Source of the DNA: a phage
Assembly: GCA_012813795.1 (NCBI GenBank)
Contig: GCA_012813795.1_4087.1
Direction: 5' to 3' (one strand)
Length of the DNA stretch: 64,000 bases
How positions within the stretch are numbered: the stretch's first letter is position 1; each line of letters begins with the position of its first letter. Shown piece by piece: positions 1 through 64,000 of this stretch. The position numbers and the translations under genes were made by a program. The notes beneath the pieces are model-generated. The model was not told where the DNA came from. It saw only the letters and a list, made by a program, of their open reading frames with translations, and made no database searches.

Positions 1-1220
1 CAAGAATAATTGATGATGTTATCGATGCATGTACCGTTCGTGAAGGTGACAGTACTAGCGTTCGTCAATTTGTTAATATAATCCCACTTAAACAATATGT
101 TGGTTTTGATAATTTACGTAACACATCAGTATATAAAGTTATTTTTAATATTGTTCGTTTTCGTATTGGTGATGTTGTCCATGAATCCGATTTACAGCCA
201 GAAAACTTTAACTTCGAGACATTCCTAGAAAACTCTGAACGTTATCTTGACCCTAGAGATAATGAAGAAAAGTTAAGAATGAAAATATACAATTATCAAT
301 TCAGTGGATTGAATAATGAAATATTAGATTTGGATATGAATTTCGACCAACAATTTTATGTAGCTACTACACGTAACCCAGGCCCAATACAAGACCAAGG
401 TAACAGAAGTGGTACACATGCATCACAAGAATTGACCATACAAGGGGTTCAATATAGTAACCCGTTGGATGCTTGGAATAAAACTAGTGATATAAGAAAA
501 GCACGAAGTAAAGGTGAAATTATAACACAAGCCCAAACAGCTTTACTTAATGAAATAGATGAGCAATTAAAAAATGCAATGGGTGTGGGTAATCAAGCAG
601 AACAAGATGCTTATATGAATTATAAAGTTCATGTCCTTCCTGAATACATTGAAGATTATCGTAGTGTATATGAAGAAAATGATATGGGTGCTGATGGTAT
701 TGGCGACCGTAGAGGTGAAATATTCACTATACCAACTGAAGCAACAAATAACCATACAACCTTATCAGCATCTGATAACGATAATAGCAGTACATATGAA
801 ATGGACAGACGTAAAATACGCGACAACTATTATAACCGTCCATTTATGTGTAAGTTGGATATGCGTGTTATTGGTGACCCATATTGGTTGGGATGGGGTG
901 ATCATGCATATCTTCAATATTTGGATATGTTGGTGAATGGTGAAGCATTATATATAAATCCAGAGGATTTCAAATATGCAAATTATATTTCAACCGAAGC
1001 ATATTTGTTATTGAAATTGCAACCTGTAGTTTCAATTAATGATAATACTGGTATTTTGGATATAACCACACCAACTACATTCAACGAAACAATCTATCGC
1101 GTAAACAAAATAATTCATGATTTTGGTACAAACGGCACTTTCACACAACAAATTCAAGGTGCTATTGTCGCTCGTGCACTTAAACGTAAAGATAGTATAA
1201 TAAACCCAGGTGGTGAGTAA
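1..1220 (+). CDS. virion structural protein of the baseplate module, 5-prime truncated at window edge (function unassigned)
   Basis: Reading frame is open from the window start (frame 3) through 1220; ORF track shows only the first internal Met at 279. Stop TAA 1218-1220 overlaps ATG of the spike gene (TAATG). Confidence 0.5.
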   Translation, partial: RIIDDVIDACTVREGDSTSVRQFVNIIPLKQYVGFDNLRNTSVYKVIFNIVRFRIGDVVHESDLQPENFNFETFLENSERYLDPRDNEEKLRMKIYNYQFSGLNNEILDLDMNFDQQFYVATTRNPGPIQDQGNRSGTHASQELTIQGVQYSNPLDAWNKTSDIRKARSKGEIITQAQTALLNEIDEQLKNAMGVGNQAEQDAYMNYKVHVLPEYIEDYRSVYEENDMGADGIGDRRGEIFTIPTEATNNHTTLSASDNDNSSTYEMDRRKIRDNYYNRPFMCKLDMRVIGDPYWLGWGDHAYLQYLDMLVNGEALYINPEDFKYANYISTEAYLLLKLQPVVSINDNTGILDITTPTTFNETIYRVNKIIHDFGTNGTFTQQIQGAIVARALKRKDSIINPGGE

Positions 1221-3883
1221 TGGCAGATACAAGTAAAAAGTTTGCAAAGGAACAGTTGGGTCGTTTTGACCCATCTTATCCACAATTAGCAACCGTTATG
1301 GATAACCGAGATCCTACGAAATCTGGTAAGCTAAAAGTATGGATACAAGGTTCACAAAGTGATAAAAACTCTAAAGATTCATGGATTGAAGCTTCATATA
1401 TGGCCCCGTTTGCTGGTAAAACCCCAGGAATACCAAGTGCAGATAGTTATGGACAGTATCCAAAAGGTTATGGTTTTTGGGCCGTACCACCAGATGTGGG
1501 ATGTACAGTTGTTGTTATTTTTGCACAAGCACGTACATTCCAAGCTTACTGGATTGGGTGTGTTTATGACCAGCGTATGAATACGATGGTTCCTGGTATG
1601 GCAACTGCTGATACAAATTACAATGGCACAGATATGCCATTACCAGTAACTGACTATGATCGTAACACAATCACAACTGACATGCAAGACAAATATATTA
1701 ACGTTCCTGCTGTTGAAGGATTGAAAAAACAAAACTTATTATACGATGATGAAGCAGGTGTTGCAAACCGCAGCAGTACTCGTCAAACAACCAGTACTGT
1801 ATATGGTATGAGTACACCTCGTGGTAATAGTTTTATTCTTGATGATGGATATACAGAAGAAGAATTGACCAAGCCAACATGGGATCAAGACCCTGATGGA
1901 TACCAAGACACACAATTTAACAACCCAGTTAATGACACTCGTGTTGGTTCCCGAAAGAATGAAGGTATTGTTATTAAAACACGTAGTGGTGCACAACTTC
2001 TTATTTCTGAAACCACTGGTAATGTTTTATTAATTAACCGTGATGGTACGGCTCGTATTAAATTCACTGGCGATGGTGATATTGAAATGCACTGTGATAA
2101 AAACATAAACATTCGTGCAGGTCAAGATATTAACATGGTTGCAGGTCGTTCTTATAATATTGAAAGTGGGCAAGACTTCAATACTCGTGTTGGTGGAAAT
2201 ACCAAACTGGAATTGGTCGGTAATTTGGATGCTAAGGTCAATGGTCAGGTTGTAATTAATTCTGGTGCTGATCTTCGTTTGGTTACTGGTGCTTCATTAC
2301 GTCTTCAAAGTGGTAGCAGTACTGATATTACGGCTGGCTCAACAGCATCTGTTAAAGGTTCATCCTCTGCAAACGTTATTGGTGGCTCATCCGTTAACAT
2401 TAGTGGTGGTGGTCAAAACCTAACAGTTGATAGTGCTGGTAACAGTGGTAGTGCTGCATTCATGGCTCCTGATTTTAAAACACCATCAGTGGGTCTTAAT
2501 GATCACATTCATATGATTGCTAACTGGAAAGATGCAGAAAACCACGGTGATAGAGTTGATCCTGGTATAAGTGGTGGTGGTCAAGGTAGTACAACATCTC
2601 CAGTTGAGCCACAACCAGCAAATGATGTTCAACCTACACTTGCAGAGCAACAAGAAACAGACGCAATTCAATTTGTAAATTATGCCCCAGAGACAAGTGA
2701 AGTTCAAACACAAGATTTAATGGCGGCTGAACCAGGAATGACTGGTTATTCGCAGACATTTGAAGGTTTGCATATGCTTATGCCATGTAGCGGTACTATT
2801 CGCCAGAATGGTTATTGGGGTAAGGGTGTAACGACCGAGAATGGAACCAAGCGTGATAGTAGTGGATGGGAAATTCAAGCCCGTGGAAGTGTGGTTGCAC
2901 CAGATGGTGGGATTGTTGGTATCAGTGGTGATGCTCTTATTATTGAACATAAATCTGGTTATAAATCTGTTTTCTATGGTTTAACTTCTGACCTATTCAA
3001 TAAAGATGTTGTTGAAAAAGGACAAGTAATAGGAACTGCTAATGGTATATTACGATTTGAAATAAGAGTTCGCTCATCTAATATCTATGGTTTTAGTGGT
3101 TCAGTTGATCCTGGATTATTCTACACAACTGTAACTGGTCAGGGTTCTGCTGCGGCGAACAAAACATTAATTGGTGGTCAACCATCAACACAAAATAACC
3201 CTAAAGATGTGGTAAGACCATCTGCTGATAGTGATGAATTAGTAATATCAACTCGAATCCGAACAATTGGAACTGGATATTCACAACGTGGTTCACGACA
3301 TGTTCCGCGTCGTAGGGAACGTAAACCTCGAAATGCAGGAACTGCACCAAAAGCAGAACAAAATTATAACGTAGGTAATGTTGATAAAACAGCAGTTGGG
3401 TGGAAAGTTGCCCCAGGTGATTCACAGTTTGTATCTGAACTTAAAGAACATGAAGGTACGATCCAATATCAAACTGCACTTGGATATTTCAGAAATGGAA
3501 AATTCTGGCGTTATATTGATAGTCGTGGTTTTCCTACAATTGGATATGGACATCTTATTGATGGTGGTGAAGATTTCTCTGGTGGTATAACTGAAGCAGA
3601 AGCTGATGCAATGCTAGTACGAGACAGTACTCAAGCAATCAATGATGCAAAATCAATATATGCTGCATGGGATTTAAAAACACCAGTTATTGCTCAACAA
3701 GTACTATGTCAAATGGTATTCCAAATGGGCAAATACAAAGTACAAAAATTCAAGGGTATGCTTGGGTGTTTAGCTAAAGGTGATTATCGTGGTGCTGCTG
3801 CTCATATTCGAAGTTCCGCTTGGTATCGTCAAACAACTCGTCGTGCTGAGTTAATGGCACGTAGAATTGAGGCATGTCAATAA
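1220..3883 (+). CDS. baseplate central spike/hub protein (gp5/VgrG-like) with beta-helical repeats, degenerate M23-like domain and C-terminal T4-type (GH24) lysozyme domain
   Basis: 887 aa. N-terminal OB-like segment; G/S/N/V-rich beta-helix-like repeats (NINIRAGQDINMVAG...); M23-like pattern (APDGGIVG...LIIEHKSGYKSVFYGL...KGQVIGTANGILRFEI) lacking the HxH histidines; C-terminus from about 3390 matches T4 lysozyme motifs (EG...IDSRG...PTIGYGHL...MVFQMG...SAWYRQTTRRA). Confidence 0.75.
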   Translation: MADTSKKFAKEQLGRFDPSYPQLATVMDNRDPTKSGKLKVWIQGSQSDKNSKDSWIEASYMAPFAGKTPGIPSADSYGQYPKGYGFWAVPPDVGCTVVVIFAQARTFQAYWIGCVYDQRMNTMVPGMATADTNYNGTDMPLPVTDYDRNTITTDMQDKYINVPAVEGLKKQNLLYDDEAGVANRSSTRQTTSTVYGMSTPRGNSFILDDGYTEEELTKPTWDQDPDGYQDTQFNNPVNDTRVGSRKNEGIVIKTRSGAQLLISETTGNVLLINRDGTARIKFTGDGDIEMHCDKNINIRAGQDINMVAGRSYNIESGQDFNTRVGGNTKLELVGNLDAKVNGQVVINSGADLRLVTGASLRLQSGSSTDITAGSTASVKGSSSANVIGGSSVNISGGGQNLTVDSAGNSGSAAFMAPDFKTPSVGLNDHIHMIANWKDAENHGDRVDPGISGGGQGSTTSPVEPQPANDVQPTLAEQQETDAIQFVNYAPETSEVQTQDLMAAEPGMTGYSQTFEGLHMLMPCSGTIRQNGYWGKGVTTENGTKRDSSGWEIQARGSVVAPDGGIVGISGDALIIEHKSGYKSVFYGLTSDLFNKDVVEKGQVIGTANGILRFEIRVRSSNIYGFSGSVDPGLFYTTVTGQGSAAANKTLIGGQPSTQNNPKDVVRPSADSDELVISTRIRTIGTGYSQRGSRHVPRRRERKPRNAGTAPKAEQNYNVGNVDKTAVGWKVAPGDSQFVSELKEHEGTIQYQTALGYFRNGKFWRYIDSRGFPTIGYGHLIDGGEDFSGGITEAEADAMLVRDSTQAINDAKSIYAAWDLKTPVIAQQVLCQMVFQMGKYKVQKFKGMLGCLAKGDYRGAAAHIRSSAWYRQTTRRAELMARRIEACQ

Positions 3884-3917
3884 ATATTTTATCCAATAAA
3901 TATTATAGGAGAAGTAT

Positions 3918-4406
3918 ATGAGTAAATGGGAAATTAAACCTGATGATGCACAGTATTTGAAAGAAATTAAAGAGTTTGAAGGTACTATTGCTTTCCAAAC
4001 TAAATTAGGTTATTTCAAGAATGGTAAATTCAGAGTTTATAAAGATAGCCTAGGACTAGATACCATTGGTTACGGTCACTTAGTACTAAAAGGTGAAAAT
4101 TTCAGTGCAGGGCTAACTGAAGCAGAAGCAGAAGCACTACTTCAAAAAGATTCCCTAAATGCATACAGAGAAGCTAACGAGATTTATGATCAATTCGGTA
4201 TGTCTGCACCAATTCAGGTACAACGTGTACTTTGGATGATGATATTCCAAATGGGTAAATCTCGTGTATTGAACTTTAAGAAAGCGATGGCAGCATTGGG
4301 TTGTGGTGATTATAAAACCGCTGGCAAAGAAATGCGTGATTCCGCTTGGTATCGTCAAACAACTTCTCGTGCTGAAAAAATGGCAAGGATTGTTGAATCC
4401 GTATAA
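3918..4406 (+). CDS. T4-type lysozyme (glycoside hydrolase family 24), free paralog of the spike C-terminal domain
   Basis: 162 aa; EFEG...YKDSLG...DTIGYGHL catalytic Glu/Asp/Thr pattern, MIFQMG and SAWYRQTTSRA motifs; RBS AGGAGA 5-10 nt upstream; clearly alignable to residues about 725-887 of the spike protein. Confidence 0.85.
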   Translation: MSKWEIKPDDAQYLKEIKEFEGTIAFQTKLGYFKNGKFRVYKDSLGLDTIGYGHLVLKGENFSAGLTEAEAEALLQKDSLNAYREANEIYDQFGMSAPIQVQRVLWMMIFQMGKSRVLNFKKAMAALGCGDYKTAGKEMRDSAWYRQTTSRAEKMARIVESV

Positions 4407-4419
4407 ATGAGGAAAGTCT

Positions 4420-4815
4420 ATGGCAATAGTTTTTAAAGGTTTCTCTACTCCTGTTGTGGGTAAAACACAAACTCTGTATGATGCTGAGTTGGTGAGACAG
4501 GATTTGATGAACCACTTCAATACAAAGAAAGGTGAAAGAGCATTTGATGCTGATTATGGTTTCATTGCTTGGGATTTGATTTTTGAACTTGATGGTTATA
4601 ATACAAAAAATCTTTTAGAAGCTGACGCTCGTAGAATTATTTCATTAGACCCACGTTTGAATTTAAAAAATCTAACAGTTAGTAATGTTGAATATGGTTA
4701 TCGTTTGGACATAATTTTAGAGTATGTAATGCTTGATAAATTAGAACAACTTACTATAGTATTCGATGCCAGAAGTAATAATAGGATGGCAACGTTTACA
4801 ACATCTAAATTATAA
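4420..4815 (+). CDS. baseplate wedge protein, gp25/GPW-like
   Basis: 131 aa; size and pattern (KGERAFDADYGF...DLIFE) resemble T4 gp25 / P2 W family as recalled; sits between spike-lysozyme and gp6-like genes as in other contractile tails. Confidence 0.65.
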   Translation: MAIVFKGFSTPVVGKTQTLYDAELVRQDLMNHFNTKKGERAFDADYGFIAWDLIFELDGYNTKNLLEADARRIISLDPRLNLKNLTVSNVEYGYRLDIILEYVMLDKLEQLTIVFDARSNNRMATFTTSKL

Positions 4816-4822
4816 TTTACTA

Positions 4823-4848
4823 AGCACTCTTCGGAGTGCTTTTCTTTT
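4823..4848 (+). terminator. rho-independent terminator
   Basis: Hairpin AGCACTC-TTCG-GAGTGCT followed by TTTTCTTTT. Confidence 0.7.
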
Positions 4849-4849
4849 G

Positions 4850-4857
4850 GATAAATA
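4850..4857 (+). promoter_or_regulatory. late-promoter-like box GATAAATA (T4-type TATAAATA-like)
   Basis: Directly after the terminator hairpin and about 55 nt upstream of the gp6-like gene; similar ATAAATA boxes recur upstream of most structural genes. Confidence 0.4.
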
Positions 4858-4914
4858 TTTCTATATAAAATTTCAGTACTGACCCAGTACTTTATTGGCT
4901 TAAAGGATTAATAA

Positions 4915-7900
4915 ATGTCACAACAAAAAAGACAATCTAATTTATACGCGGGGGAAGACTGGACCCAGGTATATGAAAGTTTCTATAAAATCAATCTGAC
5001 AGCTTATGACTTCGACACTATACGTCAAAGTATGATTGATTATTTGCGTCAAACATATCCTGATTCATTCAATGACTGGATTGAGAATGACCAGTTTATC
5101 TTCATTTTAGATACTATTGCAATGCTAGGACAAAACTTAGCGTTTCGTATGGATTTAAACACGCGTGAAAACTTCCTAGATACTGCTAGTCGTCGTGCAT
5201 CTGTGCTTAAATTAGCTAAAATGATCTCCTATTCACCTCGTCGTGCATATCCAGGGCGAGCAACAGCAAAACTAACTGAAATTAAAACGAACCAAGACGT
5301 TCGCAACAGCTATAACGAATCACTTAAAGATAAAATTATCCGTTGGAATGACCCAATGGACTCTAACTGGTATGAGAACTTTATTCTGGTAATGAATAGT
5401 GCATTTGTCAGTACTAACCAGTTTGGTAACCCAGTAAAACGTTTGGATATTAATGGTGTATCTCGTCATTTATATAGAATGAACACTTTACCTATGTCTG
5501 CACCTAATTTACCATTCACGGCTACTGTAAATGGTGAATCCATGACATTTGAGGTCGTAAACCCTGATATTAACGTTATTGGTGTTGATGAAAGACACCC
5601 TGAGCCACAAGAACAGAAATATATTGTGTATCAGAATGATGGTAATGGTTTTAGTTCACCTAATACCGGATTCTTTGTTTATTTTATTCAAGGAACATTG
5701 CAATATCAGGATTTCCAGTACGATGTTAGACAAGAAAACCGTATTCAGGATATTAACGTAGATAATATTAACGAAACTGACGTATGGGTACAGGAAATCA
5801 CAGAAGATGGCATAGTTCGCACTAAATGGACTAAGGTTCCATCAATGGAAAGTATTGCATATAACACAGTAACACGTCAACTTAAAACAATTTATGCTGT
5901 AACTACCCGTGACCGTGACCAAATCAGTATTAAGTTCCCTGATTCACGTAGTGGTGTTGTTCCGCGTGGAACATATCGTGTTTGGTATCGTGTAAGTAAT
6001 GGTGAAACATACAATATCAAAACTGCTGACATTCAAAACAAAAGTGTTAAGTACATTTACAGAACTAAATCACAATCTAACTATGAAAATAGTACATTAG
6101 ATATTAAATTTAGTTTACAATTTGAATCCGACCGTGCACAAAGTGCCGAAACCCTTGAACAAATAAAAGCTCGTGCACCACAAATGTATTATACTCAAAA
6201 CCGTTTTGTGAATGGTGAAGATTATAACATTGCACCATTGAGTCAAGGCAACGCAGTACTGAAATCTAAGGCGATTAACAGGATTTATAGTGGACAATCA
6301 AGATTTATTGATATAAATGACCCAACAGGTAAGTATCAGAACACCGATGTGTTTAGTGATGATGGTGCAATGTACAAAAATGTCACCAAATACAATAAAT
6401 CTGTAAATTTACCAAGTACTAAATCTAATTCTAGTATTGTTATTGATGATATTCAACCATTAATTGGTGAAAATGCTGTTATTCAGAAGTATCAAGCATA
6501 TCCACAGAATACAGTACGTGTTGAATTACAACAAAACTGGGTTCCATCATATAGTTCAAGCTATGCAACTAACACTTATGGTCGTATTGTTGGGGCAACT
6601 GGTACAATTTATGGTGATTATAAAGTTGGTACATTGATTAAATTTGGTAGTAGCTCAAATAATATCGTATGGGCTAGTATTGTTAATGTGTTACCAAACG
6701 GTTTTTATGTTCTAAGTACACCAATTTCTTCCTCAATGCAGATCCAAGAGTATATTAGTCCATATAGAACTCGTTTCAACACTGTTGAAGTTCAAAATAT
6801 AGCTGCAATGTTAGATAAGAAAACAAACTTCATTCTAATTTATGATATTGTATCCACTGCATGGGTTCCTTTGGAGATTACAACTACTAGTGATACTATA
6901 ACATACAATGGTTCGTTGGTGCAGGTGATGGTTAACATCCAATATACTGCTGAAACATGGGAATTTGATTCCAACGGTGTTGAATATGTCTTTGTTGGTG
7001 GTGAAAAAGTTCGTTTTTACTTTGTAAGCTCTAAGAAAATCACTGATATTAGTTCTGGTTCAGTGCAAAGTGATAAAATTGAGATTCTTTCATCGAACTC
7101 TACTAGTACTAGTAACGTAGGTCTAACCAATAACATTGATTTCCAGATTCTGGATACAATAAAACAAGAAAATGGTTATTTGGATGGTTCCAGAGTTGTA
7201 ATTACATCTGAAAGTATGGATAGTAATGGTATTCCATTAAATCCTAACCAATTTCAATCTATCGTCCCTGATTGGACTGGTGAAGATTCTAGAAAGTATG
7301 GTGGTATCTTGGTATTCCAACAAAATGAAGATTTCACTATTTCTTCATTGCCATTACCAAATTCATCCTTCACTATAATGGATTCAACATGGAATTATAC
7401 AATGGATCAGGCATTAGCTGAAACTAATGCGTATAAGAGACAGGAATTCATTCGTAATAATGAAATTCGTTCAACTACATTGAGTGAAGTATATAGTAAA
7501 GGTACGGGTTTTATTATTGCATTCCAATACGAAGGACAATATTACTTCATAGAACAAACCGTTGGTAATAACAATGACCGTTTGGGTGTTCTAATTCAGA
7601 ATATGACTGAAGTTACTGATCCAAGTGCTGCTACACCAGAAACTGCATTCTATCGTTGTATTAAAAACATGGGTACAAGTGTTGACACTAATAAAAAGCT
7701 TAATTATTATGGTTATAAGGATATTACATCTGAACTTACTATAAAAACTAATGCTAGAACGTCCATTAACTTTCACTGGAAACACTATGCACCAGATGAT
7801 AACCGAATCGACCCAAGCAGAACCAACTTAATTGATATGTATGTTTTAACAAACTCATATAAGACTGAAGTTGATATTTGGTTGAAGAATGGTGCTAAGG

Positions 7901-8379
7901 GTGATATGCCGAAACCACCAACCTCTGTTGAATTACAAGATATCTTCAAAGATGTTGAGAAGAAAACAGTAATTAGTGATAGTTTGATATGGCATAGTGC
8001 TGAATACTTACCATTGTTTGGTAATAGTGCTGCACCGGATTATAAAGCTGATTTCAAAGTAGTGAAATTACCGAATAGTACAATGAGTGATGACGAAATT
8101 CGACAAAGTATAGTTTCATTAACTAACCAGTACTTTGCAGTTGAGAACTGGGATTTTGGAGAAAGCTTTTATTATACTGATTTGTGTACATACCTTCATA
8201 CACAACTTGGTAGACATATTAGTACTGTCGTAATTGTAGCTCAAAATCCTAATTCTAAGTTTGGTTCATTGTTCGAGATACCTTCTAGACCTGACCAAAT
8301 ATTCATTAGTACTGCAACAGTTGATAACGTACAAATCGTTAACTCTCTTGCGAAAAGTAATATTAATATTGGTTTTTAA
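4915..8379 (+). CDS. baseplate wedge protein, gp6 / Baseplate_J-like (extended, 1154 aa)
   Basis: N-terminal 120 aa follow the gp6/J-family pattern as recalled from T4 gp6 (YDFDTIRQSMIDYL...FILDTIAMLGQNLAFRMDLNTRENFLDTA); RBS AAAGGA upstream; follows the gp25-like gene. Confidence 0.55.
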   Translation: MSQQKRQSNLYAGEDWTQVYESFYKINLTAYDFDTIRQSMIDYLRQTYPDSFNDWIENDQFIFILDTIAMLGQNLAFRMDLNTRENFLDTASRRASVLKLAKMISYSPRRAYPGRATAKLTEIKTNQDVRNSYNESLKDKIIRWNDPMDSNWYENFILVMNSAFVSTNQFGNPVKRLDINGVSRHLYRMNTLPMSAPNLPFTATVNGESMTFEVVNPDINVIGVDERHPEPQEQKYIVYQNDGNGFSSPNTGFFVYFIQGTLQYQDFQYDVRQENRIQDINVDNINETDVWVQEITEDGIVRTKWTKVPSMESIAYNTVTRQLKTIYAVTTRDRDQISIKFPDSRSGVVPRGTYRVWYRVSNGETYNIKTADIQNKSVKYIYRTKSQSNYENSTLDIKFSLQFESDRAQSAETLEQIKARAPQMYYTQNRFVNGEDYNIAPLSQGNAVLKSKAINRIYSGQSRFIDINDPTGKYQNTDVFSDDGAMYKNVTKYNKSVNLPSTKSNSSIVIDDIQPLIGENAVIQKYQAYPQNTVRVELQQNWVPSYSSSYATNTYGRIVGATGTIYGDYKVGTLIKFGSSSNNIVWASIVNVLPNGFYVLSTPISSSMQIQEYISPYRTRFNTVEVQNIAAMLDKKTNFILIYDIVSTAWVPLEITTTSDTITYNGSLVQVMVNIQYTAETWEFDSNGVEYVFVGGEKVRFYFVSSKKITDISSGSVQSDKIEILSSNSTSTSNVGLTNNIDFQILDTIKQENGYLDGSRVVITSESMDSNGIPLNPNQFQSIVPDWTGEDSRKYGGILVFQQNEDFTISSLPLPNSSFTIMDSTWNYTMDQALAETNAYKRQEFIRNNEIRSTTLSEVYSKGTGFIIAFQYEGQYYFIEQTVGNNNDRLGVLIQNMTEVTDPSAATPETAFYRCIKNMGTSVDTNKKLNYYGYKDITSELTIKTNARTSINFHWKHYAPDDNRIDPSRTNLIDMYVLTNSYKTEVDIWLKNGAKGDMPKPPTSVELQDIFKDVEKKTVISDSLIWHSAEYLPLFGNSAAPDYKADFKVVKLPNSTMSDDEIRQSIVSLTNQYFAVENWDFGESFYYTDLCTYLHTQLGRHISTVVIVAQNPNSKFGSLFEIPSRPDQIFISTATVDNVQIVNSLAKSNINIGF

Positions 8380-8388
8380 TAAAATCGT

Positions 8389-8412
8389 GGCGGCCTTCGG
8401 GTCGCCTTTTTT
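8389..8412 (+). terminator. rho-independent terminator
   Basis: Hairpin GGCGGCC-TTCG-GGTCGCC followed by TTTTTT, after the gp6-like gene. Confidence 0.65.
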
Positions 8413-8460
8413 ATAGCATAAATAAATCAAATGAATGAACGAATTTATGGAGTCCTATAC

Positions 8461-11400
8461 ATGACTAATAATTTTAAGTTTCTACCAACTAAAACGGCAG
8501 AAGCAGTACAACAGAAGCTTTTCATTAAAAGATTACCTGAATGGATGCAAGGCTTAGAAGACATTCAAAAGGTTAGTGATGATGTAATTCAACAATGGTT
8601 CAATCCAGCGGATAATGAAATCGTTGATGGATATATTGGTGATATGGGTTCTCCTGCTGCATCTGCTAAGATTTTCCTTGACGAATCAACCGTTGAACGT
8701 CAGCTATATCAATTATCAACAGCATATGTGTCTCGTAATGATGACACAAGCATTCGTTCGCTTCAATTTTATGATGATTTGGTTGGCTACATGGAACACT
8801 ATGGCACGTTAACTTCAAACGAGAGCCGTCTATTTTCTGGTAAGTTCTATTCTTGGACACCACCAATTAACCCAAACAAAATGACCAACTATAGTTCTTA
8901 TTTGTGGGATAGTAAAAATAGTTTTGGTATCACATCACCTGACTTTATTGTTATGGAACGTGGTGCTGATAACGGTAACACTTGGTCACTACAGAACTTT
9001 TGGTATACTATTGGACAAACCCTAGAAGATGGTACAGTACTAACTGCTGACATGACGCAGGATACTCGTTTTATTCGTGCACAAGCACCAATCATCGAAT
9101 ATAATAAAAACATCGAATTAATCAACTACGGAACAAATTTCCGTGGTATTGTTGACCTATTCTCTGATACAGTTAAACCAGAAGATATCGTTCAAAAGGA
9201 CGTTAACGATGGTATTCGTATCGATGGTATCATTCCACAAGATGGTATGCGTATTCTATTCACCAGTATCGGTAACGTTGGTGAAAACAACCGCATTTAT
9301 AAAGTTTTTATAAAGAAAATGCAAGATGGTTCTCGTACCTATGGTTTGGCACTAGATCCTGACGAGGAATCAGAAGAACGCCCAAGTGGTGAACCCCATA
9401 ACGGTGATGTAATTTTGGTGCGTGATGGTAATGTATATAAAAATACATCCATGTACTGGAATGGTGTTGATTGGGTTAGAGCACAAACCAAATCTGGTAT
9501 CAACGTGTTCCCACAATTCCAATTGTATGACCGTGATGGTTTCAAATTAAACGACACTACTATGTATCCATCAAGTAATTTCGTTGGATCATCACTATTT
9601 GGTTTCAAAATTAACTATAATTATGGCACTGATAAAGTATACGGTTATAATATTGAATTAGGTAATTATAATTACTACATGTACGAAAACTTTCTTCAAA
9701 GTGTTCGTTATACATATGATCATTTGGGTGTTGAAACAGAAATTTCTGGATTATATTACTATAATGTAGTTGGTAAAGATAATGAACTTCACCTTAAGAC
9801 CGATTGGGTTCGCTCAAAGGAAGATTCAAAACAATTTGTTAAACAAACACCACAAATCGAACATACTGATATGTATCGTGTATTCAATACTGTATTTGAA
9901 ATGGAAAACTTCAAAACTCCATTAGAAGGTATGTATGCATATGTCATTGAAGTTGATCGTACCTATCAATATTACAAAGAAGAACGTCAAACCTATATGG
10001 ATTGGCATGTAATTAGTGGTGAAGGTATTCAAAGTGAACGTTTCAATCGCACATTTGAATTAGCCCAGAAAATTATTGATGGTAAGAGTACTGAAATCAT
10101 TGAAATTCAAGTTGATGGTGTGGATGTAACCGATTATACACGTCATGTATATAATAACAAGGTTCAAAGCATCACTTTAGGGGAAGACGTTACTCTTAAA
10201 GATGAATCAGTAATTCAAATTAGAACATATAGCAGTACGGAAGTACCAAATAAAGAGTTGGGTGCATATGAAATCCCAATTAACTTACAAAATAACCCAT
10301 ACAACGATAATATTCTTTATATCAACCAAAGTAATTTTACATTACATTTTAAAGATATCATTCAAAAGAATATTACCAGTGGTTCAGTTGATGATTTCAA
10401 TGACTACGAAGAGCGTTTGTCTAAAGGTTTAGTAGATAACTCTGTAGGTACTAAGATTATCCAAAACGAAGCATCTATGCTACCGTTAATGGCACATTCT
10501 GCAAATGAAGACATTGACCTATTTGAATCTGTATTGTTTATGCAATCAGAGTACTTTCGTTTTGTAAACAAGTTCAATACACAAATGATTCGTTTGTATA
10601 ATGAGAACCCAGCAAACTTCTTAGCTAATAATGCTTCTAATATTGTTGATGAAATTCTAACAATTATTAATATGGGTCATGATAATACATTCCCATTCTA
10701 TTATGACAACGTGGCAAGTACTTCTGGTTTCATTCGTGCTTTTGTACCACCAACTCCACAGTTCTTAGGTATTTTAAAAGCTCACGTTCCAGAAAAAGCA
10801 ACATTTTTGAATGCTGGTAGTAAGCAAAGCTGCTATAACATCAGCCATACTGGTGCAATCACCAAAGCATACCGTGTAATTAACGGTGTTGATAAAATGG
10901 ATGACGTTATATATGAATTAGAAAATCGAATCTTCAATAGTATTGATGTTATTTTCAAAGATGAAGATTACCAACCTAAGCTAGATGCTTCTGACCTTTT
11001 CCCTACTCCGTATTTTAGAGATACAGAGTATAATGATGAAGAGAAGAAGAACTTACTACTACGTGGTTACATTAACTTCATCGCAACCAATGGTATCAGT
11101 AACAGTTCGCATGATTATGATCCAAATAACTGGATGACTTGGAATTATACTGGAACTTATTACATTGTTAATGGTCAACAAACACAAATACCAGCACGTG
11201 GTTCATGGCGAGCAATCTACACTGACCAATTTGGTACATATCGCCCAGCAACCCATCCGTGGGAAATGTTTGGATTCTCCCAACGTCCGGTTTGGTGGAA
11301 CCAAGAGTACGAACCAACAGCAGTTCAAGTTGGTGAACGCGACAGTGATGTTGTTTATGTATATGAGGCATTGGTTCTCAACGAACAAGGTAACATGGTC

Positions 11401-14400
11401 CCTAGTGGGTTGTGGGATGTTGGTAATGAGAAAGGTGATAGCTCAACTGGAACTATCTTATTTGGTGCACGTAAAGGCCAATATGACAAGTATAAACGTT
11501 TTGGTACACAACCATTCAAGATCACCAAAACAGGCAAGCAGACTGCTTCTGGTGTTGATATTTGCGTTATTGAGTACATTGCACCTGAAGTATTAGGTCT
11601 TGTTTATGGTAGTTTGAATCATCGTGCTGAACCTTGGACCTATGGTGACATGGGTGACATGGAATTCACATACATGAACACCTCAATGTTCGCATATGAT
11701 GAATTAATGTTGTTATTCAAAGCTAAACCTGCACAATTCACCAACTATTTCTGGAATACTCGAAATAATACATTAAAAACTGTATCTGGTAACGAACCAC
11801 AGTTTTTATATGGTGATACTCGTTTACGTTTGAACTTTAACAGTGATACAATAGTACATGGTGAGAATAGCACTCGTGTTATTGGTTATCAAATGATTGT
11901 TAGTAACTATTTGATGTATCAAAACAAAAACATCACTACTAAGTACGGTGAAGTTGTTCGTTCTTCTCATATTAATGTTGGTCATAAACTAGGTGGATTC
12001 ACTAAAGCTGACCAATTAACATTTACGTCAGAAGCAACTGGTCTAATTTCACAAGAAAACCAATCTATCGGGTTAGTTCGTTCTAATAATATTAGAAATG
12101 AGCAAATGAGTGCAATTAAAATTACTTGGACTGGTAGTGCTTACCAAATTGATGGTTATGATTTAGTTTCTGCAACATTCAATTATAAATTGCCTGTTAA
12201 AAACGGTCATAAAGTAACTTTGAAAGTTGATAATCGTAATGTTGTTCATTATAATGAGTGGAAAAATGATGCATCAATCCCTTACGGAACTTTGATGAAT
12301 ACATTCCAAGAAGTTTACACATTTATTTGTGGTTATGGTGAGTATCTCAAACAACATGGTTGGATTTTTGAAGAAGTTGATGAATCTGGTATCCAACAGG
12401 ACTGGAATACAATTGCAAAAGACTTTTTAATCTGGAGTCAACAACAATTGAGTACTGGTGAATTCATTTCATGTACTCCATCTGCAATTAAAGCCAAATT
12501 TGGTACAGATTTTGGTTCAGTACAGTCAATTACACAAAATAGTGGTGGTGTTTGGTCACTATTAGATGATTCAAACCAAGGTATCCGTCAATTTGAGATT
12601 GAAACATCTCGTATTGGTAATATATTCACGGTGAGAACTACTGAAGAATCAAATAAACGCATGGCACTTATTCGTTTAAGTATCAGTTCATATGAACATG
12701 CTGTTATTTTTGATGATCAGACTATTTTCGGTGACTATATCTACGAACCAACCTATGGTGCAGTTCAAGAATTGATTAAATTGTATGGATATATCACTGG
12801 TTCATGGTCTGGTCGCTTACAAGCTCCTGGATTTATCATCCTAGAAGCTGGAACATTACCATCATTTGAAACATTGGTATCAAATTTCCAACAGTATTAT
12901 GATAATGAAACTCCAGTTAGTGATGTTCAATTGAATGAACTATCAAATCACTTAATTGGTTATCAGTCTCGCGATTACTTACAACGTATGATCACCAACG
13001 AGCCTGGTAGAATTGATTTCTATAAAGGTTTCATCCACGATAAAGGTACTAACCAAGTACTAGAAAAAGTACTACGTGTATCTAAATCATATAATACTGA
13101 TGAGTATAAAGCATTACAAGAATGGGCATTCCGAGTTGGTTCTTATGGTAACATTGATGGGGTTAAAAATCTTCAATTTAAACTAATTAATAATGAGTTT
13201 AAACAACAACCACAAATGATTTCGTTTGACCGCTATGCTGATAAGGTAGAGTCAGAGAATGAGATCGTATATTATGGTGAAATTGGTGAAGATTCACGCT
13301 GGATTAGTCGTCCTAAAGGTAAATTCTCATTACCTATGCGTAGTGGAAGAAGTGAGAACATCCAATTACCTAATATTGGCCCAGTAACCTTAGATGAAAT
13401 TGATTATACCACATTGAATTATGAAACGGCTAATCAAGATCGCATTAGTTACACGAATAACTTTGGCAAAATACCAACATCTGTTTGGATGTTCCAAGAT
13501 ATTAATAACGAATGGAATATATATGATTTGGTAGACACTGGTATTACAATGGTTTCCATTACACCAATAGAGAATAGCGACCCATATGCTGAGCAATATT
13601 GTAAAGTACTATTGTCTGATGACATCCCACTAATGGATGGTGATTATTACTATTTCGTTGATGAAACAAACTTTATGCCTGACGCACTACGTGAAGAAGG
13701 TCAATATTACACTTCTGGACTAAATCCAAAAGTTATGGTTGTGCCATTTGACACTTCTATCACTATTGACTTCTCAACTGTAGAATCAGCACCACGTTTG
13801 TATCGTTATGTTAGTAGATTCAGCACTCAACAAGAACGTGATGATTATATTGCTAAAAAATACAGTTACAGTGCACCTGAAAGTACTTTGTTTGACCGTC
13901 CTACTACGTATGATGAAAGAACAAACATCACTGCATTGTATTTGAATGTGTTTGACCCAATCAATGGTGTTATTCCTGGTGTAGCAATGCAAGATGTTGA
14001 TTTCATCTCCCCTGTTGATCCAGCACAATATAGCAGTAATGGTGAACTATTACAAGCATGGGGTGCTGAAAAGGTAGGTAAGGTATGGTGGAACACTAGT
14101 ACTGCATTCTATCTGGATTATACCCGTCCAATCTTTGATGAGGATGGAAACGTTGATGTAAAAGCAACTAATGAATATAAGCGTTATAATTGGGGTAAAT
14201 TATTACCACACAGTGTTATTGATGTTCTAGAATGGGTTAGTTCACCAGTAGAACCATACAACTGGGAAAAATATTGTGCAGAACAAGCCAATAAAAATAA
14301 AAACAACACCATGTATCTCCCAAGTGGGGTTGCGATGGATGATAACTATAGTTCATCTATGGAATATGATCCAATCACCGATACATATGTAGTTCGTTAT

Positions 14401-17400
14401 TATTTCTGGGTTCGTAATACAATTTATGTTCCACCAATGACTACTCGTAGTAAGTCTTGTACTGATATTGCACGTATTATTCAAGATCCAACACAATTGA
14501 ATGTTCCTTGGTTTGCACCTATTAACGAAAATAGTTTCATTCTAAGTAATATGCAATTTGAAGTTAATGATGATACAAGCATTTTGACAATTTCATATAG
14601 AAATGACAATATTGAAGTCCTGAAGCATGACCAATATCAACTTTGTAAAGAAGGTGATAGTTATGACTTTAACCCAGATATTTGGAATTCTCTATGGAAC
14701 TCACTAATTGGTCAAGAAACTACTTCAACTGGTGTTGTAAATGAAATAGTTTATCCTAAAGTTGAAACTGGTTTGGGTTCTAATAAAACTTGGTTCCAGA
14801 ATGTTATTGAAGCTCGTCGTGCGTTTGTTGAGAGTGCTAATAACTTTTACCGTTCACATAACATCACAACTAACAGTGTTGTTATGAATGATGTCTTTAA
14901 TGTTAAAACATTAAAAATGAACCCGAATGATATTACATTCCGTGTTCTATCATTTAACAATGAATTGGTAATTGCACCAGAAGACAACCGCTTCAAAGAG
15001 AATGATGCAGTATTTGTAAGTTCCATTGGAACATTACCAGCACCATTATCTTCAAGTTCTGTATATTTTGTTCACATTGATCCAAATGGATACATTCAAT
15101 TGATGAACAGTCCAAGCACAGTTGGTAGTACTGTCACAATCACTCTAGAAAATAGAGGCGAAGGTCAACACAAGATGATTAAACAAGCTGACTTCATTGA
15201 ATCACTTGGTACATCGTTGGATATGACACAGTACTGGAATCTAGCTGATTGGTACGATACTGGATACGATAGTAACACTGAATATACACAAGAAGTTAGT
15301 TTAGATGACGCAAACACTAAAAATTACCAAATTGGTGATATTATCCGTGTAACTGATAGTGATGGCGTTTGGACATTATACATCAAGACTGCATCTCGCA
15401 ATAATGTATACTGGAGAGCTATTGGACGTGAGAATAGTACTGTTGAATTGAATTCAATGTTATATTCTAGTTACAATGTTTATAATGATGATGGTTCTTT
15501 GAATTCTCATGAGGTTAACGTTCGTAATGCGTTAGCGTTGTTGAAAAATTCATTCGATTTATATCAAAGTAATATTGTATTTGATATGGTTAAGTACGTG
15601 CACACTGAACAAAGTGTTGTTGATTGGGTATTCAAAACCTCCTATATCTATATCGTAGGTTTGGAGCAATCACTAGTACAGAACTACTCAAATGACAACT
15701 TGATTAATCAAATTGTTGAGTACTTCGAGGAAGTTAAACCATACAGAACCAAAATCCGTTCTCAAATCGAACAGAAAACTTCTGATGATGATTTGATTAA
15801 TGGTATTAGTAATGACCTTGACCCAGATGGCTATATTTTAGTTGATGGTGTGTGGGTTAAGACTGAAAAAGACATTTGGGATTTAGAATATGCACAATTC
15901 AATGATGTAACTCAACGTTGGGAAAAGATTGGTTCACTACCAAGTGACTTTATCACACCTAATAGACGATTCCAAGAAATAGACGTTATTATGCATTATG
16001 ATAATATTCAATGTGAACAGTATGATAGTAATTATACAATTGATGAGTTGAAATCAACCAATAGTAAGTATCAATCCAACGAGGCTGATGTAGGTAATAA
16101 TTATGAATTACAGAGATATGTTTATACATTCCCTGAATATGATAATAATACCTTAATTTCACAAATTGGTATTGAAATGACTACCAAATATTCAGATTTG
16201 GATATTAGTAATGGTGTTATTAAAGGAATTGATGCATGGTATAAAGCACATTCAACTGATATCGCATCAACTGACCAATTTACTACTGATTTGGAGCAGG
16301 TAACTGCTGATACAAACAATAGTAATATTTTAGAAGATGTTAAAAAATATATTCAATATAATACATTAGCAACTCGTGTGAAAATGTTTAATAATATATC
16401 TGATGATATGGTTTCTAATGAGATTGGTTGTCCGTTTAAGGGTACAAACTATAATGATAATCCTAATACTCGCCTCCCATTCGGGTTTAGTGCAAGTAGT
16501 GATTATAACTATGGTTATTTTGAGATTAGTATTGAACTATATGAAAAATATGTCGATATGATCAAGAAAAATCACCCAGAGTTTACAAACGAAGACCAAA
16601 TTCGTAACATTCTTGAAATAGAATATGGTGTTTATTGCTACAAGTATGATACCACATTAAATGACCGTTATTATTCTGATACCGTTCATGTTTTATCTGC
16701 TATGCGACAAACATTTAATAAGAATATTCTAGATCATTATTATGTTGCTAGAGAAATCTTAAGTAATCGTTCAGTTGAGAAGTATGCTTTTGTTATGATG
16801 CCAAGAAAGTATGTGTATGTTGTGAATGCGGCGGGTGAATATCTACCGATTCCTGAAAGTTACAGCATATCTGATTTCATGGAAGACTTGTTCATAACAA
16901 CCGGAGAATCAGTTGTATTGGCTGAAATTGATTTAAATGATTTACCACAAGACCAGAATAATCCTATGTATTCTGCATACATTGAAGTACTGGAAAGTAT
17001 TAATACCGCGAAATATTTCAATGATATGAACGCATTCGATAACTTGGCATTGGAATCACAAACCAAGTCCATTAAATGGGAAGTTAAAGATAGTGAGATT
17101 GATCCTTATATCATCGACATTTCTGAACTAAACCCATCAGGAAGAACAATGGCACAATTGCGTTTCACTGTTGATGGTTATGGTTTCGATGAAGTTGCTC
17201 AAGAGCAATTAAAAGACACGAGTAGATTCCAAATTGAGGGTATGATCGTACAGAACCCTTACAATATGTCAGAAGCAATTGTAAGTATTCCATCATATGA
17301 TATTGTCATCGAGAATATGGGTAAAGATGTGTTTAAAGATTCAGAAAAATACTTCTTCCCAATTTCAGAAATTAAAACAATTACTGAAATCAAGGTTCAT

Positions 17401-18438
17401 GATGAAGGATTGAAAAATGGTGATAAGGTTGTGATTTTCACACCAGATGGTGAAGATTATGTACGATTCCAAGATGGTGAATGGGTAACTATACTAAGTG
17501 CTAGTAAAATCCAAACCTCCAAAAAACCAAAACTGTACACTGTGCGTGTATTGGGTAACGGAAACGTTGAGTTGGTTGATGGTAACGGTGTTGCATTGAT
17601 GTTTGATAGTGTAACTAAGCGTGAAAGTAATGAGCGTTTTTATACATTATCAATGAACTTAGTTAGAATCCGCACTTTCCAAGACCCTGAGTTTGATGAC
17701 AATGGCCTTAAACTATATGAAAATAATCGTCATTATAGTATACATGCATTGAACTATGAAGTATTCTATGACGAAACATTATATGGTGGTAAATTCAATG
17801 ATGGTATCACATCTGATGAGATTGATTTGTGGTTAGTTTCCAATGAGATTTTTGAAGTTGATGGTATTACAATTGATAATGGTTATAATCAACCAATCAC
17901 TGGTAAAGGTGTTCTAGGTGAACTAGTACGAGCTAAAATGACTGATGGTATTGAAATCACTGTATTTGAATACGATGTTGATGTTATTCAACCAGTACTA
18001 AGTTATGATCGCGTGTGGCAGTATGCACAACCAGTGGTCAATAACACGTTCATCAAAGAGGTAGGATGTAATGTTATTAACATTACAACTGTTGAAGATG
18101 AGGCAATCACTTATGTTGCTAAACCTCGTTCAATAAGCCCATATATCATTACTGATTCAGTACTGTCAGGTGCTGCGGCACAGAATGATGATATTATTGT
18201 GGTTGGATATGAGAAGGTTCAGGTAAGAAATACTGATCGTCTATTACGTGGTGTCATGTATAGTGCGGAGCATAATTTCACAAAAGGAACTTCTTATAGC
18301 TTCAATGGATTGAACTTAGGAAGCATTGATAAGTTTACTCAATATCAAAACTTCTATCCACCAATTCCATTAGAGACATTCAGAAATGGATTGTCAATTA
18401 CTGGAACCGATATCGAAAAACTTTTGAATATTCAATAA
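8461..18438 (+). CDS. giant virion-associated structural protein (about 3300 aa), function unassigned
   Basis: Single uninterrupted ORF; ORF track begins at ATG 8431 but ATG 8461 has a GGAG RBS and lies downstream of an ATAAATA late-promoter-like box (8418-8424). Last gene of the baseplate operon, followed by a strong terminator. Confidence 0.6.
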   Translation: MTNNFKFLPTKTAEAVQQKLFIKRLPEWMQGLEDIQKVSDDVIQQWFNPADNEIVDGYIGDMGSPAASAKIFLDESTVERQLYQLSTAYVSRNDDTSIRSLQFYDDLVGYMEHYGTLTSNESRLFSGKFYSWTPPINPNKMTNYSSYLWDSKNSFGITSPDFIVMERGADNGNTWSLQNFWYTIGQTLEDGTVLTADMTQDTRFIRAQAPIIEYNKNIELINYGTNFRGIVDLFSDTVKPEDIVQKDVNDGIRIDGIIPQDGMRILFTSIGNVGENNRIYKVFIKKMQDGSRTYGLALDPDEESEERPSGEPHNGDVILVRDGNVYKNTSMYWNGVDWVRAQTKSGINVFPQFQLYDRDGFKLNDTTMYPSSNFVGSSLFGFKINYNYGTDKVYGYNIELGNYNYYMYENFLQSVRYTYDHLGVETEISGLYYYNVVGKDNELHLKTDWVRSKEDSKQFVKQTPQIEHTDMYRVFNTVFEMENFKTPLEGMYAYVIEVDRTYQYYKEERQTYMDWHVISGEGIQSERFNRTFELAQKIIDGKSTEIIEIQVDGVDVTDYTRHVYNNKVQSITLGEDVTLKDESVIQIRTYSSTEVPNKELGAYEIPINLQNNPYNDNILYINQSNFTLHFKDIIQKNITSGSVDDFNDYEERLSKGLVDNSVGTKIIQNEASMLPLMAHSANEDIDLFESVLFMQSEYFRFVNKFNTQMIRLYNENPANFLANNASNIVDEILTIINMGHDNTFPFYYDNVASTSGFIRAFVPPTPQFLGILKAHVPEKATFLNAGSKQSCYNISHTGAITKAYRVINGVDKMDDVIYELENRIFNSIDVIFKDEDYQPKLDASDLFPTPYFRDTEYNDEEKKNLLLRGYINFIATNGISNSSHDYDPNNWMTWNYTGTYYIVNGQQTQIPARGSWRAIYTDQFGTYRPATHPWEMFGFSQRPVWWNQEYEPTAVQVGERDSDVVYVYEALVLNEQGNMVPSGLWDVGNEKGDSSTGTILFGARKGQYDKYKRFGTQPFKITKTGKQTASGVDICVIEYIAPEVLGLVYGSLNHRAEPWTYGDMGDMEFTYMNTSMFAYDELMLLFKAKPAQFTNYFWNTRNNTLKTVSGNEPQFLYGDTRLRLNFNSDTIVHGENSTRVIGYQMIVSNYLMYQNKNITTKYGEVVRSSHINVGHKLGGFTKADQLTFTSEATGLISQENQSIGLVRSNNIRNEQMSAIKITWTGSAYQIDGYDLVSATFNYKLPVKNGHKVTLKVDNRNVVHYNEWKNDASIPYGTLMNTFQEVYTFICGYGEYLKQHGWIFEEVDESGIQQDWNTIAKDFLIWSQQQLSTGEFISCTPSAIKAKFGTDFGSVQSITQNSGGVWSLLDDSNQGIRQFEIETSRIGNIFTVRTTEESNKRMALIRLSISSYEHAVIFDDQTIFGDYIYEPTYGAVQELIKLYGYITGSWSGRLQAPGFIILEAGTLPSFETLVSNFQQYYDNETPVSDVQLNELSNHLIGYQSRDYLQRMITNEPGRIDFYKGFIHDKGTNQVLEKVLRVSKSYNTDEYKALQEWAFRVGSYGNIDGVKNLQFKLINNEFKQQPQMISFDRYADKVESENEIVYYGEIGEDSRWISRPKGKFSLPMRSGRSENIQLPNIGPVTLDEIDYTTLNYETANQDRISYTNNFGKIPTSVWMFQDINNEWNIYDLVDTGITMVSITPIENSDPYAEQYCKVLLSDDIPLMDGDYYYFVDETNFMPDALREEGQYYTSGLNPKVMVVPFDTSITIDFSTVESAPRLYRYVSRFSTQQERDDYIAKKYSYSAPESTLFDRPTTYDERTNITALYLNVFDPINGVIPGVAMQDVDFISPVDPAQYSSNGELLQAWGAEKVGKVWWNTSTAFYLDYTRPIFDEDGNVDVKATNEYKRYNWGKLLPHSVIDVLEWVSSPVEPYNWEKYCAEQANKNKNNTMYLPSGVAMDDNYSSSMEYDPITDTYVVRYYFWVRNTIYVPPMTTRSKSCTDIARIIQDPTQLNVPWFAPINENSFILSNMQFEVNDDTSILTISYRNDNIEVLKHDQYQLCKEGDSYDFNPDIWNSLWNSLIGQETTSTGVVNEIVYPKVETGLGSNKTWFQNVIEARRAFVESANNFYRSHNITTNSVVMNDVFNVKTLKMNPNDITFRVLSFNNELVIAPEDNRFKENDAVFVSSIGTLPAPLSSSSVYFVHIDPNGYIQLMNSPSTVGSTVTITLENRGEGQHKMIKQADFIESLGTSLDMTQYWNLADWYDTGYDSNTEYTQEVSLDDANTKNYQIGDIIRVTDSDGVWTLYIKTASRNNVYWRAIGRENSTVELNSMLYSSYNVYNDDGSLNSHEVNVRNALALLKNSFDLYQSNIVFDMVKYVHTEQSVVDWVFKTSYIYIVGLEQSLVQNYSNDNLINQIVEYFEEVKPYRTKIRSQIEQKTSDDDLINGISNDLDPDGYILVDGVWVKTEKDIWDLEYAQFNDVTQRWEKIGSLPSDFITPNRRFQEIDVIMHYDNIQCEQYDSNYTIDELKSTNSKYQSNEADVGNNYELQRYVYTFPEYDNNTLISQIGIEMTTKYSDLDISNGVIKGIDAWYKAHSTDIASTDQFTTDLEQVTADTNNSNILEDVKKYIQYNTLATRVKMFNNISDDMVSNEIGCPFKGTNYNDNPNTRLPFGFSASSDYNYGYFEISIELYEKYVDMIKKNHPEFTNEDQIRNILEIEYGVYCYKYDTTLNDRYYSDTVHVLSAMRQTFNKNILDHYYVAREILSNRSVEKYAFVMMPRKYVYVVNAAGEYLPIPESYSISDFMEDLFITTGESVVLAEIDLNDLPQDQNNPMYSAYIEVLESINTAKYFNDMNAFDNLALESQTKSIKWEVKDSEIDPYIIDISELNPSGRTMAQLRFTVDGYGFDEVAQEQLKDTSRFQIEGMIVQNPYNMSEAIVSIPSYDIVIENMGKDVFKDSEKYFFPISEIKTITEIKVHDEGLKNGDKVVIFTPDGEDYVRFQDGEWVTILSASKIQTSKKPKLYTVRVLGNGNVELVDGNGVALMFDSVTKRESNERFYTLSMNLVRIRTFQDPEFDDNGLKLYENNRHYSIHALNYEVFYDETLYGGKFNDGITSDEIDLWLVSNEIFEVDGITIDNGYNQPITGKGVLGELVRAKMTDGIEITVFEYDVDVIQPVLSYDRVWQYAQPVVNNTFIKEVGCNVINITTVEDEAITYVAKPRSISPYIITDSVLSGAAAQNDDIIVVGYEKVQVRNTDRLLRGVMYSAEHNFTKGTSYSFNGLNLGSIDKFTQYQNFYPPIPLETFRNGLSITGTDIEKLLNIQ

Positions 18439-18440
18439 CA

Positions 18441-18476
18441 AAAAAGGAGAGCCAATGGCTCTCCTTTTCTTTTTCT
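18441..18476. terminator. bidirectional rho-independent terminator between convergent giant gene and clpA
   Basis: AAAAA GGAGAGCC-AAT-GGCTCTCC TTTTCTTTTTCT; A-run upstream and T-run downstream. Confidence 0.8.
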
Positions 18477-20761
18477 TACACTACAGATGGGGTTTTAACT
18501 TGACGCTTTGGTTTGATAGCCAATTTGCCGTTAATTACATCAAATGTTACGTTTCCACCATTTACCAGAGAACCACACAGCATTTCTTTAGCCAGAGGAA
18601 CACGGATATTTTGTTCAATGGTACGTTTCATTGGACGTGCACCCATTCCAGGCTGAACACCATTTGCTTCTAACCATTCACGGGCCGCTTTAGTAATAGT
18701 TACTTTCACGCCACGTTCTTTGATTTGTTCATTTAGACCAGCCATGAACTTATCGATAACACTTTGGATAGCTTCACTAGATAGCTCATTGAACTTCACG
18801 ATACTATCGATACGGTTTAGGAATTCAGGTGGTAGGAAAGCTTTCACTGCTTTCTCTTGTGCAGTTTCACCACCACTTAAACCCAGACTGCGTTTGTTTG
18901 CATCTGCTGCACCTAGGTTGGTAGTCATAATAACTGTTACGTTGTTAAAGTAAACAGTTTTACCTTGAGAACCAGTTAGATGACCTTCATCCAGAACCTG
19001 TAGGAAGGTTAGCAGTACTTTAGGGTGAGCTTTCTCAATTTCGTCCAGAAGTAGGACAGCATTTGGGAATTGCTCAATCTTATCCAACAGTAGACCATTA
19101 CCAGTGTCATGACCAACATAACCTGGAGGTGAACCAATTAGTTTTGCAACGGTATGTTCTTGTGAAAATTCAGACATATCGAAGCGAATCAGTTCAGACC
19201 CCATTGCATCTGCTAGTGCTTTGGTAATTTCAGTTTTACCAGTACCAGATGGACCGACAAACATGAATGCACCTTGAACACTTGCTTTCTCACGCAGACC
19301 TGCACGGGCAACCATTACGTTATCTACCAATTTCTCAACTGCTTCTTCTTGACCGAATACACGGCTACGAAGTGCTGCTGGTAGTGACTTCATGCGTTCA
19401 GTTTCAGTACATGCCACTACGTTGATATCCAAGTTTGCAATTCCAGAAACAACTTCTTGAATTGTGCGTAGTGAAATTACGTTATCAGAATCATCACGTG
19501 AACGTTTCTTAGCTGCTGCTGCATCCATCAGGTCGATTGCTTTGTCTGGGAAGTGCTTGTTCTTCAGGAACTTATCACTCAAAGACACAATCGCATCCAT
19601 TGCTTCAGCACTGAAAGTTACGTTATGGAATTTCTCATAAGTACCTTGTAGACCATTTACAATCGCACGAGTTTCTTCAATTGTTGGCTCAACTACGTCA
19701 ATTTTCATGAAACGACGAGTTAGTGCACTATCTTTCTCGATATTTTTACGGTATTCATCGTAAGTAGTTGCACCGATTACACGAATCTCACCACGAGATA
19801 GTGCTGGTTTCAACATATTACTCATGTCCATTGAGCCGTTGCTTGCAGAACCTGCACCAACCATGATATGGATTTCATCGATGAACACGATTGTATTTTC
19901 ACGCTTCTTCAGTTCTTTGAGAAGATTATCAATACGCTCTTCGAATTCACCACGGTACTTAGTTCCAGCAGTTAGTGCACCAACGTTGAGAGACAAAATC
20001 TCAATGTTTTGTAGATGTTCTGGTACATTACCATCAACGATTGCTTGTGCTAAACCATCAACAATCTGAGTTTTACCAACACCAGCTTCACCAGTAAGAA
20101 TAGCATTCTTTTTAGTTTTACGTGCTAATGTTTCAATCAGTGCGTCCAGTTCTTTTTGACGCCCAATCATTGGGTCCAGTTTGCCATCTTTAGCCAACTG
20201 TGTTAGGTTGGTCGTGTAATCTTCAATTGATTTCTGTTTTGATGCAGGTTGTTGTTGAGCCACCTTTTTCTCCCCAGTAGGTTCATCAGCGATGCTTTGT
20301 AGGTTAATTTCAGAATCAAGAGATTCTACATATTTCTGAAGAGTACGGGCCGCTTCAGTGCGAGTTACACCCTCTTCCAACAATGCTGCTTCTAATGCAG
20401 TGTTTGGGAATGACAAACATTCAAACAGTACAAAGAATGCATCAATTGAGAAATCGTCACGTTTGAGTTGTTCGATGACAGATTTCTTAGATAGTTCTTG
20501 CATTACACGATTGACGATTAGTGTAGTGCGATTAACTTCTTCCCCCATAGTGCTGCGTGGTGCGTGTGGAACATTGGTATTTTTCAGATATTCAATCAAG
20601 CGATCACGCACTTTCGTTGCGTCAACGTTCATTGTCCCAAATACATCAATAATGCTATCCACTGTCAGCACTGTAGCACTGATGTGATCGATTGTCAAGA
20701 AAGTATGACCCATAGAGGTTGCAAGGTCGTCGCTGCTTTTGAATAGCTGTGTTAAATTCAT
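18476..20761 (-). CDS. clpA: ATP-dependent Clp protease ATP-binding subunit ClpA homolog (two-ring AAA+ unfoldase)
   Basis: 761 aa; N-domain, D1 Walker A GEAGVGKT and Walker B IVFIDEIH, D2 Walker A GPSGTGKT and Walker B LLLDEIEKAH, and a hydrophobic-Gly-Leu tripeptide (KRSLGL) at the position of the ClpP-docking loop; alignable with bacterial ClpA over full length. RBS GGAGAG upstream. Confidence 0.9.
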   Translation of the reverse strand: MNLTQLFKSSDDLATSMGHTFLTIDHISATVLTVDSIIDVFGTMNVDATKVRDRLIEYLKNTNVPHAPRSTMGEEVNRTTLIVNRVMQELSKKSVIEQLKRDDFSIDAFFVLFECLSFPNTALEAALLEEGVTRTEAARTLQKYVESLDSEINLQSIADEPTGEKKVAQQQPASKQKSIEDYTTNLTQLAKDGKLDPMIGRQKELDALIETLARKTKKNAILTGEAGVGKTQIVDGLAQAIVDGNVPEHLQNIEILSLNVGALTAGTKYRGEFEERIDNLLKELKKRENTIVFIDEIHIMVGAGSASNGSMDMSNMLKPALSRGEIRVIGATTYDEYRKNIEKDSALTRRFMKIDVVEPTIEETRAIVNGLQGTYEKFHNVTFSAEAMDAIVSLSDKFLKNKHFPDKAIDLMDAAAAKKRSRDDSDNVISLRTIQEVVSGIANLDINVVACTETERMKSLPAALRSRVFGQEEAVEKLVDNVMVARAGLREKASVQGAFMFVGPSGTGKTEITKALADAMGSELIRFDMSEFSQEHTVAKLIGSPPGYVGHDTGNGLLLDKIEQFPNAVLLLDEIEKAHPKVLLTFLQVLDEGHLTGSQGKTVYFNNVTVIMTTNLGAADANKRSLGLSGGETAQEKAVKAFLPPEFLNRIDSIVKFNELSSEAIQSVIDKFMAGLNEQIKERGVKVTITKAAREWLEANGVQPGMGARPMKRTIEQNIRVPLAKEMLCGSLVNGGNVTFDVINGKLAIKPKRQVKTPSVV

Positions 20762-20800
20762 GTTCTCTCCTATGTGATTCTTCTCACTGTCATTAAAATC

Positions 20801-20828
20801 ATTATATCACATTCTTTCAGTTTGTCTA
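20801..20828 (-). promoter_or_regulatory. sigma70-like promoter upstream of clpA (TAGACA-N16-TGATATAAT)
   Basis: Minus strand reads TAGACA, 16-nt spacer, extended -10 TGATATAAT; about 35 nt upstream of the clpA RBS. Confidence 0.6.
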
Positions 20829-20869
20829 CCTAGTAAATACAGATATACCGATTTATTTTGGAGAACAAA

Positions 20870-22366
20870 ATGGCATACAGAATGTGGAAAAAAGGTAGAA
20901 CCAATGATTATAAATTCATAGATTCTGCCATTGCTGAACAATACAATATTGGTGGCGTAGACATGTGGCTTTATGCCTTTGTCGGTGCTAAACCATCAAC
21001 AACTCCTAACGACTATTCTTACGGTGGTGATTATATCACTGATGGTTCCGCTGCGTCAAGTATTGGTGACCTAATTTTTGGTGAAACCTCAAATCGTAGT
21101 TACAATCTAGAGGCTATCACACTTAGTTGTGTTTATCAAGTACAAGAAGCAACACCTGATTTAAAAATTCCTGGGTTGTTCTTTAACTTCAACACAATGG
21201 ACATTACAGTTCATTATAACACAATGATGCAGCGATTGGGAAGAAAAATTATGCCTGGTGATGTAATTGAACTTCCAAACCTTCGTGATTTCGATGTTGT
21301 TGGTAAAGATTCAGGTTTAAACCGTTTTTACGTAGTTCAGGACGGCTTTAGAACATCTGAAGGTTACTCTGCAACATGGCAACATCACATTTACAAAATT
21401 CGTGTCAAGCCTATTACCGATTCACCTGAGTACGCGGACTTACTTACTAATAATGATTATCCAGACAACCCAGATGACCCAAATAATGGTAATGGTAACA
21501 GTGGTTCTAATGGTTCTTCACCAAACAGCAGTTATGATAACGAAATGGATATCATGAACCGTATTATAATGCAAGCTGATGATGAAGTCCCTTATATCCA
21601 CTTCACAAATGAACATATATACGATGATAGACCAGATACAACCGATTTGTCAAAGTTTGTTCTTAATGGATATGACTTCCCAGAAGAACCAGCTAACAAA
21701 ATGTACTTCTTGAAGAAAACTTTACCAGTACTGAAAGAGAAAGTCAACAATTCATGGGAAAATGTTTCAGTACCATATGGAACAACGTTTCCACGTAAAC
21801 CATCTGATGGTGATTTCTTCTATAAAGAGAATGATTCAGATGTTACGGGATATTCCCTGTATCAATATGACAAATCTGTCAAAAAGTGGCTCAATTGTGA
21901 TGTAGAATACTCAACAGGTGATGTTCCACCTAAAAATGCTGAAGATTTTTACATTCAATATGAAAAACCAACAATGTACCAGTACTTAGATGGTACATGG
22001 CAAGTTCCACCAGATACACATGTTAACTTACCTTTCAGTTCTAACAGTGTATATGGTAACATAGACTCGCAACAAGATTCAAGACCTAAAATTCCACCTG
22101 CTCGCGGCACTGTGCAAGAAGGGGACACGTTCCCATCTGATCCTACTGATGGTGAATACTTCTATCGCACGGATTACAACCCTGTAACTCTTTGGGAATA
22201 CAGTGAAGTTAAAAAGTCTTGGGTAATCTTTGATTATGGTGGACGTAAACCGTGGGAAGGTGCTGATTTGGCCCTAACCGAGTTCGTTAACAGTCCTAAT
22301 CGTGTCCCATTACACGACGCGGCAAAACCAAACACTCTATACCGTGCAAAAGGGGATAAAGAATGA
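20870..22366 (+). CDS. putative tail fiber-associated protein with two tail-fibre-repeat-like modules
   Basis: ORF track start 20858 is TTG; ATG 20870 has a GGAG RBS. Two internal repeats (TFPRKPSDGDFFYKENDSD...KKW and TFPSDPTDGEYFYRTDYNP...KKSW) resemble the phage tail fibre repeat family. Confidence 0.5.
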   Translation: MAYRMWKKGRTNDYKFIDSAIAEQYNIGGVDMWLYAFVGAKPSTTPNDYSYGGDYITDGSAASSIGDLIFGETSNRSYNLEAITLSCVYQVQEATPDLKIPGLFFNFNTMDITVHYNTMMQRLGRKIMPGDVIELPNLRDFDVVGKDSGLNRFYVVQDGFRTSEGYSATWQHHIYKIRVKPITDSPEYADLLTNNDYPDNPDDPNNGNGNSGSNGSSPNSSYDNEMDIMNRIIMQADDEVPYIHFTNEHIYDDRPDTTDLSKFVLNGYDFPEEPANKMYFLKKTLPVLKEKVNNSWENVSVPYGTTFPRKPSDGDFFYKENDSDVTGYSLYQYDKSVKKWLNCDVEYSTGDVPPKNAEDFYIQYEKPTMYQYLDGTWQVPPDTHVNLPFSSNSVYGNIDSQQDSRPKIPPARGTVQEGDTFPSDPTDGEYFYRTDYNPVTLWEYSEVKKSWVIFDYGGRKPWEGADLALTEFVNSPNRVPLHDAAKPNTLYRAKGDKE

Positions 22367-23706
22367 AAGTAGAATACTACTATGATGGTCAATTTCGTCG
22401 AGTACTGAAACATCTTATCAGGATCTTTGGTGGATTTCAAGTACAAAATGGTGTTGATGACGAAGGTAAACCAAGATATAAACAAGTTCCATGCAGATAT
22501 GCAGATATTTCACGTTTAGCAGCAGCAGTTATTAATGGTAATAGTGAAAACGTAATGCCAACTGCTCCTATTATGACTATTAGTGTGAATCAATTGAAAT
22601 TGGATCGTAAAAGTATCCGTTCAAATGCGAACGAAACTATTATTATGGGGACAAATAAGTCCCCTGCACCAAATGAATTCACTCCTGAGTTGGATAAGCA
22701 GTATAAAATAACAAGACATAACCCTGTCCCTTGGACATTTACATTTGATTTAAACATATGGGTTACACAACTGCAAACAAAAATGGAATTATATGAGCAA
22801 ATCAGTACATTGTTTGCTCCAAGTGTTCAATTGCAACTATCTGATAACCCATTAGACTGGACGGCACAAAGTGATGTAGAATTAATTGACTGTCAATTCA
22901 GTACTCGTGGATTTCCACAAGGAACTGATACTGAACTTGATATTATGGTTCTTACATTTGAAACAACTATATGGTTATCATTACCTGCTATCGTTGAAAA
23001 GCCAAAGCTTATACAACAGATAACAACTAATATAGAAAGTGGTCGTGATGAATTGGATTTTGAAATAGGAAACTATCAGGATATAATTACTGATGTATTC
23101 ACTCCTAAAAATTTATGCATCAAAGTTGAAGAAATAACAGAAGCATCGGATAAAAACGCAGATACTTATGTCCTTACATTGGTAAGTCAAAGTATGAGTG
23201 AGAGAACATCCAACGGTGGTATATATTCTTGGGAGAAATATATTCAGTACTTAGAGCCTGAATACAAAGATAAGAAACTCGGTATTAAATTCCAACAAGC
23301 AATCGAAGAAAGTAATCCTTTGCGTGGAACTATAATATCAATGGGACACGAAGATAAGGCAAACAAGATTGTTGTTCAATTGGATAGTAGTAATTATGTT
23401 GTTGATTACTCAATCATAGCGTTGATATCCAAAGATGCAGAATTGTATTCAGCTATACCTGAACAATATTATGTAAATAATAGTGCAAGAGATTTAATTT
23501 ACAAAGACACAGTTATTCCACCAAATTATTTGTTCAAAATAACAAATGAAGGTGCTGAACTAATTGAACCGTCTTCAGTACTTAATTATGTTTACAATCG
23601 TCAAGACAGTCACTATTATAGATACAATGAAAAATTCAAATGGCATAAGAGTATTATGTCGCAATACCGTCAGGGATATTGGAAGATATCATTCACTGAC
23701 AAATAA
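22363..23706 (+). CDS. hypothetical protein, probably virion-associated
   Basis: 447 aa ORF, ATGA start/stop overlap with the upstream gene (translational coupling); no recognisable motif. Confidence 0.45.
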   Translation: MKVEYYYDGQFRRVLKHLIRIFGGFQVQNGVDDEGKPRYKQVPCRYADISRLAAAVINGNSENVMPTAPIMTISVNQLKLDRKSIRSNANETIIMGTNKSPAPNEFTPELDKQYKITRHNPVPWTFTFDLNIWVTQLQTKMELYEQISTLFAPSVQLQLSDNPLDWTAQSDVELIDCQFSTRGFPQGTDTELDIMVLTFETTIWLSLPAIVEKPKLIQQITTNIESGRDELDFEIGNYQDIITDVFTPKNLCIKVEEITEASDKNADTYVLTLVSQSMSERTSNGGIYSWEKYIQYLEPEYKDKKLGIKFQQAIEESNPLRGTIISMGHEDKANKIVVQLDSSNYVVDYSIIALISKDAELYSAIPEQYYVNNSARDLIYKDTVIPPNYLFKITNEGAELIEPSSVLNYVYNRQDSHYYRYNEKFKWHKSIMSQYRQGYWKISFTDK

Positions 23707-23715
23707 GGAGGATGT

Positions 23716-24180
23716 ATGAATGAGGCAGTAGGAGCAATATTTTTATCTAAAAGTACTGGTCATATGATGCTCAATCTTAGATCTGAAAGCAGTACCTATT
23801 CAAACAACTGGGCTTTTGTTGGTGGAAAACTCGAATACAACGAATCCCCTTTGCAAGCTTTACATCGTGAAATACGAGAAGAATTGGGAGATTCGTTACC
23901 TGATATAATTGATATTATACCCTTTGATGTATTTTGTACAAAGAATGGTAAGTTCAAATATTATTCTTTCGTTGTTGTTGTTGAAAATGAGTTTGTTCCT
24001 ATTCTCAATAAGGAAAGCTCTGGATATGCTTGGGTTAAAATTGGCTCATGGCCTAAACCACTACACCCTGGAGCTAAAAACACTTTATTAAATGTTAATT
24101 TGATGAAAGATTTTTATTCTTTGTGGGAAAGTATAAACGCTGGTACGCAATTTGTCAACAGCCTACCATATAGATATTAA
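23716..24180 (+). CDS. Nudix hydrolase
   Basis: Canonical Nudix box GGKLEYNESPLQALHREIREELG (G-x5-E-x7-REUxEExGU); RBS AAGGAGGA upstream; followed by a bidirectional terminator. Confidence 0.8.
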   Translation: MNEAVGAIFLSKSTGHMMLNLRSESSTYSNNWAFVGGKLEYNESPLQALHREIREELGDSLPDIIDIIPFDVFCTKNGKFKYYSFVVVVENEFVPILNKESSGYAWVKIGSWPKPLHPGAKNTLLNVNLMKDFYSLWESINAGTQFVNSLPYRY

Positions 24181-24200
24181 AAAAAGGAGCCAATGGCTCC
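24170..24200. terminator. bidirectional rho-independent terminator
   Basis: AAAAAA GGAGCC-AAT-GGCTCC TTTTTCTTTT between convergent Nudix (+) and minus-strand genes; same hairpin family as 18441-18476. Confidence 0.8.
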
Positions 24201-24213
24201 TTTTTCTTTTGTA

Positions 24214-25311
24214 TTACACACCAATGATTGGAATACCAGTAATGTTAAGAAGTACTGAAGCCTGAAGCTTAACACTTTGCCCAGTTCCTAAACCAGATAT
24301 TGAACCATCTATACGGAAACCTAAATGTTTACCAGTATTAAGGGAATTTATAACCCATGCTTCATAATCTGTTTTTGTCATTCCACCGGGATTTGGAATT
24401 GTAGGATCTACTCCATTAACTACCATATTAACATCCCATGTAGGTTGTGAACTGGTAATAACATCTTTAATAACTTCTAAACTTGTAATTCGACGTGGGT
24501 CTGGAATCTCACTACATGGTATAGAACCTGGCACAAAAGCACCTTCGTTGTCAATGTAGAATTGACCTTTGATGATAAATGTCTTGGAGTTGAATGGCAA
24601 TGAAACAACTTCACCAGTACTATCCTGTACTTCGCGAATCATAATTTTCAAATCATAGAAATAGTTACTTCCGAATTGGAAAACACCATTACCATTACTA
24701 AAGGATGTCCAGTTATCTGGATCTACCTTAGAACCACCACCTAAGTTGAAATATGCAAGTGTCTTAGTACTTTCAGTTTGGGTAAATTCAATATATTTCT
24801 TACCTAAATCATAGTTTATATCCAAAAGTGATGAATATTCTTTGTTTTCAGGACGAGATGTTTGAATTTCACGCCATTCTTTATTTTTCATCAAAACACG
24901 GAGTGAATCGCCGTTATTTGTCAAAACCATACGACCCATCACACTACTTTCACCATCAGGAATGGTGTTGAATATAGTGATCATTGGAATTGATGCCCAA
25001 TCTGACTCTGATGCAGTATCTATCGGTTGGCGTGCGTTATCTACTAGAGAAATAAGTAGTTCACCAATGTTACCAGTGTTTTTATACCAAATTTGTCCCT
25101 TAACACTACCACGAGGTGCAGATGGCCCACTAAAATGCTCAACTAAGTGTAGGAAGTTCTCGTTCCATGCCTGACCATAACCAACTTTATTACGACCAAC
25201 TAAGTTAATTGGGACTGGGTTGGTCCCTGGTTGATTAGGACCAAGGATGACGTTGTTTGGAATGGAAGCATAAATGCTCCCATCACTGCGATATATAGTA
25301 TAATTATTCAT
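24214..25311 (-). CDS. hypothetical protein (possibly fiber/baseplate-associated)
   Basis: 365 aa ORF on the opposite strand inside the fiber region; tight spacing with the next two minus-strand ORFs. Confidence 0.45.
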   Translation of the reverse strand: MNNYTIYRSDGSIYASIPNNVILGPNQPGTNPVPINLVGRNKVGYGQAWNENFLHLVEHFSGPSAPRGSVKGQIWYKNTGNIGELLISLVDNARQPIDTASESDWASIPMITIFNTIPDGESSVMGRMVLTNNGDSLRVLMKNKEWREIQTSRPENKEYSSLLDINYDLGKKYIEFTQTESTKTLAYFNLGGGSKVDPDNWTSFSNGNGVFQFGSNYFYDLKIMIREVQDSTGEVVSLPFNSKTFIIKGQFYIDNEGAFVPGSIPCSEIPDPRRITSLEVIKDVITSSQPTWDVNMVVNGVDPTIPNPGGMTKTDYEAWVINSLNTGKHLGFRIDGSISGLGTGQSVKLQASVLLNITGIPIIGV

Positions 25312-25321
25312 TTACCACTCC

Positions 25322-25936
25322 TTACTGTAGTTGTACACGAACAGTATATTTTATTTGTAAAACACGATTCGCACTTTTCTCTACTGGGTGGAAAATAATA
25401 TGAGATAACGGCATACCATTATCACCATCAGTATATAAACCCAATTCATCAAATACGTAAGTACCATCCATATTAGTACTGGAACTTGTATTCTGATCAA
25501 CTGGTTCACCTAGACCTAAAGTGCAAATACAGACGATATCGGTATATGCTTGGCCTGGAATGTGAACAGTTGTGATGTTATTATACTGTGAATCAATACT
25601 ACTTGAGATTCTAGGGTTTATTTTCTTCAAATATGTTTGTGAATATAGACCACCAAATGAGGTTACACGTGGTTTTTTATATGTTACACGACCAGTACTT
25701 AATACAACAGTACCACCGTTACCAAAACGCATTTCTGATATTGACCCAACTGGGATACCGGAACTATCTTGGTTGTATGCTAGTGCGTTAGCAATTGCAG
25801 TACTCATGTTTTCTGGGTGAATTGCGTTCGATTTATCGAGTACAATTTTTTCATTCGCAGGATCAGTAACGTCAGTAATTAGTACATGACCCTTAACGAA
25901 CAGTTTTGGTTGTTCTGTTTCTAATTTCATTTCCAA
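25322..25936 (-). CDS. hypothetical protein
   Basis: 204 aa ORF, 10 nt from the downstream gene; no motif recognised. Confidence 0.45.
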   Translation of the reverse strand: MEMKLETEQPKLFVKGHVLITDVTDPANEKIVLDKSNAIHPENMSTAIANALAYNQDSSGIPVGSISEMRFGNGGTVVLSTGRVTYKKPRVTSFGGLYSQTYLKKINPRISSSIDSQYNNITTVHIPGQAYTDIVCICTLGLGEPVDQNTSSSTNMDGTYVFDELGLYTDGDNGMPLSHIIFHPVEKSANRVLQIKYTVRVQLQ

Positions 25937-25939
25937 TCC

Positions 25940-26437
25940 TTAAAAGTTTATTAAAATTTCTTCAATTTTTCCAGCCATACTCTTTTGAACATCTGATGGA
26001 TTCTGACTGATGTAATTACGGTCAATACCAACTTTCAAATATGTAAAATTGCCTGTTAGCGTCTCTGCAAATGTCCCAGTTGTACCATGCTCAAGCATAC
26101 TATCACCATTATTTGGATTGTATATTCTGGTATCAGTAAATTCCAGATAATAATTACATGATTCTGTAAATTTAATTGGGAACCAATCATCATCGGTTGG
26201 ATTACTAGCTAATGTTGCCAAAACATAAATTCGTCCAATAAATTCACGTAATGTGAAGGAAATTGTATGTAGACCTGTAGTACTACCATAGTAACCACCA
26301 CTTGCCATTGGTAATGTCACTTCGTTCCAGTGATAATCGTCATTTGATGGATACCAACTATCAGAATCTGGAAAATCCTGAATAGCTCCATCTTTTCCTT
26401 TGCGTTTGAAAAGAAAATTCTTTGATCTTAAAGCCAT
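25940..26437 (-). CDS. hypothetical protein
   Basis: 165 aa ORF; AAGGG RBS; AATAAATA late-promoter-like box upstream on the minus strand. Confidence 0.45.
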   Translation of the reverse strand: MALRSKNFLFKRKGKDGAIQDFPDSDSWYPSNDDYHWNEVTLPMASGGYYGSTTGLHTISFTLREFIGRIYVLATLASNPTDDDWFPIKFTESCNYYLEFTDTRIYNPNNGDSMLEHGTTGTFAETLTGNFTYLKVGIDRNYISQNPSDVQKSMAGKIEEILINF

Positions 26438-26503
26438 TGTTAAGCCCTTTTGTGTAGTGAACTTTCATTTATTTATTATTGGTCTTCGTTGCTGCATTGA
26501 ACA

Positions 26504-26511
26504 GATAAATA
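26504..26511 (+). promoter_or_regulatory. late-promoter-like box GATAAATA
   Basis: About 35 nt upstream of the ATG at 26547 in a divergent intergenic region; minus strand carries AATAAATA at 26470-26477. Confidence 0.4.
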
Positions 26512-26546
26512 TTCCTATATGATAACAATTCATAAAGGGAATAATT

Positions 26547-27674
26547 ATGACAATTTCATTCAACAATGGGTCTGGCGGTTCATGTAACAATTCTGGTATT
26601 AAGAGTTTAGTAATTAACTCTGCTGGTCATTTGATTGTAACATTCGCTGATAATACAATACAAGATTTGGGTCTAGTCGTTGGACATGACGGTACTAATG
26701 GTAAAAATTTCTATCCTGATGATGTTGGTATGGAAATACCAGACGGTACATTTGCAGTTGATAAACCAGAAGGTTGGTGTTATTTAAGTCTAGCAAATGG
26801 AACTGCAAAACTATATTTTAAAACAAATGATGCTGGTGTAGAACCAAGTACTTGGAACACAGTAGAATTTGGTAAAGGTGATACTGGTGCACCAGGTAAA
26901 TCATTTAAAATTGATTCTTCTGGTCCTGTTTTTCCAACCACTGGTCTATTTGACCAATATACTTTCTATAATACTTCCGATGGTAAAGTGTATTTTTATA
27001 ATCAAAAAGCTGGTTCATGGAGTAATGGTATTGATTTCCGTGGTGAACAAGGTCCACGTGGTCGTTTCCATATTGACAGTGACGGTCCTGCTTTCCCAAG
27101 TATTGATAACTTACCAGAAGATTATTGCTTTTATAACACGACTGATGGAAAACTATATTACGTAGATATTAATAAGCAAACCACCCCTCCAACAAAAGAA
27201 TGGAGTGAAGGTATTGAGTTCCGTGGTAAAGATGGTGAACCTGGTCCAGAAGGTAAGCAAGGTGATACGGGTCAGAATGGTAAAGATTCAATTATCGTTG
27301 TAAACACGATTGATCATTCATGGACCAACGCAGTATTGGTAATCGGTACATGCCCAGCAGGTTATGTAGTAACTAATATTGAAGTTGATATCACCCAAGC
27401 TTATATTGACCCTGTAACTGAAATGCACATTCGTGTAGGTGGGGAAGCACAAGAAGATATCGGCGGTACTATTATTGCACCAGTTGATTATTTTGATATC
27501 AACCGTGCACTACGCTTTATCGTTAATGAAACAAACCATGAACCGTCAGCAGAAGATGAAATCATTGCTTGTGTTTTTAATGAATCAGTTAATAACAGTA
27601 ATTATGGTCAAATGAAAGTAATTTGTACTCTAGCATGGCAAGCACCAATCCAACCAATTGAAAACAACATCTAA
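26547..27674 (+). CDS. tail fiber-like protein with short collagen-like G-X-Y triplet runs and duplicated tail-fibre-repeat modules
   Basis: GKGDTGAPGK, GEQGPRG, GKDGEPGPEGKQGDTGQNGKD; two similar modules (SGPVFPT...FYNTSDGKVYFY...W and DGPAFPS...FYNTTDGKLYY...W); GATAAATA box at 26504-26511, RBS AAAGGGA. Confidence 0.6.
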   Translation: MTISFNNGSGGSCNNSGIKSLVINSAGHLIVTFADNTIQDLGLVVGHDGTNGKNFYPDDVGMEIPDGTFAVDKPEGWCYLSLANGTAKLYFKTNDAGVEPSTWNTVEFGKGDTGAPGKSFKIDSSGPVFPTTGLFDQYTFYNTSDGKVYFYNQKAGSWSNGIDFRGEQGPRGRFHIDSDGPAFPSIDNLPEDYCFYNTTDGKLYYVDINKQTTPPTKEWSEGIEFRGKDGEPGPEGKQGDTGQNGKDSIIVVNTIDHSWTNAVLVIGTCPAGYVVTNIEVDITQAYIDPVTEMHIRVGGEAQEDIGGTIIAPVDYFDINRALRFIVNETNHEPSAEDEIIACVFNESVNNSNYGQMKVICTLAWQAPIQPIENNI

Positions 27675-27687
27675 GGGGGATTGATTA

Positions 27688-28056
27688 ATGGCAGTTTTTT
27701 CTAACTTTGAAGGGACAATTTTACACAAACAATCTGGGGGTAAATATGTAGTAACAGTAGCTGGTGCATTCGTAGGAAAATATGAACAGCTTAAAGCAGC
27801 AGTAGTTGGTGCTAAAACTATTAGAACACATAACACTGCATGGGGTACAAACCAATATGCTAAAGCAGCAGGTACAAGAATTGTAATTCCTGGTGCTGGT
27901 GAAAATGGAACTGATCTCCACACTCATATAACACGAGCTACATACGTGGTCAACTCGGTATTTTGCATTGATATAGCAGACGAAATAAAAACTGCTTTCC
28001 CTGATGAGACTCCATTGTTAGCCGAATCCCCAATTACATACATTACACTTCCATAA
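27688..28056 (+). CDS. hypothetical protein sharing an N-terminal decapeptide with the next gene
   Basis: 122 aa; begins MAVFSNFEGT, next gene begins MAVFSNLEGT; RBS AAGGGGGA. Confidence 0.5.
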   Translation: MAVFSNFEGTILHKQSGGKYVVTVAGAFVGKYEQLKAAVVGAKTIRTHNTAWGTNQYAKAAGTRIVIPGAGENGTDLHTHITRATYVVNSVFCIDIADEIKTAFPDETPLLAESPITYITLP

Positions 28057-28073
28057 TAAGGAGATATTTCAAA

Positions 28074-28976
28074 ATGGCAGTTTTTTCTAATTTAGAAGGA
28101 ACTTTGAAGAAGAAATTTATTCTAGGTAAAAATGGTGCACAATTCACGACAAATGGTGATATTGTGCAAATCCAAGATTATTCTGGAACAAGACTTCTTC
28201 CAGTTTCTGCTGGTGACCCAACCGCAAACACACACCTAGTAACCTTAGCATATTTTAATGCTCATGGTGGTAGTGGTGCAAGTGGTATTTTGCGTGGTGA
28301 TATCGCTCCTGCTGATACACTAGGAACTGATGGTGATGTTTATTTTATGGTTGATGCAACCAACATCGTTCAAATATATATTAAAGACCTTGGGATTTGG
28401 AAACCATTTAATGGTGGTGGTCCAGTAACCGATAGTCCTTATGTAACTTCATTCTCGGTCCCTGTTGCAGCATTTGTTCTTATTCCTGGAACAGTCGATG
28501 AATATACATATACCATTCCTGAATCACAACATGACCGTGGTCGTGACATTTTAGTTCAAATGGAAGATACACCAACAGACGGTAATCCAAATATTCGTAG
28601 TGTGGTTAATTCCGAAATTACATTGTCTGGATTTGGGGATATTACAATTAAAATGCTTGGCCTCCCAGATGGTATTACTGAGGTTAAAGTTAATATTATA
28701 GGAGCAACCGCTATGACTACCCCATACGGAAAATTGATTAACAAAGCAGACTGGATTGCTGCTGCTGATAAATTCACTTACACTGTCACTGCTGATACAC
28801 ATAAACAAAGTCCTGATTCTTTGTACGTGGCAATCTATGGTAATGATGTACCTGGTTCAACAGCATCTGCACCGTTTGATTTGGTATTCGTTGATACACA
28901 AATTGATACAGATGGTAATGTTACTTTTGTATCTGATGAACAATTCAGTGGTAAGATTGTTATCGCTGGGAAATAA
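28074..28976 (+). CDS. putative tail fiber / receptor-binding protein
   Basis: 300 aa; N-terminus MAVFSNLEGT shared with the preceding ORF; RBS AAGGAGA; followed by a hairpin terminator. Confidence 0.5.
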   Translation: MAVFSNLEGTLKKKFILGKNGAQFTTNGDIVQIQDYSGTRLLPVSAGDPTANTHLVTLAYFNAHGGSGASGILRGDIAPADTLGTDGDVYFMVDATNIVQIYIKDLGIWKPFNGGGPVTDSPYVTSFSVPVAAFVLIPGTVDEYTYTIPESQHDRGRDILVQMEDTPTDGNPNIRSVVNSEITLSGFGDITIKMLGLPDGITEVKVNIIGATAMTTPYGKLINKADWIAAADKFTYTVTADTHKQSPDSLYVAIYGNDVPGSTASAPFDLVFVDTQIDTDGNVTFVSDEQFSGKIVIAGK

Positions 28977-28983
28977 GATTTAT

Positions 28984-29015
28984 GCCAGGTATGGTGTCTT
29001 AGTGCCTGGCTTTTT
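28984..29015 (+). terminator. hairpin terminator (large loop)
   Basis: GCCAGG ... CCTGGC stem followed by TTTTT. Confidence 0.45.
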
Positions 29016-29090
29016 CATATATACAAATAAATAATTACATATTAACACAGTTAATAAGTATTTTAATTTTACCCAAATGGAGGGAAATGA

Positions 29091-32000
29091 ATGTACTCGA
29101 TAAAAACAGATCTAGCAGTAACTGGTAATACTAATGTTGGTAAAGAATTATCAGTTAAAGGTAATGCGGTCTTCGATAAAAACGTAACCATTAAGGGGAC
29201 CGTTAGTTTCGCTGATGCTACCTTCACTGCAATTACAGTAGATCAAGCAACAATCAACACAACACTCGATGTTACAGGCAAAGCGTCACTGAAGGGTGGA
29301 ATGGATGTACTTGGTAATACAGTTATTGGTAATACTACTGCTGGTTCCGATACAGCAACTATTAATTCCAATGCTACTTTTAATGGCACTTCTACTTTTG
29401 CCAAAGATATTACACAAACATCAGGAAAAGCAATTTTTCAAGATACCACCACTTCTGCATTAGAAGTTAATGGTACAACAACATTAAATGGTAACCTCAC
29501 TGCTGCGGCAGCAACCACTGCAAGCTTTGATAAATTAACAGCTAATGAAGCAACCATTGCAACTGTATCAGCAACTGATATTACTGCAACTGGTGCAACC
29601 GTTGAGAATCTAACTGTAACTGGTAAATTAGATGGTGATTTCACACTAGGTGATGTAAACACTGACAATTTAGTTGTTAATAAATTATCAACACTAAAAG
29701 GTGCAGTAACTCTAGAATCAAACATCATTGGTACTAATTCCGTAGCCAACCTTAAAGCTGTATCTTTAGGTTCTAACGCTGCGGATACAACTACCCGTGT
29801 TGGTTTTGCATATACAGCACCAGGTCTACGCCCAACTGTAATTCTACAAAACGAAGTGCAGTCCGAGTTAATGACCCCAGCAAATCTAACAGTACTTAAA
29901 ACTGCTACATTTGGTGATGTATCAGCAGCAACCAATGGTATTACCGCAAAAGGCTTGAACTTATTTGATTACCTAACTCTTTCTGGTAACTCAATTCAAG
30001 ATCCAAATACACCTATTCTACGTGTAACTAAAGGTAAAACACAATTAACTGACCTACAAGTTGATGGAACTACTAATATTACTGGTAAAACTACTGTTGG
30101 TGATTTGGATATTACTGGAACACTATCAGGTAACTTTGTACTAAGTGATATTACTGCGGATAATTTAGTTGTTGAAAAACTAACTACACTAAAAGGTGCA
30201 TTAAACCTAGAATCTAATATTGTTGGTTCAACTGCGAATGCTAATTTAAAATCTGTCACTTTAGGTGGAAACGTAGCAGACACGAATGCTAAAGTTAACT
30301 TTACATATACTGCTCCTGGTTTACGTCCAACTGTAATTCTACAAAACGAAGTACAGTCCGAATTAATGACCCCAGCAAATCTAACAGTACTTAAAACTGC
30401 TACATTTGGTGATGTATCTGCATCTACCTACGGTATTACAGCAAAAGGTTTGAACCTATTTGATTATTTGAAAATAACTGGTAATGCGGTACAAGATCCG
30501 AATACCTTAACTCTCGATGTTGGTGGTAAAGCACAATTCAAAGACGTTAATTTCACTGGTACAGTTACTGGTTTTGTTCCAGACATTTCTGGTCAAGATA
30601 TTACACCTAAAGATGTTATTGCTTCTGGTAATATTAGTGGTGTTAATCTAGATGCTTCTGGTACACTAACAGTTGGTGGGGATTCCGTTCTAAAAGGCAC
30701 AACTATAACTGATTTGACTGTTACTGGAACTACAACTGGTATTACACTAGCTGGTCAAGACATTACTCCTAAAGATGTAACTGCATCTGGTAATGTTAAA
30801 GGTGTTGACGTAACTGCATCTGGAAACCTAAAAGTTAACGGTACTACCACATTGGCTGGTAACACGGTAGTTGATGGTTTATTTGAAGTTGTTGGTCAAA
30901 CAACCACTGTTAAAGATTTAAACGTTACTGGTACACTATCTGGTGCTGCAATTAAAGCAAACGTTGATGGTCTAGACATTCTACCTAATTCTGTAACCAC
31001 AACTGAAGAAGTTGCAGTGGGGACTAATCTAAGTGTTGGTGGAAACGCACTCTTTAGTGGCTTGAAAGTTGAAGTTACTGGTAAAGTTACTGGTGTTGGT
31101 TCTGATGCATTAGAAACTGGTTCAATTGAATCTGACGGTACTATCACTGCCCCAAATATCACAGCAACTACTAAAGTGACCGCAGCTTCCGCACAAATTA
31201 CCGGAACCGGAACTGGTCTAAGTGTAGATCATAATGCATCAGTTGGTGGTGATTTGAATGTTACTGGAACTTTAACTGCTGGCGTTATTGACCTACACGA
31301 TGCAGAAGTAACTGTTAAAAAACTTAATGTATCTGAAAGTGCACATGTTGGTGGTGACCTAACAGTTGACGGTACAGTTGACCTAAGTGCAGCTATTGTA
31401 ACTGTTAAATCTCTAACTAGTACTGGTCCAGTAATTAGTAAGGATACTACTGGAACTAACATTTTACCAAAATTACAAAGTACTGATATTACTACAACTA
31501 ACAGTACAACTGGTACAGCAACAGTAACTACAGCAAATATTTCTACATTAAATGTTACTGGTGAAAGTACATTGGCTGCTGTTTCTGCTGTTTCTGTTAC
31601 CACTCCTACTATTGTGAATACCGATGGTATTAATTTAGAAAATGACACAATTGCACATGGTAACCTAACTGTTAAAGGTACATTTACCCCTGAAGGTGGA
31701 TTAGATTTAAGCCCAGTTGATATCAGTTCTAAATCATTAACAACAACTGAAGGTGCAACCATTGGTGGAAGCTTAACTGTTGATGGTGCAATTAATGCTG
31801 CTGCGGCAGATCTAACTGTTAAATCACTAACATCTTCTGGTGTTATCACTGTTACTGAAAATACTGAACCAAGTATTCTACCAAAACTAACAAGTACTGA
31901 AGCAACCGCTGGTAAATTGAATGTTACTGGTGATGCAACAGTCGGTGGTAAAGCGACCGTTTCTGGTGCACTTGAAGTTACTGGTGCTTCAACATTTGGT

Positions 32001-34634
32001 AACGCAGTAACTGTAAACGTCGGTGGTATTACTGCTAAAGGTGGCTTGACTGTTGCTTCTGGAAACTTGAAAGTTGCTGCTGCGGCAGTGGTTGATGGTT
32101 CAGTAAGTGCTGGTTCATACACAAGTGCTGGAGATAAAATAACACTAGCTAAACCAACAGATGTTACTGGTGATTTGCACGTTGAAGGTGCTTTCACTGC
32201 AACTTCCGTTGATTTTAGTGATACTAATTTGACTGTTAAATCACTACAAGTTAATAATGACGTTACTATTGATGGTAACTTAACTATCAAAAATGCTGAG
32301 TTGGAAACTAACACATTAGCAAGTACTACAAGTACTACTGTTGGTACTGACCTAATTCTAACTACTGGTACAATTACTGGTGCTCCAATAATTTCTGGTG
32401 CTACTACACTAAGTTCAACACTACATACAGTGGGTGCTGCAACTTTTGATAGTACTGTTGATGTTGGTGGTAAAATTACTTCTAAATCAATCCAAGTAAG
32501 TGATACTGGTGTTGGTGTAGCTGTTGATAATGATGCAACTGTTGGTGGTTATTTGACAATTGGTGAAACATTAGGTGTTACTGGGTTAAGTACTCTATCT
32601 GGTGGGGTTGATGCAGGTTCTGCATTAATTAAAACTACTGGTGAAGTTCAATCCGCAACTCTTCAAACTTCTGGTAAAGCAACACTAGCAAGTGTTGATG
32701 TTTCAGGTGATGCAGTTGTTACTGGTGACCTAACTGTTAAAGGTGCATTTACACCTGAAGGTAGCCTAAACATAGGTTCTGCTGTTCTAAACGTTGAAGG
32801 TATTGATGCAAGTGCTAACTTAACTGCACTCGGTTCTGTAACTGCTGGTACTACACTAACTGTTACTGGTGTTTCAACTCTAAATGGTGGTACTAACACT
32901 ACTACTCTTTCAACAAGTGGTAAAGCTACATTAAGTAGTGCGGAAGTTACTGGTGCTCTAAGTGCTGGTGGTGCTTTAACTGTTACTGGCACTACAAATC
33001 TAACTGGAAAACTAACCGCTGGTGAAGCTGCTCTCAGTTCACTAACAGTTTCTGGTGATGTTACCATTAATGGAACACTAAACCCTGGAACATTGGATCT
33101 ATCTACTACTCCAGTTGATGCGAAAAGCTTGAAATCCAGAGAAACACTAGAAGTTACTGGCCTAAGCACACTAACTGGTGGTTTGGCTGTTAGTGCAAAT
33201 GCCGCAATCACTGCTGCTGGTGACATTACAGGTACGACAATTACCACAACTGGTAAAGGTACATTTGGTAGTGCAGAAGTAACTACTGGTTTGACTGTTG
33301 GTGGTGCTTTGGTTGTTAATGGTGCATCCGTGAACATCTCTGATGCTTCTACTGTGACTATGCCTAAAGCTGATATTTCTGCGAAAGGTATTATCATCGG
33401 TACTAAAGTTAGTTCAAGATCGGAAACTATCCAATTTGTTGGTGATACTTATATTGGTAATGACCTATTTGTTGCTGGTAATATTAACGGTTCAGTAGAT
33501 TTGGATGGTCAGGATATTTCCCTGAACTCATTAACTTCTAATACCACAATTCACGCAGTTGAGGATATTACTACTGATGAAGATATGCACGCACGTGCTG
33601 CAACATTCGGTGCAAAAGGTTCAACATCTAACAGCCTAACTGTTAATGGTAACGCAGTAACTACTGGCGACTTTACGGTTACTGGTAAGATTATTGGTAC
33701 ACTGGACCAATCTGCAAGTGCAGTCGAAGTTAAATCTCTAACTTCTACAACCTTTATCGCTGCTAACACAACCCTTACCGTTGGTTCAACAATCACTGCT
33801 GAAGGTTTGAGTACATTGAAAGGTGGTATTGTAACTAATGGTGCTACAATCAACGCTGGTGCTGGTGCTATCACCACAACTGGTGATGTTTCTGGTGCAA
33901 ACGTTAATGTATCTGGTGCAGTATCAACTGCAACTATTACAACTTCTGGCCTAGCAACTATGGCAAGTGCTAAGATTAACACTACTCTAGCAGTTACTGG
34001 TGCAACTACACTATCTGATGTTGTTACTATCGGTAAGAAACTAACTGTTAGTACTGGTGGTATCGAAATCACTGCGGGTGGCTTCAATGTAGTTGCGGGT
34101 GGTGCAGCAATTACTGGTGCTACTAACCTTAAAGGTGCTGTAACACTAGGTTCTGCGTCTGCTGATGCAATCACAGTTACTGGTACATCTTCATTTGCTG
34201 AAAATGCAACATTTGCTAAAGATGTAACTATTGAAGGTACACTACATACTGATATTGCTGATTTAGTAACTGAAAGTGTAACTACTAAAAAGTATGCTGT
34301 TACACCTGCTGCTAAAGTTACTGCTTCTGGTGTGGCTCCGTCTGAAGGGACATGGACACCTGATGGTCAATCAAATGTGTATTATATCACACTTGACCAA
34401 GCAACAACTACTCTTGGTCCAATTAACGGATTGATTGGAAGTGGGAAGGCTGGTTCTTACTATATCTACGTACAACAAGATGCAACTGGTGGACGTGAAT
34501 TTACCACTGATGGTACTTATGCAGTAGTAGGTGGTGAGATTAATAAAACACAAAATACAGTTAGTATCATTCAGTTGATTTATGATGGATACAGCCCAGT
34601 AGTAGATATGTTTATAGCTCAACGTACTGCTTAA
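29091..34634 (+). CDS. long tail fiber-like protein, highly repetitive (1847 aa)
   Basis: T/G/A/V/L-rich fibrous composition with recurring TVTG / LTV / TGxT motifs; internal tandem duplication of about 165 aa; RBS GGAGGG; AATAAATA box at 29025-29032. Confidence 0.7.
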   Translation: MYSIKTDLAVTGNTNVGKELSVKGNAVFDKNVTIKGTVSFADATFTAITVDQATINTTLDVTGKASLKGGMDVLGNTVIGNTTAGSDTATINSNATFNGTSTFAKDITQTSGKAIFQDTTTSALEVNGTTTLNGNLTAAAATTASFDKLTANEATIATVSATDITATGATVENLTVTGKLDGDFTLGDVNTDNLVVNKLSTLKGAVTLESNIIGTNSVANLKAVSLGSNAADTTTRVGFAYTAPGLRPTVILQNEVQSELMTPANLTVLKTATFGDVSAATNGITAKGLNLFDYLTLSGNSIQDPNTPILRVTKGKTQLTDLQVDGTTNITGKTTVGDLDITGTLSGNFVLSDITADNLVVEKLTTLKGALNLESNIVGSTANANLKSVTLGGNVADTNAKVNFTYTAPGLRPTVILQNEVQSELMTPANLTVLKTATFGDVSASTYGITAKGLNLFDYLKITGNAVQDPNTLTLDVGGKAQFKDVNFTGTVTGFVPDISGQDITPKDVIASGNISGVNLDASGTLTVGGDSVLKGTTITDLTVTGTTTGITLAGQDITPKDVTASGNVKGVDVTASGNLKVNGTTTLAGNTVVDGLFEVVGQTTTVKDLNVTGTLSGAAIKANVDGLDILPNSVTTTEEVAVGTNLSVGGNALFSGLKVEVTGKVTGVGSDALETGSIESDGTITAPNITATTKVTAASAQITGTGTGLSVDHNASVGGDLNVTGTLTAGVIDLHDAEVTVKKLNVSESAHVGGDLTVDGTVDLSAAIVTVKSLTSTGPVISKDTTGTNILPKLQSTDITTTNSTTGTATVTTANISTLNVTGESTLAAVSAVSVTTPTIVNTDGINLENDTIAHGNLTVKGTFTPEGGLDLSPVDISSKSLTTTEGATIGGSLTVDGAINAAAADLTVKSLTSSGVITVTENTEPSILPKLTSTEATAGKLNVTGDATVGGKATVSGALEVTGASTFGNAVTVNVGGITAKGGLTVASGNLKVAAAAVVDGSVSAGSYTSAGDKITLAKPTDVTGDLHVEGAFTATSVDFSDTNLTVKSLQVNNDVTIDGNLTIKNAELETNTLASTTSTTVGTDLILTTGTITGAPIISGATTLSSTLHTVGAATFDSTVDVGGKITSKSIQVSDTGVGVAVDNDATVGGYLTIGETLGVTGLSTLSGGVDAGSALIKTTGEVQSATLQTSGKATLASVDVSGDAVVTGDLTVKGAFTPEGSLNIGSAVLNVEGIDASANLTALGSVTAGTTLTVTGVSTLNGGTNTTTLSTSGKATLSSAEVTGALSAGGALTVTGTTNLTGKLTAGEAALSSLTVSGDVTINGTLNPGTLDLSTTPVDAKSLKSRETLEVTGLSTLTGGLAVSANAAITAAGDITGTTITTTGKGTFGSAEVTTGLTVGGALVVNGASVNISDASTVTMPKADISAKGIIIGTKVSSRSETIQFVGDTYIGNDLFVAGNINGSVDLDGQDISLNSLTSNTTIHAVEDITTDEDMHARAATFGAKGSTSNSLTVNGNAVTTGDFTVTGKIIGTLDQSASAVEVKSLTSTTFIAANTTLTVGSTITAEGLSTLKGGIVTNGATINAGAGAITTTGDVSGANVNVSGAVSTATITTSGLATMASAKINTTLAVTGATTLSDVVTIGKKLTVSTGGIEITAGGFNVVAGGAAITGATNLKGAVTLGSASADAITVTGTSSFAENATFAKDVTIEGTLHTDIADLVTESVTTKKYAVTPAAKVTASGVAPSEGTWTPDGQSNVYYITLDQATTTLGPINGLIGSGKAGSYYIYVQQDATGGREFTTDGTYAVVGGEINKTQNTVSIIQLIYDGYSPVVDMFIAQRTA
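29622..30525 (+). repeat. intragenic tandem duplication (period 495 bp, about 165 aa) inside the long fiber gene
   Basis: Protein segments GKLDGDF...QDPNT and GTLSGNF...QDPNT are collinear; a core of about 95 nt (29832-29926 vs 30327-30421) is identical except for two substitutions, while the flanks are clearly more divergent. Confidence 0.85.
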
Positions 34635-34702
34635 TATATATGGTGCGGGGATTTTCCCCGCACTGTATTGTAAATAATTTAATTTTTTAATGAGGTAATA
34701 TT

Positions 34703-35479
34703 ATGGCTCAATTTACATATGTAAGTGGTAGTTCACCTACTGATTATAAACTAGGAAATATAATTTCAAATCCAATAAATGTAAAAGGTCTTTCATTAAG
34801 TCCACCACCACCCAATGATCCTACTGGTGAATATCATTATACCTACAGCGATATTAGACCATTGTATGGTATAAAAACATCACCCGATGCAGTACTACCA
34901 ATAAAAACTGATGAAGTTCGTAAACTTGAAGGTTTTTGGTGGTTGGATTATGCATCAATTGGAGACAAAAACACCAAAGGTGAATATCTAGAATATCGTA
35001 AACCAAAAGGTGATGCAGTAGTTACATTTAACGAAACCGAAGTAGCACCATATGCAGCATTAACAGCAGTAAAAACACAAACCTACATTGATATGGATTT
35101 GGCTGATGTTAAAGCTGATTTGAAGCAAAGAACCGCATCTGAACGAGATAATTTAATTAATAGTGGTTATCATTACGGAACAGTTGATGTAACATTCCCT
35201 AGTGATGTTAATGGTCGTCAGATGTTAAACAACTATTATACACAAGCGATTAATGGTTCCCAAACTATTAATATCTATCTAGATAGTGGTGAGATTGTAA
35301 CAGTTGATGGTGATGAGATGGTTGAAATTTTCAATGGTCTATTGGCACAAATCGACGGTTACTTTGATGCAGCAACTGCACAACAAACTGCAATTGATGC
35401 AGCAACTACAATCATTGATGCACAAAAAGCAGCAACTTTTGTATATCCAGATCAATCTAAGATCCCAGTACGTGATTAA
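34703..35479 (+). CDS. hypothetical protein (possible fiber accessory or assembly factor)
   Basis: 258 aa ORF immediately after the long fiber gene and before another fiber gene; no motif recognised. Confidence 0.45.
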   Translation: MAQFTYVSGSSPTDYKLGNIISNPINVKGLSLSPPPPNDPTGEYHYTYSDIRPLYGIKTSPDAVLPIKTDEVRKLEGFWWLDYASIGDKNTKGEYLEYRKPKGDAVVTFNETEVAPYAALTAVKTQTYIDMDLADVKADLKQRTASERDNLINSGYHYGTVDVTFPSDVNGRQMLNNYYTQAINGSQTINIYLDSGEIVTVDGDEMVEIFNGLLAQIDGYFDAATAQQTAIDAATTIIDAQKAATFVYPDQSKIPVRD

Positions 35480-35489
35480 TAAACACTAA

Positions 35490-35519
35490 GGTCAACTATG
35501 GTTGGCCTTTTCTTTTTCT
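35490..35519 (+). terminator. rho-independent terminator
   Basis: GGTCAAC-TATG-GTTGGCC (one G-U pair) followed by TTTTCTTTTTCT. Confidence 0.65.
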
Positions 35520-35560
35520 TAAAATAAATACTTGATATAATTGTATGAGGATAGTCAATA

Positions 35561-37534
35561 ATGTCAATTAATAGAATTCGTGGTGATGGTGGTGTTATCA
35601 TAGATAGCAAAGCTTTCCTTGAACTACCAAAAGCCCCAACGATAGTAACAGCAGACCAAATGCGTACAGGTATGATTCGATACAACACTGAATGGAAAGC
35701 ATTCGAAGGTGTTCTCGAATTTGAAGATGGTTCAGTTGCGTATAGACGTTTTGCAAACCTAGATGCAAATGGCAAACTATTGTCATCTCAATTACCAGAT
35801 TCTGTAACAAGTGGATTGCAATTCCTTGGTACATATGATGCTATTGAAGATGATACAAATCCACCAGCATCCTATACAGCATTACCTGCACCATCTGTTT
35901 CCTTAAATGGTGATTATTATGTTGTTCGTGGTGTTATGGATGCAGCACAAGAGCACTATACACAAAATACCCCCACAACAAGCCCAGTTAAATTCACACC
36001 AGTGAATCCAACTGGTCAAGGTGATTGGATTGAAATTCTATATTATATAGATCAAAACCCAATTGAACCAACTAAAAAATTGGTAAGTTATGCGTTTGCT
36101 CGTATTATAACAACTGCAATCCCAGCAAGTGGTCATGAAGGTCTTGTGAATTTGGCACAAGATGAATCGATCACTACACCTTTTGATACATCTTTGACAC
36201 CACAAGGCCAAACTGCATTAGCTGATAGTGACTGGATTATCATCACTGAAACTAAAAACATTCGCCTACGTCAGTCAAGAGCTAGTATTTCAGCTTCTTC
36301 AGTACTGTATGATAACACTATCATGGTTGGTAGTCAACGTCAATTTAGTACCAACGCAGGTACAGTTCAAACTACCTTAGATAACCTCGTATTAGAGGGC
36401 TTACGCCGCACTGGTGACTCTATGGTTGATGATGGACTGATAGGCAAAGGAAGACTAGGGGTAACTTATGGTAGTGCTACAGAGCCAGCTATAGGCTTTA
36501 ATAACGCACCATATGACCCAAACACTAACCCAGGAAACGATCCAAGTAAATGGACTGACACAAAAACTGGTATTTTCCACCCAGCAGATGCCGCTATTGG
36601 TTTAACCACAGCAGGTGTTGAACGTGTGCGAGTAACAAATGGTTCTTTGAATTTATATCAAAGCACTACTACCCCCGCATCTGCACCAACATTACGTTTT
36701 GCTAATGCTTCCAACACAAACGTAGGCATTAGTGGTGAAAATAATATTTTGTCATTTAGTTCTATGAACAAAGTACAAGTTGAAATACAAAATGGTGTAA
36801 CCAAATTACATGGAAACTTAGAAGTTGATGGTATTAGTACTTTAACGGGTGATGTTACGGCGGTTTCAAATGTTACAACTAATGGTAATTTGAACGTTAA
36901 AGGGAATACTATATTAGGAACTGGTAGTTCAACTAATTTATTAACAGTTAACTCGGTGTCCACGTTTAATAAAGAAACTAATTTTATCAATGCTAATAAT
37001 AATTTTAATGGAATCCTGCTAACCAGTGGTAATTCATTTAGATTTGCACACGTTACCAACGATATTAATATGAAACTACTAAACGGTGAATTGCGTATGG
37101 ATGTTCGTGGTTATGCGGATTTATCTGTATATGACAGTAATGTGTTGCGTACACGTATTAACCGTTATGGTATCCAATTACCAGTACTGACAACTGTTAA
37201 TGACAGTGAAGGTGTTGATGGTATGATTGCGTACTCTGAACAGAATAGAACATCAATGCAGAAAGTTGATGGTAAATGGGTTCCGATTGGTTCTGGTACA
37301 GTAAGAACTACATTATTCACTGTTGATAATTGGGTACTTGATGGTGCATATTACAGACTGACAGTTCCAGAAACTGATATAGTTAATGCTGAAATTCAAG
37401 AACAAGTAGCAACTGATGAATTTGTTAAAGTTGATGTTGATAGTGTTAAGTTTACATTAACTGGTGTAGTTTATAGTATTCCTTCTTCTCCTGATGTTCG
37501 TTTTGCAGGAAGAACATTAGTAACCGTGAAATAA
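35561..37534 (+). CDS. tail fiber protein
   Basis: 657 aa; N-terminal conserved-looking segment (GMIRYNTEWKAFEGV), fibrous middle and distinct C-terminus; RBS GAGGA; both ATAAATA and TGATATAAT boxes upstream. Confidence 0.55.
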   Translation: MSINRIRGDGGVIIDSKAFLELPKAPTIVTADQMRTGMIRYNTEWKAFEGVLEFEDGSVAYRRFANLDANGKLLSSQLPDSVTSGLQFLGTYDAIEDDTNPPASYTALPAPSVSLNGDYYVVRGVMDAAQEHYTQNTPTTSPVKFTPVNPTGQGDWIEILYYIDQNPIEPTKKLVSYAFARIITTAIPASGHEGLVNLAQDESITTPFDTSLTPQGQTALADSDWIIITETKNIRLRQSRASISASSVLYDNTIMVGSQRQFSTNAGTVQTTLDNLVLEGLRRTGDSMVDDGLIGKGRLGVTYGSATEPAIGFNNAPYDPNTNPGNDPSKWTDTKTGIFHPADAAIGLTTAGVERVRVTNGSLNLYQSTTTPASAPTLRFANASNTNVGISGENNILSFSSMNKVQVEIQNGVTKLHGNLEVDGISTLTGDVTAVSNVTTNGNLNVKGNTILGTGSSTNLLTVNSVSTFNKETNFINANNNFNGILLTSGNSFRFAHVTNDINMKLLNGELRMDVRGYADLSVYDSNVLRTRINRYGIQLPVLTTVNDSEGVDGMIAYSEQNRTSMQKVDGKWVPIGSGTVRTTLFTVDNWVLDGAYYRLTVPETDIVNAEIQEQVATDEFVKVDVDSVKFTLTGVVYSIPSSPDVRFAGRTLVTVK

Positions 37535-37562
37535 AAAAAGGGAGACAAATGTCTCCCTTTTC
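37533..37562. terminator. bidirectional rho-independent terminator between fiber gene (+) and thyA (-)
   Basis: AAAAAAA GGGAGACA-AA-TGTCTCCC TTTTCT. Confidence 0.75.
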
Positions 37563-37564
37563 TA

Positions 37565-38494
37565 TTATACAGCCATTGGTGCTTTGATTGTTGGCATTGG
37601 ATTGTAATTCAAAAGTTTGAAAGAATCCATTGTAAAATCTTCAATATCGGTAATTGAAGGATCTAGCCATAGTTCTGGTAATTCACGTGGTTCACGTTGA
37701 AGTTGTTCTTTTACTTGTTCAACGTGGTTTTTGTAAATGTGACAATCACCACCATTCCAAATAAACTCACCAACCTCAAGTCCAGTGATTTGTGCAATCA
37801 TATGGGTTAGTAGTGAATAGCTACTAATATTAAATGGTACTCCCAAAAATAGATCCGCACTGCGTTGATGTAGAATACAGCTTAGCTTGCCCTGTACGAC
37901 ACAAAACTGTACAAAGCTATGGCAGGGTGGTAAAGTCATATCATCAAGCTCACCGACGTTCCAGGCACTTAGAATGTGACGGCGACCATATGGGTCGGCT
38001 TTAATACCCTCAATAACTTGTTTTAGCTGGTCAGTAACTCGACGCATAACAACACCATGAGCACCAGTATAATCAATAACTTTATAACCTTTATCTTTCA
38101 ATTCTTGAATTTCTTCAGTACTGGTACTGAATTTATAATCTTCCCATTCACGCCATTGCTTACCATAAACTGGTCCAAGCTCACCATTAGAATATCCAAG
38201 AGCTACACCTTGATTAAGGTAGTTATCTGTCCAAATTGTTTTCTTTTCCCAATCACGAGTGCCGTGTAGAATTTCACACAAGCGACGCTCATCATGAGAA
38301 CCTTCAATGAACCATAATAATTCTGAAGTCATTGCTTTCCAAGCTAAACGTTTGGTTGTCACTGCTGGAAAGCCTTGTTGAAGGTCAAAACGCATTTGTT
38401 GACCGATTAGTTTGATAGTACCTACACCTGTACGATCAGTACTTTCTACGCCTTCATCCAGAATTTTTTGATATAGTTCTTGTAGTTGTTTCAT
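37565..38494 (-). CDS. thyA: thymidylate synthase (ThyA family, with a small-domain insert)
   Basis: 309 aa; DRTGVGT, LAWKAMTSELLWF, ILSAWNVGELD, catalytic PCH and the dUMP-specifying Asn in GVPFNISSY; alignable along its length with bacterial ThyA apart from an insert of about 35 aa. Confidence 0.9.
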   Translation of the reverse strand: MKQLQELYQKILDEGVESTDRTGVGTIKLIGQQMRFDLQQGFPAVTTKRLAWKAMTSELLWFIEGSHDERRLCEILHGTRDWEKKTIWTDNYLNQGVALGYSNGELGPVYGKQWREWEDYKFSTSTEEIQELKDKGYKVIDYTGAHGVVMRRVTDQLKQVIEGIKADPYGRRHILSAWNVGELDDMTLPPCHSFVQFCVVQGKLSCILHQRSADLFLGVPFNISSYSLLTHMIAQITGLEVGEFIWNGGDCHIYKNHVEQVKEQLQREPRELPELWLDPSITDIEDFTMDSFKLLNYNPMPTIKAPMAV

Positions 38495-38497
38495 TGT

Positions 38498-39088
38498 TCA
38501 TCCTTGAAAAAATGTTGTAAAGTGCATCATATGCTTTTCTTGTGCATTTCTTGAGCCTATTCCCGTCCAATTTCCATGTGGCTTAGGTACTGATGCGGTT
38601 TCTTCGAATTCTTTTAGTACTGGATTATATGAATATACTTTTCTGTCATTAATGTCATAGCAGTATATTTCAGGATTATCAGTACTGTCAATATACATTT
38701 GTACAGCCCATGCAGTACCACCACTGACTTGAGTAGGTGAAACCAGTGATGCCATACAATAAACTCTCTCTGTGTTTAAAATTTGATATCTATTACGTGC
38801 TAATAGATTATAAACATATGAGCCAGGTTTAGGAACACGGCGTTGTAATGAATAACATGCCATGTTTAGTTGGTGTAGAATAGAACTATCATTCAAAATA
38901 TAAGATGGGATTTCTAATATAGTACTTTCATCAACACTATGATTATGATTTTTGAATGAAAAGTTAATTACATTAAAACCATTTTCCATAGCATATAAAG
39001 TAAAAAAGCGGTCTGCACCTTGTGCACCACCGCTATAAAATGTATTAGTTAATCCCTTGATTGCTTCATCAAGTTCATTTATCGTCAT
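38498..39088 (-). CDS. hypothetical protein with GGAQGAD Rossmann-like motif (possible SLOG/DprA-like nucleotide-binding fold)
   Basis: 196 aa; N-terminal FYSGGAQGADRF motif is reminiscent of SLOG/LOG/DprA-type Rossmann proteins; lies directly upstream of thyA in the same operon. Confidence 0.4.
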   Translation of the reverse strand: MTINELDEAIKGLTNTFYSGGAQGADRFFTLYAMENGFNVINFSFKNHNHSVDESTILEIPSYILNDSSILHQLNMACYSLQRRVPKPGSYVYNLLARNRYQILNTERVYCMASLVSPTQVSGGTAWAVQMYIDSTDNPEIYCYDINDRKVYSYNPVLKEFEETASVPKPHGNWTGIGSRNAQEKHMMHFTTFFQG

Positions 39089-39380
39089 TCTTATGTTCCA
39101 AAGCAGACATTAATTCTTGTAAATTCTCATCCTCTAATGCGAAACTGGTTTCAAGGGCTGCCAAAATGACAGCACCAGCTTTGATTAAGGACTCTCTAAA
39201 TTCATCGAATGATACATGCTTATCGGGGCGAGTTGCCCCTTCGAAGAGATAATAGGCACATAAGGAAGCCCAATCATTCTTTGTTTTAAGTGTATCAGAT
39301 AATGTATTTGGATTATCTATTTGTTTCTGTCTTTCTTCAGTTATTTTGAGAATGATATCTTCTCTAGTAACTTTAGCCAT
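39075..39380 (-). CDS. hypothetical small protein
   Basis: ORF track start 39401; ATG at 39380 overlaps the upstream stop (AATGGCTAA), suggesting translational coupling; 101 aa from that start. Confidence 0.4.
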   Translation of the reverse strand: MAKVTREDIILKITEERQKQIDNPNTLSDTLKTKNDWASLCAYYLFEGATRPDKHVSFDEFRESLIKAGAVILAALETSFALEDENLQELMSALEHKNDDK

Positions 39381-40029
39381 TCTTACGCTCTGCAAAAACA
39401 AGTTTTAGTTTCTCAATTGCTTTGGTTTGAGAAATACCTTCTGGGAGTTCAATGTAAAAAACTTTCTTATCAGAATCAGTTTTCACATTCGTTTCGTTGG
39501 GACGAAGAGAAGGTTCTAGGTTATAAGCACGCTCATAATGCTCTTTAGATAATTGATCATATTTTGCAGCAGTTTTTAGTAGTTCATCAACAATAGTTTC
39601 ATCTTCGACTTTTGTATCTTGAACTTGTGGATTGAATGGGTTGTAATCTTTTACTTTACCATCTTCATGTTTTTTACTTTCATTACCGTCGATTGCATCA
39701 TTCAGTACATCAAGTGAAATCTTGTTGTTACCGCCAGTGTGCATGTCAATATCACAAGTACGGACCTTACGTAGATATTGTAGATTGTGAAGAACATCTA
39801 GCATTTTACGACCATCGAGATAACCTACTTGATGCATAACTTCCCAAAGTTCAACAGAAGCTTGTCCACGACCCATAACTAAATCGGTTACAGCAGATAC
39901 ATATGCTTCTGGAAGTGAGTCACGATACACCACTAGACAATGATCATGATCATCTGGAAGTGAACGCCAAACAACGAAAACACGAGAACCAGTATTACGA
40001 ATTACACCTGTGTGACGAATAGCAGCCAT
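39373..40029 (-). CDS. hypothetical protein
   Basis: 218 aa ORF with ATG/stop overlap with the upstream gene; no motif recognised. Confidence 0.5.
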   Translation of the reverse strand: MAAIRHTGVIRNTGSRVFVVWRSLPDDHDHCLVVYRDSLPEAYVSAVTDLVMGRGQASVELWEVMHQVGYLDGRKMLDVLHNLQYLRKVRTCDIDMHTGGNNKISLDVLNDAIDGNESKKHEDGKVKDYNPFNPQVQDTKVEDETIVDELLKTAAKYDQLSKEHYERAYNLEPSLRPNETNVKTDSDKKVFYIELPEGISQTKAIEKLKLVFAERKNG

Positions 40030-40271
40030 TATTCTTCCCCTTCTGTACCAGCGGTATCTTGTGCTTGAGCAGCAGCTTCTTCACGTTCTTTGATATCAGC
40101 AAGTGCTTTATCAGCAAATTTAACGAACTTAGAAACAATTGGTGCTACGTTCACTAGTTCATCAACTTGAAACGCATTACGTGCAACCGCAGATTCCATA
40201 ATACGAGCAGCGTTGATTAGGTCAACTAGGTCTAGGATTACTTCGTCTTGTGCATTGTTTTCAGTACTCAT
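40029..40271 (-). CDS. hypothetical small acidic protein
   Basis: 80 aa; first gene after the promoter at 40305-40332. Confidence 0.45.
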   Translation of the reverse strand: MSTENNAQDEVILDLVDLINAARIMESAVARNAFQVDELVNVAPIVSKFVKFADKALADIKEREEAAAQAQDTAGTEGEE

Positions 40272-40304
40272 ATATTACTCTCCATGTATGTTATTACAAT
40301 TTCC

Positions 40305-40332
40305 ATTATATCATAGTTAATTGGGTTGTCCC
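40305..40332 (-). promoter_or_regulatory. sigma70-like promoter (GGGACA-N16-TGATATAAT)
   Basis: Extended -10 TGATATAAT with GGGACA at -35 on the minus strand, just downstream of the vWA terminator and upstream of the 80-aa gene. Confidence 0.5.
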
Positions 40333-40337
40333 AATTA

Positions 40338-40368
40338 TAAAATAAAAGAGAACGACGAATCGTTCTCT
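40338..40368 (-). terminator. rho-independent terminator after the vWA gene
   Basis: Perfect 8-bp stem AGAGAACG / CGTTCTCT with a T-rich tail on the minus strand. Confidence 0.65.
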
Positions 40369-40378
40369 ATATTTATTT

Positions 40379-41854
40379 TTACGAACGTTGGCGTTTTTTG
40401 TCCGCTTCATATTCGTAGTGAACAGTTTCACCAAATGGTGCTACTTTGTTCGGGTTACTGTGGATTACAAACAGTGTTTTACAGTAGTTAGGATCACCCC
40501 ATGACTGCCACGGTTCACCATCGGTAAACATGATAAGCTGCTTAGGCTTATAATTGTCATGCTTCATGTGAACCCAAACTGCTTCAAAGTCAGTACCGCC
40601 ACCACCTTTAACTGGATATTCAAGAATCTTACGTTCTTCACCAGTTTTATAATCCATCACAGTATAAACTTCAGTATCAAATGTCATGATACGAATTTTA
40701 AACTGCTTGAATTGTTTAGTGATGCCTAGTACTTCACTGATGAAATCGCGAAGCATATCTTCACTGATAGAGCCTGATGCATCGAGTGCAATTGCAATAT
40801 CAATATCGTCATCTGGTTTCATGCCTGGGAAGATTGGATTCCCATAGAATGAACCGTTAGAACCAAAACCAGCACCCCACGAACGGCGGCTTGGGCTTTG
40901 ATAGGTCGCATCGGACTTCAACCAACTACGAAGAGTACGTTGAAGTTTAGAACGCCAGTCAATTTTTGGTTCTTTAAAGTTATTGATCATACGAGCGATT
41001 TCAGCAGGAGTACCACCTGCACGAGCAGCATTCATCATTGCTGTTTTGAAATCGTCCATGTATTCACGTTTTTGTGCTTCAGATGCACCACCTTCACCAC
41101 CTTCACCATCTTGTGGTACATCGTGTTGGTCAATGGTAGTGCCTTTGCCTTTACCATTTTGGATATCACCAAAAGTACCGCGTGATTTACCTTCACCTTC
41201 ACCACTACCAGATTGTGGCTGACCTTCACCTTCATCTTGATCTTGTTTATCTTCTTCTTCTAGAAGAATATAAATCTCTTCGGCGGTCATACCATCATAC
41301 TTCTTATCATACAACCATTGACTTTGAATCTTACCAATTTTTTCACGAACAATAATTTGGTTGATTGCGTAGTCTGCTGCACGGTTGTAGCGTTGTGGGT
41401 CACGCATACCACGACGAAGGAAGTGATCGTATGCACAGTGAAGAATTTCATGACAGATAACTGCAATCAGGTTTTCATCAGTCAAACCTTCGGTCATTTC
41501 TTTCAATTGTTCTTCAGTTACTTCAGGATGCTTCTCACGAATTGCTTCTTCGTATGCTTCTTTCTTGCTTGGGTCTTGAATACCCATGATAAATTCTACG
41601 TTATAGAATAAATGTTTACCATCTACTGCTAAGGTACGACACCATGTATTGTTTGCAACTGGACGCAGACGTGAAGCCAGTACACCAAAGAATGGAGCAG
41701 TTAACATCAGAGAAGTACGAGCAAGAATCAAACGGTCTTGGCATTCTTTCTGGAGTTGTGGTGTTACGTCGCTAAATTTCTTATCGGACATGATATTTCC
41801 TCGTTTAGTTAAGATAAAAGAAGGATACCATGTGGCATCCTTCTTGTCAAACAT
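40379..41854 (-). CDS. von Willebrand factor A (vWA) domain protein with N-terminal HExxH metallopeptidase-like domain
   Basis: 491 aa; HEILH zincin-like motif (VICHEILHCAYDH) in the N-terminal half; MIDAS-type DxSxS motif (ALDASGSIS) in the C-terminal half; Gly/Glu/Gln-rich linker; RBS AGGAAA. Confidence 0.75.
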   Translation of the reverse strand: MFDKKDATWYPSFILTKRGNIMSDKKFSDVTPQLQKECQDRLILARTSLMLTAPFFGVLASRLRPVANNTWCRTLAVDGKHLFYNVEFIMGIQDPSKKEAYEEAIREKHPEVTEEQLKEMTEGLTDENLIAVICHEILHCAYDHFLRRGMRDPQRYNRAADYAINQIIVREKIGKIQSQWLYDKKYDGMTAEEIYILLEEEDKQDQDEGEGQPQSGSGEGEGKSRGTFGDIQNGKGKGTTIDQHDVPQDGEGGEGGASEAQKREYMDDFKTAMMNAARAGGTPAEIARMINNFKEPKIDWRSKLQRTLRSWLKSDATYQSPSRRSWGAGFGSNGSFYGNPIFPGMKPDDDIDIAIALDASGSISEDMLRDFISEVLGITKQFKQFKIRIMTFDTEVYTVMDYKTGEERKILEYPVKGGGGTDFEAVWVHMKHDNYKPKQLIMFTDGEPWQSWGDPNYCKTLFVIHSNPNKVAPFGETVHYEYEADKKRQRS

Positions 41855-41865
41855 TCTTTTAGTTA

Positions 41866-43191
41866 TTAACCAAGAGAACGTGCTTTGCGTACTAGGTCAG
41901 AGTACTTCATAACGAAGTCTTTGAACGCTGGAACATCTTTGTACGCAATCGCTACCTTATGTTGAGTGATGGTACGAATTGCTAGTACTGCCAGTTCTGC
42001 CTGAGTTTCGGAGAAGTTACGGTCCAGGAAGGTGATGAAGTTGTTGCACAGCTTGCCCCACTCTTCAACTGGAAGACGTTGTTCTTGCTTCTCATTGTAC
42101 AGGTCGATAATTTTATAAACCAGATTCAGAGAGATGAAGTAGTTCGCAGAAATATCCAGCGTTGCATCAATCTCTTTAATCTCACCCTGTAGGATGGACA
42201 TAGTATCTGGTAGTTTAGATACGTTTTCTACGTATTCGATATATTCAGTTGCTACACCTTCACCAACACGACCAGCGATTAGAGCACGGAACACTTCTTT
42301 ATCAATGTTGTTGCCTTTCTTCAGGTCTTCGTAGCGTGCTACTGCTTCCCATGAACGTGGAGAAGTACCACCACTGTGAGAAGGATCTTGTGGGCTAAGG
42401 GTGTTGAAGTACTTAGCACCAGTGTTGTTGATGAACGCAACAGTACCTGGGTTCAAACGCTTAGCAATCGCGTAATCGTCAATCCAATCTTGATGGTAAG
42501 GAACCATTTCGATGTGGGTCATACGGTCACGTAGTGGCGTTGCCAGAGAGAACGTTACGCCGCCATCAGTTTCACGGTTACCTGCTGCGAGAATCAGTGC
42601 AGTCTTAGGTAGCTTCATCTCACCAACACAACGGTCGAGGATTAGCTGATAAGACGCTGCCTGTACAATCGGCATAGCAGAGTTAATTTCGTCAAACAGG
42701 ATAACACCTTTCCAATCTGGAGACAGTTTCAGTACTTTAGGTGCTGCCCATACAACTGCTGTTTCAGCAATGTAATCTTTAGCTGTTTCCAGTTCAGATT
42801 CAATCAGTTGTTTGCCATCCATATCCAGGAACACTTTTTCAGGGACTGGGATACCACGTAGGTCACTTGGTTCAATCTGTGACAAACGGAAGTCGATGAA
42901 GTTAGTGTCTTGGTCAATCAGTTTTGCTTCAAACGCTGCCAGTTCGCGGCGAAGTGCATCAGCATTTTCAGCATCAACTTCAATTTGTTGTTTCATGAAC
43001 TCGATTTTAGCCAAGTTATCCTTACGAAGAGGATAGTTCTCGTCAGCGTATTGACGTGCAATCGCAGACTTACCGATACCAGGGCTACCCCAAATCATCA
43101 GACTGTCCTGAATTTTATCTGCCAGAGCCATAGCCATTTTTGCTTTCTTAGGAGTCAGTTTTACGTTCAGGATATCTTGTTGTTCGCTCAT
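41866..43191 (-). CDS. AAA+ ATPase, MoxR/CobS-like
   Basis: 441 aa; Walker A GSPGIGKS, Walker B ILFDEINSA, sensor region LILAAGNRETDG; immediately upstream of the vWA gene (the classical MoxR-vWA pairing). Confidence 0.8.
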   Translation of the reverse strand: MSEQQDILNVKLTPKKAKMAMALADKIQDSLMIWGSPGIGKSAIARQYADENYPLRKDNLAKIEFMKQQIEVDAENADALRRELAAFEAKLIDQDTNFIDFRLSQIEPSDLRGIPVPEKVFLDMDGKQLIESELETAKDYIAETAVVWAAPKVLKLSPDWKGVILFDEINSAMPIVQAASYQLILDRCVGEMKLPKTALILAAGNRETDGGVTFSLATPLRDRMTHIEMVPYHQDWIDDYAIAKRLNPGTVAFINNTGAKYFNTLSPQDPSHSGGTSPRSWEAVARYEDLKKGNNIDKEVFRALIAGRVGEGVATEYIEYVENVSKLPDTMSILQGEIKEIDATLDISANYFISLNLVYKIIDLYNEKQEQRLPVEEWGKLCNNFITFLDRNFSETQAELAVLAIRTITQHKVAIAYKDVPAFKDFVMKYSDLVRKARSLG

Positions 43192-43357
43192 GTGTATTTT
43201 CCTTTTGTTGGATAAAAAACTAGGTTTATATTATAACCAATCCGTTGGCAAAAGTAAAGGAACTGTGTTAAAAGTATTTTAACTTATCAGTTCCTTATCT
43301 TCAGTGAATCATCCGTGTGTTTAAAAAGGTCAATCTTGTTTGCCGTCTTGATGTGGT

Positions 43358-43385
43358 CATTATATCACATCGTTCAGGCTTGTCA
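43358..43385 (-). promoter_or_regulatory. consensus sigma70-like promoter (TTGACA-N16-TGATATAAT), proximal copy
   Basis: Minus strand reads TTGACA AGCCTGAACGATGTGA TATAAT; upstream of the AAA-ATPase/vWA operon. Confidence 0.65.
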
Positions 43386-43451
43386 ACAACTTTTTTTTCT
43401 TTCTTTTTCAATCTCACATCTTGTGATTTTGAAATCTTGCTTCGTGACGTT

Positions 43452-43479
43452 CATTATATCACGTTAATCTGTACTGTCA
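43452..43479 (-). promoter_or_regulatory. consensus sigma70-like promoter (TTGACA-N16-TGATATAAT), distal copy
   Basis: Minus strand reads TTGACA GTACAGATTAACGTGA TATAAT; in tandem about 94 bp upstream of the proximal copy. Confidence 0.65.
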
Positions 43480-43544
43480 ACATCTTTTTCATTTTTATTT
43501 TCGAAGCGTTCTACATATGCATCGAAAATAACTGCTTGAAATCA

Positions 43545-43889
43545 TCACCGACACAATGTTAATTCAGTAACTACCATTGCGTCGGAGAGATATATGTAGT
43601 AGCCATCAACATAATAAGGACTTCTACATATTCTATCAAGCGATGTAAATATTATAGAGCTTTTGAACTCTCTTAGCAAGGGGATTTTTGTAAATTCATA
43701 AAGATTATTTTCTTCACAAATCATAAATCCATACTTACTAAGCCTCAAACCACCACCAGTTCTGAAGTTTTCAAAAATAGACATCAGAAGCATTCTGTCA
43801 GTGATTTCAGCGTCCGATTCATGTACTTCTTTAACTTTTATAAGTACTTCATTTTGAAATTCAGTGCTGTTAGTGGGTTGTGGTATCAT
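43545..43889 (-). CDS. hypothetical protein
   Basis: 114 aa ORF, tightly packed with upstream ORFs. Confidence 0.4.
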   Translation of the reverse strand: MIPQPTNSTEFQNEVLIKVKEVHESDAEITDRMLLMSIFENFRTGGGLRLSKYGFMICEENNLYEFTKIPLLREFKSSIIFTSLDRICRSPYYVDGYYIYLSDAMVVTELTLCR

Positions 43890-43891
43890 AA

Positions 43892-44293
43892 TTACATCCC
43901 CACAAAACCTTGTCTGGCAGCATAAGAAGGAGCATCTTTAACTTTATAGCTACGATGACCTTCACTGTCAACTTTAGGAGCCATATCTTCAGTACCGAAA
44001 TCTTCTTCAATTTCTTTAGTACTGTCTTTTGCTTCTAAGTCATCATTATATTCCACATCTGCCAAAATGTCACATGCTTTTTTAAGTTTTTCTGCGATTT
44101 CTTTATGGTCAGAACCTTCTTCTTTTGCTTTATCAACTAAAGCAACTAAAGATGTAGTGATTTCCTTTAGTAAATCAACGATAACGTTGTCCGAATCTTC
44201 TTGGACAACGATACCATTTTCTTCTTGAGGAACTTCTTCTTCTGCCATAATCGCATCTAGTGATTCCACTAGTTCACGATAGTTATATGACAT
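43892..44293 (-). CDS. hypothetical acidic protein
   Basis: 133 aa, Glu/Asp-rich. Confidence 0.45.
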   Translation of the reverse strand: MSYNYRELVESLDAIMAEEEVPQEENGIVVQEDSDNVIVDLLKEITTSLVALVDKAKEEGSDHKEIAEKLKKACDILADVEYNDDLEAKDSTKEIEEDFGTEDMAPKVDSEGHRSYKVKDAPSYAARQGFVGM

Positions 44294-44294
44294 A

Positions 44295-45233
44295 TTACTT
44301 ATCTCCTAGAAACTTATTGTACTTACTTTGGAGACTTTCAAAAATGTCTTCTACAGATTCGTCTTCTTCAGACTCTTCTTCTTCAGCTTCGTAAACATTA
44401 AGTGGGTTATCACCTAGAGCAGTACCAGGTGCTTTTGGCTTGAATTCATGTACACGATGTACATTGCCTTCATTATCATATTCTTCTGGATTTGGAACAT
44501 TGTCAAGTTCTTCTTGAACAACACGTCTCCAGTAGAATTGGTTTCCTTTAGGAACTACGATGAAGTTATCACCTTCAACACCATTGGTTTTAGCTTGACC
44601 ATCTTGAACAGCATCGTATTCAGAACGGAAAGGACCAAAATCAGTTGTGTCAAGTGCTGGACTCTCTTCTTCTAGACTTAGGTCAGGAAGGATTTGAGAT
44701 TCAGTAACTTCTTCTTCATCTTCATCTACTGCTTCAGTAACAGGAAGACCAGCTAGAGACATCATACGACCGAAATCGAATTCTTCTTCAATAACTTCTT
44801 CGTCTTCATCTGATAGAGTAGATTCTAGCTTAGGTTGACCACTCATGTCAAGAGAAAGTTCATCTTCTTCACCAGGAGCTTCAACATCGATAACTGGAAT
44901 GTCAGCTTCACCTTCTGCATCAGCACCGAAATCAGTTACTGAACCAGATAGATCATCAACAGCTTGTGCTAGTGGGTCTTCTTCACCAATTTCTGGAACA
45001 GGTGCTACATCAGCACCCATTTCTGGAGCAACAACTTCTGGTTCTTCCGCTGAACCACCAAAAGAACCGAAGTCAAGTGGAGCGATTGGAGAAACAGTAG
45101 GTGCTACGGATGATTGCTTTTCAGCTTGACCAGCTAGTGCAAGCATACGGGATAGTGCTTCTAGATCAGCAGATTCTAGACCAGCAATATCAATTTTAAC
45201 CTGTGCTTCATTAATTTTTTTTGCCATTTTCAA
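44295..45233 (-). CDS. hypothetical highly acidic protein
   Basis: 312 aa, long Glu/Asp-rich stretches (EEEESEEDESVED at C-terminus); function not inferable. Confidence 0.5.
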   Translation of the reverse strand: MKMAKKINEAQVKIDIAGLESADLEALSRMLALAGQAEKQSSVAPTVSPIAPLDFGSFGGSAEEPEVVAPEMGADVAPVPEIGEEDPLAQAVDDLSGSVTDFGADAEGEADIPVIDVEAPGEEDELSLDMSGQPKLESTLSDEDEEVIEEEFDFGRMMSLAGLPVTEAVDEDEEEVTESQILPDLSLEEESPALDTTDFGPFRSEYDAVQDGQAKTNGVEGDNFIVVPKGNQFYWRRVVQEELDNVPNPEEYDNEGNVHRVHEFKPKAPGTALGDNPLNVYEAEEEESEEDESVEDIFESLQSKYNKFLGDK

Positions 45234-45246
45234 TAAATCCTTTTAG

Positions 45247-46719
45247 TTATTCATCATTATTATTTAATGATTTTAAAATCTGCACTACTTCATCTTTATT
45301 ACCAGCCAATAGAATGTCAGCGGCTAGTAAAGAAACCTTATCACCACGGGTTAGCAGTACTGTAATCTTTTTCGCATAAGGAGAAGATTTAATTTGTGAT
45401 GCAAGTGCTTCCATACCATTCCCTTGCTCAACTTCTGGTTCAGGGGTCGGTTCTGGTTTAGGCTCTTCCTTTGGTTCTTCTTTCGGTTCAGCCTGTGCTT
45501 CAGGTTTAGGTTCTTCTTGTGCTTTTGGTTCTTCTTGTGGTGCGTCATTTGGTTTAGGTTCATTCTCTGATTTAGAAGATTCAAAACGATCCAGAATAGC
45601 TTGTGCAGCACTTTTTGGAATCATTTTACCATCTGGACCAATGAATCGATCACCACCAACGTATACATATTCTTTGCCTTTCTTAGAAGTAACTTTTGTT
45701 CCGATTTTCATTGCACCAGATTCGTTATGTTTAAGAATGGCTTGTTGTGCAGCACGCTCAATACTTTGTGCAGCACCTGAATTTAGTTGTTTTTTAGTTT
45801 CAACATCAAACCAAGCACCACGTTGTTTAGCATAAGTTTTGTTTTTACCAGAAGTAAAACGGTATCCATCTGGTACACCAACTGCTGGTTCATCTTCAGC
45901 TTCGGTAACTTTTTCTGGCTTCGGTACAGAACCAAAACGTTGTTCTTCACCAGTACTAGCACCAGTTAAAGAAGGAAAATCTTCAGGATTTGCCTTAACG
46001 AACTGTGAATATGCTTGGAAAATAGCTTTCGAGCCTTGTTCAGATACTACCACATTACCGTCATTATCGCAAAATTCTTTACCGTTCCATTCAGAACGAA
46101 CATTACCTTGAATCAATACAGATTTCAATGGGATTAGTTTATTGTTTGTAGATAATTGGCGAGCAATGCGAAGACCTTCTTCACTTAGTTTACGTGTCAT
46201 TTCTGGGCTTACAGGGCGACCGCTTTTTAGTTCAACAAAGCGATGACTGTTAGGAATAAACTTATATCCTTGAACTACAATACCTGCTGGGATAGAAATA
46301 TCTTGTGCATGTGGGGGTAGAATATAAAATTTCAAAGTACTCCACTCTTTTTGTAGAGTTTCTTTGGAAACTTGATATACACGTTGTTCATCACCCATTA
46401 GTTCTGTAATCACTTCACTTTCAGAAAGAATAGTACCGTCATCACTATGGAAGCGGCTTTCACCGATGAACGTACACTCTTTTCCATTGTGAAGATAGTT
46501 TTCGCCAATTTTAAATGCAGTGTTTGATTTATTGTTGTGCTCAACAATTTGTTGTCGAGCACAAGCATACATATTTGGATATTTTTGTGGATCAACCATC
46601 ATCATATTACTATCATTGAACCACATACCTTCTAAGAAGACATATTTTGCTCCAGTATGGGAAGTATAGATATACCCATTAGGAACTACCGTACTTTCAG
46701 TACTGAATAATTTAAGCAT
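45247..46719 (-). CDS. hypothetical protein with internal repeats and a PE/K-rich low-complexity linker
   Basis: 490 aa; repeated KIGxxYxxxGKExxFxGxxRFxxxDG modules; EEPKAQEEPKPEAQAEPKEEPKEEPKPEP tract. Confidence 0.5.
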   Translation of the reverse strand: MLKLFSTESTVVPNGYIYTSHTGAKYVFLEGMWFNDSNMMMVDPQKYPNMYACARQQIVEHNNKSNTAFKIGENYLHNGKECTFIGESRFHSDDGTILSESEVITELMGDEQRVYQVSKETLQKEWSTLKFYILPPHAQDISIPAGIVVQGYKFIPNSHRFVELKSGRPVSPEMTRKLSEEGLRIARQLSTNNKLIPLKSVLIQGNVRSEWNGKEFCDNDGNVVVSEQGSKAIFQAYSQFVKANPEDFPSLTGASTGEEQRFGSVPKPEKVTEAEDEPAVGVPDGYRFTSGKNKTYAKQRGAWFDVETKKQLNSGAAQSIERAAQQAILKHNESGAMKIGTKVTSKKGKEYVYVGGDRFIGPDGKMIPKSAAQAILDRFESSKSENEPKPNDAPQEEPKAQEEPKPEAQAEPKEEPKEEPKPEPTPEPEVEQGNGMEALASQIKSSPYAKKITVLLTRGDKVSLLAADILLAGNKDEVVQILKSLNNNDE

Positions 46720-46731
46720 TGTATTATCCCC

Positions 46732-47289
46732 TTACGAAATCATTCGAAGTAGTTGCTCACGTTCAGCAGGACTTAGACCTTGTAGAATACCAGCAATACC
46801 TTGTGATTGGGTAGATGGATTCGCCGCTGGTTGTGGTGGTTCATTTGAAGCTTGTGGTGCTGCTGCTGGTTCACTTTGTGGTTTAGCTGGTGCTGGTGCT
46901 GGCTCTTCTTGATCACGATATGTGTTCATGTATTCACGAGAAGCCTGTAGTAGAGCGTTACCAACATCTTTAGGTGTGAAAGAACGGCGTTGGTTATTAC
47001 CAAGGAATTTCACATCCAATTGATTACCTTTGAAGAATTGTGCAACATCAGCATATGGAACAGAGCTTTGTGCTTTACCATATTTTTTACCAATATATCG
47101 TTTAAATTCAGCCCATAGGCGGTTAGCTTCTGCACCAACTTCCTGTGCACCTTGCTCAATCTGCCCACTACCGAACATACCTTTTACTTTCCCTTTAGCA
47201 CTATCAATAGCACTTTGAGAACGACTATAAGGACGAGCTTCATTCAGTTCATTGTCCTCATACTCAAACATTTCATTAAGTATACTCAT
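46732..47289 (-). CDS. hypothetical protein with Pro/Ala-rich C-terminal region
   Basis: 185 aa ORF; PAPAPAKPQSEPAAAPQ tract. Confidence 0.45.
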   Translation of the reverse strand: MSILNEMFEYEDNELNEARPYSRSQSAIDSAKGKVKGMFGSGQIEQGAQEVGAEANRLWAEFKRYIGKKYGKAQSSVPYADVAQFFKGNQLDVKFLGNNQRRSFTPKDVGNALLQASREYMNTYRDQEEPAPAPAKPQSEPAAAPQASNEPPQPAANPSTQSQGIAGILQGLSPAEREQLLRMIS

Positions 47290-47292
47290 CGT

Positions 47293-47823
47293 TTATTCCT
47301 TTTTACCAAAACCAGCACTCATATATTGAGAGTATTTATTATCACGTTTAATCTCTTCTTTTGCGTCTTCAACTGCTTTGTCAGCACGTTCTTGACCAGA
47401 AATACCAGTACTATCTACTGCATCACCGAAATCTTTTCCGATAACACGAATTTCGTCAAAATCAACGTCATCTTCACTGATTGACATTTCAATTTGACGT
47501 GGTTCATCTTTACCGCGAACACGAATAAGTGCTTCAGTAACAGATAGAAGGTTTCCAATTTCATACATTAGTACATTAGACTGTACACCACGATTGCATT
47601 TGAAATCAAACATCCAGATTTCACCACAATCTAGTTCATAAAAGTCTAGTGGTTTTTCCATGAAAATAGTTTTCTTCAGAGCACCAACTTCGAAAGCATC
47701 ATAGCGATCTACTAGACGTTGGGTAACTTTACTCAATTGTTCAGTACTAGGTTCAAATGCAAATTTGACACGATATTCATATACAGGTTTATTTTCTGTT
47801 AGAATTTGTTGTAGTTTGTTCAT
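47293..47823 (-). CDS. hypothetical protein
   Basis: 176 aa ORF. Confidence 0.45.
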   Translation of the reverse strand: MNKLQQILTENKPVYEYRVKFAFEPSTEQLSKVTQRLVDRYDAFEVGALKKTIFMEKPLDFYELDCGEIWMFDFKCNRGVQSNVLMYEIGNLLSVTEALIRVRGKDEPRQIEMSISEDDVDFDEIRVIGKDFGDAVDSTGISGQERADKAVEDAKEEIKRDNKYSQYMSAGFGKKE

Positions 47824-47851
47824 TTAATAACTCCATTAATGGTCGTTTAAG

Positions 47852-49965
<2,114 letters not shown>

Positions 49966-49975
49966 AGTACTCTCC

Positions 49976-50752
49976 TTAAAAACCTATATTACCGAATACA
50001 CGGTCAATGATATCTAGTCCTTGGTTTACTTTTTCTGGTAGTAATGAATTAATGCGAGTACTATACATTTCTTCAATATTATCAAATTGAATACAATTAT
50101 CAGGTTTAATTGTAATATCCATAGTTACTGGTGCACTAGAGCTATATTCCAATGTATCGTAACTAATATTGGTGATGATACACCCTGTAAGAACAAAGTA
50201 TTCCATTACACCAGCACTGTTATAGTTTGAGCCACCAATGAACTGATCTACTGCATTAACCAACCCACCATTATTTGTCACAGCGGTAGCAGCAGAAACA
50301 GCAGTATTTCTTGCTAAATCTTCAATGCTGTCATCAGTATTACGTCCATTTAGCATTTGAATAACCATACCAAATTTATATGAACCATAGTCCTGATCAC
50401 TTCTGGATGTAATTCGTCGTTGAAAATCTAATTGTTTTTGTAACTGTCTTGACAATGCTTTAGCACTTTCATTACCGATTGAATCACGAATTGTTAGTGT
50501 GATGGGTTCCCAGTTATGATTACCAATATATGTAGTATTGGTAGTAAAATGGTTCAACTTATGAGTACTGAATGTTACTGTTGGTCTATCAACTTTATCA
50601 ACATCTAATGCGATGTGATCACGCTCATCAATATCAGTACCGAAATTATAAACAATAACTCTAAATTTATACTTAGCTTTAGGTTGTAGCATTGTTTTAT
50701 TTCTTCCCGATGGTAATGGAACGCCATATTTACTAATCATGTTTTTTGCCAT
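49976..50752 (-). CDS. tail tube protein paralog
   Basis: 258 aa; N-terminus YGVPLPSG...QPKAKYKFRVI closely parallels the adjacent 227-aa protein (YGVPLAGG...QPKAKYKFRVI). Confidence 0.55.
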   Translation of the reverse strand: MAKNMISKYGVPLPSGRNKTMLQPKAKYKFRVIVYNFGTDIDERDHIALDVDKVDRPTVTFSTHKLNHFTTNTTYIGNHNWEPITLTIRDSIGNESAKALSRQLQKQLDFQRRITSRSDQDYGSYKFGMVIQMLNGRNTDDSIEDLARNTAVSAATAVTNNGGLVNAVDQFIGGSNYNSAGVMEYFVLTGCIITNISYDTLEYSSSAPVTMDITIKPDNCIQFDNIEEMYSTRINSLLPEKVNQGLDIIDRVFGNIGF

Positions 50753-50800
50753 AGCAACCTCTTTTAATTTAAGGTATTATACTTTATTTAGCATAAAAAA

Positions 50801-50832
50801 AGCCCCGAAATAGTTTCGAGGCTTTAGAAGTA
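50801..50832 (-). terminator. rho-independent terminator between the two tail tube paralogs
   Basis: Minus strand hairpin (one mismatch) followed by TTTTTTTAT. Confidence 0.6.
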
Positions 50833-50839
50833 TCTTTAA

Positions 50840-51523
50840 TTAATCAAAGAAGTTTGTATCAGGTAGTGTAGTACTACTAATGTTGGTTTGTGCACCACTA
50901 ATAGAAGATGCAGTACTTGGGTTACCGAAACCAGTAACTTCATCACCGAATGCTTCACCGTTTGGACCCAACTTAGCACAACCATCTGGTTGAACACTCA
51001 TTGTAATAACTTGTGCTTCGCTTGAAGAGTAATCCCAATCACCAAAGTTGCTGGATTCAATAAAGCAACCCTGACAAACCCAAGTACTTAGAGTACCTTC
51101 AAAAAGGTTTGTTGCATTTTCGCTGTTAGAACCATCTAGTTCTTGAATCCACATTTCAAATTTAAACTGGGAATCAGTCATACGAGATTCTTGACTATAG
51201 TAGTTGAATTCTTTACGCATTTGGTTGTAAAGTGCTTTTGCTGAAGCATTACCAACTGAATCACGGAAAGCAACTTCAATCGCATCCCAAGTATATTTGC
51301 CTTTATAGTGTGCGGAACTGTTATAACTATGAACAGTTACGTTTTCATGCGATACTGATACTGCACCAACAGTGTTAGTATCTAGTGTAATCATGTTGCC
51401 ATCATCATTGGCACCAAAACCAAAGAAAATTACACGGAATTTATATTTTGCTTTTGGTTGTTTCATTGAAATACGACCACCACCAGCAAGCGGAACGCCA
51501 TATCGATCTAGCATAGTAGCCAT
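50840..51523 (-). CDS. tail tube protein
   Basis: 227 aa; T4 gp19-like pattern as recalled (W..I.V.F.D..GN.SAKALY); directly downstream of sheath on the same strand; RBS AGGAGA. Confidence 0.6.
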   Translation of the reverse strand: MATMLDRYGVPLAGGGRISMKQPKAKYKFRVIFFGFGANDDGNMITLDTNTVGAVSVSHENVTVHSYNSSAHYKGKYTWDAIEVAFRDSVGNASAKALYNQMRKEFNYYSQESRMTDSQFKFEMWIQELDGSNSENATNLFEGTLSTWVCQGCFIESSNFGDWDYSSSEAQVITMSVQPDGCAKLGPNGEAFGDEVTGFGNPSTASSISGAQTNISSTTLPDTNFFD

Positions 51524-51558
51524 TTATATTCTCCTGTTATGGAATGACATCTTTATAT

Positions 51559-51566
51559 TATTTATC
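51559..51566 (-). promoter_or_regulatory. late-promoter-like box GATAAATA upstream of tail tube gene
   Basis: Minus strand GATAAATAA about 35 nt upstream of the tube ATG (51523). Confidence 0.4.
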
Positions 51567-51865
51567 TATTACTTACACTTTTATTGAAGTATCTCATCAA
51601 CAGGAAACCAATCTATATTCACACAATACAAGTACTTTTTTTCTTGTTTATGATCTGTATAGTTTACACCAACCGACCATTTACCATTTGTGTAAACATT
51701 GTATTCTCGAATTATACCGACAATGTTCCAAATTTTGTATAAAAGCTTTAAGGATTTTTACGGCATCGTCCTGTGTTGTTACAGTTTTACTTACATCTTG
51801 TAATGTTTTTTTAAGTATTTCTTCCATATTATTCCTGATCGTTGAATTAATAACATAACGTATTT

Positions 51866-51892
51866 AATTTTAAACAATAAAAAAGGGAACCA
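51866..51892 (-). terminator. rho-independent terminator after tail sheath gene
   Basis: GGGAACC-ATAT-GGTTCCC followed by a T-run on the minus strand, 20 nt past the sheath stop. Confidence 0.75.
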
Positions 51893-51910
51893 TATGGTTC
51901 CCTTAGTGTG

Positions 51911-61497: not shown

Positions 61498-61900
61498 TTA
61501 CGTAATCCTCATACTGTTCGTATACACGCATTATACTCTGATATGTCACAAAGTCAATACCAAAGGTATCATCAATGAACTGATATTGCATAAACTCTTC
61601 CTCGGTAGCACCAATAGGAAGTGTGCCGTTTCGTTGATCGTTTGATTGAACATCTTCAATGTACATCAAACCTATACTTTCATCTAAAGTGATATCTATC
61701 ATAAAAACATCTTCACTATAAAACATGTTATATGAACGGATGAAAAGATTACCAGTTCTATCAAAACTTGATACATGTGTTTCAACGTAGGTTCTATCTA
61801 AACTAAAGAATAAACCAGTACCATCGGGTTTTCGTTGGTCTTTCAATTTAATTTCGATAGCATCAAATATCGGTTTAATATTAAACTTTTTCATAAGCAA
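61484..61900 (-). CDS. hypothetical protein, tandem paralog B
   Basis: 138 aa; C-terminal half (QYQFIDDTFGIDFVTYQSIMRVYEQYE) parallels paralog A. Confidence 0.45.
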   Translation of the reverse strand: MLMKKFNIKPIFDAIEIKLKDQRKPDGTGLFFSLDRTYVETHVSSFDRTGNLFIRSYNMFYSEDVFMIDITLDESIGLMYIEDVQSNDQRNGTLPIGATEEEFMQYQFIDDTFGIDFVTYQSIMRVYEQYEDYVIGRY

Positions 61901-62076
61901 ATCACATACTTATTACTATGTGGATCGTAACAGTAAGAGTCGTTCACCTTAATGCCAGGTTTGAGTTCCAGGGTTGTACCCATTTCAGTACTGGGTTCTG
62001 CATCACAATAAATCATCACACCAATGCCACCGAGTAAGGCTATGATACATATAACTGCACCTATTGTATATTCCAT
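61891..62076 (-). CDS. small predicted membrane protein
   Basis: ORF track start 62079 is GTG; ATG at 62076 has an AGAGGT RBS. One hydrophobic segment (AVICIIALLGGIGVMIY). Confidence 0.4.
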   Translation of the reverse strand: MEYTIGAVICIIALLGGIGVMIYCDAEPSTEMGTTLELKPGIKVNDSYCYDPHSNKYVICL

Positions 62077-62093
62077 CACTATACCTCTGTTAT

Positions 62094-62179
62094 AAAAAGT
62101 AATTATACATTTTATTGTACAATATAAAAAGGTCTTAAAAAGTAATTATACATTTTATTGTACAATATAAAAAGGTCTT
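62094..62179. repeat. perfect 43-bp tandem direct repeat, two copies
   Basis: AAAAAGTAATTATACATTTTATTGTACAATATAAAAAGGTCTT at 62094-62136 and again at 62137-62179; spans the 3-prime end of ORF 62112-62525 and the region upstream of the small membrane protein gene. Confidence 0.9.
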
Positions 62180-62525
62180 TCACATTATCATAAGTAATGT
62201 TAGATAGATCATAAATCAATGATAACTGAAAAAATGAAGCTTCGTCTATATCTACTGGGATTATAACATCATCATCTTCTGCCATTTTATTATCGTAGTA
62301 TTTTATGTGGTCTTCATTAAACTCAATAGAGATTGATACTGCGTTGGATTTCATATCTTCAATTAATCCAATCAAATTAGATTTATCATTAATAAAAAAT
62401 CCAATTCCAACCCTACGGTCATCTGGATATGGATAGTACCATCTATTAAATACTAGACTATCTGGTAAATCAACATCATGTGTTGATACGAGAGATTTTA
62501 CAATTTCCATCCAAGCATAATTCAT
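62112..62525 (-). CDS. hypothetical acidic protein
   Basis: 137 aa; 3-prime end overlaps the 43-bp tandem repeat; RBS GGAG. Confidence 0.45.
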   Translation of the reverse strand: MNYAWMEIVKSLVSTHDVDLPDSLVFNRWYYPYPDDRRVGIGFFINDKSNLIGLIEDMKSNAVSISIEFNEDHIKYYDNKMAEDDDVIIPVDIDEASFFQLSLIYDLSNITYDNVKDLFILYNKMYNYFLRPFYIVQ

Positions 62526-62540
62526 AATTAAAACTCCATA

Positions 62541-62567
62541 AGAAAAGGGACAGAAATAATCTGTCCC
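62541..62567 (-). terminator. hairpin terminator after hpf
   Basis: GGGACAG-AAATAAT-CTGTCCC followed by TTTTCT on the minus strand. Confidence 0.55.
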
Positions 62568-62576
62568 TTTGTTATA

Positions 62577-62909
62577 TTACTCTTCTTCGTCAGTTACATC
62601 AACTACAACTGGACGGTCTGGATGGTTTCGGTGGTGCAATTTAATGCTTTTGTCTTTACTGAATACAGTTTCCATTTTTTCGAATGAATCGACAATCGCC
62701 TTGTATAAATCTGCATCATCGGCAGTAACAGACTTACCACCTGATGTTAAAGTTACTGCGTACTGTGTCTTATGCTCTTTTTTCACATGAACACCAATAT
62801 TCAGTACTGAAGAATCACTAAATTTATTTAGAGTGTTTGCTTCTTGATGAATTGCGTCATGGATTGCTGGAGTAATATCAACATTACCTTGAATAACTAG
62901 ATTTAGCAT
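62577..62909 (-). CDS. hpf: ribosome hibernation promoting factor / RaiA-family homolog
   Basis: 110 aa; LNLVIQGNVDITPAI...VHVKKE...VTLTSGGKSVTADDADLYKAIDSF...KLHH follows the HPF/YfiA pattern as recalled from E. coli HPF; followed by a hairpin terminator. Confidence 0.75.
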   Translation of the reverse strand: MLNLVIQGNVDITPAIHDAIHQEANTLNKFSDSSVLNIGVHVKKEHKTQYAVTLTSGGKSVTADDADLYKAIVDSFEKMETVFSKDKSIKLHHRNHPDRPVVVDVTDEEE

Positions 62910-62923
62910 ACTTCACCTTCCTT

Positions 62924-63853
62924 TTATATTGAGCTTAACAAAGTATCCGCTCTGTTTGTTACTTGCCTATACCATAAGGAATTTTTGATTTCTCTTTTAA
63001 ACTTCTTATGATTTTCAGCTTCAGCACTTCTCCATAGTTTATTAAATGAGGCCAACTTATCAACACCCATCGTGTAAGCCATGTCAAAGAGAATACGTTG
63101 TTGGTCTTTTGTAAGATTTACTGCATTTTTTTTCTTCATTAGAGTTGTAAAGTCATTATATGTCCTTTTCAAATCTTGAAGTAATAGTTTATGTGCTTGT
63201 GCTTTGGTAATACCGTTTCTGTACTTAATTGCATCAGATTCACGTGGACCGAGGTAGTGACCATATGCGATTGTGTAGTTACCTTTCATATCCTTATAAG
63301 GATGAAATTTTGAATTGTAGAAAGGAACTCCAACTTTTCCCCCAAGTAAACGTCTTTTGTTCTTGGACTGAAATTCAATTGAACCTTCAGCTTCTTTGAT
63401 GTGTGCTACTATTTCAGGATCATTATAATCGAAAAGTACTACCACATCAGGTAACAGTACGTCTTTCAAATCCTCTTTTGTTGGGATAAAGATACCCTGC
63501 GATGTATGAAGTTTAGCATTAAGATTGATATTCTTCAATACTGTAACGTAATCATCTAACAACACATTATGCGGTTTAAACTTCTTAGCTATCGAATGAT
63601 AACTATCACCGTATTCAACAGTATAATGTTTCTCGCTGCCCGGAACTACTTTAGGTGTATACCCTTTGGGTAATTCCTGCTTTTGAATTTGTGTAACTTG
63701 CGGTTTTAAATTGTGCACCTGACTTTCGCCCGATGATGATGCACGACCATGATGAGAAAAACCATAAAAAAATCCAAACGCAGCGATGATAACAAGTGAA
63801 ACTAATAAGCCTATGGCTGTCTTAGTTTTAGGTGTTTGTATCGCTATTGTCAA
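62924..63853 (-). CDS. membrane-anchored LysM + T4-type (GH24) lysozyme (candidate signal-anchor endolysin)
   Basis: 309 aa; N-terminal hydrophobic segment (AIGLLVSLVIIAAFGFFYGF), LysM-like YTVEYGDSYHSIAKKF, C-terminal lysozyme motifs (EAEGS...YKDMKG...YTIAYGH...LWYRQVTNRA). Start is TTG with a GGAGG RBS 5 nt upstream. Confidence 0.7.
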   Translation of the reverse strand: MTIAIQTPKTKTAIGLLVSLVIIAAFGFFYGFSHHGRASSSGESQVHNLKPQVTQIQKQELPKGYTPKVVPGSEKHYTVEYGDSYHSIAKKFKPHNVLLDDYVTVLKNINLNAKLHTSQGIFIPTKEDLKDVLLPDVVVLFDYNDPEIVAHIKEAEGSIEFQSKNKRRLLGGKVGVPFYNSKFHPYKDMKGNYTIAYGHYLGPRESDAIKYRNGITKAQAHKLLLQDLKRTYNDFTTLMKKKNAVNLTKDQQRILFDMAYTMGVDKLASFNKLWRSAEAENHKKFKREIKNSLWYRQVTNRADTLLSSI

Positions 63854-63972
63854 AAACGCCTCCTTTGTTTGCGTGTTATGATGAGCAATTACAAAGAGGG
63901 CTTATGAGGCCATTTGCAAAAGCCTCATCGGACTTTCTACAATACTGAACTGTTCTTACTGAACATTTAAGT

Positions 63973-64000
63973 AGTATAGCATACTTTTTTGTTATATCAA
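63973..64000 (-). promoter_or_regulatory. sigma70-like promoter (TTGATA-N16-TGCTATACT) at window edge
   Basis: Minus strand reads TTGATA, 16-nt spacer, TGCTATACT; upstream of the LysM-lysozyme gene. Confidence 0.45.

What the first reader, a model, noticed from the sequence alone, without database searches (positions are those of the whole stretch)
37565..40332. Operon linking unknown proteins, a GGAQGAD Rossmann-like protein and an insert-bearing thymidylate synthase
A promoter at 40305-40332 precedes five tightly coupled genes ending in thyA, with start/stop overlaps throughout. The ThyA homolog retains the PCH cysteine and the dUMP-specifying Asn but has an extra segment of about 35 aa. 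The upstream 196-aa protein carries a GGAQGAD motif suggestive of a nucleotide-binding Rossmann fold. The unknown partners could be nucleotide-modifying enzymes.
Basis: partly seen in the sequence, partly recalled or inferred. Interest (0 to 1): 0.45.

Follow-up and report, generated by a model that had tools for sequence, protein, structure and literature searches.

The report
Jumbo-phage thymidylate synthase operon with unknown partners
This is a real five-gene operon of a jumbo E. coli phage that ends in an ordinary thymidylate synthase; three of its unknown genes form a cassette that sits just upstream of a thymidylate synthase gene (ThyA or the unrelated ThyX) in many giant phages, which hints at undescribed helpers of thymidine supply, not at DNA base modification.

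Summary
The window is an Asteriusvirus (Rak2-like) jumbo phage, 98% identical to Escherichia phage A4. Five minus-strand genes (80, 218, 101, 196 and 309 aa) lie between two intrinsic terminators, behind a sigma-70-type promoter that is conserved in relatives.

- **ThyA:** a canonical T4-type thymidylate synthase with every catalytic residue present. Its 34-aa insert lies at the known variable small-domain site.
- **218-aa protein:** an SH3/KOW-like barrel plus helices, not an enzyme fold.
- **80- and 101-aa proteins:** small and acidic, with no catalytic signature.

New result: the 80-218-101 cassette recurs in 36 of 37 non-redundant viral loci. In 34 of them a thymidylate synthase (ThyA in 15, ThyX in 19) follows within 2.7 kb. 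The SLOG gene fills this slot only in Rak2-like phages; relatives have DHFR there.

Nothing supports base hypermodification. The functions of the partners remain inferred.

The parts
40347..40368 (-). Intrinsic terminator that closes the upstream VWA/ATPase unit
   Evidence: Nine-pair stem followed by a T-run. It folds at -12.8 kcal/mol, z = -4.5. A hairpin at this position is kept in four relatives although the stem sequence differs between them.
40305..40334 (-). Sigma-70-type promoter: -35 TTGGGA, 18-nt spacer, TG-extended -10 TATAAT
   Evidence: Ten of 12 consensus matches. TG.TATAAT is invariant, and the -35 region is similar, in 121Q, RaK2, GAP32 and BF. That it fires early from host RNA polymerase is inferred; there are no expression data.
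40278..40283 (-). Ribosome-binding site GGAGAG, 6 nt before the ATG of the 80-aa gene
   Evidence: Read from the sequence. The TACATGGAG block is conserved in relatives.
40029..40271 (-). p80: 80-aa acidic protein (pI 4.2), first gene of the conserved cassette
   Evidence: Matches phrog_13789 at 8.5e-25. It has a conserved core of about 45 aa (DLxN..IID.A..RGAF.G.EL..V) and a variable low-complexity tail, acidic here and Lys/Ala-rich in some relatives. Present in 36 of 37 non-redundant cassette loci. No PDB or Pfam relative.
39373..40029 (-). p218: 218-aa protein with an SH3/KOW-like beta-barrel N-domain carrying a helical insert (residues 1-123), a linker, a long helix (146-171) and a C-terminal helix (201-217)
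39075..39380 (-). p101: 101-aa acidic protein, predicted helical from sequence only, third cassette gene
   Evidence: Matches the N-terminal part of phrog_2831 at 6e-15. A profile search finds 103 relatives, mostly 85-110 aa, with consensus ERxRQ..D...NDW...Y...LIKAAAVILAALE. No Pfam or PDB relative. One relative is fused to a nucleoside 2-deoxyribosyltransferase-like domain. The gene is missing from the 121Q/PBECO4 clade.
38498..39088 (-). 196-aa circularly permuted SLOG-fold protein (GGAQGAD at nt 39031-39011)
37565..38494 (-). ThyA/Td: canonical T4-type thymidylate synthase, 309 aa
   Evidence: PF00303 at 4e-103. NF002497 equivalog scores 346 against a cut-off of 327, and TIGR03284 scores 334 against 108. 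E. coli TS is the best PDB match at 4e-82. R21, E58, W88, Y110, R171/R172, C191, H192, Q210, R211, S212, D214, N222, H252, Y254 and the C-terminal KAPMAV are all conserved.
38039..38140 (-). Lineage-specific 34-aa insert in the ThyA small domain (residues 119-152)
   Evidence: Absent from E. coli and T4 TS. Present but variable in sequence in all Rak2-like phages. Other giant phages carry 0 to about 70 residues at the same site. From memory, this is where L. casei and eukaryotic TS carry their inserts.
37534..37563 (-). Intrinsic terminator after thyA, shared with the convergent structural gene
   Evidence: Thirteen-pair hairpin followed by U7, -18.3 kcal/mol, z = -6.3. The sequence is shown.
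40379..43191 (-). Upstream neighbours, a separate transcription unit: a VWA/DUF2201 metallopeptidase-like protein (40379-41854) and a MoxR/N4 gp24-like AAA+ ATPase (41866-43191)
   Evidence: PF13203 at 2e-35, PF09967 at 2e-20, and weak AAA matches. This pair lies upstream of the cassette in 11-13 of 37 loci.
54668..55294 (-). The phage's dNMP kinase, which is the usual partner of this SLOG family in other phages. Here it is followed directly by the tail sheath gene (51911-54574), with no SLOG gene between them.
   Evidence: PF21448 at 3.3e-10, 40.4 bits against a 27.1-bit cut-off. Tail sheath PF17482 at 9e-14. It matches the profile built from the neighbours of distant SLOG genes at 2.7e-74.

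Best explanation
This is a composite operon, probably expressed early, of a Rak2-like jumbo phage. It is read from a host-type promoter and bounded by terminators. It joins three things.

1. A conserved cassette, p80-p218-p101, of small acidic proteins without enzyme-like folds. Across diverse giant myoviruses this cassette sits just upstream of a thymidylate synthase gene, whether that gene is ThyA or the non-homologous ThyX. I infer that these proteins are accessory or adaptor factors of thymidylate supply, for example tethering or regulating the synthase within the nucleotide-precursor and replication machinery. They are not catalysts.

2. A circularly permuted SLOG-fold protein. It occupies the slot that DHFR holds in relatives, and in most other phages its gene is translationally coupled to a dNMP kinase gene. 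I infer that it binds, and perhaps cleaves in a LOG-like manner, a nucleoside 5'-monophosphate-type ligand in the same precursor pathway.

3. A bona fide thymidylate synthase that methylates dUMP to dTMP. Its insert is a lineage-specific decoration of the variable small domain.

Shown here: the gene structure, the regulatory signals, the folds, the ThyA residues and the gene neighbourhoods. Inferred: early timing, every biochemical role of the four partner proteins, and any physical association between them.
For: - **Operon anatomy and signals:**
- **ThyA is canonical:**
- **SLOG fold and motifs:**
- **SLOG and dNMP kinase:** in 23 of 37 non-redundant distant loci the gene immediately upstream, usually overlapping by 1-4 nt, is a dNMP kinase (PF21448). 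This holds in several different flanking contexts.
- **Relocation in the Rak2-like lineage:** here the dNMP kinase is followed directly by the tail sheath gene, and the SLOG gene sits beside thyA instead.
- **The SLOG protein is not basic:** pI 5.8 here, family median 7.0.
- **Cassette conservation:** the trio is present in 36 of 37 non-redundant loci with GC content from 0.32 to 0.54. A thymidylate synthase lies within 2.7 kb downstream in 34 of 37 (ThyA 15, ThyX 19), and two of the three exceptions are truncated contigs.
- **DHFR slot:** DHFR precedes ThyA in the non-Rak2 ThyA loci.
- **p218 fold:** SH3/KOW-like, not enzymatic.
- **p101 fusion:** a p101-type domain is fused to a nucleoside 2-deoxyribosyltransferase-like domain in one relative.
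Against: - All functional roles rest on gene neighbourhood and fold.
- The cassette-bearing phages may share ancestry, so conserved order could be inherited synteny with in-place ThyA/ThyX replacement rather than functional coupling.
- PA5oct carries HNH-p80-p218-p101 with no thymidylate synthase within 5 kb, and L087 has none within 5 kb.
- p101 has been lost in the 121Q clade.
- GAP32-type phages have an extra ORF of 117 aa (about 300 nt) between the SLOG gene and thyA.
- None of about 60 distant SLOG loci has thyA, p218 or p101 within 6 kb.
- The SLOG family lacks the LOG catalytic Glu: the motif is GGT(A/G)WA(V/T)Q.
- The same domain is embedded in an N4-like virion RNA polymerase and in giant proteins. 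It also lies next to WYL regulators and a topoisomerase in Flavobacteriaceae. These contexts point to other roles.
- p101 and p80 were not modelled, and no expression data were available.
Confidence: 0.5

Rival explanations
1. The cassette's link to thymidylate synthase is inherited gene order only. On this reading p80, p218 and p101 act in something unrelated, such as transcription or replication control or host takeover. The KOW/SH3-like barrel and the DNA-mimic-like or histone-tail-like p80 tails would fit that. The operon is then simply a string of co-timed early genes.
For: - The upstream context is also conserved: an HNH gene in 26 of 37 loci, preceded by a NinI-like phosphatase in about 21 loci or by ATPase-VWA in 11-13. 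This suggests block synteny.
- PA5oct and L087 have the cassette without a nearby thymidylate synthase.
- The best p218 fold matches are Spt5 KOW domains from RNA polymerase complexes.
- Some relatives have Lys/Ala-rich p80 tails.
Against: - The linkage survives replacement of ThyA by the non-homologous ThyX, changes of the upstream flank, and local inversion of the p105-ThyX pair.
- It holds over p218 identities of only 25-35% and GC content from 0.32 to 0.54.
Confidence: 0.3
2. The 196-aa protein is a DprA-like ssDNA-binding recombination mediator, as PHROG-based annotation names it.
For: - phrog_768 is named 'DprA-like'.
- The gene is next to gp46/47 in Cr30 and next to UvsY in one locus.
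- In Flavobacteriaceae it lies near a topoisomerase, which from memory recalls the bacterial dprA-topA arrangement.
- Embedding in an N4-like virion RNA polymerase fits, because (from memory) N4 virion RNA polymerase uses single-stranded hairpin promoters.
- Iyer et al. 2021 suggest an SSB-like role for jumbo-phage DprA/Smf proteins (PMC7824862).
Against: - Only 4 of 50 family members touch PF02481, and only weakly (best E-value 0.006).
- DprA's flanking domains are absent.
- The protein is acidic to neutral.
- The dominant conserved neighbour is a dNMP kinase, not a recombination gene.
Confidence: 0.15
3. The SLOG protein is a counter-defence module. It would bind or destroy a nucleotide-derived immune signal (ADP-ribose or cADPR type, as the ThsA SLOG domain binds) or act on NAD-derived metabolites. 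It would be needed at the very start of infection.
For: - The same domain, with all invariant motifs, is embedded in the injected virion RNA polymerase of phage Pylas (E 9e-53), in a crAss-like giant protein, and in a protein of more than 2926 aa that also has an AlkB-like match.
- The operon has a host-type promoter, which suggests early expression.
- Cellular homologs are paired with WYL/WCX regulators.
- The ThsA SLOG domain and TRPM2 appear among the fold neighbours.
- Iyer et al. discuss jumbo-phage SLOG domains in NAD/ADPr conflicts.
Against: - Tight coupling to a dNMP kinase in 23 of 37 loci, and to Td here, is not what known anti-defence sponges show.
- No ligand data exist.
Confidence: 0.2
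4. One reading: the operon is a DNA base-modification pathway, in which a TS-like enzyme makes a modified pyrimidine and the partners elaborate it.
For: Only the clustering of unknown genes with a TS homolog and the presence of an insert in that homolog.
Against: - ThyA meets equivalog-level thresholds and keeps every residue needed for reductive methylation, including the C-terminus.
- Asn222, not Asp, excludes the dCMP hydroxymethylase type.
- The insert is one of many length variants at a variable loop.
- The cassette also accompanies ThyX.
- p218 has no enzyme fold, and no kinase, transferase or glycosylase family matches were found in the operon.
- The RaK2 report gives methylation as the only modification proposed.
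Confidence: 0.04

Closest known systems
T4 Td and bacterial ThyA (thymidylate synthase, EC 2.1.1.45, PF00303)
   Same: The whole fold and all catalytic and substrate-binding residues. The segment of about 16 extra residues at positions 67-103 matches T4 Td (1tis) specifically.
   Different: There is an additional 34-aa insert at residues 119-152 with no counterpart in any solved TS sequence. There is no intron. DHFR is not adjacent, unlike frd-td in T4 and in the non-Rak2 relatives.
cpYpsA / YAcAr (DUF2493) families of the SLOG superfamily, represented here by PDB 3imk
   Different: Only 18% identity to 3imk. Pfam YAcAr is matched below its curated cut-off and by only 16 of 50 family members. 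The family has its own invariant R98-N99-x-x-Q102 and W127. It is phage-borne with a dNMP-kinase or Td context. No member of these families has a defined biochemical activity that I know of.
LOG / PpnN nucleotide 5'-monophosphate phosphoribohydrolases (SLOG superfamily)
   Different: The catalytic Glu of PGGxGTxxE is absent (GGTAWAVQ here). No Pfam LOG match was found.
DprA/Smf recombination mediator
   Different: There are no SAM or winged-helix domains, the protein is not basic, PF02481 is not matched at threshold, and the conserved neighbour is a dNMP kinase.
T4 frd-td gene pair and the T4 dNTP-synthesising enzyme complex (from my own knowledge)
   Same: Relatives carry DHFR-ThyA directly downstream of the cassette. 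The idea that phage nucleotide enzymes work in an assembled complex is the model for the adaptor hypothesis.
   Different: PHROGs lists the three cassette families as 'unknown function', and no N4 homolog was found by profile search. T4 itself was not searched directly. Membership of such a complex is untested.

Membership tests
Thymidylate synthase ThyA (PF00303 / TIGR03284 / NF002497) | Sequence match above the curated family cut-offs | tested here: met
   PF00303 344.5 bits (cut-off 24.3), TIGR03284 333.8 (108.35), NF002497 equivalog 346.3 (327).
Thymidylate synthase ThyA | Catalytic Cys in P-C-H, and the Arg residues that bind the dUMP phosphate (E. coli R21, R126', R127', R166) | tested here: met
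   C191 in PPCH; R21, R171, R172 and R211.
Thymidylate synthase ThyA | Asn that specifies uracil (E. coli N177), and the conserved C-terminus that closes the site | tested here: met
   N222 in PFNI. The C-terminal KAPMAV aligns with KAPVAI.
Thymidylate synthase ThyA | Reductive methylation of dUMP to dTMP | not testable with these tools
   Needs an enzyme assay or complementation of an E. coli thyA mutant.
dCMP hydroxymethylase (T4 gp42 type) | Asp in place of the uracil-specifying Asn | tested here: not met
   Asn222 is retained.
SLOG superfamily | Rossmann-like fold with a Gly-rich phosphate loop after strand 1 and a second Gly-rich loop before helix 4 | tested here: met
cpYpsA / YAcAr (PF10686) SLOG families | Circular permutation of the core, and a match to the family model at its cut-off | tested here: inconclusive
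LOG phosphoribohydrolases | PGGxGTxxE motif with the catalytic Glu | tested here: not met
   The family motif is (V/I)xGGT(A/G)WA(V/T)Q, with no conserved Glu.
DprA/Smf | PF02481 match at threshold, plus ssDNA binding and RecA loading | tested here: not met
Thymidine hypermodification gene clusters (dUMP hydroxymethylase plus 5-hmdU DNA kinase and transferases; features listed from my own knowledge) | A TS-like hydroxymethylase accompanied by kinase or transferase-type modification enzymes | tested here: not met
   No such family matched any of the five operon proteins in Pfam, PHROGs or NCBIfam. p218 has an SH3-like fold. The rest of the genome was not screened.

The most novel reading that the evidence does not exclude
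p80-p218-p101 (plus p105 in most non-Rak2 phages) would be a previously unrecognised set of thymidylate-synthase-associated factors that work with both ThyA and ThyX in giant phages, for example a scaffold or regulator that couples dTMP synthesis to the replication machinery. In addition, the permuted SLOG family would be a new (d)NMP-acting partner of dNMP kinase and Td.
Probability: 0.2. Interest if true: 0.65.

Novelty: new variant of a known kind. Interest (0 to 1): 0.42.

Why it matters
Thymidylate synthesis is among the best-studied steps of phage nucleotide metabolism. Even so, a four-to-five-gene neighbourhood around it in many jumbo phages consists of proteins with no assigned function. 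If the cassette or the SLOG protein does act on thymidylate or dNMP supply, that would add new components to the phage dNTP-precursor machinery. It would also correct the widespread 'DprA-like recombination mediator' label on this SLOG family. If they do not, the finding is an ordinary early operon ending in an ordinary thymidylate synthase. On either outcome, nothing here supports the suggestion of modified DNA bases.

Tried and rejected
- **PDB sequence and profile searches** for the SLOG protein, p218, p101, p80 and p105 gave nothing significant.
- **Pfam and NCBIfam** gave no family for p80, p218 or p101, even when 48 diverse p101 relatives were scanned.
- **MazG-like idea for p101:** I suspected from memory that it is an all-alpha NTP pyrophosphohydrolase. 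No tool result supports this and I could not model the protein, so I dropped it.
- **N4:** its ATPase-VWA pair resembles the upstream genes, but profile searches found no p80, p218 or p101 homolog there.
- **First attempt to fetch p101-related loci** failed because no conserved stretch was found. A narrower alignment worked.
- **Whether PA5oct encodes any thymidylate synthase:** I stopped after one 50-kb genome chunk because of cost, and the paper's supplements were not held.
- **Literature searches** for SLOG with dNMP kinase and for cpYpsA/YAcAr found nothing relevant beyond Iyer et al. 2021.
Full report
**Source of the window.** The 4-kb region is 98.3% identical to Escherichia phage A4 (Asteriusvirus, 355 kb) and about 80% identical to 121Q, PBECO4 and other Rak2-like jumbo phages. 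In A4 the five genes are annotated as four hypothetical proteins plus thymidylate synthase.

**Observation check.**
- Positions: p80 at 40271-40029, p218 at 40029-39373, p101 at 39380-39075, the 196-aa protein at 39088-38498, and ThyA at 38494-37565.
- Junctions: overlaps of 1, 8 and 14 nt, then a 3-nt spacer.
- Promoter: in the 107-nt gap upstream there is a terminator (40368-40347), then TTGGGA-N18-TATAAT with a TG extended -10 (40334-40305), then a GGAGAG ribosome-binding site.
- Chance level: promoter-like matches are not rarer than chance in this region (23 found, 19.4 expected).
- Conservation: an alignment with 121Q, RaK2, GAP32 and BF shows an invariant TG.TATAAT, a similar -35 region, a conserved TACATGGAG block, and a terminator hairpin whose stem differs in sequence between the phages.
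- Folding: both flanking terminators fold far better than shuffled sequence, z = -4.5 and -6.3.

The operon and its signals are therefore real. That it is transcribed early by host RNA polymerase is an inference.

**ThyA.** The protein scores 344 bits on PF00303 and passes NCBI's equivalog-level models. E. coli TS is its best solved relative, at 4e-82.
- Every residue I know to matter for catalysis is present: R21, E58, W88, Y110, R171/R172, C191, H192, Q210, R211, S212, D214, N222, H252, Y254 and the C-terminal KAPMAV.
- Residues 58-117, which carry about 16 extra residues, align best with T4 Td (1tis). This is a phage-type Td.
- The second insert (residues 119-152) has no counterpart in any solved TS sequence. 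From memory, it lies in the small domain, where L. casei and eukaryotic enzymes carry inserts.
- Among relatives this site holds 0 to about 70 residues. Within Rak2-like phages the insert is present but poorly conserved in sequence.

I conclude that this is a canonical thymidylate synthase with a lineage-specific loop decoration. It is not a hydroxymethylase.

**The 196-aa protein: fold.**
- PHROGs calls it 'DprA-like' (4e-25). Pfam gives only a sub-threshold YAcAr SLOG match.
- One hundred and nine homologs were found, none with a Pfam domain.
- Invariant positions: S19 G20 G21 G24 D26, R98 N99 Q102, G124 T125 W127 A128, and G176 I177 G178 R180.
- The AlphaFold2 model is excellent, pLDDT 97.9.
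- The G-I-G-S-R strand sits at the C-terminus, which fits a circular permutation.
- The LOG catalytic Glu is absent.
- Only 16 of 50 family members touch YAcAr weakly, and only 4 of 50 touch DprA.

It is a distinct SLOG family closest to cpYpsA/YAcAr.

**The 196-aa protein: context.** IMG/VR holds 327 relatives.
- All close relatives (above 50% identity) are Rak2-like phages with the same block: ATPase-VWA-p80-p218-(p101)-SLOG-thyA.
- None of about 60 distant loci has thyA, p218 or p101 within 6 kb.
- Instead, in 23 of 37 non-redundant distant loci the gene immediately upstream, usually overlapping by 1-4 nt, is a dNMP kinase (PF21448). This holds in several different flanking contexts.
- In this window the dNMP kinase (54668-55294) is followed directly by the tail sheath gene. 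The SLOG gene sits 16 kb away, beside thyA.
- The family has thus been placed beside a dNMP-handling enzyme in two separate arrangements.
- Against a purely metabolic reading, the complete domain with all invariant motifs is embedded in the virion RNA polymerase of the N4-like phage Pylas (residues 984-1156, E 9e-53). It is also embedded in a crAss-like giant protein and in an ORF of more than 2926 aa that has a weak AlkB-like match.
- Cellular homologs are paired with a WYL/WCX regulator and a topoisomerase in Flavobacteriaceae, and follow cmoA-cmoB in Desulfofustis.
- The protein is acidic to neutral.

I rank the hypotheses as follows: a (d)NMP-type ligand-binding or -processing role first, a counter-defence role second, and a DprA-like ssDNA role third. 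None is demonstrated.

**The three small partners.**
- **p218** (phrog_15894) has 81 homologs, all uncharacterised.
  - Its model (pLDDT 82.5; N-domain above 90) shows a small beta-barrel with a helical insert, a linker, a long helix and a C-terminal helix.
- **p101** has only close relatives in the word-indexed search.
  - A profile search of 1.84 billion representatives finds 103 relatives. Most are free-standing proteins of 85-110 aa.
  - One relative is fused to a nucleoside 2-deoxyribosyltransferase-like domain.
  - There are no Pfam or PDB relatives.
- **p80** has a conserved core of about 45 residues and a variable low-complexity tail.

None of the three shows an enzyme-like fold or conserved catalytic-type residues.

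**The main new result.** Sixty-one viral loci were fetched with a p101 profile.
- All of them carry a p218 homolog immediately upstream.
- After removing redundancy (37 loci, GC 0.32-0.54, contigs up to 578 kb), the p80-p218-p101 trio is present in 36. The exception is cut by a contig end.
- An HNH endonuclease gene directly precedes the trio in 26 loci. Upstream of that lies either a NinI-like phosphatase (about 21 loci) or the ATPase-VWA pair (11-13 loci).
- Downstream, 15 loci have ThyA. It is preceded by DHFR in the non-Rak2 phages and by the SLOG gene in the five Rak2-like ones.
- Nineteen loci have the non-homologous ThyX, first seen in the Atu_ph07 annotation.
- Of the three loci without a thymidylate synthase, two end within 600 nt of p101.
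- A fourth small family, p105, accompanies the cassette in non-Rak2 phages, often directly upstream of ThyX. It is absent from this window.
- Exceptions: PA5oct has HNH-p80-p218-p101 with no thymidylate synthase within 5 kb, and the 121Q clade has lost p101.
- N4 has the ATPase-VWA pair but no detectable cassette.

**Interpretation.** The operon is a composite of the conserved cassette, a lineage-specific SLOG gene in the slot where relatives have DHFR, and Td. The persistence of a thymidylate synthase next to the cassette, through replacement of ThyA by ThyX and through changes of the upstream flank, is the best argument for a functional link. Shared ancestry of these phages is the main alternative. 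Because the cassette proteins lack enzyme-like folds, I favour adaptor or regulatory roles in thymidylate supply. I hold this with low confidence.

Nothing supports a base-modification pathway. The RaK2 paper reports digestion by methylation-tolerant restriction enzymes and proposes only methylation (PMC3622015). The Sharanji paper lists only methyltransferases (PMC11895373).

**Relation to the literature.** Iyer et al. 2021 note DprA/Smf-type and YAcAr-type SLOG proteins in jumbo phages. They suggest SSB-like or NAD/ADPr-related roles (PMC7824862). I found no paper linking this SLOG family to dNMP kinase, and none describing the cassette-thymidylate synthase neighbourhood. The searchable library is incomplete.

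**Limits.**
- There are no expression, biochemical or interaction data.
- p101 and p80 were not modelled.
- ORFs in the fetched loci were called mechanically.
- The non-redundancy filter is crude.
- The phylogenetic independence of the cassette-bearing loci was not quantified.

Noticed in passing
L198 (Klebsiella phage Pylas, NC_049444) locus 3501-3977; L197 (crAss-like cr130_1); L074 3721-12501: The complete SLOG domain of this family, with all invariant motifs, is embedded in an N4-like virion RNA polymerase (residues 984-1156). It is also embedded in a crAss-like giant protein of about 5800 aa, and in an ORF of more than 2926 aa that has a weak AlkB-like 2OG-Fe(II) oxygenase match.
   Followed up: partly
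Window 54668-55294 (-) and 51911-54574 (-); loci L024-L086: In most distant phages the SLOG gene is translationally coupled to a dNMP kinase gene and is often followed by the tail sheath gene. In this window the kinase and sheath genes are adjacent without it, which suggests the SLOG gene moved to the thyA locus in the Rak2-like lineage.
   Followed up: yes
L088-L147, e.g. L093 5273-5590 and L134 5008-5292: A fourth conserved small protein (p105, about 95-115 aa) accompanies the cassette in non-Rak2 phages, often directly upstream of ThyX. It inverts together with ThyX in three loci. It is absent from this window, and no PDB relative was found.
   Followed up: partly
Window 43480-43453 and 43386-43359 (-): Two perfect 12-of-12 sigma-70 promoters (TTGACA-N16-TATAAT with TG) lie upstream of the ATPase-VWA unit.
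   Followed up: no
L014 (GAP32) 6595-6948, and equivalent positions in BF, CBB and Eneladusvirus loci: An extra, highly acidic 117-aa ORF with GYD-type repeats lies between the SLOG gene and thyA in GAP32. Comparable gaps of about 300 nt occur in the other loci. The SLOG-thyA junction is therefore not tight in all relatives.
   Followed up: partly
L150-L170 (Flavobacterium, Paenimyroides, Myroides) and L173-L196 (Desulfofustis and relatives): Cellular homologs of the SLOG family show conserved pairs: SLOG, then a WYL/WCX regulator, then a topoisomerase in Flavobacteriaceae; and cmoA-cmoB-like methyltransferases followed by SLOG in Desulfobulbales.
   Followed up: partly
P0313 (266 aa, from the representative search): A single protein fuses a nucleoside 2-deoxyribosyltransferase-like domain (phrog_355, 1e-14) to a p101-type domain. 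Other relatives fuse the p101 domain to zinc ribbons or to tail-chaperone-like regions.
   Followed up: partly
L002/L007 (121Q) and L010: The p101 gene is missing from the 121Q/PBECO4 clade and from one metagenomic relative, while p80, p218, SLOG and thyA remain. This suggests p101 is dispensable there.
   Followed up: partly
Window 8431-18438 (+): A single ORF of 3335 aa lies in the structural-gene part of the window. It was not examined.
   Followed up: no
L199 (Atu_ph07) 188000-201000: Around the cassette, Atu_ph07 also encodes nicotinate phosphoribosyltransferase, a Nudix hydrolase and a NinI-like phosphatase. An NAD synthetase gene lies near its SLOG gene (L004). This puts NAD-metabolism genes near both loci.
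   Followed up: no

Follow-up and report, generated by a model that had tools for sequence, protein, structure and literature searches.

A minus-strand operon of a giant E. coli phage pairs a MoxR-class AAA+ ATPase with a putative zincin-vWA protein, both homologous to N4 gp24/gp25

What does a phage do with a MoxR-type ATPase encoded next to a vWA protein that also carries a peptidase-like motif, and on which protein would such a pair act? The question is raised by the window analysed here, a 64,000-nt (64 kb) stretch of DNA that is 99.3% identical to Asteriusvirus phage A4; the phage carrying the pair is a giant E. coli phage. The initial annotation presented the two genes as a candidate system, but they are already catalogued: they are annotated in A4, named N4 gp24/gp25-like in the annotation of RaK2, and reported by Iyer et al. 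2021 (Viruses 13:63, PMC7824862) as a MoxR-vWA-metallopeptidase pair. Homology to N4 gp24 and gp25 (E 1e-27 for the ATPase and 8e-30 for the vWA protein) is full length apart from insertions, and the two proteins match PHROG 1297 (6.5e-106) and PHROG 1314 (3.1e-125), respectively. N4 gp24 and gp25, both transcribed in the middle phase, belong to the set of 14 genes that form the N4-like core (PMC4193335).

The pair is a real two-gene operon on the minus strand, bounded by terminators. Its elements, in the direction of transcription, are:

43453-43480, minus strand: promoter P1, TTGACA-N16-TGATATAAT, 12/12 match, extended -10, A-rich tract upstream
43359-43386, minus strand: promoter P2, TTGACA-N16-TGATATAAT, 12/12 match, extended -10, A-rich tract upstream
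43247-43296, minus strand: leader hairpin AAGGAACTG...CAGTTCCTT (43296-43257) with T-rich tail TACTTTTGCC
43230-43258, minus strand: promoter-like P3, TTTACT-N17-TATAAT, 10/12 match, overlapping the leader-hairpin tail
41866-43191, minus strand: MoxR-class AAA+ ATPase, 441 aa
41808-41845, minus strand: intergenic ATPase-vWA hairpin, 12-bp stem (41845-41818) with tail TTATCTTAAC
40379-41791, minus strand: DUF2201_N zincin plus DUF2201 vWA protein, 470 aa from M22
40337-40368, minus strand: unit-closing intrinsic terminator, 9-bp GC-rich stem (40368-40347) then TTTTATTTTAT

The tandem consensus sigma70 promoters claimed at the outset are both perfect, though their coordinates had been one base off. 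No other site in the 64 kb window matches TTGACA-N15-18-TATAAT perfectly, 0.23 such sites being expected, and two or more arose in only 3/100 shuffles of the window. P2 is entirely invariant in A4, G17 and WPEC3, while for P1 the -35 hexamer is unchanged in G17 and WPEC3 and a 12/12 counterpart exists in RaK2. The unit's own terminator was likewise found as a 9-bp stem plus T-run, so that the description of a discrete unit with its own promoters and terminator was recovered; comparable strong hairpins with T-runs lie 3' of the vWA gene in EJP2, pEa44, XaC1 and G17.

The leader hairpin, P3 and the intergenic hairpin were all missing from the earlier account. The leader hairpin separates P1/P2 from the ATPase gene and resembles an intrinsic terminator or attenuator: its folding z-scores are -2.5 and -3.3, the G17 record has an ARNOLD-predicted terminator at the same site, hairpin and CTTTTG tail are kept in RaK2, EJP2, pEa_SNUABM_44, fHe-Yen9-04 and XaC1, and a compensatory A-T to C-G change is seen among the relatives. 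P3, weaker than P1 and P2, is kept in G17 and WPEC3 and has a 9/12 counterpart in RaK2. The intergenic hairpin is a putative partial terminator or attenuator; each of the six lineages examined has a hairpin with a T-rich tail here (z-scores -2.9 to -5.4), with unrelated stem sequences. An Rfam scan of 40200-43700 assigned neither hairpin to a known RNA family. A short leader ORF, annotated in WPEC3, was rejected: the ATGs from which it could start in the window overlap the -10 hexamers and lack a ribosome-binding site. The two conserved hairpins offer simple, testable handles on the control of expression and stoichiometry.

The expectation of a strongly expressed, probably early unit is uncertain, given the conserved terminator-like leader hairpin and the middle transcription of the N4 homologues. 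Copies of the T4-type late promoter motif TATAAATA are fewer than expected (1 against 8.4), and the motif was of no use for contrasting the unit with the neighbouring structural genes.

Gene 1 encodes an AAA+ ATPase of the MoxR/AAA_5 class in which all predicted catalytic motifs are intact:

43089-43066, minus strand: ATPase Walker A, GSPGIGKS
42705-42688, minus strand: ATPase Walker B, VILFDE
42588-42574, minus strand: ATPase putative sensor 1, AAGNR
42537-42523, minus strand: ATPase PLRDR (R223)
42360-42349, minus strand: ATPase PRSW (R279)

Among 119 homologues there is no variation at G38, K41, S42 or E168, and G35 and D167 are at least 90% conserved. N205 (AAGN), R223 and R279 are also invariant and follow each other in the order expected of sensor 1, arginine finger and sensor 2, these roles being assigned by position and not by superposition. 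Two lineage-specific inserts occupy residues ~52-95 (helical) and ~118-146. The structure search places the nearest folds in the MoxR/AAA_5 group (midasin, dynein, NorQ, CbbQ) and not in other AAA+ clades; together with the profile searches this bears out the original MoxR-like assignment. The protein's own Pfam scores are below the gathering thresholds for AAA_3 (17.6 bits, cut-off 27) and AAA_5 (15.1, cut-off 22), while shorter homologues at 30-35% identity carry PF07726, PF07728 and PF20030, so that membership of AAA_3/AAA_5 holds by transitivity only. Against PDB chains, sequence comparison gave nothing useful and the ATPase profile matched Walker-A stretches only.

Gene 2 encodes a putative HExxH zincin domain and a vWA domain whose MIDAS is complete, the two being joined by an acidic/Gly linker predicted to be disordered:

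41452-41423, minus strand: HEILHCAYDH (HEILH at 41452-41438)
41380-41360, minus strand: AADYAIN
41260-41084, minus strand: disordered acidic/Gly linker
40894-40877, minus strand: conserved PSRRSW
40783-40769, minus strand: MIDAS DASGS
40606-40592, minus strand: GGGGT
40531-40517, minus strand: MFTDG

The ATPase ORF stands where it was first placed, and so does the end of the vWA ORF given as 40379-41854, but its start does not. The true start is almost certainly M22 at 41791, because a GAGGA ribosome-binding site precedes that ATG, the A4, G17 and WPEC3 annotations begin there, and in G17 a 1-nt indel just 5' of it disrupts the frame of the 21-codon extension. The HEILH motif noted earlier is present, and the HExxH is kept among homologues: H114 and H118 are invariant and E115 at least 90% conserved in 120 vWA-protein homologues, and N4 gp25 has it as HELWH. 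The third zinc ligand might be H123, at least 90% conserved, or D140, which is invariant. The match to the DUF2201_N profile (PF13203) scores 123 bits (E 2.2e-35), above the cut-off of 23.2, and LUZ7 gp39 passes the Peptidase_M48 cut-off (22.2 vs 20.3 bits). Two fold searches returned vWA matches only and gave no confirmation of a zincin fold. By sequence there is no solved relative: the best match of an N-terminal-domain profile among PDB chains was a weak one to the HExxH helix of selecase MJ1213 (E 0.24); the vWA protein as a whole gave nothing useful against PDB chains by sequence. The Gly/Glu/Gln-rich linker is real (residues ~178-236), is predicted to be disordered (pLDDT <50) and differs in length between homologues. 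For the C-terminal part, fold search and DUF2201 profile agree on the proposed vWA domain, with a Rossmann-like fold and all MIDAS residues (DxSxS + T + D: D337, S339, S341, T400, D424) invariant in the 120 homologues.

Many GenBank and RefSeq records, like the label of PHROG 1314, instead call this protein an HNH endonuclease. We give a HNH or homing endonuclease practically no credence: the label is all that speaks for it, no HNH family in Pfam matches the N-terminal domain at E up to 10 or the whole protein at E up to 0.1, DUF2201_N and DUF2201 vWA account for the whole length, and the structure matches vWA domains. The name is a propagated misannotation.

Another possible role is insertion of a metal cofactor, in which the pair would work like CobS/CobT, BchI/BchD, NorQ/NorD or CoxD/CoxE and mature a phage or host metalloenzyme, e.g., in nucleotide metabolism. 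The ATPase has NorQ and CbbQ among its nearest structural neighbours, the vWA matches include NorD, LUZ7 gp39 also passes the VWA_CoxE cut-off, distant cyanophage MoxR-like ATPases are among the ATPase matches, and genes for thymidylate synthase or dCTP deaminase lie near the pair both here and in N4. However, neither Pfam nor NCBIfam gave a CobS/CobT match at E up to 0.1, so that the pair is not CobS/CobT; the only chelatase signal is a sub-threshold Mg_chelatase match to the ATPase Walker A, and NCBIfam gave no meaningful match for either protein. Such a role would also leave the HExxH domain, which has no counterpart in chelatase systems, unexplained, and the phage and plasmid contexts are not metabolic. 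We regard it as very improbable.

These contexts are broad. Phage records with the vWA protein number 698 and those with the ATPase 823, and host genus by host genus the two counts are almost the same; paired homologues were confirmed in LUZ7, RudolfGeigy and Deifobo, and the pair was traced, besides jumbo phages, to N4-like, Vequintavirus and PA5oct-like phages and to plasmids. The two genes therefore co-occur over several phage families and on plasmids, where 74 records, from conjugative and non-mobilizable plasmids, contain homologues. On Paraburkholderia and Burkholderia plasmids, clusters of the form ATPase-x-vWA adjoin VirB/T4SS genes, a Rhodovastum plasmid has its cluster near toprim and ParB genes, and on Synechocystis pSYSA the pair sll7029/sll7028 lies amid toxin-antitoxin, CRISPR and DUF262 genes.

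The pSYSA location would suit a conflict system, one serving the element itself by superinfection exclusion or competition between mobile elements instead of host takeover, and bacterial vWA-MoxR systems with effector peptidases have indeed been proposed as conflict systems (PMC7159879). The pair matches no PADLOC 2.0 defence model, however (the vWA protein had no hit at all, and those of the ATPase, at E 0.016 and 0.021, are no more than noise), and no VMAP or beta-propeller gene, the further component of the described ternary systems (Kaur et al. 2020), is annotated beside it in the phages examined. A core position in N4-like phages alongside DNA polymerase and SSB also fits a central role better than accessory defence cargo, and we consider a conflict system improbable.

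None of the neighbours scanned against Pfam hinted at a partner or substrate. The genes between or beside the pair on plasmids and in LUZ7 and RudolfGeigy had no domains, including a RudolfGeigy "anti-sigma factor" gene beside the vWA gene; its product is no homologue of the ATPase. The Deifobo neighbour gave sub-threshold endonuclease-like matches only, and of the four small downstream genes here, three had no domain and the fourth a weak SLOG match.

The strongest competitor is the proposal, made explicitly for this pair in group 2.2 jumbo phages (PMC7824862), that MoxR and vWA fold or assemble structural proteins that the fused peptidase trims. In the window the pair lies directly 3' of a long same-strand run of structural genes, in roseophage RPP1 a mid-phase "second structural module" is near the gp24/gp25 homologues (PMC4193335), and in Acidianus two-tailed virus (ATV) the MoxR/vWA pair p618/p892, the only viral system of this kind with experimental support, is cited (PMC7824862, PMC7159879) as taking part in tail development. 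These same three observations count against the explanation that we prefer. On the other hand, the module also resides on conjugative and non-mobilizable plasmids, which produce no virions, and this argues against a purely virion-assembly role. In N4 and LUZ7 the pair sits in the middle/replication block, adjoining helicase, DNA polymerase and dCTP deaminase genes, on the strand opposite the late structural genes. Here its own sigma70-type promoters and terminators predict no co-transcription with the structural genes, and the A4, G17 and RaK2 annotations give a structural label to adjacent genes but to neither of these proteins. We judge a virion-assembly role unlikely.

The pair is most likely, by analogy with related machines, an ATP-driven remodelling-plus-cleavage machine made before the late genes. 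Taken as one explanation, that Asteriusvirus here carries its own version of the N4 gp24/gp25 module, a gene pair of mobile elements, and that it works in this way, we hold it with slightly more belief than doubt. The ATPase would form a hexameric ring, as in NorQ-NorD, CbbQ-CbbO, RavA-ViaA and midasin, the vWA domain, by way of its MIDAS, would be the adaptor between ring and target protein, and the tethered zincin domain would cleave the protein that the ring engages or remodels. The intergenic hairpin probably reduces the output of the vWA-peptidase gene compared with that of the ATPase gene; such a cut would suit a ring with few adaptors, and RavA and ViaA, at ~350 and ~90 molecules per cell (PMC3893208), are a precedent for excess ATPase over adaptor. 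Timing before the late genes (delayed-early or middle) is suggested by the sigma70-consensus promoters, the terminator-like leader hairpin and the middle expression of the N4 homologues. Likewise, since the module occurs on conjugative plasmids, on a defence-rich plasmid and in the replication/middle region of N4-like phages, a host or replication-phase protein would be a likelier target than a virion component. More tentatively, and with more doubt than belief, phages and conjugative elements may use the pair soon after cell entry as a two-component AAA+ metalloprotease that remodels and cleaves a conserved host protein (a defence, nucleoid-silencing or replication-control factor), with the intergenic hairpin setting a low adaptor-to-ring ratio. 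If true, a very widespread, uncharacterised phage core module would be a host-directed protease and not an assembly chaperone.

Among N4-like phages the module equals DNA polymerase and SSB in conservation, and it is present in ~700-800 sequenced phages of several families and on plasmids. An ATP-dependent protease acting on a host protein would explain a set of core genes in several phage groups used in therapy (N4-like, rV5-like and the jumbo Asteriusvirus/Alcyoneusvirus phages), and the common "HNH endonuclease" misannotation would be put right with it. Our literature search found no experiment on any family member, biochemistry and functional studies of N4 gp24/gp25 or DUF2201 included, and nothing on transcription in RaK2-like phages; gp37/gp39 are not named in the LUZ7 transcriptome paper.

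How, then, does the pair compare with known systems? CobS/CobT, including the cyanophage "CobS", similarly joins an AAA_5-like ATPase to a vWA partner, but CobT has no HExxH domain and the present context is not cobalamin metabolism. The NorQ-NorD and CbbQ-CbbO adaptors also lack a peptidase and activate or metallate enzymes (Rubisco, NO reductase) instead of cleaving proteins, and sequence identity to these systems is just 13-16%. FtsH is an AAA+ ring fused to an HExxH zinc protease in one membrane-anchored polypeptide without a vWA domain. Its likeness to the present pair, as a two-component ATP-dependent metalloprotease that would do an FtsH-like job, is functional only (an ATP-driven ring plus a zincin protease); FtsH belongs to a different AAA+ clade, and there is no family homology. 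ATV p618/p892 is likewise a viral MoxR and vWA pair, comparable at the superfamily level, but it belongs to an archaeal virus and has no fused peptidase. The pair of Iyer et al. (cited accessions ASV44729.1/ASV44728.2), from T4-related "group 2.2" jumbo phages, is very probably the same gene pair, likened by domain architecture; that paper reports it for jumbo phages only. Closest is N4 gp24 (AAA ATPase)/gp25 (vWFA), which shares gene order, adjacency, HExxH, MIDAS and Pfam architecture. Compared with it, the jumbo-phage proteins are ~90 aa longer, with the two ATPase inserts described above absent from gp24 and, in the vWA protein, ~35 aa inserted after residue 68 and a low-complexity linker far longer than that of gp25, and transcription here would start from host-type sigma70 promoters whereas the N4 pair is transcribed by N4 RNAPII.

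The initial annotation had read two adjacent minus-strand genes as a MoxR-type AAA+ ATPase and a vWA protein with a metallopeptidase-like domain. This domain assignment is right, and both reading frames appear in the ORF list where they had been placed:

41866-43191, minus strand: ATPase gene, 441 aa (ORF list)
40379-41854, minus strand: vWA reading frame in its longest reading (ORF list)
41791, minus strand: corrected start of the vWA gene (M22), 470 aa

The vWA start at 41854, however, did not hold. We place it at M22 because a GAGGA ribosome-binding site precedes this codon, because A4, G17 and WPEC3 have the gene annotated from the M22 ATG, and because a 1-nt indel directly upstream of M22 in G17 puts the 21-codon extension out of frame.

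This is a previously described system, and an annotated phage genome carries an almost identical copy. Specifically, Escherichia phage A4 (ON286972, 355 kb, genus Asteriusvirus), where the genes are called 'ATPase' and 'VWA domain-containing protein', shares 99.3% identity with region 40300-43500, and 121Q, PBECO4, G17 and related jumbo phages share 85-88%. In A4 the pair follows a long same-strand series of structural genes and is itself followed by several small genes and thymidylate synthase. In the window, a 196-aa protein (38498-39088, minus strand) is encoded directly upstream of thymidylate synthase (37565-38494); it has a weak SLOG-family match (YAcAr, PF10686, E 7.5e-4, below the cut-off) and is labelled 'DprA-like DNA recombination-mediator protein' in WPEC3.

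The pair is also homologous to that of phage N4 (ATPase to gp24, E 1e-27; vWA protein to gp25, E 8e-30), and the RaK2 pair is annotated as N4 gp24/gp25-like. A MoxR-vWA pair with a fused metallopeptidase, very probably this one, was described in jumbo phages by Iyer et al. 2021 (PMC7824862). N4-like phages have only 14 core genes, two of which are gp24 and gp25, and both are middle transcripts in N4 (PMC4193335; also PMC2784036). No experimental study of any member of the gp24/gp25-type family was found in the literature, and what remains of interest is the role of so widespread a core module, along with its conserved hairpin architecture. A common label for the vWA protein, in PHROG 1314 and many records, is 'HNH endonuclease', a misannotation, as no HNH family match was found; the pair likewise matched no CobS/CobT or other chelatase family.

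The catalytic or binding motifs of both proteins are intact and strongly conserved. The ATPase gives marginal matches to Pfam AAA models and an E of 6.5e-106 to PHROG 1297. AAA_3, AAA_5 and bpMoxR domains are found in shorter homologues (~360 aa, 30-35% identity), from which the jumbo-phage protein differs by a helical hairpin inserted at residues ~52-95 and a second insert at ~118-146. Across 119 homologues, the Walker A residues G38, K41 and S42, the Walker B residue E168, and N205, R223 and R279 are invariant, with G35 and D167 conserved in at least 90%.

In Pfam, the vWA protein hits DUF2201_N at E 2.2e-35 ('putative metallopeptidase domain') and DUF2201 at E 1.8e-20 ('VWA-like domain'), and the HEILH motif, DASGS MIDAS motif and low-complexity linker ascribed to it are all there. 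Among 120 homologues, with identity down to ~40%, the HExxH residues H114 and H118, D140 and every MIDAS residue (D337/S339/S341/T400/D424) are invariant; E115, C119 and H123 reach at least 90% conservation. In the AF2 model (pLDDT 78) the N-terminal domain is helical, the C-terminal one alpha/beta, and the linker disordered over residues 189-234. Both structure-search result lists were filled by vWA matches, so the zincin fold was not confirmed, and sequence search gave no solved relative; the homologue gp39 of phage LUZ7 scores above the Peptidase_M48 and VWA_CoxE cut-offs. A second disordered segment, residues 294-324, includes PSRRSW (window 40877-40894) and has pLDDT below 50, yet P300, R302, W305, G308 and G323 are kept in at least 90% of homologues and P322 is invariant; such a segment might serve for docking, for self-cleavage or for autoinhibition. 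Within the linker, GEG units are encoded by a 9-bp tandem repeat, CACCACCTT x3 (plus strand, 41086-41112). The sole difference from the A4 protein is one such unit, a 3-aa GEG indel, and linker length therefore shifts by repeat slippage between near-identical phages.

The two genes form one operon, with the following signals around and within it:

43480-43453, minus strand: promoter P1, sigma70, 12/12, extended -10, TTGACA-N16-TGATATAAT (motif match)
43386-43359, minus strand: promoter P2, sigma70, 12/12, extended -10, TTGACA-N16-TGATATAAT (motif match)
43296-43257, minus strand: leader hairpin AAGGAACTG...CAGTTCCTT, then TACTTTTGCC, downstream of P1/P2 and ahead of the ATPase start codon
43258-43230, minus strand: weaker promoter, overlapping the tail of the leader hairpin
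41845-41808, minus strand: 12-bp hairpin with T-rich tail, between the ATPase stop and vWA start codons
40368-40347, minus strand: terminator closing the unit, with T-run
40305-40334: promoter-like site TTGGGA-N18-(TG)ATATAAT, directly after the operon terminator, serving the next gene
40029-40271: next gene, 80 aa, no Pfam match

The tandem promoters and the unit's own terminator had been proposed before, and both are borne out. P1 and P2 are the only perfect sigma70 matches in the 64 kb window (0.23 expected), and A-rich tracts lie upstream of each. The extended -10 TGATATAAT occurs at 11 sites in the window against 2.0 expected, a count reached in 0 of 100 shuffles (for example at 20801, 21030, 23901, 35533, 40305, 55553 and 59163). 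Several sites lie just 5' of gene starts without a good -35 hexamer, and only P1 and P2 combine the motif with a perfect TTGACA; the motif appears to be the standard promoter type of this phage. Over the whole window there is strong depletion of TATAAATA, the late promoter motif of T4 type (1 against 8.4 expected), and gp55-type late promoters of this sequence are apparently not used by these T4-related jumbo phages. The terminator downstream of the vWA gene is conserved among the compared phages, and the terminator-then-promoter order recurs in EJP2, pEa_SNUABM_44, XaC1 and G17.

At the transcript start, downstream of the -10 hexamer, lies the motif (C/T)A(T/A)(C/T/A)AAGAC(G/A) (window 43340-43352, with equivalents in the compared loci L011-L015), common to Asteriusvirus, RaK2, EJP2, pEa_SNUABM_44 and fHe-Yen9-04, and a second non-coding motif, CAA(A/C)(C/T)GGATT(T)G, comes after the leader hairpin. 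Because they are kept across genera at ~59% protein identity, this suggests that both are putative regulator binding sites.

The initial annotation overlooked two regulatory features, the leader hairpin and the hairpin between the genes. Compared with shuffled sequence, the leader shows better folding (z-scores -2.5 and -3.3), and G17 has an ARNOLD-predicted terminator annotated at this position. The hairpin and its CTTTTG tail are kept in RaK2, EJP2, pEa_SNUABM_44, fHe-Yen9-04 and XaC1, each time preceded by an extended -10 promoter, and a compensatory A-T to C-G change is seen among the compared phages. In EJP2 the hairpin lies upstream, not downstream, of the 12/12 promoter, and thus is not always interposed between strong promoter and gene. 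T4 delayed-early genes are a precedent for leader attenuation, and by analogy the hairpin may be an attenuator giving delayed-early expression; alternatively, it may release a small RNA or a short leader transcript, or may terminate the upstream structural operon. The intergenic hairpin, with its T-rich tail, sits at the same position in all six lineages examined. Since the stems are unrelated in sequence and the z-scores range from -2.9 to -5.4, there is good evidence for a functional RNA structure, most simply a partial terminator that would set vWA-peptidase output below that of the ATPase. Lowered output would fit rings with few adaptors; reported copy numbers are about 350 RavA and 90 ViaA molecules per cell.

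The two genes co-occur well beyond these phages. A tblastn search gave 698 phage records for the vWA protein and 823 for the ATPase, with almost equal counts per genus (vWA/ATPase: Escherichia 214/215, Pseudomonas 105/112, Vibrio 97/102, Pectobacterium 26/26, Cronobacter 17/17, Achromobacter 17/17, Campylobacter 16/16). We verified the pair in LUZ7 (gp37/gp39, adjoining helicase and DNA polymerase genes), in the PA5oct-like phage Deifobo, and in Vequintavirus RudolfGeigy (genes on opposite strands, separated by 4 kb). Seventy-four plasmids carry the module too: ATPase-x-vWA clusters adjoin VirB/T4SS genes in Paraburkholderia and Burkholderia, one lies close to toprim and ParB genes in Rhodovastum, and sll7029/sll7028 of Synechocystis pSYSA lie amid toxin-antitoxin, CRISPR and DUF262 genes. 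That the pair is an element-borne conflict system we consider unlikely; PADLOC defence models gave no match to it. One 'plasmid' record, CP057073.1 (137,565 bp, E. coli), has the length of rV5-like genomes and a vWA match equal in identity and coverage to theirs, and is probably a misfiled Vequintavirus genome. Between the two genes, plasmids encode a ~300-aa protein (L008, 5034-5984; L010, 8036-8935) and LUZ7 a 153-aa protein (L002, 4379-4840), all without a Pfam match; this intervening gene is absent from jumbo phages, and its product is a candidate third component or substrate. A MoxR-like ATPase and vWA cluster of pCAR1 (IncP-7, ORF100-103), a possible relative of the DUF2201 pair, is reported to be conserved in IncH R478, IncT Rts1 and two integrative conjugative elements, SXT and R391 (PMC2642839); none of these five elements is among the best 25 of the 74 plasmid matches.

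Expression probably precedes that of the late genes, since the promoters are of sigma70 type and the N4 homologues are middle genes. The LUZ7 pair is on the early/middle strand, every gene of the opposite strand being strictly late. A role in virion assembly and processing was proposed by Iyer et al. 2021 (PMC7824862), but the pair is also carried by plasmids, elements without virions, and this distribution argues against a function confined to assembly, which we regard as possible but doubtful. A metal insertion module is more improbable still than a conflict system. With moderate confidence in the reading as a whole, we prefer as target a protein of the host or of the replication phase. The ATPase would assemble into a ring, the vWA/MIDAS domain would link it to the target, as in NorQD, CbbQO, RavA-ViaA and midasin, and the zincin domain, on its flexible acidic/Gly tether, would cut the engaged protein, making the pair a two-part analogue of FtsH-type AAA+ metalloproteases.

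Follow-up and report, generated by a model that had tools for sequence, protein, structure and literature searches.

The window analysed here, a 64,000-nt stretch of DNA, belongs to an Asteriusvirus, a Rak2-like jumbo coliphage with E. coli as its host, and is 99% identical to phage A4. Two consecutive genes on its minus strand encode the most acidic proteins of the window (Table 1). The initial annotation had described them as strongly acidic proteins of 133 and 312 aa, and calculation of pI and charge bore out the acidity. The 133-aa protein has a pI of 4.26 (D+E 26.3%, K+R 11.3%, net charge -20), and the 312-aa ORF (44295-45233) has a pI of 4.05 (D+E 26.0%, K+R 6.1%, net charge -62). The other 55 of the 57 non-overlapping window ORFs average 13.3 +/- 3.3% D+E, with a maximum of 21.2%, which makes the two acidic proteins outliers at about 4 SD (z-scores of 4.0 and 3.9). 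The "long acidic tracts" ascribed to the larger protein were overstated: its longest unbroken D/E run is six residues (DEDEEE), and its acidity lies in acid-rich linkers whose net charge per 20 residues is -8 to -12 near positions 100-190 and 280-295. Its ORF was correctly located, but the protein is almost certainly a little shorter than stated. At 45233 the TTG lacks conservation (121Q has TTT), and every homologue opens with M-[AKTS]-K-[KQ]-I-N-E-A, so the true start is almost surely the ATG at 45227, giving 310 rather than 312 aa. The 133-aa gene starts at an ATG of its own, served by its own Shine-Dalgarno sequence (GGAGA).

Table 1. Features of the acidic gene pair and its operon in the window, with N-terminal motifs of phage A4 head proteins for comparison (the arrow marks the putative cleavage point).
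Feature	Position	Strand	Evidence or remark
186-aa protein	47852-48412	minus	Conserved N-terminal peptide MKPKQQIDE↓A
176-aa protein	47293-47823	minus	Conserved N-terminal peptide MNKLQQILTE↓N
185-aa protein	46732-47289	minus	Upstream partner, same block
490-aa protein	45247-46719	minus	Upstream partner, same block
Larger acidic protein, 310 aa from ATG 45227	44295..45227	minus	ORF; PHROG 15988
Candidate N-terminal targeting peptide/propeptide MAKKINE↓A, predicted cleavage after Glu	45207..45227	minus	[LIVM]xE-A conservation
Most conserved segment, residues 10-38 (AQVKIDIAGLESADLEALSRMLALAGQAE), predicted helix 21-39	45120..45206	minus	Alignment and AlphaFold
Acid-, Pro- and Gly-rich variable linkers, residues 39-190	44664..45119	minus	Indels, pLDDT
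Beta-alpha-beta-beta mini-domain, residues 197-240 (FGPFRSEYDAVQDGQAKTNGVEGDNFIVVPKGNQFYWRRVVQ), 44 residues	44514..44645	minus	pLDDT 88-96
C-terminal helix, residues 293-312 (SVEDIFES-LQSKYNKFLGDK), near-invariant I-x-E-S site	44298..44357	minus	Conservation
Smaller acidic protein, 133 aa	43892..44293	minus	ORF; PHROG 14971
Candidate N-terminal targeting peptide/propeptide MSYNYRELVE↓S	44264..44293	minus	Invariant in 12/12 close homologues
Conserved C-terminal tail of the 133-aa protein (FGTEDMAPKVDSEGHRSYKVKDAPSYAARQGFVGM)	43895..43996	minus	Invariant residues
114-aa protein, last in operon, 2 nt after the end of the 133-aa gene	43545..43889	minus	ORF
Two sigma-70 promoters, downstream operon boundary	43480-43453 and 43386-43359	minus	12/12 consensus matches
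A4 major capsid protein			N-terminal motif MSQLLNE↓S
A4 scaffold			N-terminal motif MSKLEKLLKE↓S
A4_7, acidic core protein			N-terminal motif MANLKLLQE↓A
A4_6, 76 aa			N-terminal motif MLKDIFE↓S

The pair stands near the end of a tightly packed operon with intergenic gaps of 1-19 nt, in the order tube paralogue, gp4-like head completion gene, and then the genes for the 186-, 176-, 185-, 490-, 310-, 133- and 114-aa proteins. The position noted initially, downstream of the tube genes and upstream of strong promoters, was confirmed on both sides, with three tail-tube paralogues upstream and the two sigma-70 promoters downstream. The promoters have 16-nt spacers and a TG extension, and they drive MoxR-type ATPase and VWA genes. 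This phage does not use the T4 late-promoter word TATAAATA, for which 1 match was found against 8.4 expected. All four upstream partners (block 45247..48412) contain low-complexity linkers, and the RaK2 homologues gp047-gp049 are virion proteins. The order of this block is preserved in RaK2, CBB and XbC2, in a Vibrio phage and in a metagenomic relative. The 114-aa protein is not acidic and does not appear among the virion proteins listed for RaK2 and CBB. In A4, 121Q, phAPEC6, RaK2, CBB and XbC2, and likewise in the Vibrio phage and a metagenomic contig, the pair is flanked on one side by the 490-aa virion protein and on the other by the 114-aa protein or MoxR ATPase. With Agrobacterium phage Atu_ph07 the 176-aa protein is the only one in common; the acidic pair is not shared.

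In the AlphaFold prediction for the larger protein, acidic linkers that evolve fast connect a 44-residue mini-domain and short conserved helices. Both acidic proteins have a mean pLDDT of about 60, and the charge falls mostly in segments that score below 50 and differ in length from one homologue to another. The encoded N-terminus of the larger protein reads MAKKINEAQVK..., and mean identity within the family is 74% over residues 3-38 versus 22-29% in the linkers; distant relatives of 503 aa keep only residues 10-38, at 44% identity. The linkers at 39-190, mostly with pLDDT below 55, carry numerous indels in the homologue alignment and enclose two short conserved motifs, FDFGRMMSLAGL (residues 151-163) and LPDLSLEE (residues 178-190). 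Small tandem repeats of 6 and 15 nt occur within the acid-coding DNA of the gene. The mini-domain, which had no Pfam or PDB match, is present in two or three copies in some homologues and is also found alone or inside unrelated larger proteins. In the C-terminal helix, E299 and S300 are invariant in the alignment, and [LIVM]xES[LIVM] occurs within the last 30 residues of 94 of the 99 family members. Several internal [LIV]xE sites exist as well, of which few are conserved; near-invariance is confined to the terminal ones.

The 133-aa protein, whose encoded N-terminus is MSYNYRELVESLD..., is predicted to form helices at residues 5-18, 34-57 and 63-81 separated by disordered acidic spacers (mean pLDDT 60). 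Its C-terminal tail, kept in RaK2, CBB, XbC2 and the Vibrio phage, contains the invariant residues G100, T101, M104, P106, G112, Y116, A121-A125, R127, G129, F130 and G132.

Both proteins matched profiles of Rak2-like virion structural proteins over nearly their whole length: the larger one PHROG 15988 (E 1.4e-106, residues 3-312 on profile positions 1-317) and the smaller one PHROG 14971 (E 3.7e-37, residues 3-133 on positions 2-134). Homologues of the larger protein are 121Q gp560, phAPEC6 gp267c, RaK2 gp050 and CBB_213; those of the smaller are 121Q gp561, phAPEC6 gp266c, RaK2 gp051 and CBB_214. For the larger protein, homologues were found in 73 phage records and a word-indexed search gave 99 clusters. 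A profile search against 1.84 billion representative proteins returned only 85 clusters and no remote homologue of known function, its weak matches being low-complexity or limited to the mini-domain (10 were scanned, with no Pfam domain). Both families are small and confined to Rak2-like phages.

Published virion mass spectrometry (MS) covers three of these phages. In RaK2, gp047-gp051 were all detected (gp050 with 1 peptide, gp051 with 2); in CBB, 5 peptides covered 18.9% of CBB_213 and a single one represented CBB_214; and in phAPEC6, gp267c gave 1 peptide and the 133-aa homologue was not detected. The low counts are partly expected, because Lys and Arg are few and the larger protein yields just 9 tryptic peptides of 7-30 residues, spanning 117 aa. 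Even so, counts this low in three proteomes make a very high copy number less likely. For the pair, recent papers on Sharanji and fEgEco12 report neither proteomic nor functional data. Of the candidates listed in the initial annotation, "internal virion protein" is thus upheld for the virion part by the MS of homologues, and its internal part is supported indirectly by the N-terminal peptide described below.

Both acidic proteins start with a near-invariant peptide of 7-10 residues ending in [L/I]-x-E↓[A/S]. In the larger family, [LIVM]xE-A is present in 96 of the 97 members that have the N-terminal domain, 93 of which have the Glu as residue 7, and the smaller family has the motif in 12/12 close members. 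It persists in both proteins of RaK2, CBB and XbC2, where that of the 133-aa protein reads LME[S/A], and in the larger protein of the Vibrio phage; the Vibrio counterpart of the 133-aa protein is truncated to 69 aa and lacks it. We surveyed this motif in 85 genes, comprising the 57 non-overlapping window ORFs and 28 head-region genes of phage A4. Within the A4 head region, [LIVM]xE[ASG] occurs in the first 14 residues of exactly 4 of the 28 genes, all flanking the protease (Table 1), and the N-terminal peptides of these head proteins are also conserved in SE_PL and, for the most part, in PA5oct. Among the 57 window ORFs, the motif was found in both acidic proteins, in the neighbouring 186-aa protein and in one DprA-like gene, in which it is not conserved and is probably a chance match. 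The short motif also occurs by chance at residues 12-15 of thymidylate synthase. No sheath, tube, baseplate or fibre protein among the 85 genes has it at the N-terminus. In A4 the probable tape measure, A4_4 (723 aa), adjoins the portal, away from the acidic pair.

A gp21-family protease is encoded in the same genome lineage. The A4 prohead protease, whose gene lies outside the window, is a gp21 homologue (E 1e-11 to 1e-27): it shares 30% identity with gp21 of RB69 and about 40% with that of cyanophages, and it retains the C-terminal ITE↓S site of T4. In T4, gp21 cleaves at L/I-X-E, and the concept and positions of capsid-targeting sequences (CTS) have been described (PMC9026906); T4 gp24 starts MAKINELLRE↓S. 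The major capsid protein also has LQE↓S at residues 41-44, and a cut there would fit the reported processing of the 121Q capsid protein from 42.2 to 37 kDa (PMC5646251).

Taken together, these observations lead us to favour, by a modest degree, the explanation that the pair are prohead-targeted, protease-trimmed internal head proteins, most similar in kind to T4 gp67 and gp22 and possibly parts of an inner body. The head interior is their most likely location, because they are conserved virion components and share an N-terminal tag with head-core proteins. We infer their cleavage, head location and function, and the evidence for a head-internal or prohead-core location is indirect and drawn from sequence. 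Under this explanation, the pair and their operon partners would be co-transcribed late, at the end of the operon, and the 7-10-residue peptide would act like a T4 CTS, docking each protein in the assembling prohead core. The gp21-type protease would then cut after the Glu of MAKKINE↓A and MSYNYRELVE↓S, with a possible second cut of the larger protein at DIFE↓S, 13 residues before its C-terminus. The mature acidic chains would remain in the head, where their short helices and motifs may bind partners and their acidic linkers may serve as DNA-repelling spacers, and they may be ejected with the DNA.

Comparison with T4 places the pair close to several core and internal proteins in design. T4 gp67 (80 aa, D+E 43.8%, pI 4.05) is likewise strongly acidic and starts MEGLIE↓A, and gp22 (D+E 22%) starts MLKEQLIAE↓A, also an N-terminal L/I-x-E peptide followed by a small residue; in both, as here, the short peptide precedes helical segments and acidic tails. 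The pair differ from gp67 and gp22 in that their genes belong to a tube/head-completion operon instead of standing between portal and protease, and in being larger and modular, with a beta-alpha-beta-beta mini-domain; their cleavage, moreover, is predicted. T4 IPII and IPIII both start MKTYQEFIAE↓A, and MSYNYRELVE↓S of the 133-aa protein has the same register (hydrophobic residue at 8, Glu at 10, small residue at 11). As with T4 internal proteins, the N-terminus of the pair is conserved and the body evolves fast; in contrast, IPII and IPIII are basic (pI 9.3-9.5) whereas the pair have a pI of about 4, and they share no homology. Like T4 Alt, the larger protein may bear propeptides at both ends. 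Pfam and PHROG gave no homology to T4 IPI-III, Alt, gp67, gp68 or gp22, and there was none to the phage's own core or scaffold proteins, so we regard the pair as analogues, not members, of the T4 core and internal families. All-against-all BLASTP of the cluster versus A4 head-module proteins found no paralogy. The sole similarity was a 9-residue FES-L-x-SKY stretch common to the larger protein and the protease, in which the C-terminal helix matches the protease segment AVFESLMSKY at 7/9 positions.

Several points weigh against a head location. The genes adjoin tail-tube genes outside the head module, A4_6 and A4_7 are already positional counterparts of T4 gp67/gp68, and the N-terminal conservation could instead reflect a structural helix or translational constraints. 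The pair might accordingly be neck, tail-completion or tail-associated structural or assembly proteins, of which flexible connectors, bases of "hairy" appendages or tube/neck assembly factors would be examples. The tight packing of the operon with a tube paralogue and a head-completion gene, in a synteny that holds across the clade, is what such proteins would share, and phAPEC6, 121Q and CBB do bear unassigned fibres on tail and capsid; virion MS, for its part, does not distinguish head from tail. We nevertheless consider a tail role unlikely, since the N-terminal peptide occurs in 0 recognised tail proteins of the 85 genes and in all four prohead core/shell proteins, the probable tape measure is located elsewhere beside the portal, and chains predicted to be mostly disordered are an unlikely basis for ordered tail parts. 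Tail assembly chaperones (gpG/GT-like) were rejected as candidates: the tape-measure-like gene is beside the portal and not at the acidic pair, the 133-aa gene has its own GGAGA and ATG in place of a frameshifted arrangement, and homologues are present in virions.

Somewhat less probable still is that the pair act as transient scaffolds or chaperones, like T4 gp22, that are largely removed at maturation and leave traces in virions. Their acidity and helical segments resemble gp22 and gp67, and the larger protein has several internal [LIV]xE sites; few of these are conserved, however, and the terminal ones alone are near-invariant. The counts of 1-5 peptides across studies, with the 133-aa homologue missing in phAPEC6, would suit such traces, but the scarcity of Lys and Arg explains part of this, and the proteins were detected in three independent proteomes of purified virions. 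A dedicated scaffold, in addition, already adjoins the major capsid gene.

The DNA-mimic candidate of the initial annotation, in which the pair would be structured Ocr/ArdA-type proteins occupying the DNA-binding sites of restriction enzymes in the cytoplasm, did not gain support. Scanning both proteins and their neighbours with Pfam, NCBIfam and PADLOC produced only low-complexity matches below threshold, with no Ocr or ArdA among them, and PDB sequence searches with both proteins returned nothing below E 0.49. Foldseek of the larger-protein model against PDB had a best E of 3.3 and, against viral models, recovered only its own family and meaningless weak matches to disordered rhabdovirus phosphoproteins; the 133-aa model had no matches in PDB. 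Very low pI is common to T7 Ocr/ArdA and the pair, the 133-aa protein is also small and helical, and T4 IPI* is a head-packaged anti-restriction factor (PMC9026906), yet this explanation is highly improbable: the charge sits in disordered, length-variable, poorly conserved linkers (acidic segments at pLDDT below 50) and not on a rigid surface shaped like DNA, the predicted helices carry almost no net charge, and the genes end a late structural operon, with homologues in virions and strong sigma-70 promoters downstream instead of upstream. Two unsupported DNA-mimic candidates can thus be dropped from anti-restriction screens. An injected acidic decoy role for the pair is possible.

Bubblegram imaging has revealed a PhiKZ-like inner body of 91 x 18 nm in 121Q and phAPEC6 (PMC5646251, PMC7247149), and these Rak2-like phages have neither a protein assigned to it nor homologues of the PhiKZ inner-body proteins. 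The latter (gp93, gp95, gp97 and gp162) are head-internal and are cut after Glu by a gp21-related protease. They are, however, alpha-helix-rich and abundant, whereas the pair are mostly disordered with low peptide counts, and the PhiKZ cleavage motif is S/A-x-E versus L/I-x-E here. We found no sequence similarity between the two sets, and no fold similarity with Foldseek against viral models. A more speculative proposal, which we hold only tentatively and think rather unlikely, is that the pair and their linker-rich block partners form the Rak2-like inner body as a protease-matured acidic polymer brush, which would exclude DNA electrostatically and form the spool axis, and would then be expelled with the genome as a possible decoy for host DNA-binding defence proteins. 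The principle of such a brush would differ from that of the PhiKZ inner body.

The N-terminal tag on the linker-rich virion block provides a short list of candidates for head-internal, inner-body or ejected proteins, and it offers a simple way to predict from sequence which proteins of the Rak2-like clade are prohead-protease substrates, although the practical impact stays modest as long as cleavage and location are inferred. In a distant relative, the 114-aa protein is fused to an N-terminal half resembling the 133-aa protein, as indicated by BLASTP for the C-terminal half (E 5e-11) and by hhalign for the N-terminal half (E 1e-3).

The two adjacent, strongly acidic ORFs described in the initial annotation are present on the minus strand. 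From sequence, we calculated pI 4.26, 26.3% D+E and a net charge of -20 for the 133-aa protein, and pI 4.05, 26.0% D+E, 6.1% K+R and a net charge of -62 for the 312-aa ORF. They are the most acidic proteins of the window, about 4 SD outliers in D+E relative to the other 55 ORFs (mean 13.3 +/- 3.3%). The description of the larger protein as having long acidic tracts is overstated, its longest pure D/E run measuring six residues; the acidity is distributed across acid-rich linkers encoded partly by small 6-nt and 15-nt tandem repeats. The size of 133 aa stood, but that of 312 aa very probably does not. The TTG at 45233 lacks conservation, reading TTT in 121Q, and every homologue starts with the pattern M-x-K-K/Q-I-N-E-A; these and database protein P0001 begin two codons further on (MAKKINEA). 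ATG 45227 is therefore almost certainly the true start, which shortens the protein to 310 aa.

The window shares 99.1% identity with Escherichia phage A4 (ON286972, genus Asteriusvirus) and 74-77% with 121Q, PBECO4, and phAPEC6. Both acidic genes are annotated as 'structural protein' in A4 (A4_558, A4_557), and the counterparts of the 133-aa and larger proteins are gp561/gp560 in 121Q, gp266c/gp267c in phAPEC6, and gp051/gp050 in RaK2. The 73 phage records with a homologue of the larger protein (PHROG 15988) all belong to Rak2-like jumbo phages; the 133-aa protein (PHROG 14971) has homologues in 63 phage records. For the larger protein, a word-indexed search yielded 99 clusters and a profile search run exhaustively over 1.84 billion representatives only 85 (48 at E <= 1e-10). 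Judged by these searches, both families are narrow and clade-specific.

Along the minus strand, the sheath gene is followed by those for three tube paralogues, a gp4-like head-completion protein (whose N domain is TnsA-like, E 7e-17), the 186-, 176-, 185-, and 490-aa proteins, the acidic pair, and a 114-aa protein; the same order was found in RaK2, CBB, XbC2, one Vibrio phage, and one metagenomic relative. The last genes are separated by only 1-19 nt, and no terminator-like site was detected from after the one behind the first tube gene to the block end. The 353-bp gap behind the block contains two sigma-70 promoters, which drive the MoxR-type ATPase and VWA/DUF2201 genes; the acidic genes are therefore the end of a structural operon. 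Their position upstream of strong promoters, as initially described, was correct, but these promoters belong to the next, different unit. The ATPase homologue phAPEC6 gp265c gave 6 virion peptides, an unexpected result given that the gene is apparently early. As the phage encodes a late sigma factor while the T4 late-promoter word TATAAATA occurs once in the 64-kb window versus 8.4 expected from shuffles, its late promoters must use another motif.

Coordinates of the features discussed (window positions unless another record is named)
Feature	Position	Strand	Remark
3335-aa ORF	8431-18438		
VWA/DUF2201 gene	40379-41854	-	N4 gp24/gp25-like; preceded by both promoters
MoxR-type AAA ATPase gene	41866-43191	-	N4 gp24/gp25-like; preceded by both promoters
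Sigma-70 promoter	43386-43359	-	perfect 12/12, TG extension
Sigma-70 promoter	43480-43453	-	perfect 12/12, TG extension; 94 bp from the other
Region compared with fusion gene	43545-44293		
133-aa protein	43892-44293	-	
Conserved tail of 133-aa protein	43895-43930		
312-aa ORF	44295-45233	-	
Mini-domain	44514-44645		residues 197-240
490-aa protein	45247-46719	-	
12-24-nt tandem repeats	45447-45539		
185-aa protein	46732-47289	-	
176-aa protein	47293-47823	-	
Terminator-like site	50825-50799		after first tube gene
TATAAATA match	54679-54686		
A4_7	L008 (phage A4) 16398-17240		
251-aa fusion gene	L009 (distant relative) 3434-4189		

Both acidic proteins carry a short N-terminal peptide that ends in [L/I]-x-E and has Ala or Ser as the next residue (MAKKINE↓A in the larger protein, MSYNYRELVE↓S in the 133-aa protein; arrows mark the predicted cut of a T4 gp21-type prohead protease). 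This peptide is present in 96 of 97 larger-family proteins (Glu at position 7 in 93) and in 12/12 of the smaller family, with the version LME[S/A] in RaK2, CBB, and XbC2. In T4, gp21 cleaves after L/I-X-E, and internal proteins bear a 10-19-residue N-terminal capsid-targeting sequence (CTS) that targets them to the prohead core and is then removed by gp21 (PMC9026906). The T4 sequences that we read begin MKTYQEFIAE↓A in IPII and IPIII and MAKINELLRE↓S in gp24; the N-termini of gp22 and of gp67, an 80-aa core protein with 43.8% D+E, are MLKEQLIAE↓A and MEGLIE↓A. A gp21 homologue is encoded in the Rak2-like clade, with the T4 C-terminal ITE↓S site kept. A further site of the larger protein, I-x-E-S, lies 13 residues from the C-terminal end and is near-invariant (94/99 family members); it resembles the protease segment AVFESLMSKY at 7/9 positions.

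In the A4 head region, [LIVM]xE[ASG] lies within the first 14 residues in 4/28 genes, namely the major capsid protein, the scaffold, the acidic A4_7, and the 76-aa A4_6, all flanking the protease; the same peptides are retained in SE_PL and, for the most part, in PA5oct. An additional LQE↓S at residues 41-44 of the capsid protein fits the reported processing of the 121Q capsid protein from 42.2 to 37 kDa (PMC5646251). Among the 57 window ORFs, the N-terminal motif was confined to the acidic pair, the 186-aa protein (conserved as I/V-x-E↓A-L-G), and, without conservation, one DprA-like gene; the thymidylate synthase has it further in, at residues 12-15. Cellular ThyA proteins share the motif at that place. 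At the equivalent position, the 176-aa protein shows a conserved LTE/LTD, and the sheath, tube, baseplate, fibre, portal, and tape-measure-like proteins of the window and the A4 head region lack the motif. The operon context points to a tail or neck role; the distribution of the motif speaks against one. Since the motif cleanly separates prohead proteins from this phage's other genes, the acidic pair would belong to the functional class of CTS-bearing gp21 substrates. This placement is new; the families were already databased as 'virion structural protein' with mass-spectrometry support. The most economical reading, to which we lean slightly, is that both are head-internal gp21-type substrates, targeted to the prohead and trimmed by the protease.

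Published mass spectrometry of whole virions, heads and tails together, supports the virion-protein option of the initial annotation. RaK2 virions contained gp047 through gp051, with 1 peptide for gp050 (5.3% coverage) and 2 for gp051 (18.7%) (PMC3622015 Table S3); CBB virions gave 5 peptides for CBB_213 (18.9%) and 1 for CBB_214 (15.4%) (PMC5259590); and phAPEC6 virions gave 1 for gp267c (4.9%), with gp266c undetected (PMC7247149). The low counts are partly expected, since tryptic digestion of the larger protein can give just nine peptides of 7-30 residues (117 aa in total). The acidic proteins are very probably genuine virion components. Low counts would also fit a transient scaffold, against which stand the detection in three virion proteomes and the existence of a dedicated scaffold.

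We dissected the larger protein using 34 aligned homologues, regional identities, and an AlphaFold model (mean pLDDT 59.5). Residues 3-38 show 74% mean identity, with a predicted helix at 21-39; further conserved elements are FDxxRMxxLAG, LPDLSLxE, a GIxNSxH...PGTALGDNPL stretch, and a C-terminal helix in which E299 and S300 are invariant. The variable acidic linkers show 22-29% identity, many indels, and pLDDT below 55. A predicted beta-alpha-beta-beta mini-domain (pLDDT 88-96; ~45 residues, pattern GPF..x..EA...D....G..G.NF.V....DG.YW) occurs once in the window protein, two or three times in some homologues, stand-alone (62 aa), and within unrelated 372-aa and 709-aa proteins (database proteins listed: P0046, P0024, P0052, P0173, P0161, P0183); it had no relatives in Pfam, PDB or Foldseek. 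The 133-aa protein has an invariant N-terminus (M-x-YNYRELVE-[S/A]-L), three near-neutral AlphaFold helices (5-18, 34-57, 63-81; mean pLDDT 60), two acidic spacers predicted to be disordered, and a strongly conserved C-terminal tail (...APSYAARQGFVGM); Foldseek against PDB returned no match. A similar conserved tail is seen in the 176-aa protein (YMSAGFGKK vs YAARQGFVGM). In a distant relative (Logan SRR30924190), a 251-aa fusion gene directly follows the larger-protein homologue; homology to the 114-aa protein covers its C-terminal half (E 5e-11), and a weak resemblance to the 133-aa protein its N-terminal half (hhalign E 1e-3), which suggests that the 133-aa and 114-aa proteins work together. 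A structured, anti-restriction DNA mimic, one of the candidates initially listed, is not supported, given the lack of homology, the charge located in disordered variable linkers, and the late structural operon context. A tail-assembly chaperone role was rejected on three grounds: the tape-measure-like gene is located elsewhere, both acidic genes have their own translation start, and virions contain the proteins.

In the head-internal reading, in which cleavage, head location, and function are all inferred, partners would be bound through the short conserved helices and motifs, and the fast-evolving polyanionic linkers would serve as DNA-repelling spacers. T4 gp67 and gp22, acidic core proteins, are nearest in kind, as analogues rather than homologues, whereas IPII and IPIII are basic (pI 9.3-9.5). 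The proteins are likewise analogues, not homologues, of PhiKZ inner-body proteins. 121Q and phAPEC6 possess a PhiKZ-like inner body of 91 x 18 nm (PMC5646251, PMC7247149), of which the acidic proteins are candidate, though improbable, constituents; a polyanionic inner body built by them would, if true, raise the importance of the finding. They are also reasonable candidates for ejected proteins and may act as injected decoys.

A4_7 is a third virion protein of strongly acidic composition (280 aa, pI 4.07, D+E 27.5%, N-terminus MANLKLLQE↓A); it sits between portal and protease, the T4 gp67/gp68 position, and is conserved in SE_PL and PA5oct. Within the 490-aa virion protein, a segment is duplicated (PNGYIYTSHTGAKYVFLEGMWFN and PDGYRFTSGKNKTYAKQRGAWFD), and tandem repeats encode a repeat linker rich in (E/K)P. 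RefSeq records and PHROG 16152 call the 185-aa protein 'Hsp70 heat shock protein'; this looks like a propagated misannotation, because the protein has no Hsp70 Pfam match, its RaK2 counterpart gp048 is a virion protein, and it carries a Gln/Pro-rich linker. The 176-aa family ranges wider than the acidic pair, reaching Agrobacterium phage Atu_ph07. Finally, a single 3335-aa ORF (net charge -178), adjoining the gene for a 1154-aa baseplate wedge protein, is a homologue of the 382-kDa virion protein (phAPEC6 gp245 and RaK2 gp070w).

Follow-up and report, generated by a model that had tools for sequence, protein, structure and literature searches.

Short tandem duplications that arise by slippage or illegitimate recombination are familiar in phages from the classical duplication and frameshift genetics of T4. 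In a second system, the promoter-early stem-loop (PeSL) cassettes of T4-type phages, short elements are said to mediate modular exchange. The locus described here lies in a window of 64,000 nucleotides of phage DNA, by which we mean the whole stretch that was analyzed, and it shares features with both of these systems as well as with a pair of duplicated early promoters found elsewhere in the window.

Like the classical phage tandem duplications, the repeat at 62093-62179 consists of perfect head-to-tail copies, has a one-copy ancestor and places its second copy in a shifted frame, and it is unlike them in one unusual point, as the allele is common to many diverged genomes rather than confined to a single stock. 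It resembles PeSL cassettes in being a short conserved block that adjoins variable gene content, with mosaic breakpoints at the edge of the block, but it has no early promoter or stem-loop, is coding, and occupies a single locus instead of forming a dispersed family. A PeSL-like cassette was accordingly rejected (no promoter, fold z-scores of -1.1 to -1.6, one locus). With the duplicated early promoters of the window (43359-43386 and 43453-43480) it has in common that it is an A/T-rich tandem pair on the minus strand; those sites are, however, intergenic, about 75% identical and 94 nt apart, while the 43-nt unit is coding and lacks an acceptable -35 element. We propose that the repeat is probably an inherited tandem duplication, 43 bp in length, of the 3′ coding end of a gp534-family gene, neutral or nearly so and spread by recombination, a reading drawn from sequence comparison that we favor with good though not full confidence.

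Genomic context

The closest phage record to positions 61000-63000 is Escherichia phage A4 (98.8% identity, full query covered), and 36 phage records match this segment, all of which belong to the genus Asteriusvirus wherever a genus is assigned. By these matches, the source of the window is an Asteriusvirus jumbo coliphage of the 121Q/PBECO4 group. In annotated relatives every gene of this stretch lies on what is the minus strand of the window, in the following order.

Lysozyme gene, minus strand: first in the local order
62577-62909, minus strand: HPF/RaiA-like gene, the 5′ neighbor of the gp534 homologue
62544-62570, minus strand: terminator-like hairpin that separates the HPF/RaiA gene from the gp534 homologue
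62112-62525, minus strand: homologue of 121Q gp534, 137 aa, phrog_36582, function unknown
61891-62076, minus strand: homologue of 121Q gp535, 61 aa, with an N-terminal hydrophobic helix, phrog_4189
61484-61900 and 61075-61497, minus strand: two paralogous genes of about 140 aa, downstream of the gp535 homologue
60941-61063, minus strand: 40-aa gene, after the paralogue pair
60313-60939, minus strand: endonuclease-like fragment, an ORF of 208 aa
CCA-adding enzyme gene, minus strand: last in the local order, after the endonuclease-like fragment

Phage G17 has a terminator annotated at the position equivalent to the hairpin, and an E. coli assembly at NCBI includes a contig of 357,761 bp that encodes a protein identical to the gp534 homologue of the window.

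Gene content around the repeat varies in several ways. Of the HNH endonuclease family phrog_953, only the C-terminal half (profile positions 198-402 of 420) is represented in the 208-aa ORF. The slot that it occupies, between the CCA-adding enzyme and 40-aa genes, holds an unrelated 355-aa gene in A4 and is empty in 121Q, so that, as judged from gene content, this is a slot that takes varying mobile cargo. Both of the adjacent paralogues match phrog_20693, and they are 42% identical in their C-terminal part. At least seven relatives carry two extra genes, encoding 123 and 41 aa, which are placed precisely in the interval from the stop codon of the gp534 homologue to the start codon of the gp535 homologue.

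123-aa and 41-aa gene insertion: EC.P1 (L005), 1122-1618; also in L006, L007, L008, L010, L013 and L014; window equivalent about 62077-62092

To judge from the length of their matches, CMSTMSU and Turkey5 probably have this insertion as well. The inserted 41-aa protein is 68% identical to the product of the 40-aa gene of the window, and hence small two-gene modules seem to have been duplicated and lost at this locus.

Structure of the repeat and its effect on the reading frame

Tandem Repeats Finder reports the array at 62093-62179, with a period of 43, 2.0 copies, 100% matches and a score of 174, as the top-scoring tandem array of the window. It comprises the two copies, with no spacer between them, and one extra matching base. 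The sequence-only reading had already recognized a perfect 43-bp tandem repeat, which is confirmed, although the array begins at 62093, one base before the 62094 given there. It had also raised the prospect of further copies of the unit, but neither the window nor the A4 genome has any: even when up to 3 mismatches are tolerated, the 43-mer is confined in the window to 62093-62135 and 62136-62178 (0.00 expected, 100 shuffles), and an 87-nt query found one place only in A4, so that the unit does not belong to a dispersed repeat.

On the coding strand the unit reads AGACCTTTTTATATTGTACAATAAAATGTATAATTACTTTTTA, and it corresponds to the final 43 coding bases (…KDLFILYNKMYNYFL) of the gp534 homologue, or about its last 14 codons. 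The repeat had been placed between the stop of the ORF at 62112-62525 and the membrane-protein gene, but the upper 68 nt of the array (62112-62179) are inside that ORF and only 62093-62111 are non-coding. An intergenic element is thus ruled out, as the unit is the coding end of the gp534 homologue. The parts of the array and its stop codons are as follows.

62136-62178, minus strand: gene-proximal copy, in the ancestral frame, encoding (K)DLFILYNKMYNYFL
62093-62135, minus strand: gene-distal copy, frameshifted, its first 21 nt encoding RPFYIVQ
62114-62112, minus strand: new stop codon TAA, directly after RPFYIVQ
62093-62111, minus strand: non-coding remainder of the distal copy, 19 nt
62090-62092, minus strand: ancestral stop codon TAA, the stop of every one-copy relative; in the window it is out of frame and no longer serves as a stop

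As 43 exceeds a multiple of three by one (3 x 14 + 1), translation enters the distal copy with its register shifted by one base. The new stop lies 22 nt upstream of the ancestral TAA, and the duplication adds the seven-residue tail RPFYIVQ, giving a protein of 137 rather than 130 aa with the C-terminal peptide …MYNYFLRPFYIVQ. The family profile, phrog_36582, is 126 positions long, covers residues 6-130 of the 137 and ends in …YFL, which indicates that the last seven residues are outside the family and are the product of the duplication. In one-copy phages (121Q, G17 and others), (K)DLFILYNKMYNYFL is followed by TAA and the gp535 start lies 13 nt later, the ancestral arrangement thus being …YFL-TAA and then directly the ribosome-binding site of gp535. 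With the duplication the untranslated spacer before the gp535 homologue grows from 13 to 35 nt, and the GAGG ribosome-binding site (62085-62088) and ATG (62076) of that gene are unaltered. Microhomology at the duplication end points amounts to only 1 nt, the 87th matching base. The region also contains a 9-nt direct repeat, CTTTTTATA, which predicts an event of 32 nt and not of 43 nt.

Distribution of one-copy and two-copy forms

Among 35 phage-collection records that contain the unit, one copy is present in 30, two copies in five (A4, BF17, vB_Ec-M-J, EC.P1 and WPEC5) and three copies in none. The two-copy isolates come from Ireland, Poland, China and Thailand. In a protein search, eight clusters proved to have the extended protein and five the short one, and the contigs behind these clusters yielded six further two-copy assemblies, namely four E. 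coli-associated contigs from NCBI (GCA_011911785.2, GCA_025677605.1, GCA_973721985.1 and GCA_036253495.1), a MEGAHIT k141 contig and another metagenome scaffold. The five phage records, the six genome and metagenome contigs and the window make up the 12 two-copy assemblies considered here.

All 12 have the same junction, TTTTTA/AGACC (the slash marking the joint), which implies a single origin. The two copies differ from each other at 0-2 positions within an assembly, and the tail of the extended proteins is RPFYI(V/G)Q throughout, RPFYIGQ being found in one carrier only. The duplication junction had no match in IMG/VR or in the GTDB genomes, the unit itself was found in IMG/VR only in 121Q, and the complete RefSeq E. 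coli genomes that were searched gave no match.

These assemblies also bear on whether the second copy was produced by assembly and the phage truly has one copy, a concern that had been raised from the sequence alone. Two pairs of contigs could be read in this way: L016 (Logan, one copy) and L018 (NCBI, two copies) have no substitutions in 3393 nt besides the 43-nt gap, and L017 (Logan, one copy) and L021 (NCBI, two copies) have none over more than 1.3 kb around the repeat. The one-copy Logan contigs derive from the runs SRR9693738 and ERR10789687. The two-copy form is, however, present in 12 assemblies from different groups and sample types (phage isolates, NCBI E. coli-associated contigs and metagenome contigs), and an identical junction in assemblies of such independent sources excludes a spurious duplication, so that we regard a true one-copy state of this phage as extremely improbable. 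Assemblers are prone to collapse the copies of tandem repeats rather than to invent them, and Logan assembly presumably used k = 31, which is below the 43-nt unit length and makes collapse likely. In the Logan contig L019 (SRR30543657, about 1891-1921) the second copy is 12 nt shorter and its TATAAT is gone; here only 25 nt are repeated, which is resolvable at k = 31, and the second copy was retained, with the encoded 137-aa protein unaffected by the deletion. On the basis of the assumed k and of this shortened, retained copy, assembly collapse is the probable explanation for the one-copy Logan contigs, the alternative being true instability of the repeat. De Bruijn assembly with k below 43 may therefore collapse the repeat, in which case a protein of 130 instead of 137 aa is predicted.

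Tests for a promoter, operator or RNA element

The sequence-only reading had pointed to TATAAT-like and TACAAT elements in the unit and suggested a duplicated promoter or operator. The elements themselves exist, with TATAAT at 62102-62107 and 62145-62150 (minus strand) and TACAAT at 62118-62123 and 62161-62166 (plus strand); the suggested function found no support. A promoter within the unit, or one created by the junction, would imply that two-copy phages transcribe the membrane-protein gene, and what lies downstream of it, more strongly. A perfect TATAAT is indeed present on the coding strand in both copies, the junction creates TTAAGA-18-TAAAAT at 62138-62109 (a 9/12 match in which the -35 is formed by the junction), the terminator-like hairpin upstream of the gp534 homologue means that downstream genes might need a promoter, and the conservation of the block at 62084-62249 is unusual. 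The TATAAT of the unit is, however, the codon pair Tyr-Asn of the conserved C-terminus, and the best -35 hexamer located 16-18 nt upstream of it is TTTTTA, a 3/6 match, so that it is not called by our sigma-70 scan; at least 4/6 at that distance would be expected of a promoter of this type. The two scan matches that overlap the repeat are weak (9/12 each), and promoter-like sites across 59000-64000 are at the level of shuffled sequence (24 found vs 25.1 +/- 5.4). Moreover, the 12-nt deletion in L019 removes the distal TATAAT, changes within the unit in phage JNE01 are mostly non-synonymous, as expected of plain coding sequence, and the real early promoters of the window have a perfect consensus with an extended -10, unlike the unit. 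Taken together, we consider a promoter role quite unlikely.

The early promoters just mentioned, at 43359-43386 and 43453-43480 on the minus strand, are two perfect TTGACA-N16-TATAAT sites with a TGn extended -10 that lie 94 nt apart in an intergenic region; 0.25 such sites would be expected. They are part of a family of 51-nt repeats that are about 75% identical and are, from their sequence, the real candidate for a duplicated early promoter in the window. Strong sigma-70-like matches also occur inside the 3′ ends of the two paralogous genes, TTGACT-16-TATACT at 61151-61124 in the gene at 61075-61497 and TTGACT-16-TATAAT at 61557-61530 in the gene at 61484-61900, and the second-longest run of identity to BF17 (61144-61194) overlaps the first of these.

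For related phages, TATAAATA and TGAAACG-type motifs have been predicted (PMC5259590). The T4-type late promoter motif TATAAATA or ATAAATA is absent from the unit, which has TATAATTA (7/8), and the TGAAACG-type motif is absent from the region. Across the 64 kb, TATAAATA occurs once on both strands together (54679-54686), as compared with 8.4 +/- 3.0 expected and at least one occurrence in 100 of 100 shuffles; the octamer is thus strongly avoided in the window.

An operator or iteron array was rejected as well. The palindrome ATTGTACAAT, with up to one mismatch, has 7 matches vs 8.9 expected, which means that it is not over-represented, it is broken in JNE01, and there are no copies of the unit elsewhere in the window or A4. 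Folding of the region as RNA gave z-scores of -1.1, 0.0 and -1.6, all within the range of shuffled sequences, and a search of Rfam gave no family at or near the gathering threshold. In the literature we found no Asteriusvirus transcript map and no description of the 43-bp repeat.

Conservation, age and spread of the duplication

The most conserved part of the locus includes the repeat. Comparison of the window with BF17, from which it diverges by about 20% over 2.4 kb, reveals an identical run of 166 nt, the next longest being 51 nt.

62084-62249, minus strand: most conserved block, 166 nt, covering both copies plus 70 nt of the coding sequence before them

Mean pairwise identities among the 12 two-copy genomes and among one-copy genomes are as follows.

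Block 62084-62249: 98.1% (two-copy), 93.5% (one-copy)
gp535 homologue: 85.5% (two-copy), 92.2% (one-copy)
5′ part of the gp534 homologue: 91.0% (two-copy), 89.2% (one-copy)
HPF/RaiA-like gene: 92.3% (two-copy), 82.9% (one-copy)

In one-copy phages, too, the 3′ 120 nt of the gene are the most conserved stretch of the locus (93.5% vs 83-92%), and by these comparisons the end of the gp534 homologue is in general better conserved than any other part of this mosaic, indel-rich locus. Over the last 40 codons pS and pN are both lower, pS only about 2-fold and in divergent pairs. The reduction of both makes the constraint look mainly protein-level, and there may be an overlapping nucleotide-level signal in the conserved 3′ coding end.

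By the same identities the two-copy haplotype is younger than the sequence that flanks it, and of the earlier suggestion that perfect identity reflects recent duplication or functional constraint, the duplication proved to be real and recent in this relative sense. The haplotype is found on at least five distinct flanking backgrounds. The contig L023 combines it with a 121Q-like downstream flank, while in EC.P1 and WPEC5 the two copies are followed directly by a two-gene insertion, which Ecwhy_1, ph0011, JNE01, fEgEco12 and Turkey3 carry next to a single copy. All four combinations of presence and absence of the duplication and of the downstream two-gene insertion are found. A block of 98% identity on flanks of 85-92% fits one origin and spread by recombination. 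We also considered the repeat as a scar of the neighboring two-gene insertion and rejected this, as the unit does not flank the insertion, which is found next to one copy as well as next to two.

Between the window and A4 there are about 14 differences in the 200 nt of the gp535 homologue at 61897-62090 and only one in 60941-61896. The divergence from A4 stops at the edge of the repeat, which suggests that the divergent part of the gp535 homologue is a recombination patch.

A young haplotype on diverged flanks could also be expected if the duplication were adaptive, its spread by recombination being favored by a benefit of the changed C-terminus or of the changed distance to the next gene. One young haplotype, 98.1% identical and with the same junction, is present on at least five backgrounds, and the RPFYIVQ tail has been kept in all carriers but the one with RPFYIGQ. 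As noted above, however, the block is also the most conserved in one-copy phages, and shuffling at a conserved recombination anchor would give the same pattern without selection. In addition, about two thirds of known sequences retain one copy, and the gp534 homologue is of unknown function and has no match among Pfam, PADLOC and PDB profiles. Its AlphaFold model (11 sequences) has a mean pLDDT of 57 and is too poor for a fold search. We judge a benefit of this kind to be unlikely. The same holds for a broader proposal based on these comparisons, in which the conserved 3′ block would be a recombination anchor beside a variable gene slot and the two-copy allele would have been favored and swept horizontally across Asteriusvirus; this, too, we think improbable. 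If there had been such a sweep, the advantage could be the seven-residue tail, a promoter born at the junction, or altered coupling to the membrane-protein gene.

Origin and significance of the duplication

We return to the preferred reading, a neutral or nearly neutral tandem duplication spread by recombination. In one event of origin, replication slippage or illegitimate or unequal recombination would have duplicated the gene end, which is now read through into the second copy in the other frame, generating RPFYIVQ and an earlier stop. Homologous recombination through the conserved block would have carried the allele among Asteriusvirus lineages, and the duplication would have no dedicated regulatory function and would be neutral or nearly so. 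The repeat is an ordinary structural polymorphism among Asteriusvirus phages. Its biological weight is small, that of a copy-number polymorphism in a gene of unknown function, and its use is as an allele marker for mosaic recombination among the 121Q-like jumbo coliphages.

Follow-up and report, generated by a model that had tools for sequence, protein, structure and literature searches.

A divergent RaiA-like member of the HPF/RaiA family encoded downstream of a lysozyme gene in 121Q/Munch-like jumbo phages

The minus strand of a 64,000-nucleotide stretch of phage DNA (contig GCA_012813795.1_4087.1; hereafter the window) encodes a 110-residue protein of the HPF/RaiA family, which is RaiA-like in its architecture and belongs to a clade confined to 121Q/Munch-like jumbo phages. 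Ribosome hibernation factors are stress tools of the host, with which bacteria park idle ribosomes. A phage copy implies viral manipulation of the state of the ribosome pool, and it bears on phage replication in starved or dormant bacteria as well as on phage therapy against non-growing cells. By analogy with cellular members of the family, this RaiA-type, vertically inherited protein probably binds idle host ribosomes and silences them as 70S particles, a reading that is preferred here with reservations. Both the observation and the family assignment of the initial annotation are correct, but the gene is already annotated in related genomes and phage HPFs have been published, so that the finding is a known one. 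The analysis adds that the jumbo-phage clade is RaiA-like rather than HPF-like, that it is old and has been inherited vertically within a fixed gene neighbourhood, and that it is under purifying selection and has a conserved acidic C-terminal motif.

The gene and its flanking signals

The open reading frame occupies positions 62577-62909 and consists of an ATG start, 110 codons in all and a TAA stop codon; the boundaries listed for it at the outset proved exact. The gene and the elements around it are as follows.

62544..62570, minus strand: terminator-like hairpin GGGACAG-N7-CTGTCCC, then TTTTCTT, 3' of the HPF stop codon
62577..62909, minus strand: coding sequence of the HPF/RaiA-family protein, 110 aa, stop codon included (open reading frame list, Pfam PF02482, identical protein at NCBI)
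62580..62615, minus strand: predicted disordered C-terminal tail, residues 99-110, with the acidic end DVTDEEE (pLDDT < 50, conservation)
62649..62888, minus strand: envelope of Pfam PF02482 in the HPF protein (Pfam, AlphaFold2 secondary structure, Foldseek)
62910..62923, minus strand: Shine-Dalgarno region AAGGAAGGTGAAGT, abutting the ATG on its 5' side (read from the sequence)
62924..63853, minus strand: membrane-anchored phage lysozyme gene (Pfam PF00959, synteny)
63973..64000, minus strand: candidate sigma-70-like promoter for the lysozyme-HPF pair (consensus scan)

The lysozyme gene, which precedes the HPF frame on the same strand, stops 14 nt before it begins, and AAGGAAGGTGAAGT reads as a good ribosome-binding site for it. 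The hairpin downstream of the gene is rich in G+C, and phage Munch has an annotated terminator at the equivalent place. Upstream of the lysozyme gene, the promoter candidate is composed of TTGATA, 16 nt and TG-c-TATACT, agrees with the consensus at 10 of 12 positions with an extended -10 element, and is kept in seven of eight aligned relatives. The lysozyme and HPF genes are probably co-transcribed. Considered as repeated promoter motifs, TGCTATACT and TGTAGAAAGTCC showed no enrichment within the window and were unusable for assigning a temporal class, and in an Rfam search of window positions 62000-64000 no score came close to a gathering threshold. The HPF gene and the window match in G+C content (36.3% and 36.6%).

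Family membership and predicted fold

The protein scored 40.8 bits on Pfam family PF02482 (Ribosomal_S30AE), whose gathering score is 23.7 (E = 3.8e-10), and its residues 8-87 corresponded to profile positions 5-84 of 88. This match spans almost the whole domain, in agreement with the HPF/YfiA pattern that had been described along the length of the protein. Chains of HPF proteins in the PDB were matched by sequence with E values from 2.6e-7 to 1e-3, among them 9t0z (2.6e-7), Thermus HPF 6gzx (6e-6) and Thermus protein Y 2ywq (1e-5). An AlphaFold2 model built from 11 orthologues (mean pLDDT 75) has predicted strand 2-8, helix 14-30, strands 36-46, 49-56 and 59-65, and helix 68-85, plus a short extra helix; as modelled, this is the topology of HPF. 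Residues 99-110 of the model were disordered (pLDDT < 50). When the model was compared with the PDB by Foldseek, ranks 1-33 were all chains of HPF, RaiA/YfiA, protein Y, plastid pY or mycobacterial MPY/RafH, mostly bound to ribosomes, with TM scores of 0.6-0.77 and target-normalised values of up to 0.77; the Escherichia coli HPF structures 6h4n_x and 2rql were matched as well. Proteins of phages GAP32 and PBECO4 are included among its structural neighbours in BFVD. The HPF/RaiA-like identity that the initial annotation had claimed is thus borne out by a Pfam score above threshold, by the PDB chains and by the predicted fold, and the outcome that would have spoken against it, a lack of significant profile or structure similarity to the HPF/RaiA fold, is clearly contradicted by Pfam, the PDB chains and Foldseek.

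The more specific NCBIfam models were not reached. The HPF/YfiA equivalog TIGR00741 gave 34.9 bits, below its cut-off of 40.9, the HPF equivalog NF007780 gave 19.9 bits (cut-off 125) and the RaiA equivalog NF007654 gave 17.1 bits (cut-off 158). Since the latter two scores both lie far under their cut-offs, the choice between HPF and RaiA by these equivalogs (19.9 vs 17.1 bits) is uninformative. Judged from its sequence, the 110-aa protein is a divergent member of the family and an orthologue of neither E. coli HPF nor E. coli RaiA. Dodecin (PF07311) also appeared as a candidate with 20.5 bits, under the threshold of 22.5, and was again weak and sub-threshold in NCBIfam; it was rejected, no dodecin being present among the listed Foldseek matches and the fold search giving no support to it.

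Comparison with RaiA, short HPF and long HPF

The HPF/RaiA family comprises three architectures, namely long HPF, short HPF and RaiA/YfiA. Long HPFs (Gram-positive, Thermus and pY type) have a C-terminal dimerisation domain and a total length of about 180-200 aa, short HPFs have about 95 aa and require RMF for the formation of 100S particles, and RaiA/YfiA proteins consist of the short form followed by a flexible C-terminal extension. With 110 aa and without the second (dimerisation) domain, the phage protein differs from long HPFs. It differs from short HPFs as well, having a tail of about 15 residues, an NF007780 score of 19.9 against 125 and no significant pairwise BLASTP match to E. coli HPF. 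A short protein with a disordered extension past helix 2 and no dimerisation domain corresponds to the architecture of RaiA, and E. coli RaiA, at 24% identity and E = 7e-4, is the only E. coli paralogue that pairwise BLASTP picked up. The protein of the jumbo-phage clade is therefore RaiA-like by architecture, though not a RaiA orthologue.

The likeness to E. coli RaiA (YfiA, protein Y; 113 aa) lies in the disordered extension of about 15-20 residues beyond helix 2, in the acidic end of the tail (EEVEEE in RaiA, DVTDEEE in the phage protein) and in the lack of a dimerisation domain in either. The two proteins differ in that the phage protein is only about 24% identical, scores 17 against 158 bits on the RaiA equivalog, has R83 -> T and K91 -> I at basic contacts and is more acidic overall; furthermore, the phage gene is located beside a lysozyme gene in a lytic jumbo phage, whereas E. 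coli RaiA is under cold-shock or stationary-phase control. With E. coli short HPF (YhbH, 95 aa), which forms 100S particles together with RMF, the phage protein has in common the fold and the predicted binding surface, on which K80, K87 and K89 of HPF and the aromatic residue at position 30 are kept, but it adds the tail, and the phage genomes are without the RMF partner. No RMF homologue was found among 50,697 phage records with a query whose sequence had been verified.

The acidic C-terminal tail noted at the outset was confirmed: the last 12 residues, RPVVVDVTDEEE, carry a net charge of -4. An alignment of 11 orthologues has 37 invariant columns, D104, E109 and E110 among them, and a tail with the consensus DLTEDEE. 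The C-terminal motif D-L-T-E-x-[DEN]-E persists in Hallingskeid, Munch and Kae01, and related acidic C-termini are present in the closest metagenomic representatives (P0016-P0020). Acidic tails are also common to many cellular relatives of 105-125 aa. In ribosome structures the RaiA extension heads to the RMF site, and its last ~12 residues have never been resolved (bioRxiv 10.1101/2025.10.07.680626).

Ribosome-contact residues, charge and selection

The contact residues to 16S rRNA and uS9 reported for enterobacterial HPF were mapped onto the phage protein through an alignment of 70 sequences, not by superposition onto the ribosome. In this sequence alignment, eight of the 12 mapped ribosome-contact positions are kept, namely K29, F30, E45, T53, K78, K85, K87 and H/R93. 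Of these, F30 is equivalent to Y30 of HPF, which stacks on A790, and K78, K85, K87 and H/R93 are equivalent to K80, K87, K89 and H95, respectively. The remaining four contacts are changed: K26 -> T, D75 -> V, R83 -> T81 (R83 of HPF contacts m4C1402) and K91 -> I89. The residue pattern fits a canonical surface that would still be in use, possibly with altered affinity. The whole protein has a pI of 5.6 and a net charge of -6 and is thus more acidic than E. coli HPF or RaiA. For eight Asteriusvirus orthologues the Nei-Gojobori method gave dN/dS ratios of 0.12-0.27 at dS of 0.4-1.9, and the HPF gene is accordingly under purifying selection.

Phage relatives and earlier annotation

Identity over the region amounts to 98% with Escherichia phage A4 and to about 80-83% with 121Q, PBECO4, slurp01, phAPEC6 and other Asteriusvirus genomes of ~350 kb; the protein is phage-encoded, as the initial annotation stated, its genome being that of an Asteriusvirus jumbo coliphage. 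In a protein search the gene turned up in 43 phage records, almost all being genomes larger than 300 kb, and 39 of the 43 cover at least 80% of the query. Besides Asteriusvirus, the records matched include Erwinia phage Hallingskeid (44% identity) and Salmonella phage Munch and Klebsiella phage fENko-Kae01 (34% each). The Asteriusvirus orthologues (121Q gp533, PBECO4, phAPEC6 gp292, slurp01, Sharanji, UE-S1, Turkey5) occupy the same position and are 72-99% identical, and nothing material separates the copy in the window from them; from the A4 copy it differs by one residue, H93, where R93 is otherwise conserved. The extent of the family depended on the search: a word-indexed protein search returned 14 close relatives only, an exhaustive HMMER search gave 64 matches at E <= 1e-3 but only six at E <= 1e-10, and a scan of IMG/VR with the family alignment returned solely phage 121Q itself.

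The orthologues of 121Q and PBECO4 are named 'HPF/RaiA family ribosome-associated protein' in RefSeq, and the identical protein of the window stands at NCBI under the same name (P0001). Other records use 'ribosome-associated inhibitor A', 'ribosome hibernation promoting factor' or 'sigma 54 modulation protein / S30EA'. The term 'sigma-54 modulation' is how the hpf locus was formerly labelled and refers to no demonstrated activity. In ON286972 (A4_529), MH383160, KM507819 and others the gene is mislabelled 'putative sigma factor', 'putative sigma' or 'putative sigma 54', which is an annotation error inherited from the old name. That the 110-aa protein is indeed a sigma-54 modulation protein or a sigma factor is given practically no credence: its sole support is the name that the family once bore, 'sigma 54 modulation protein / S30EA', whereas neither Pfam nor NCBIfam gave a match to any sigma-factor family, and the fold and the PDB neighbours are those of ribosome hibernation factors. 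The GenBank label is a historical misnomer with no supporting domain, and the identity was rejected as contradicted by fold and profiles.

Phage HPFs were described in 2019 by Mizuno et al. in rV5-like coliphages and in the jumbo Cronobacter phage GAP32 (PMC6375957), and the Sharanji genome paper counts the gene among translation factors (PMC11895373). The silencing or stabilising of ribosomes and the countering of host shutdown, both suggested in the initial annotation, had already been proposed by Mizuno et al. (PMC6375957). When expressed in E. coli, the rV5 HPF was not recovered with the 70S or 100S fractions after a high-salt wash and left the ribosome profile unchanged (PMC6375957). Experimental work on the function of phage HPF/RaiA proteins beyond that study was not found in the literature searched.

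The rV5-like (Vequintavirinae) and GAP32 HPFs resemble the protein studied here in being phage-encoded PF02482 proteins of 105-111 aa from large enterobacterial myoviruses, and the GAP32 protein K4F6Q6 is a structural match in BFVD (TM 0.69; 22% identical). Compared with the rV5 type, the protein studied falls in a separate, divergent clade confined to the 121Q/Munch-like jumbo phages. The rV5-type HPFs share about 44% identity with E. coli HPF and appear to have been acquired from the host more recently; when E. coli HPF served as the query, rV5-like and Campylobacter phage copies were retrieved at ~43-44% identity. The 121Q/Munch-like clade was not recovered at E <= 1e-3 by tblastn with either E. 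coli HPF or E. coli RaiA, so that the two groups of phage genes are of separate origin.

Three sibling Asteriusvirus isolates grown on Salmonella have internal deletions in the HPF gene: SD-15_S21 (L007 3001-3225), SD-1_S14 (L015 2499-2651) and SD-2_S15 (L016 2436-2615). One deletion is in frame and removes residues 22-57, and the other two shift the frame. These genomes are smaller than those of their relatives by 24-40 kb and contain fragmented neighbouring genes, and the deletions may be natural knock-outs or laboratory losses, or else assembly artefacts. The gene would thus be dispensable under some conditions, unless the shortened assemblies are artefactual. A search of representatives also returned P0015, a protein of 1605 aa in which a unit of 53 residues, with a weak resemblance to residues 45-81 of the family profile, is repeated in tandem about 29 times almost unchanged; P0015 is apparently an artefact, of assembly or rolling-circle type, rather than a relative.

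Gene neighbourhood

In every relative examined the HPF gene lies downstream of the membrane-anchored lysozyme gene, which belongs to Pfam PF00959 and in 121Q carries the RefSeq name LysM-domain protein. The two genes are directly adjacent in the Asteriusvirus genomes, in Hallingskeid and in a metagenomic contig, and are separated by one or two small genes in Munch and Kae01. The order continues with a few small genes of unknown function, followed by a CCA-adding tRNA nucleotidyltransferase, a NUDIX hydrolase and a glutaredoxin, and in the Asteriusvirus genomes a macro-domain gene is located slightly beyond the glutaredoxin. In the window, the following lie downstream of the HPF gene.

59197-60309, minus strand: CCA-adding tRNA nucleotidyltransferase
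58694-59110, minus strand: NUDIX hydrolase
57378-57890, minus strand: weak macro-domain match

This gene order is kept in 121Q, A4, phAPEC6, EJP2, Hallingskeid, Munch, Kae01 and the metagenomic contig of 103 kb, and the synteny holds even where the HPF is only ~33% identical. It follows from the conserved order across relatives that the HPF gene is an old, vertically inherited part of the 121Q/Munch-like jumbo-phage lineage.

The genes at 57378-60309 on the minus strand form a cluster related to RNA repair and ADP-ribose, between whose members the relatives have the glutaredoxin gene; in Hallingskeid an RNA ligase is located upstream. Together with the HPF gene, this cluster looks like a neighbourhood for maintenance of the translation apparatus. 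Between a 40-aa frame and the gene of the CCA enzyme, the frame at 60313-60939 (minus strand, 208 aa) matches PHROG 953, an HNH homing endonuclease, over positions 198-402 of 420 only, that is, its C-terminal half. There is nothing at this place in 121Q and a frame of 355 aa in A4; the frame probably represents a mobile homing-endonuclease insertion in truncated form and the chief point in which the window differs locally from A4. The adjacent, overlapping genes at 61075-61497 and 61484-61900 (minus strand) encode paralogous proteins of ~140 aa, both belonging to phrog_20693 (function unknown).

Expression and virion content

The homologue of fENko-Kae01 (34% identical) was detected by LC-MS/MS in an ultrafiltered lysate rich in non-structural proteins, which indicates that the homologous protein is made. 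In phAPEC6 the HPF orthologue gp292 is absent from the published list of 62 virion proteins and is hence an intracellular, non-structural protein. The lysozyme orthologue of the same phage, gp293, was undetected in virions.

Proposed function and alternative explanations

The protein most likely acts, as we infer by analogy with ribosome-bound HPF/RaiA structures, by occupying the decoding channel of the 30S subunit in idle host ribosomes, which would yield inactive 70S particles. The phage protein would bind non-translating host ribosomes by inserting itself into the channel that separates the head of the 30S subunit from its body, where it would cover the positions of the A- and P-site tRNAs and of the mRNA. 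Contacts would presumably be made through the aromatic F30 and through K78, K85, K87, K90 and R94 of helix 2, and the bound ribosomes would be kept as inactive 70S particles protected from nucleases. Silent 70S monomers seem likelier than 100S dimers, given the lack of a dimerisation domain, the lack of a phage RMF and the RaiA-type tail; by the same analogy with RaiA, the tail may exclude the RMF of the host. The probable benefit for the phage is a host ribosome pool that would remain intact and reversibly controllable during the long infection by a jumbo phage or in starved hosts. Several observations count against this explanation, namely the negative result with the rV5 HPF (PMC6375957), which however belongs to a different clade, the four changed contacts, the higher acidity and the missed NCBIfam equivalog cut-offs; in addition, the gene may be dispensable, given the three Salmonella-propagated relatives with internal deletions. 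The gene is a reasonable but not urgent target for experiments.

The same data can be read in other ways. In the main alternative, the HPF/RaiA site would be occupied only weakly or transiently while the tail blocked RMF; when an infected or starved cell attempted to close down translation, ribosomes would then escape being locked as 100S dimers by host RMF/HPF and would stay free for phage mRNAs. Such an anti-hibernation role has been proposed for viral HPFs, and high salt removed the rV5 HPF from ribosomes (PMC6375957). The RaiA-like tail is in keeping with it, the tail of RaiA pointing at the RMF site, as is the lack of an RMF gene among the 50,697 phage records, and the loss of basic rRNA contacts together with the greater acidity would fit weaker binding; the site, however, is shared with tRNAs, so that any occupancy would block translation too, and this competitor role is considered possible but rather unlikely. 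It is more doubtful still that the HPF fold has abandoned the decoding centre altogether and that the strictly conserved DLTEDEE now binds elsewhere on the ribosome or to a protein of phage or host, possibly in a module for translation or RNA repair with the nearby CCA-adding enzyme. Conservation of the C-terminal motif, which exceeds that of much of the core down to ~33% overall identity, would agree with such a new function, and so would the four altered canonical contacts, the constant linkage with the genes of the CCA-adding enzyme, NUDIX hydrolase and macro domain, and the negative rV5 result (PMC6375957). Against it, the protein has kept most contact residues along with the aromatic one at position 30, and acidic disordered tails are common in cellular RaiA-type proteins as well.

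A further idea may be offered as a tentative suggestion of low probability, according to which the protein is a specialised variant whose DLTEDEE motif and altered rRNA contacts would override host hibernation or a translation-targeting defence, by excluding RMF and host HPF or by shielding the decoding centre from ribosome-directed toxins; it might also act with the CCA-adding enzyme, NUDIX hydrolase and macro domain as a translation-maintenance module. Finally, the three different internal deletions in the Salmonella phages SD-1, SD-2 and SD-15 could be taken to mean that the gene is decaying or dispensable, a passenger that plays no part in infection. The dN/dS ratios of 0.12-0.27, the synteny across distant relatives, the homologous protein detected by mass spectrometry and the intact gene in other Asteriusvirus records matched over most of its length all contradict this, and the SD assemblies are short and fragmented, so that the deletions may be artefacts or laboratory losses. 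In view of the selection and synteny data a passenger gene is unlikely, and we regard it as a highly improbable explanation.

The leader of the lysozyme gene

The leader at 63854-63972 (minus strand) of the lysozyme gene at 62924-63853 contains about 100 nt that are more conserved than the flanking coding sequence, with an invariant TGTAGAAAGTCC and a GAGGC...GGCCTC hairpin; it gave no match in Rfam. An anti-Shine-Dalgarno element, GCCCUCUUUGU, is predicted to pair with the lysozyme ribosome-binding site, ACAAAGGAGGC (dG -34.2 kcal/mol, z = -2.8). The pairing of GCCCUCUUUGU with ACAAAGGAGGC is kept in eight phages, with one compensatory pair and several one-sided changes. The arrangement resembles that of the T4 lysozyme (gene e), the ribosome-binding site of which is sequestered in early transcripts. 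If the lysozyme site were sequestered as modelled, HPF would be translated while lysozyme is silent.
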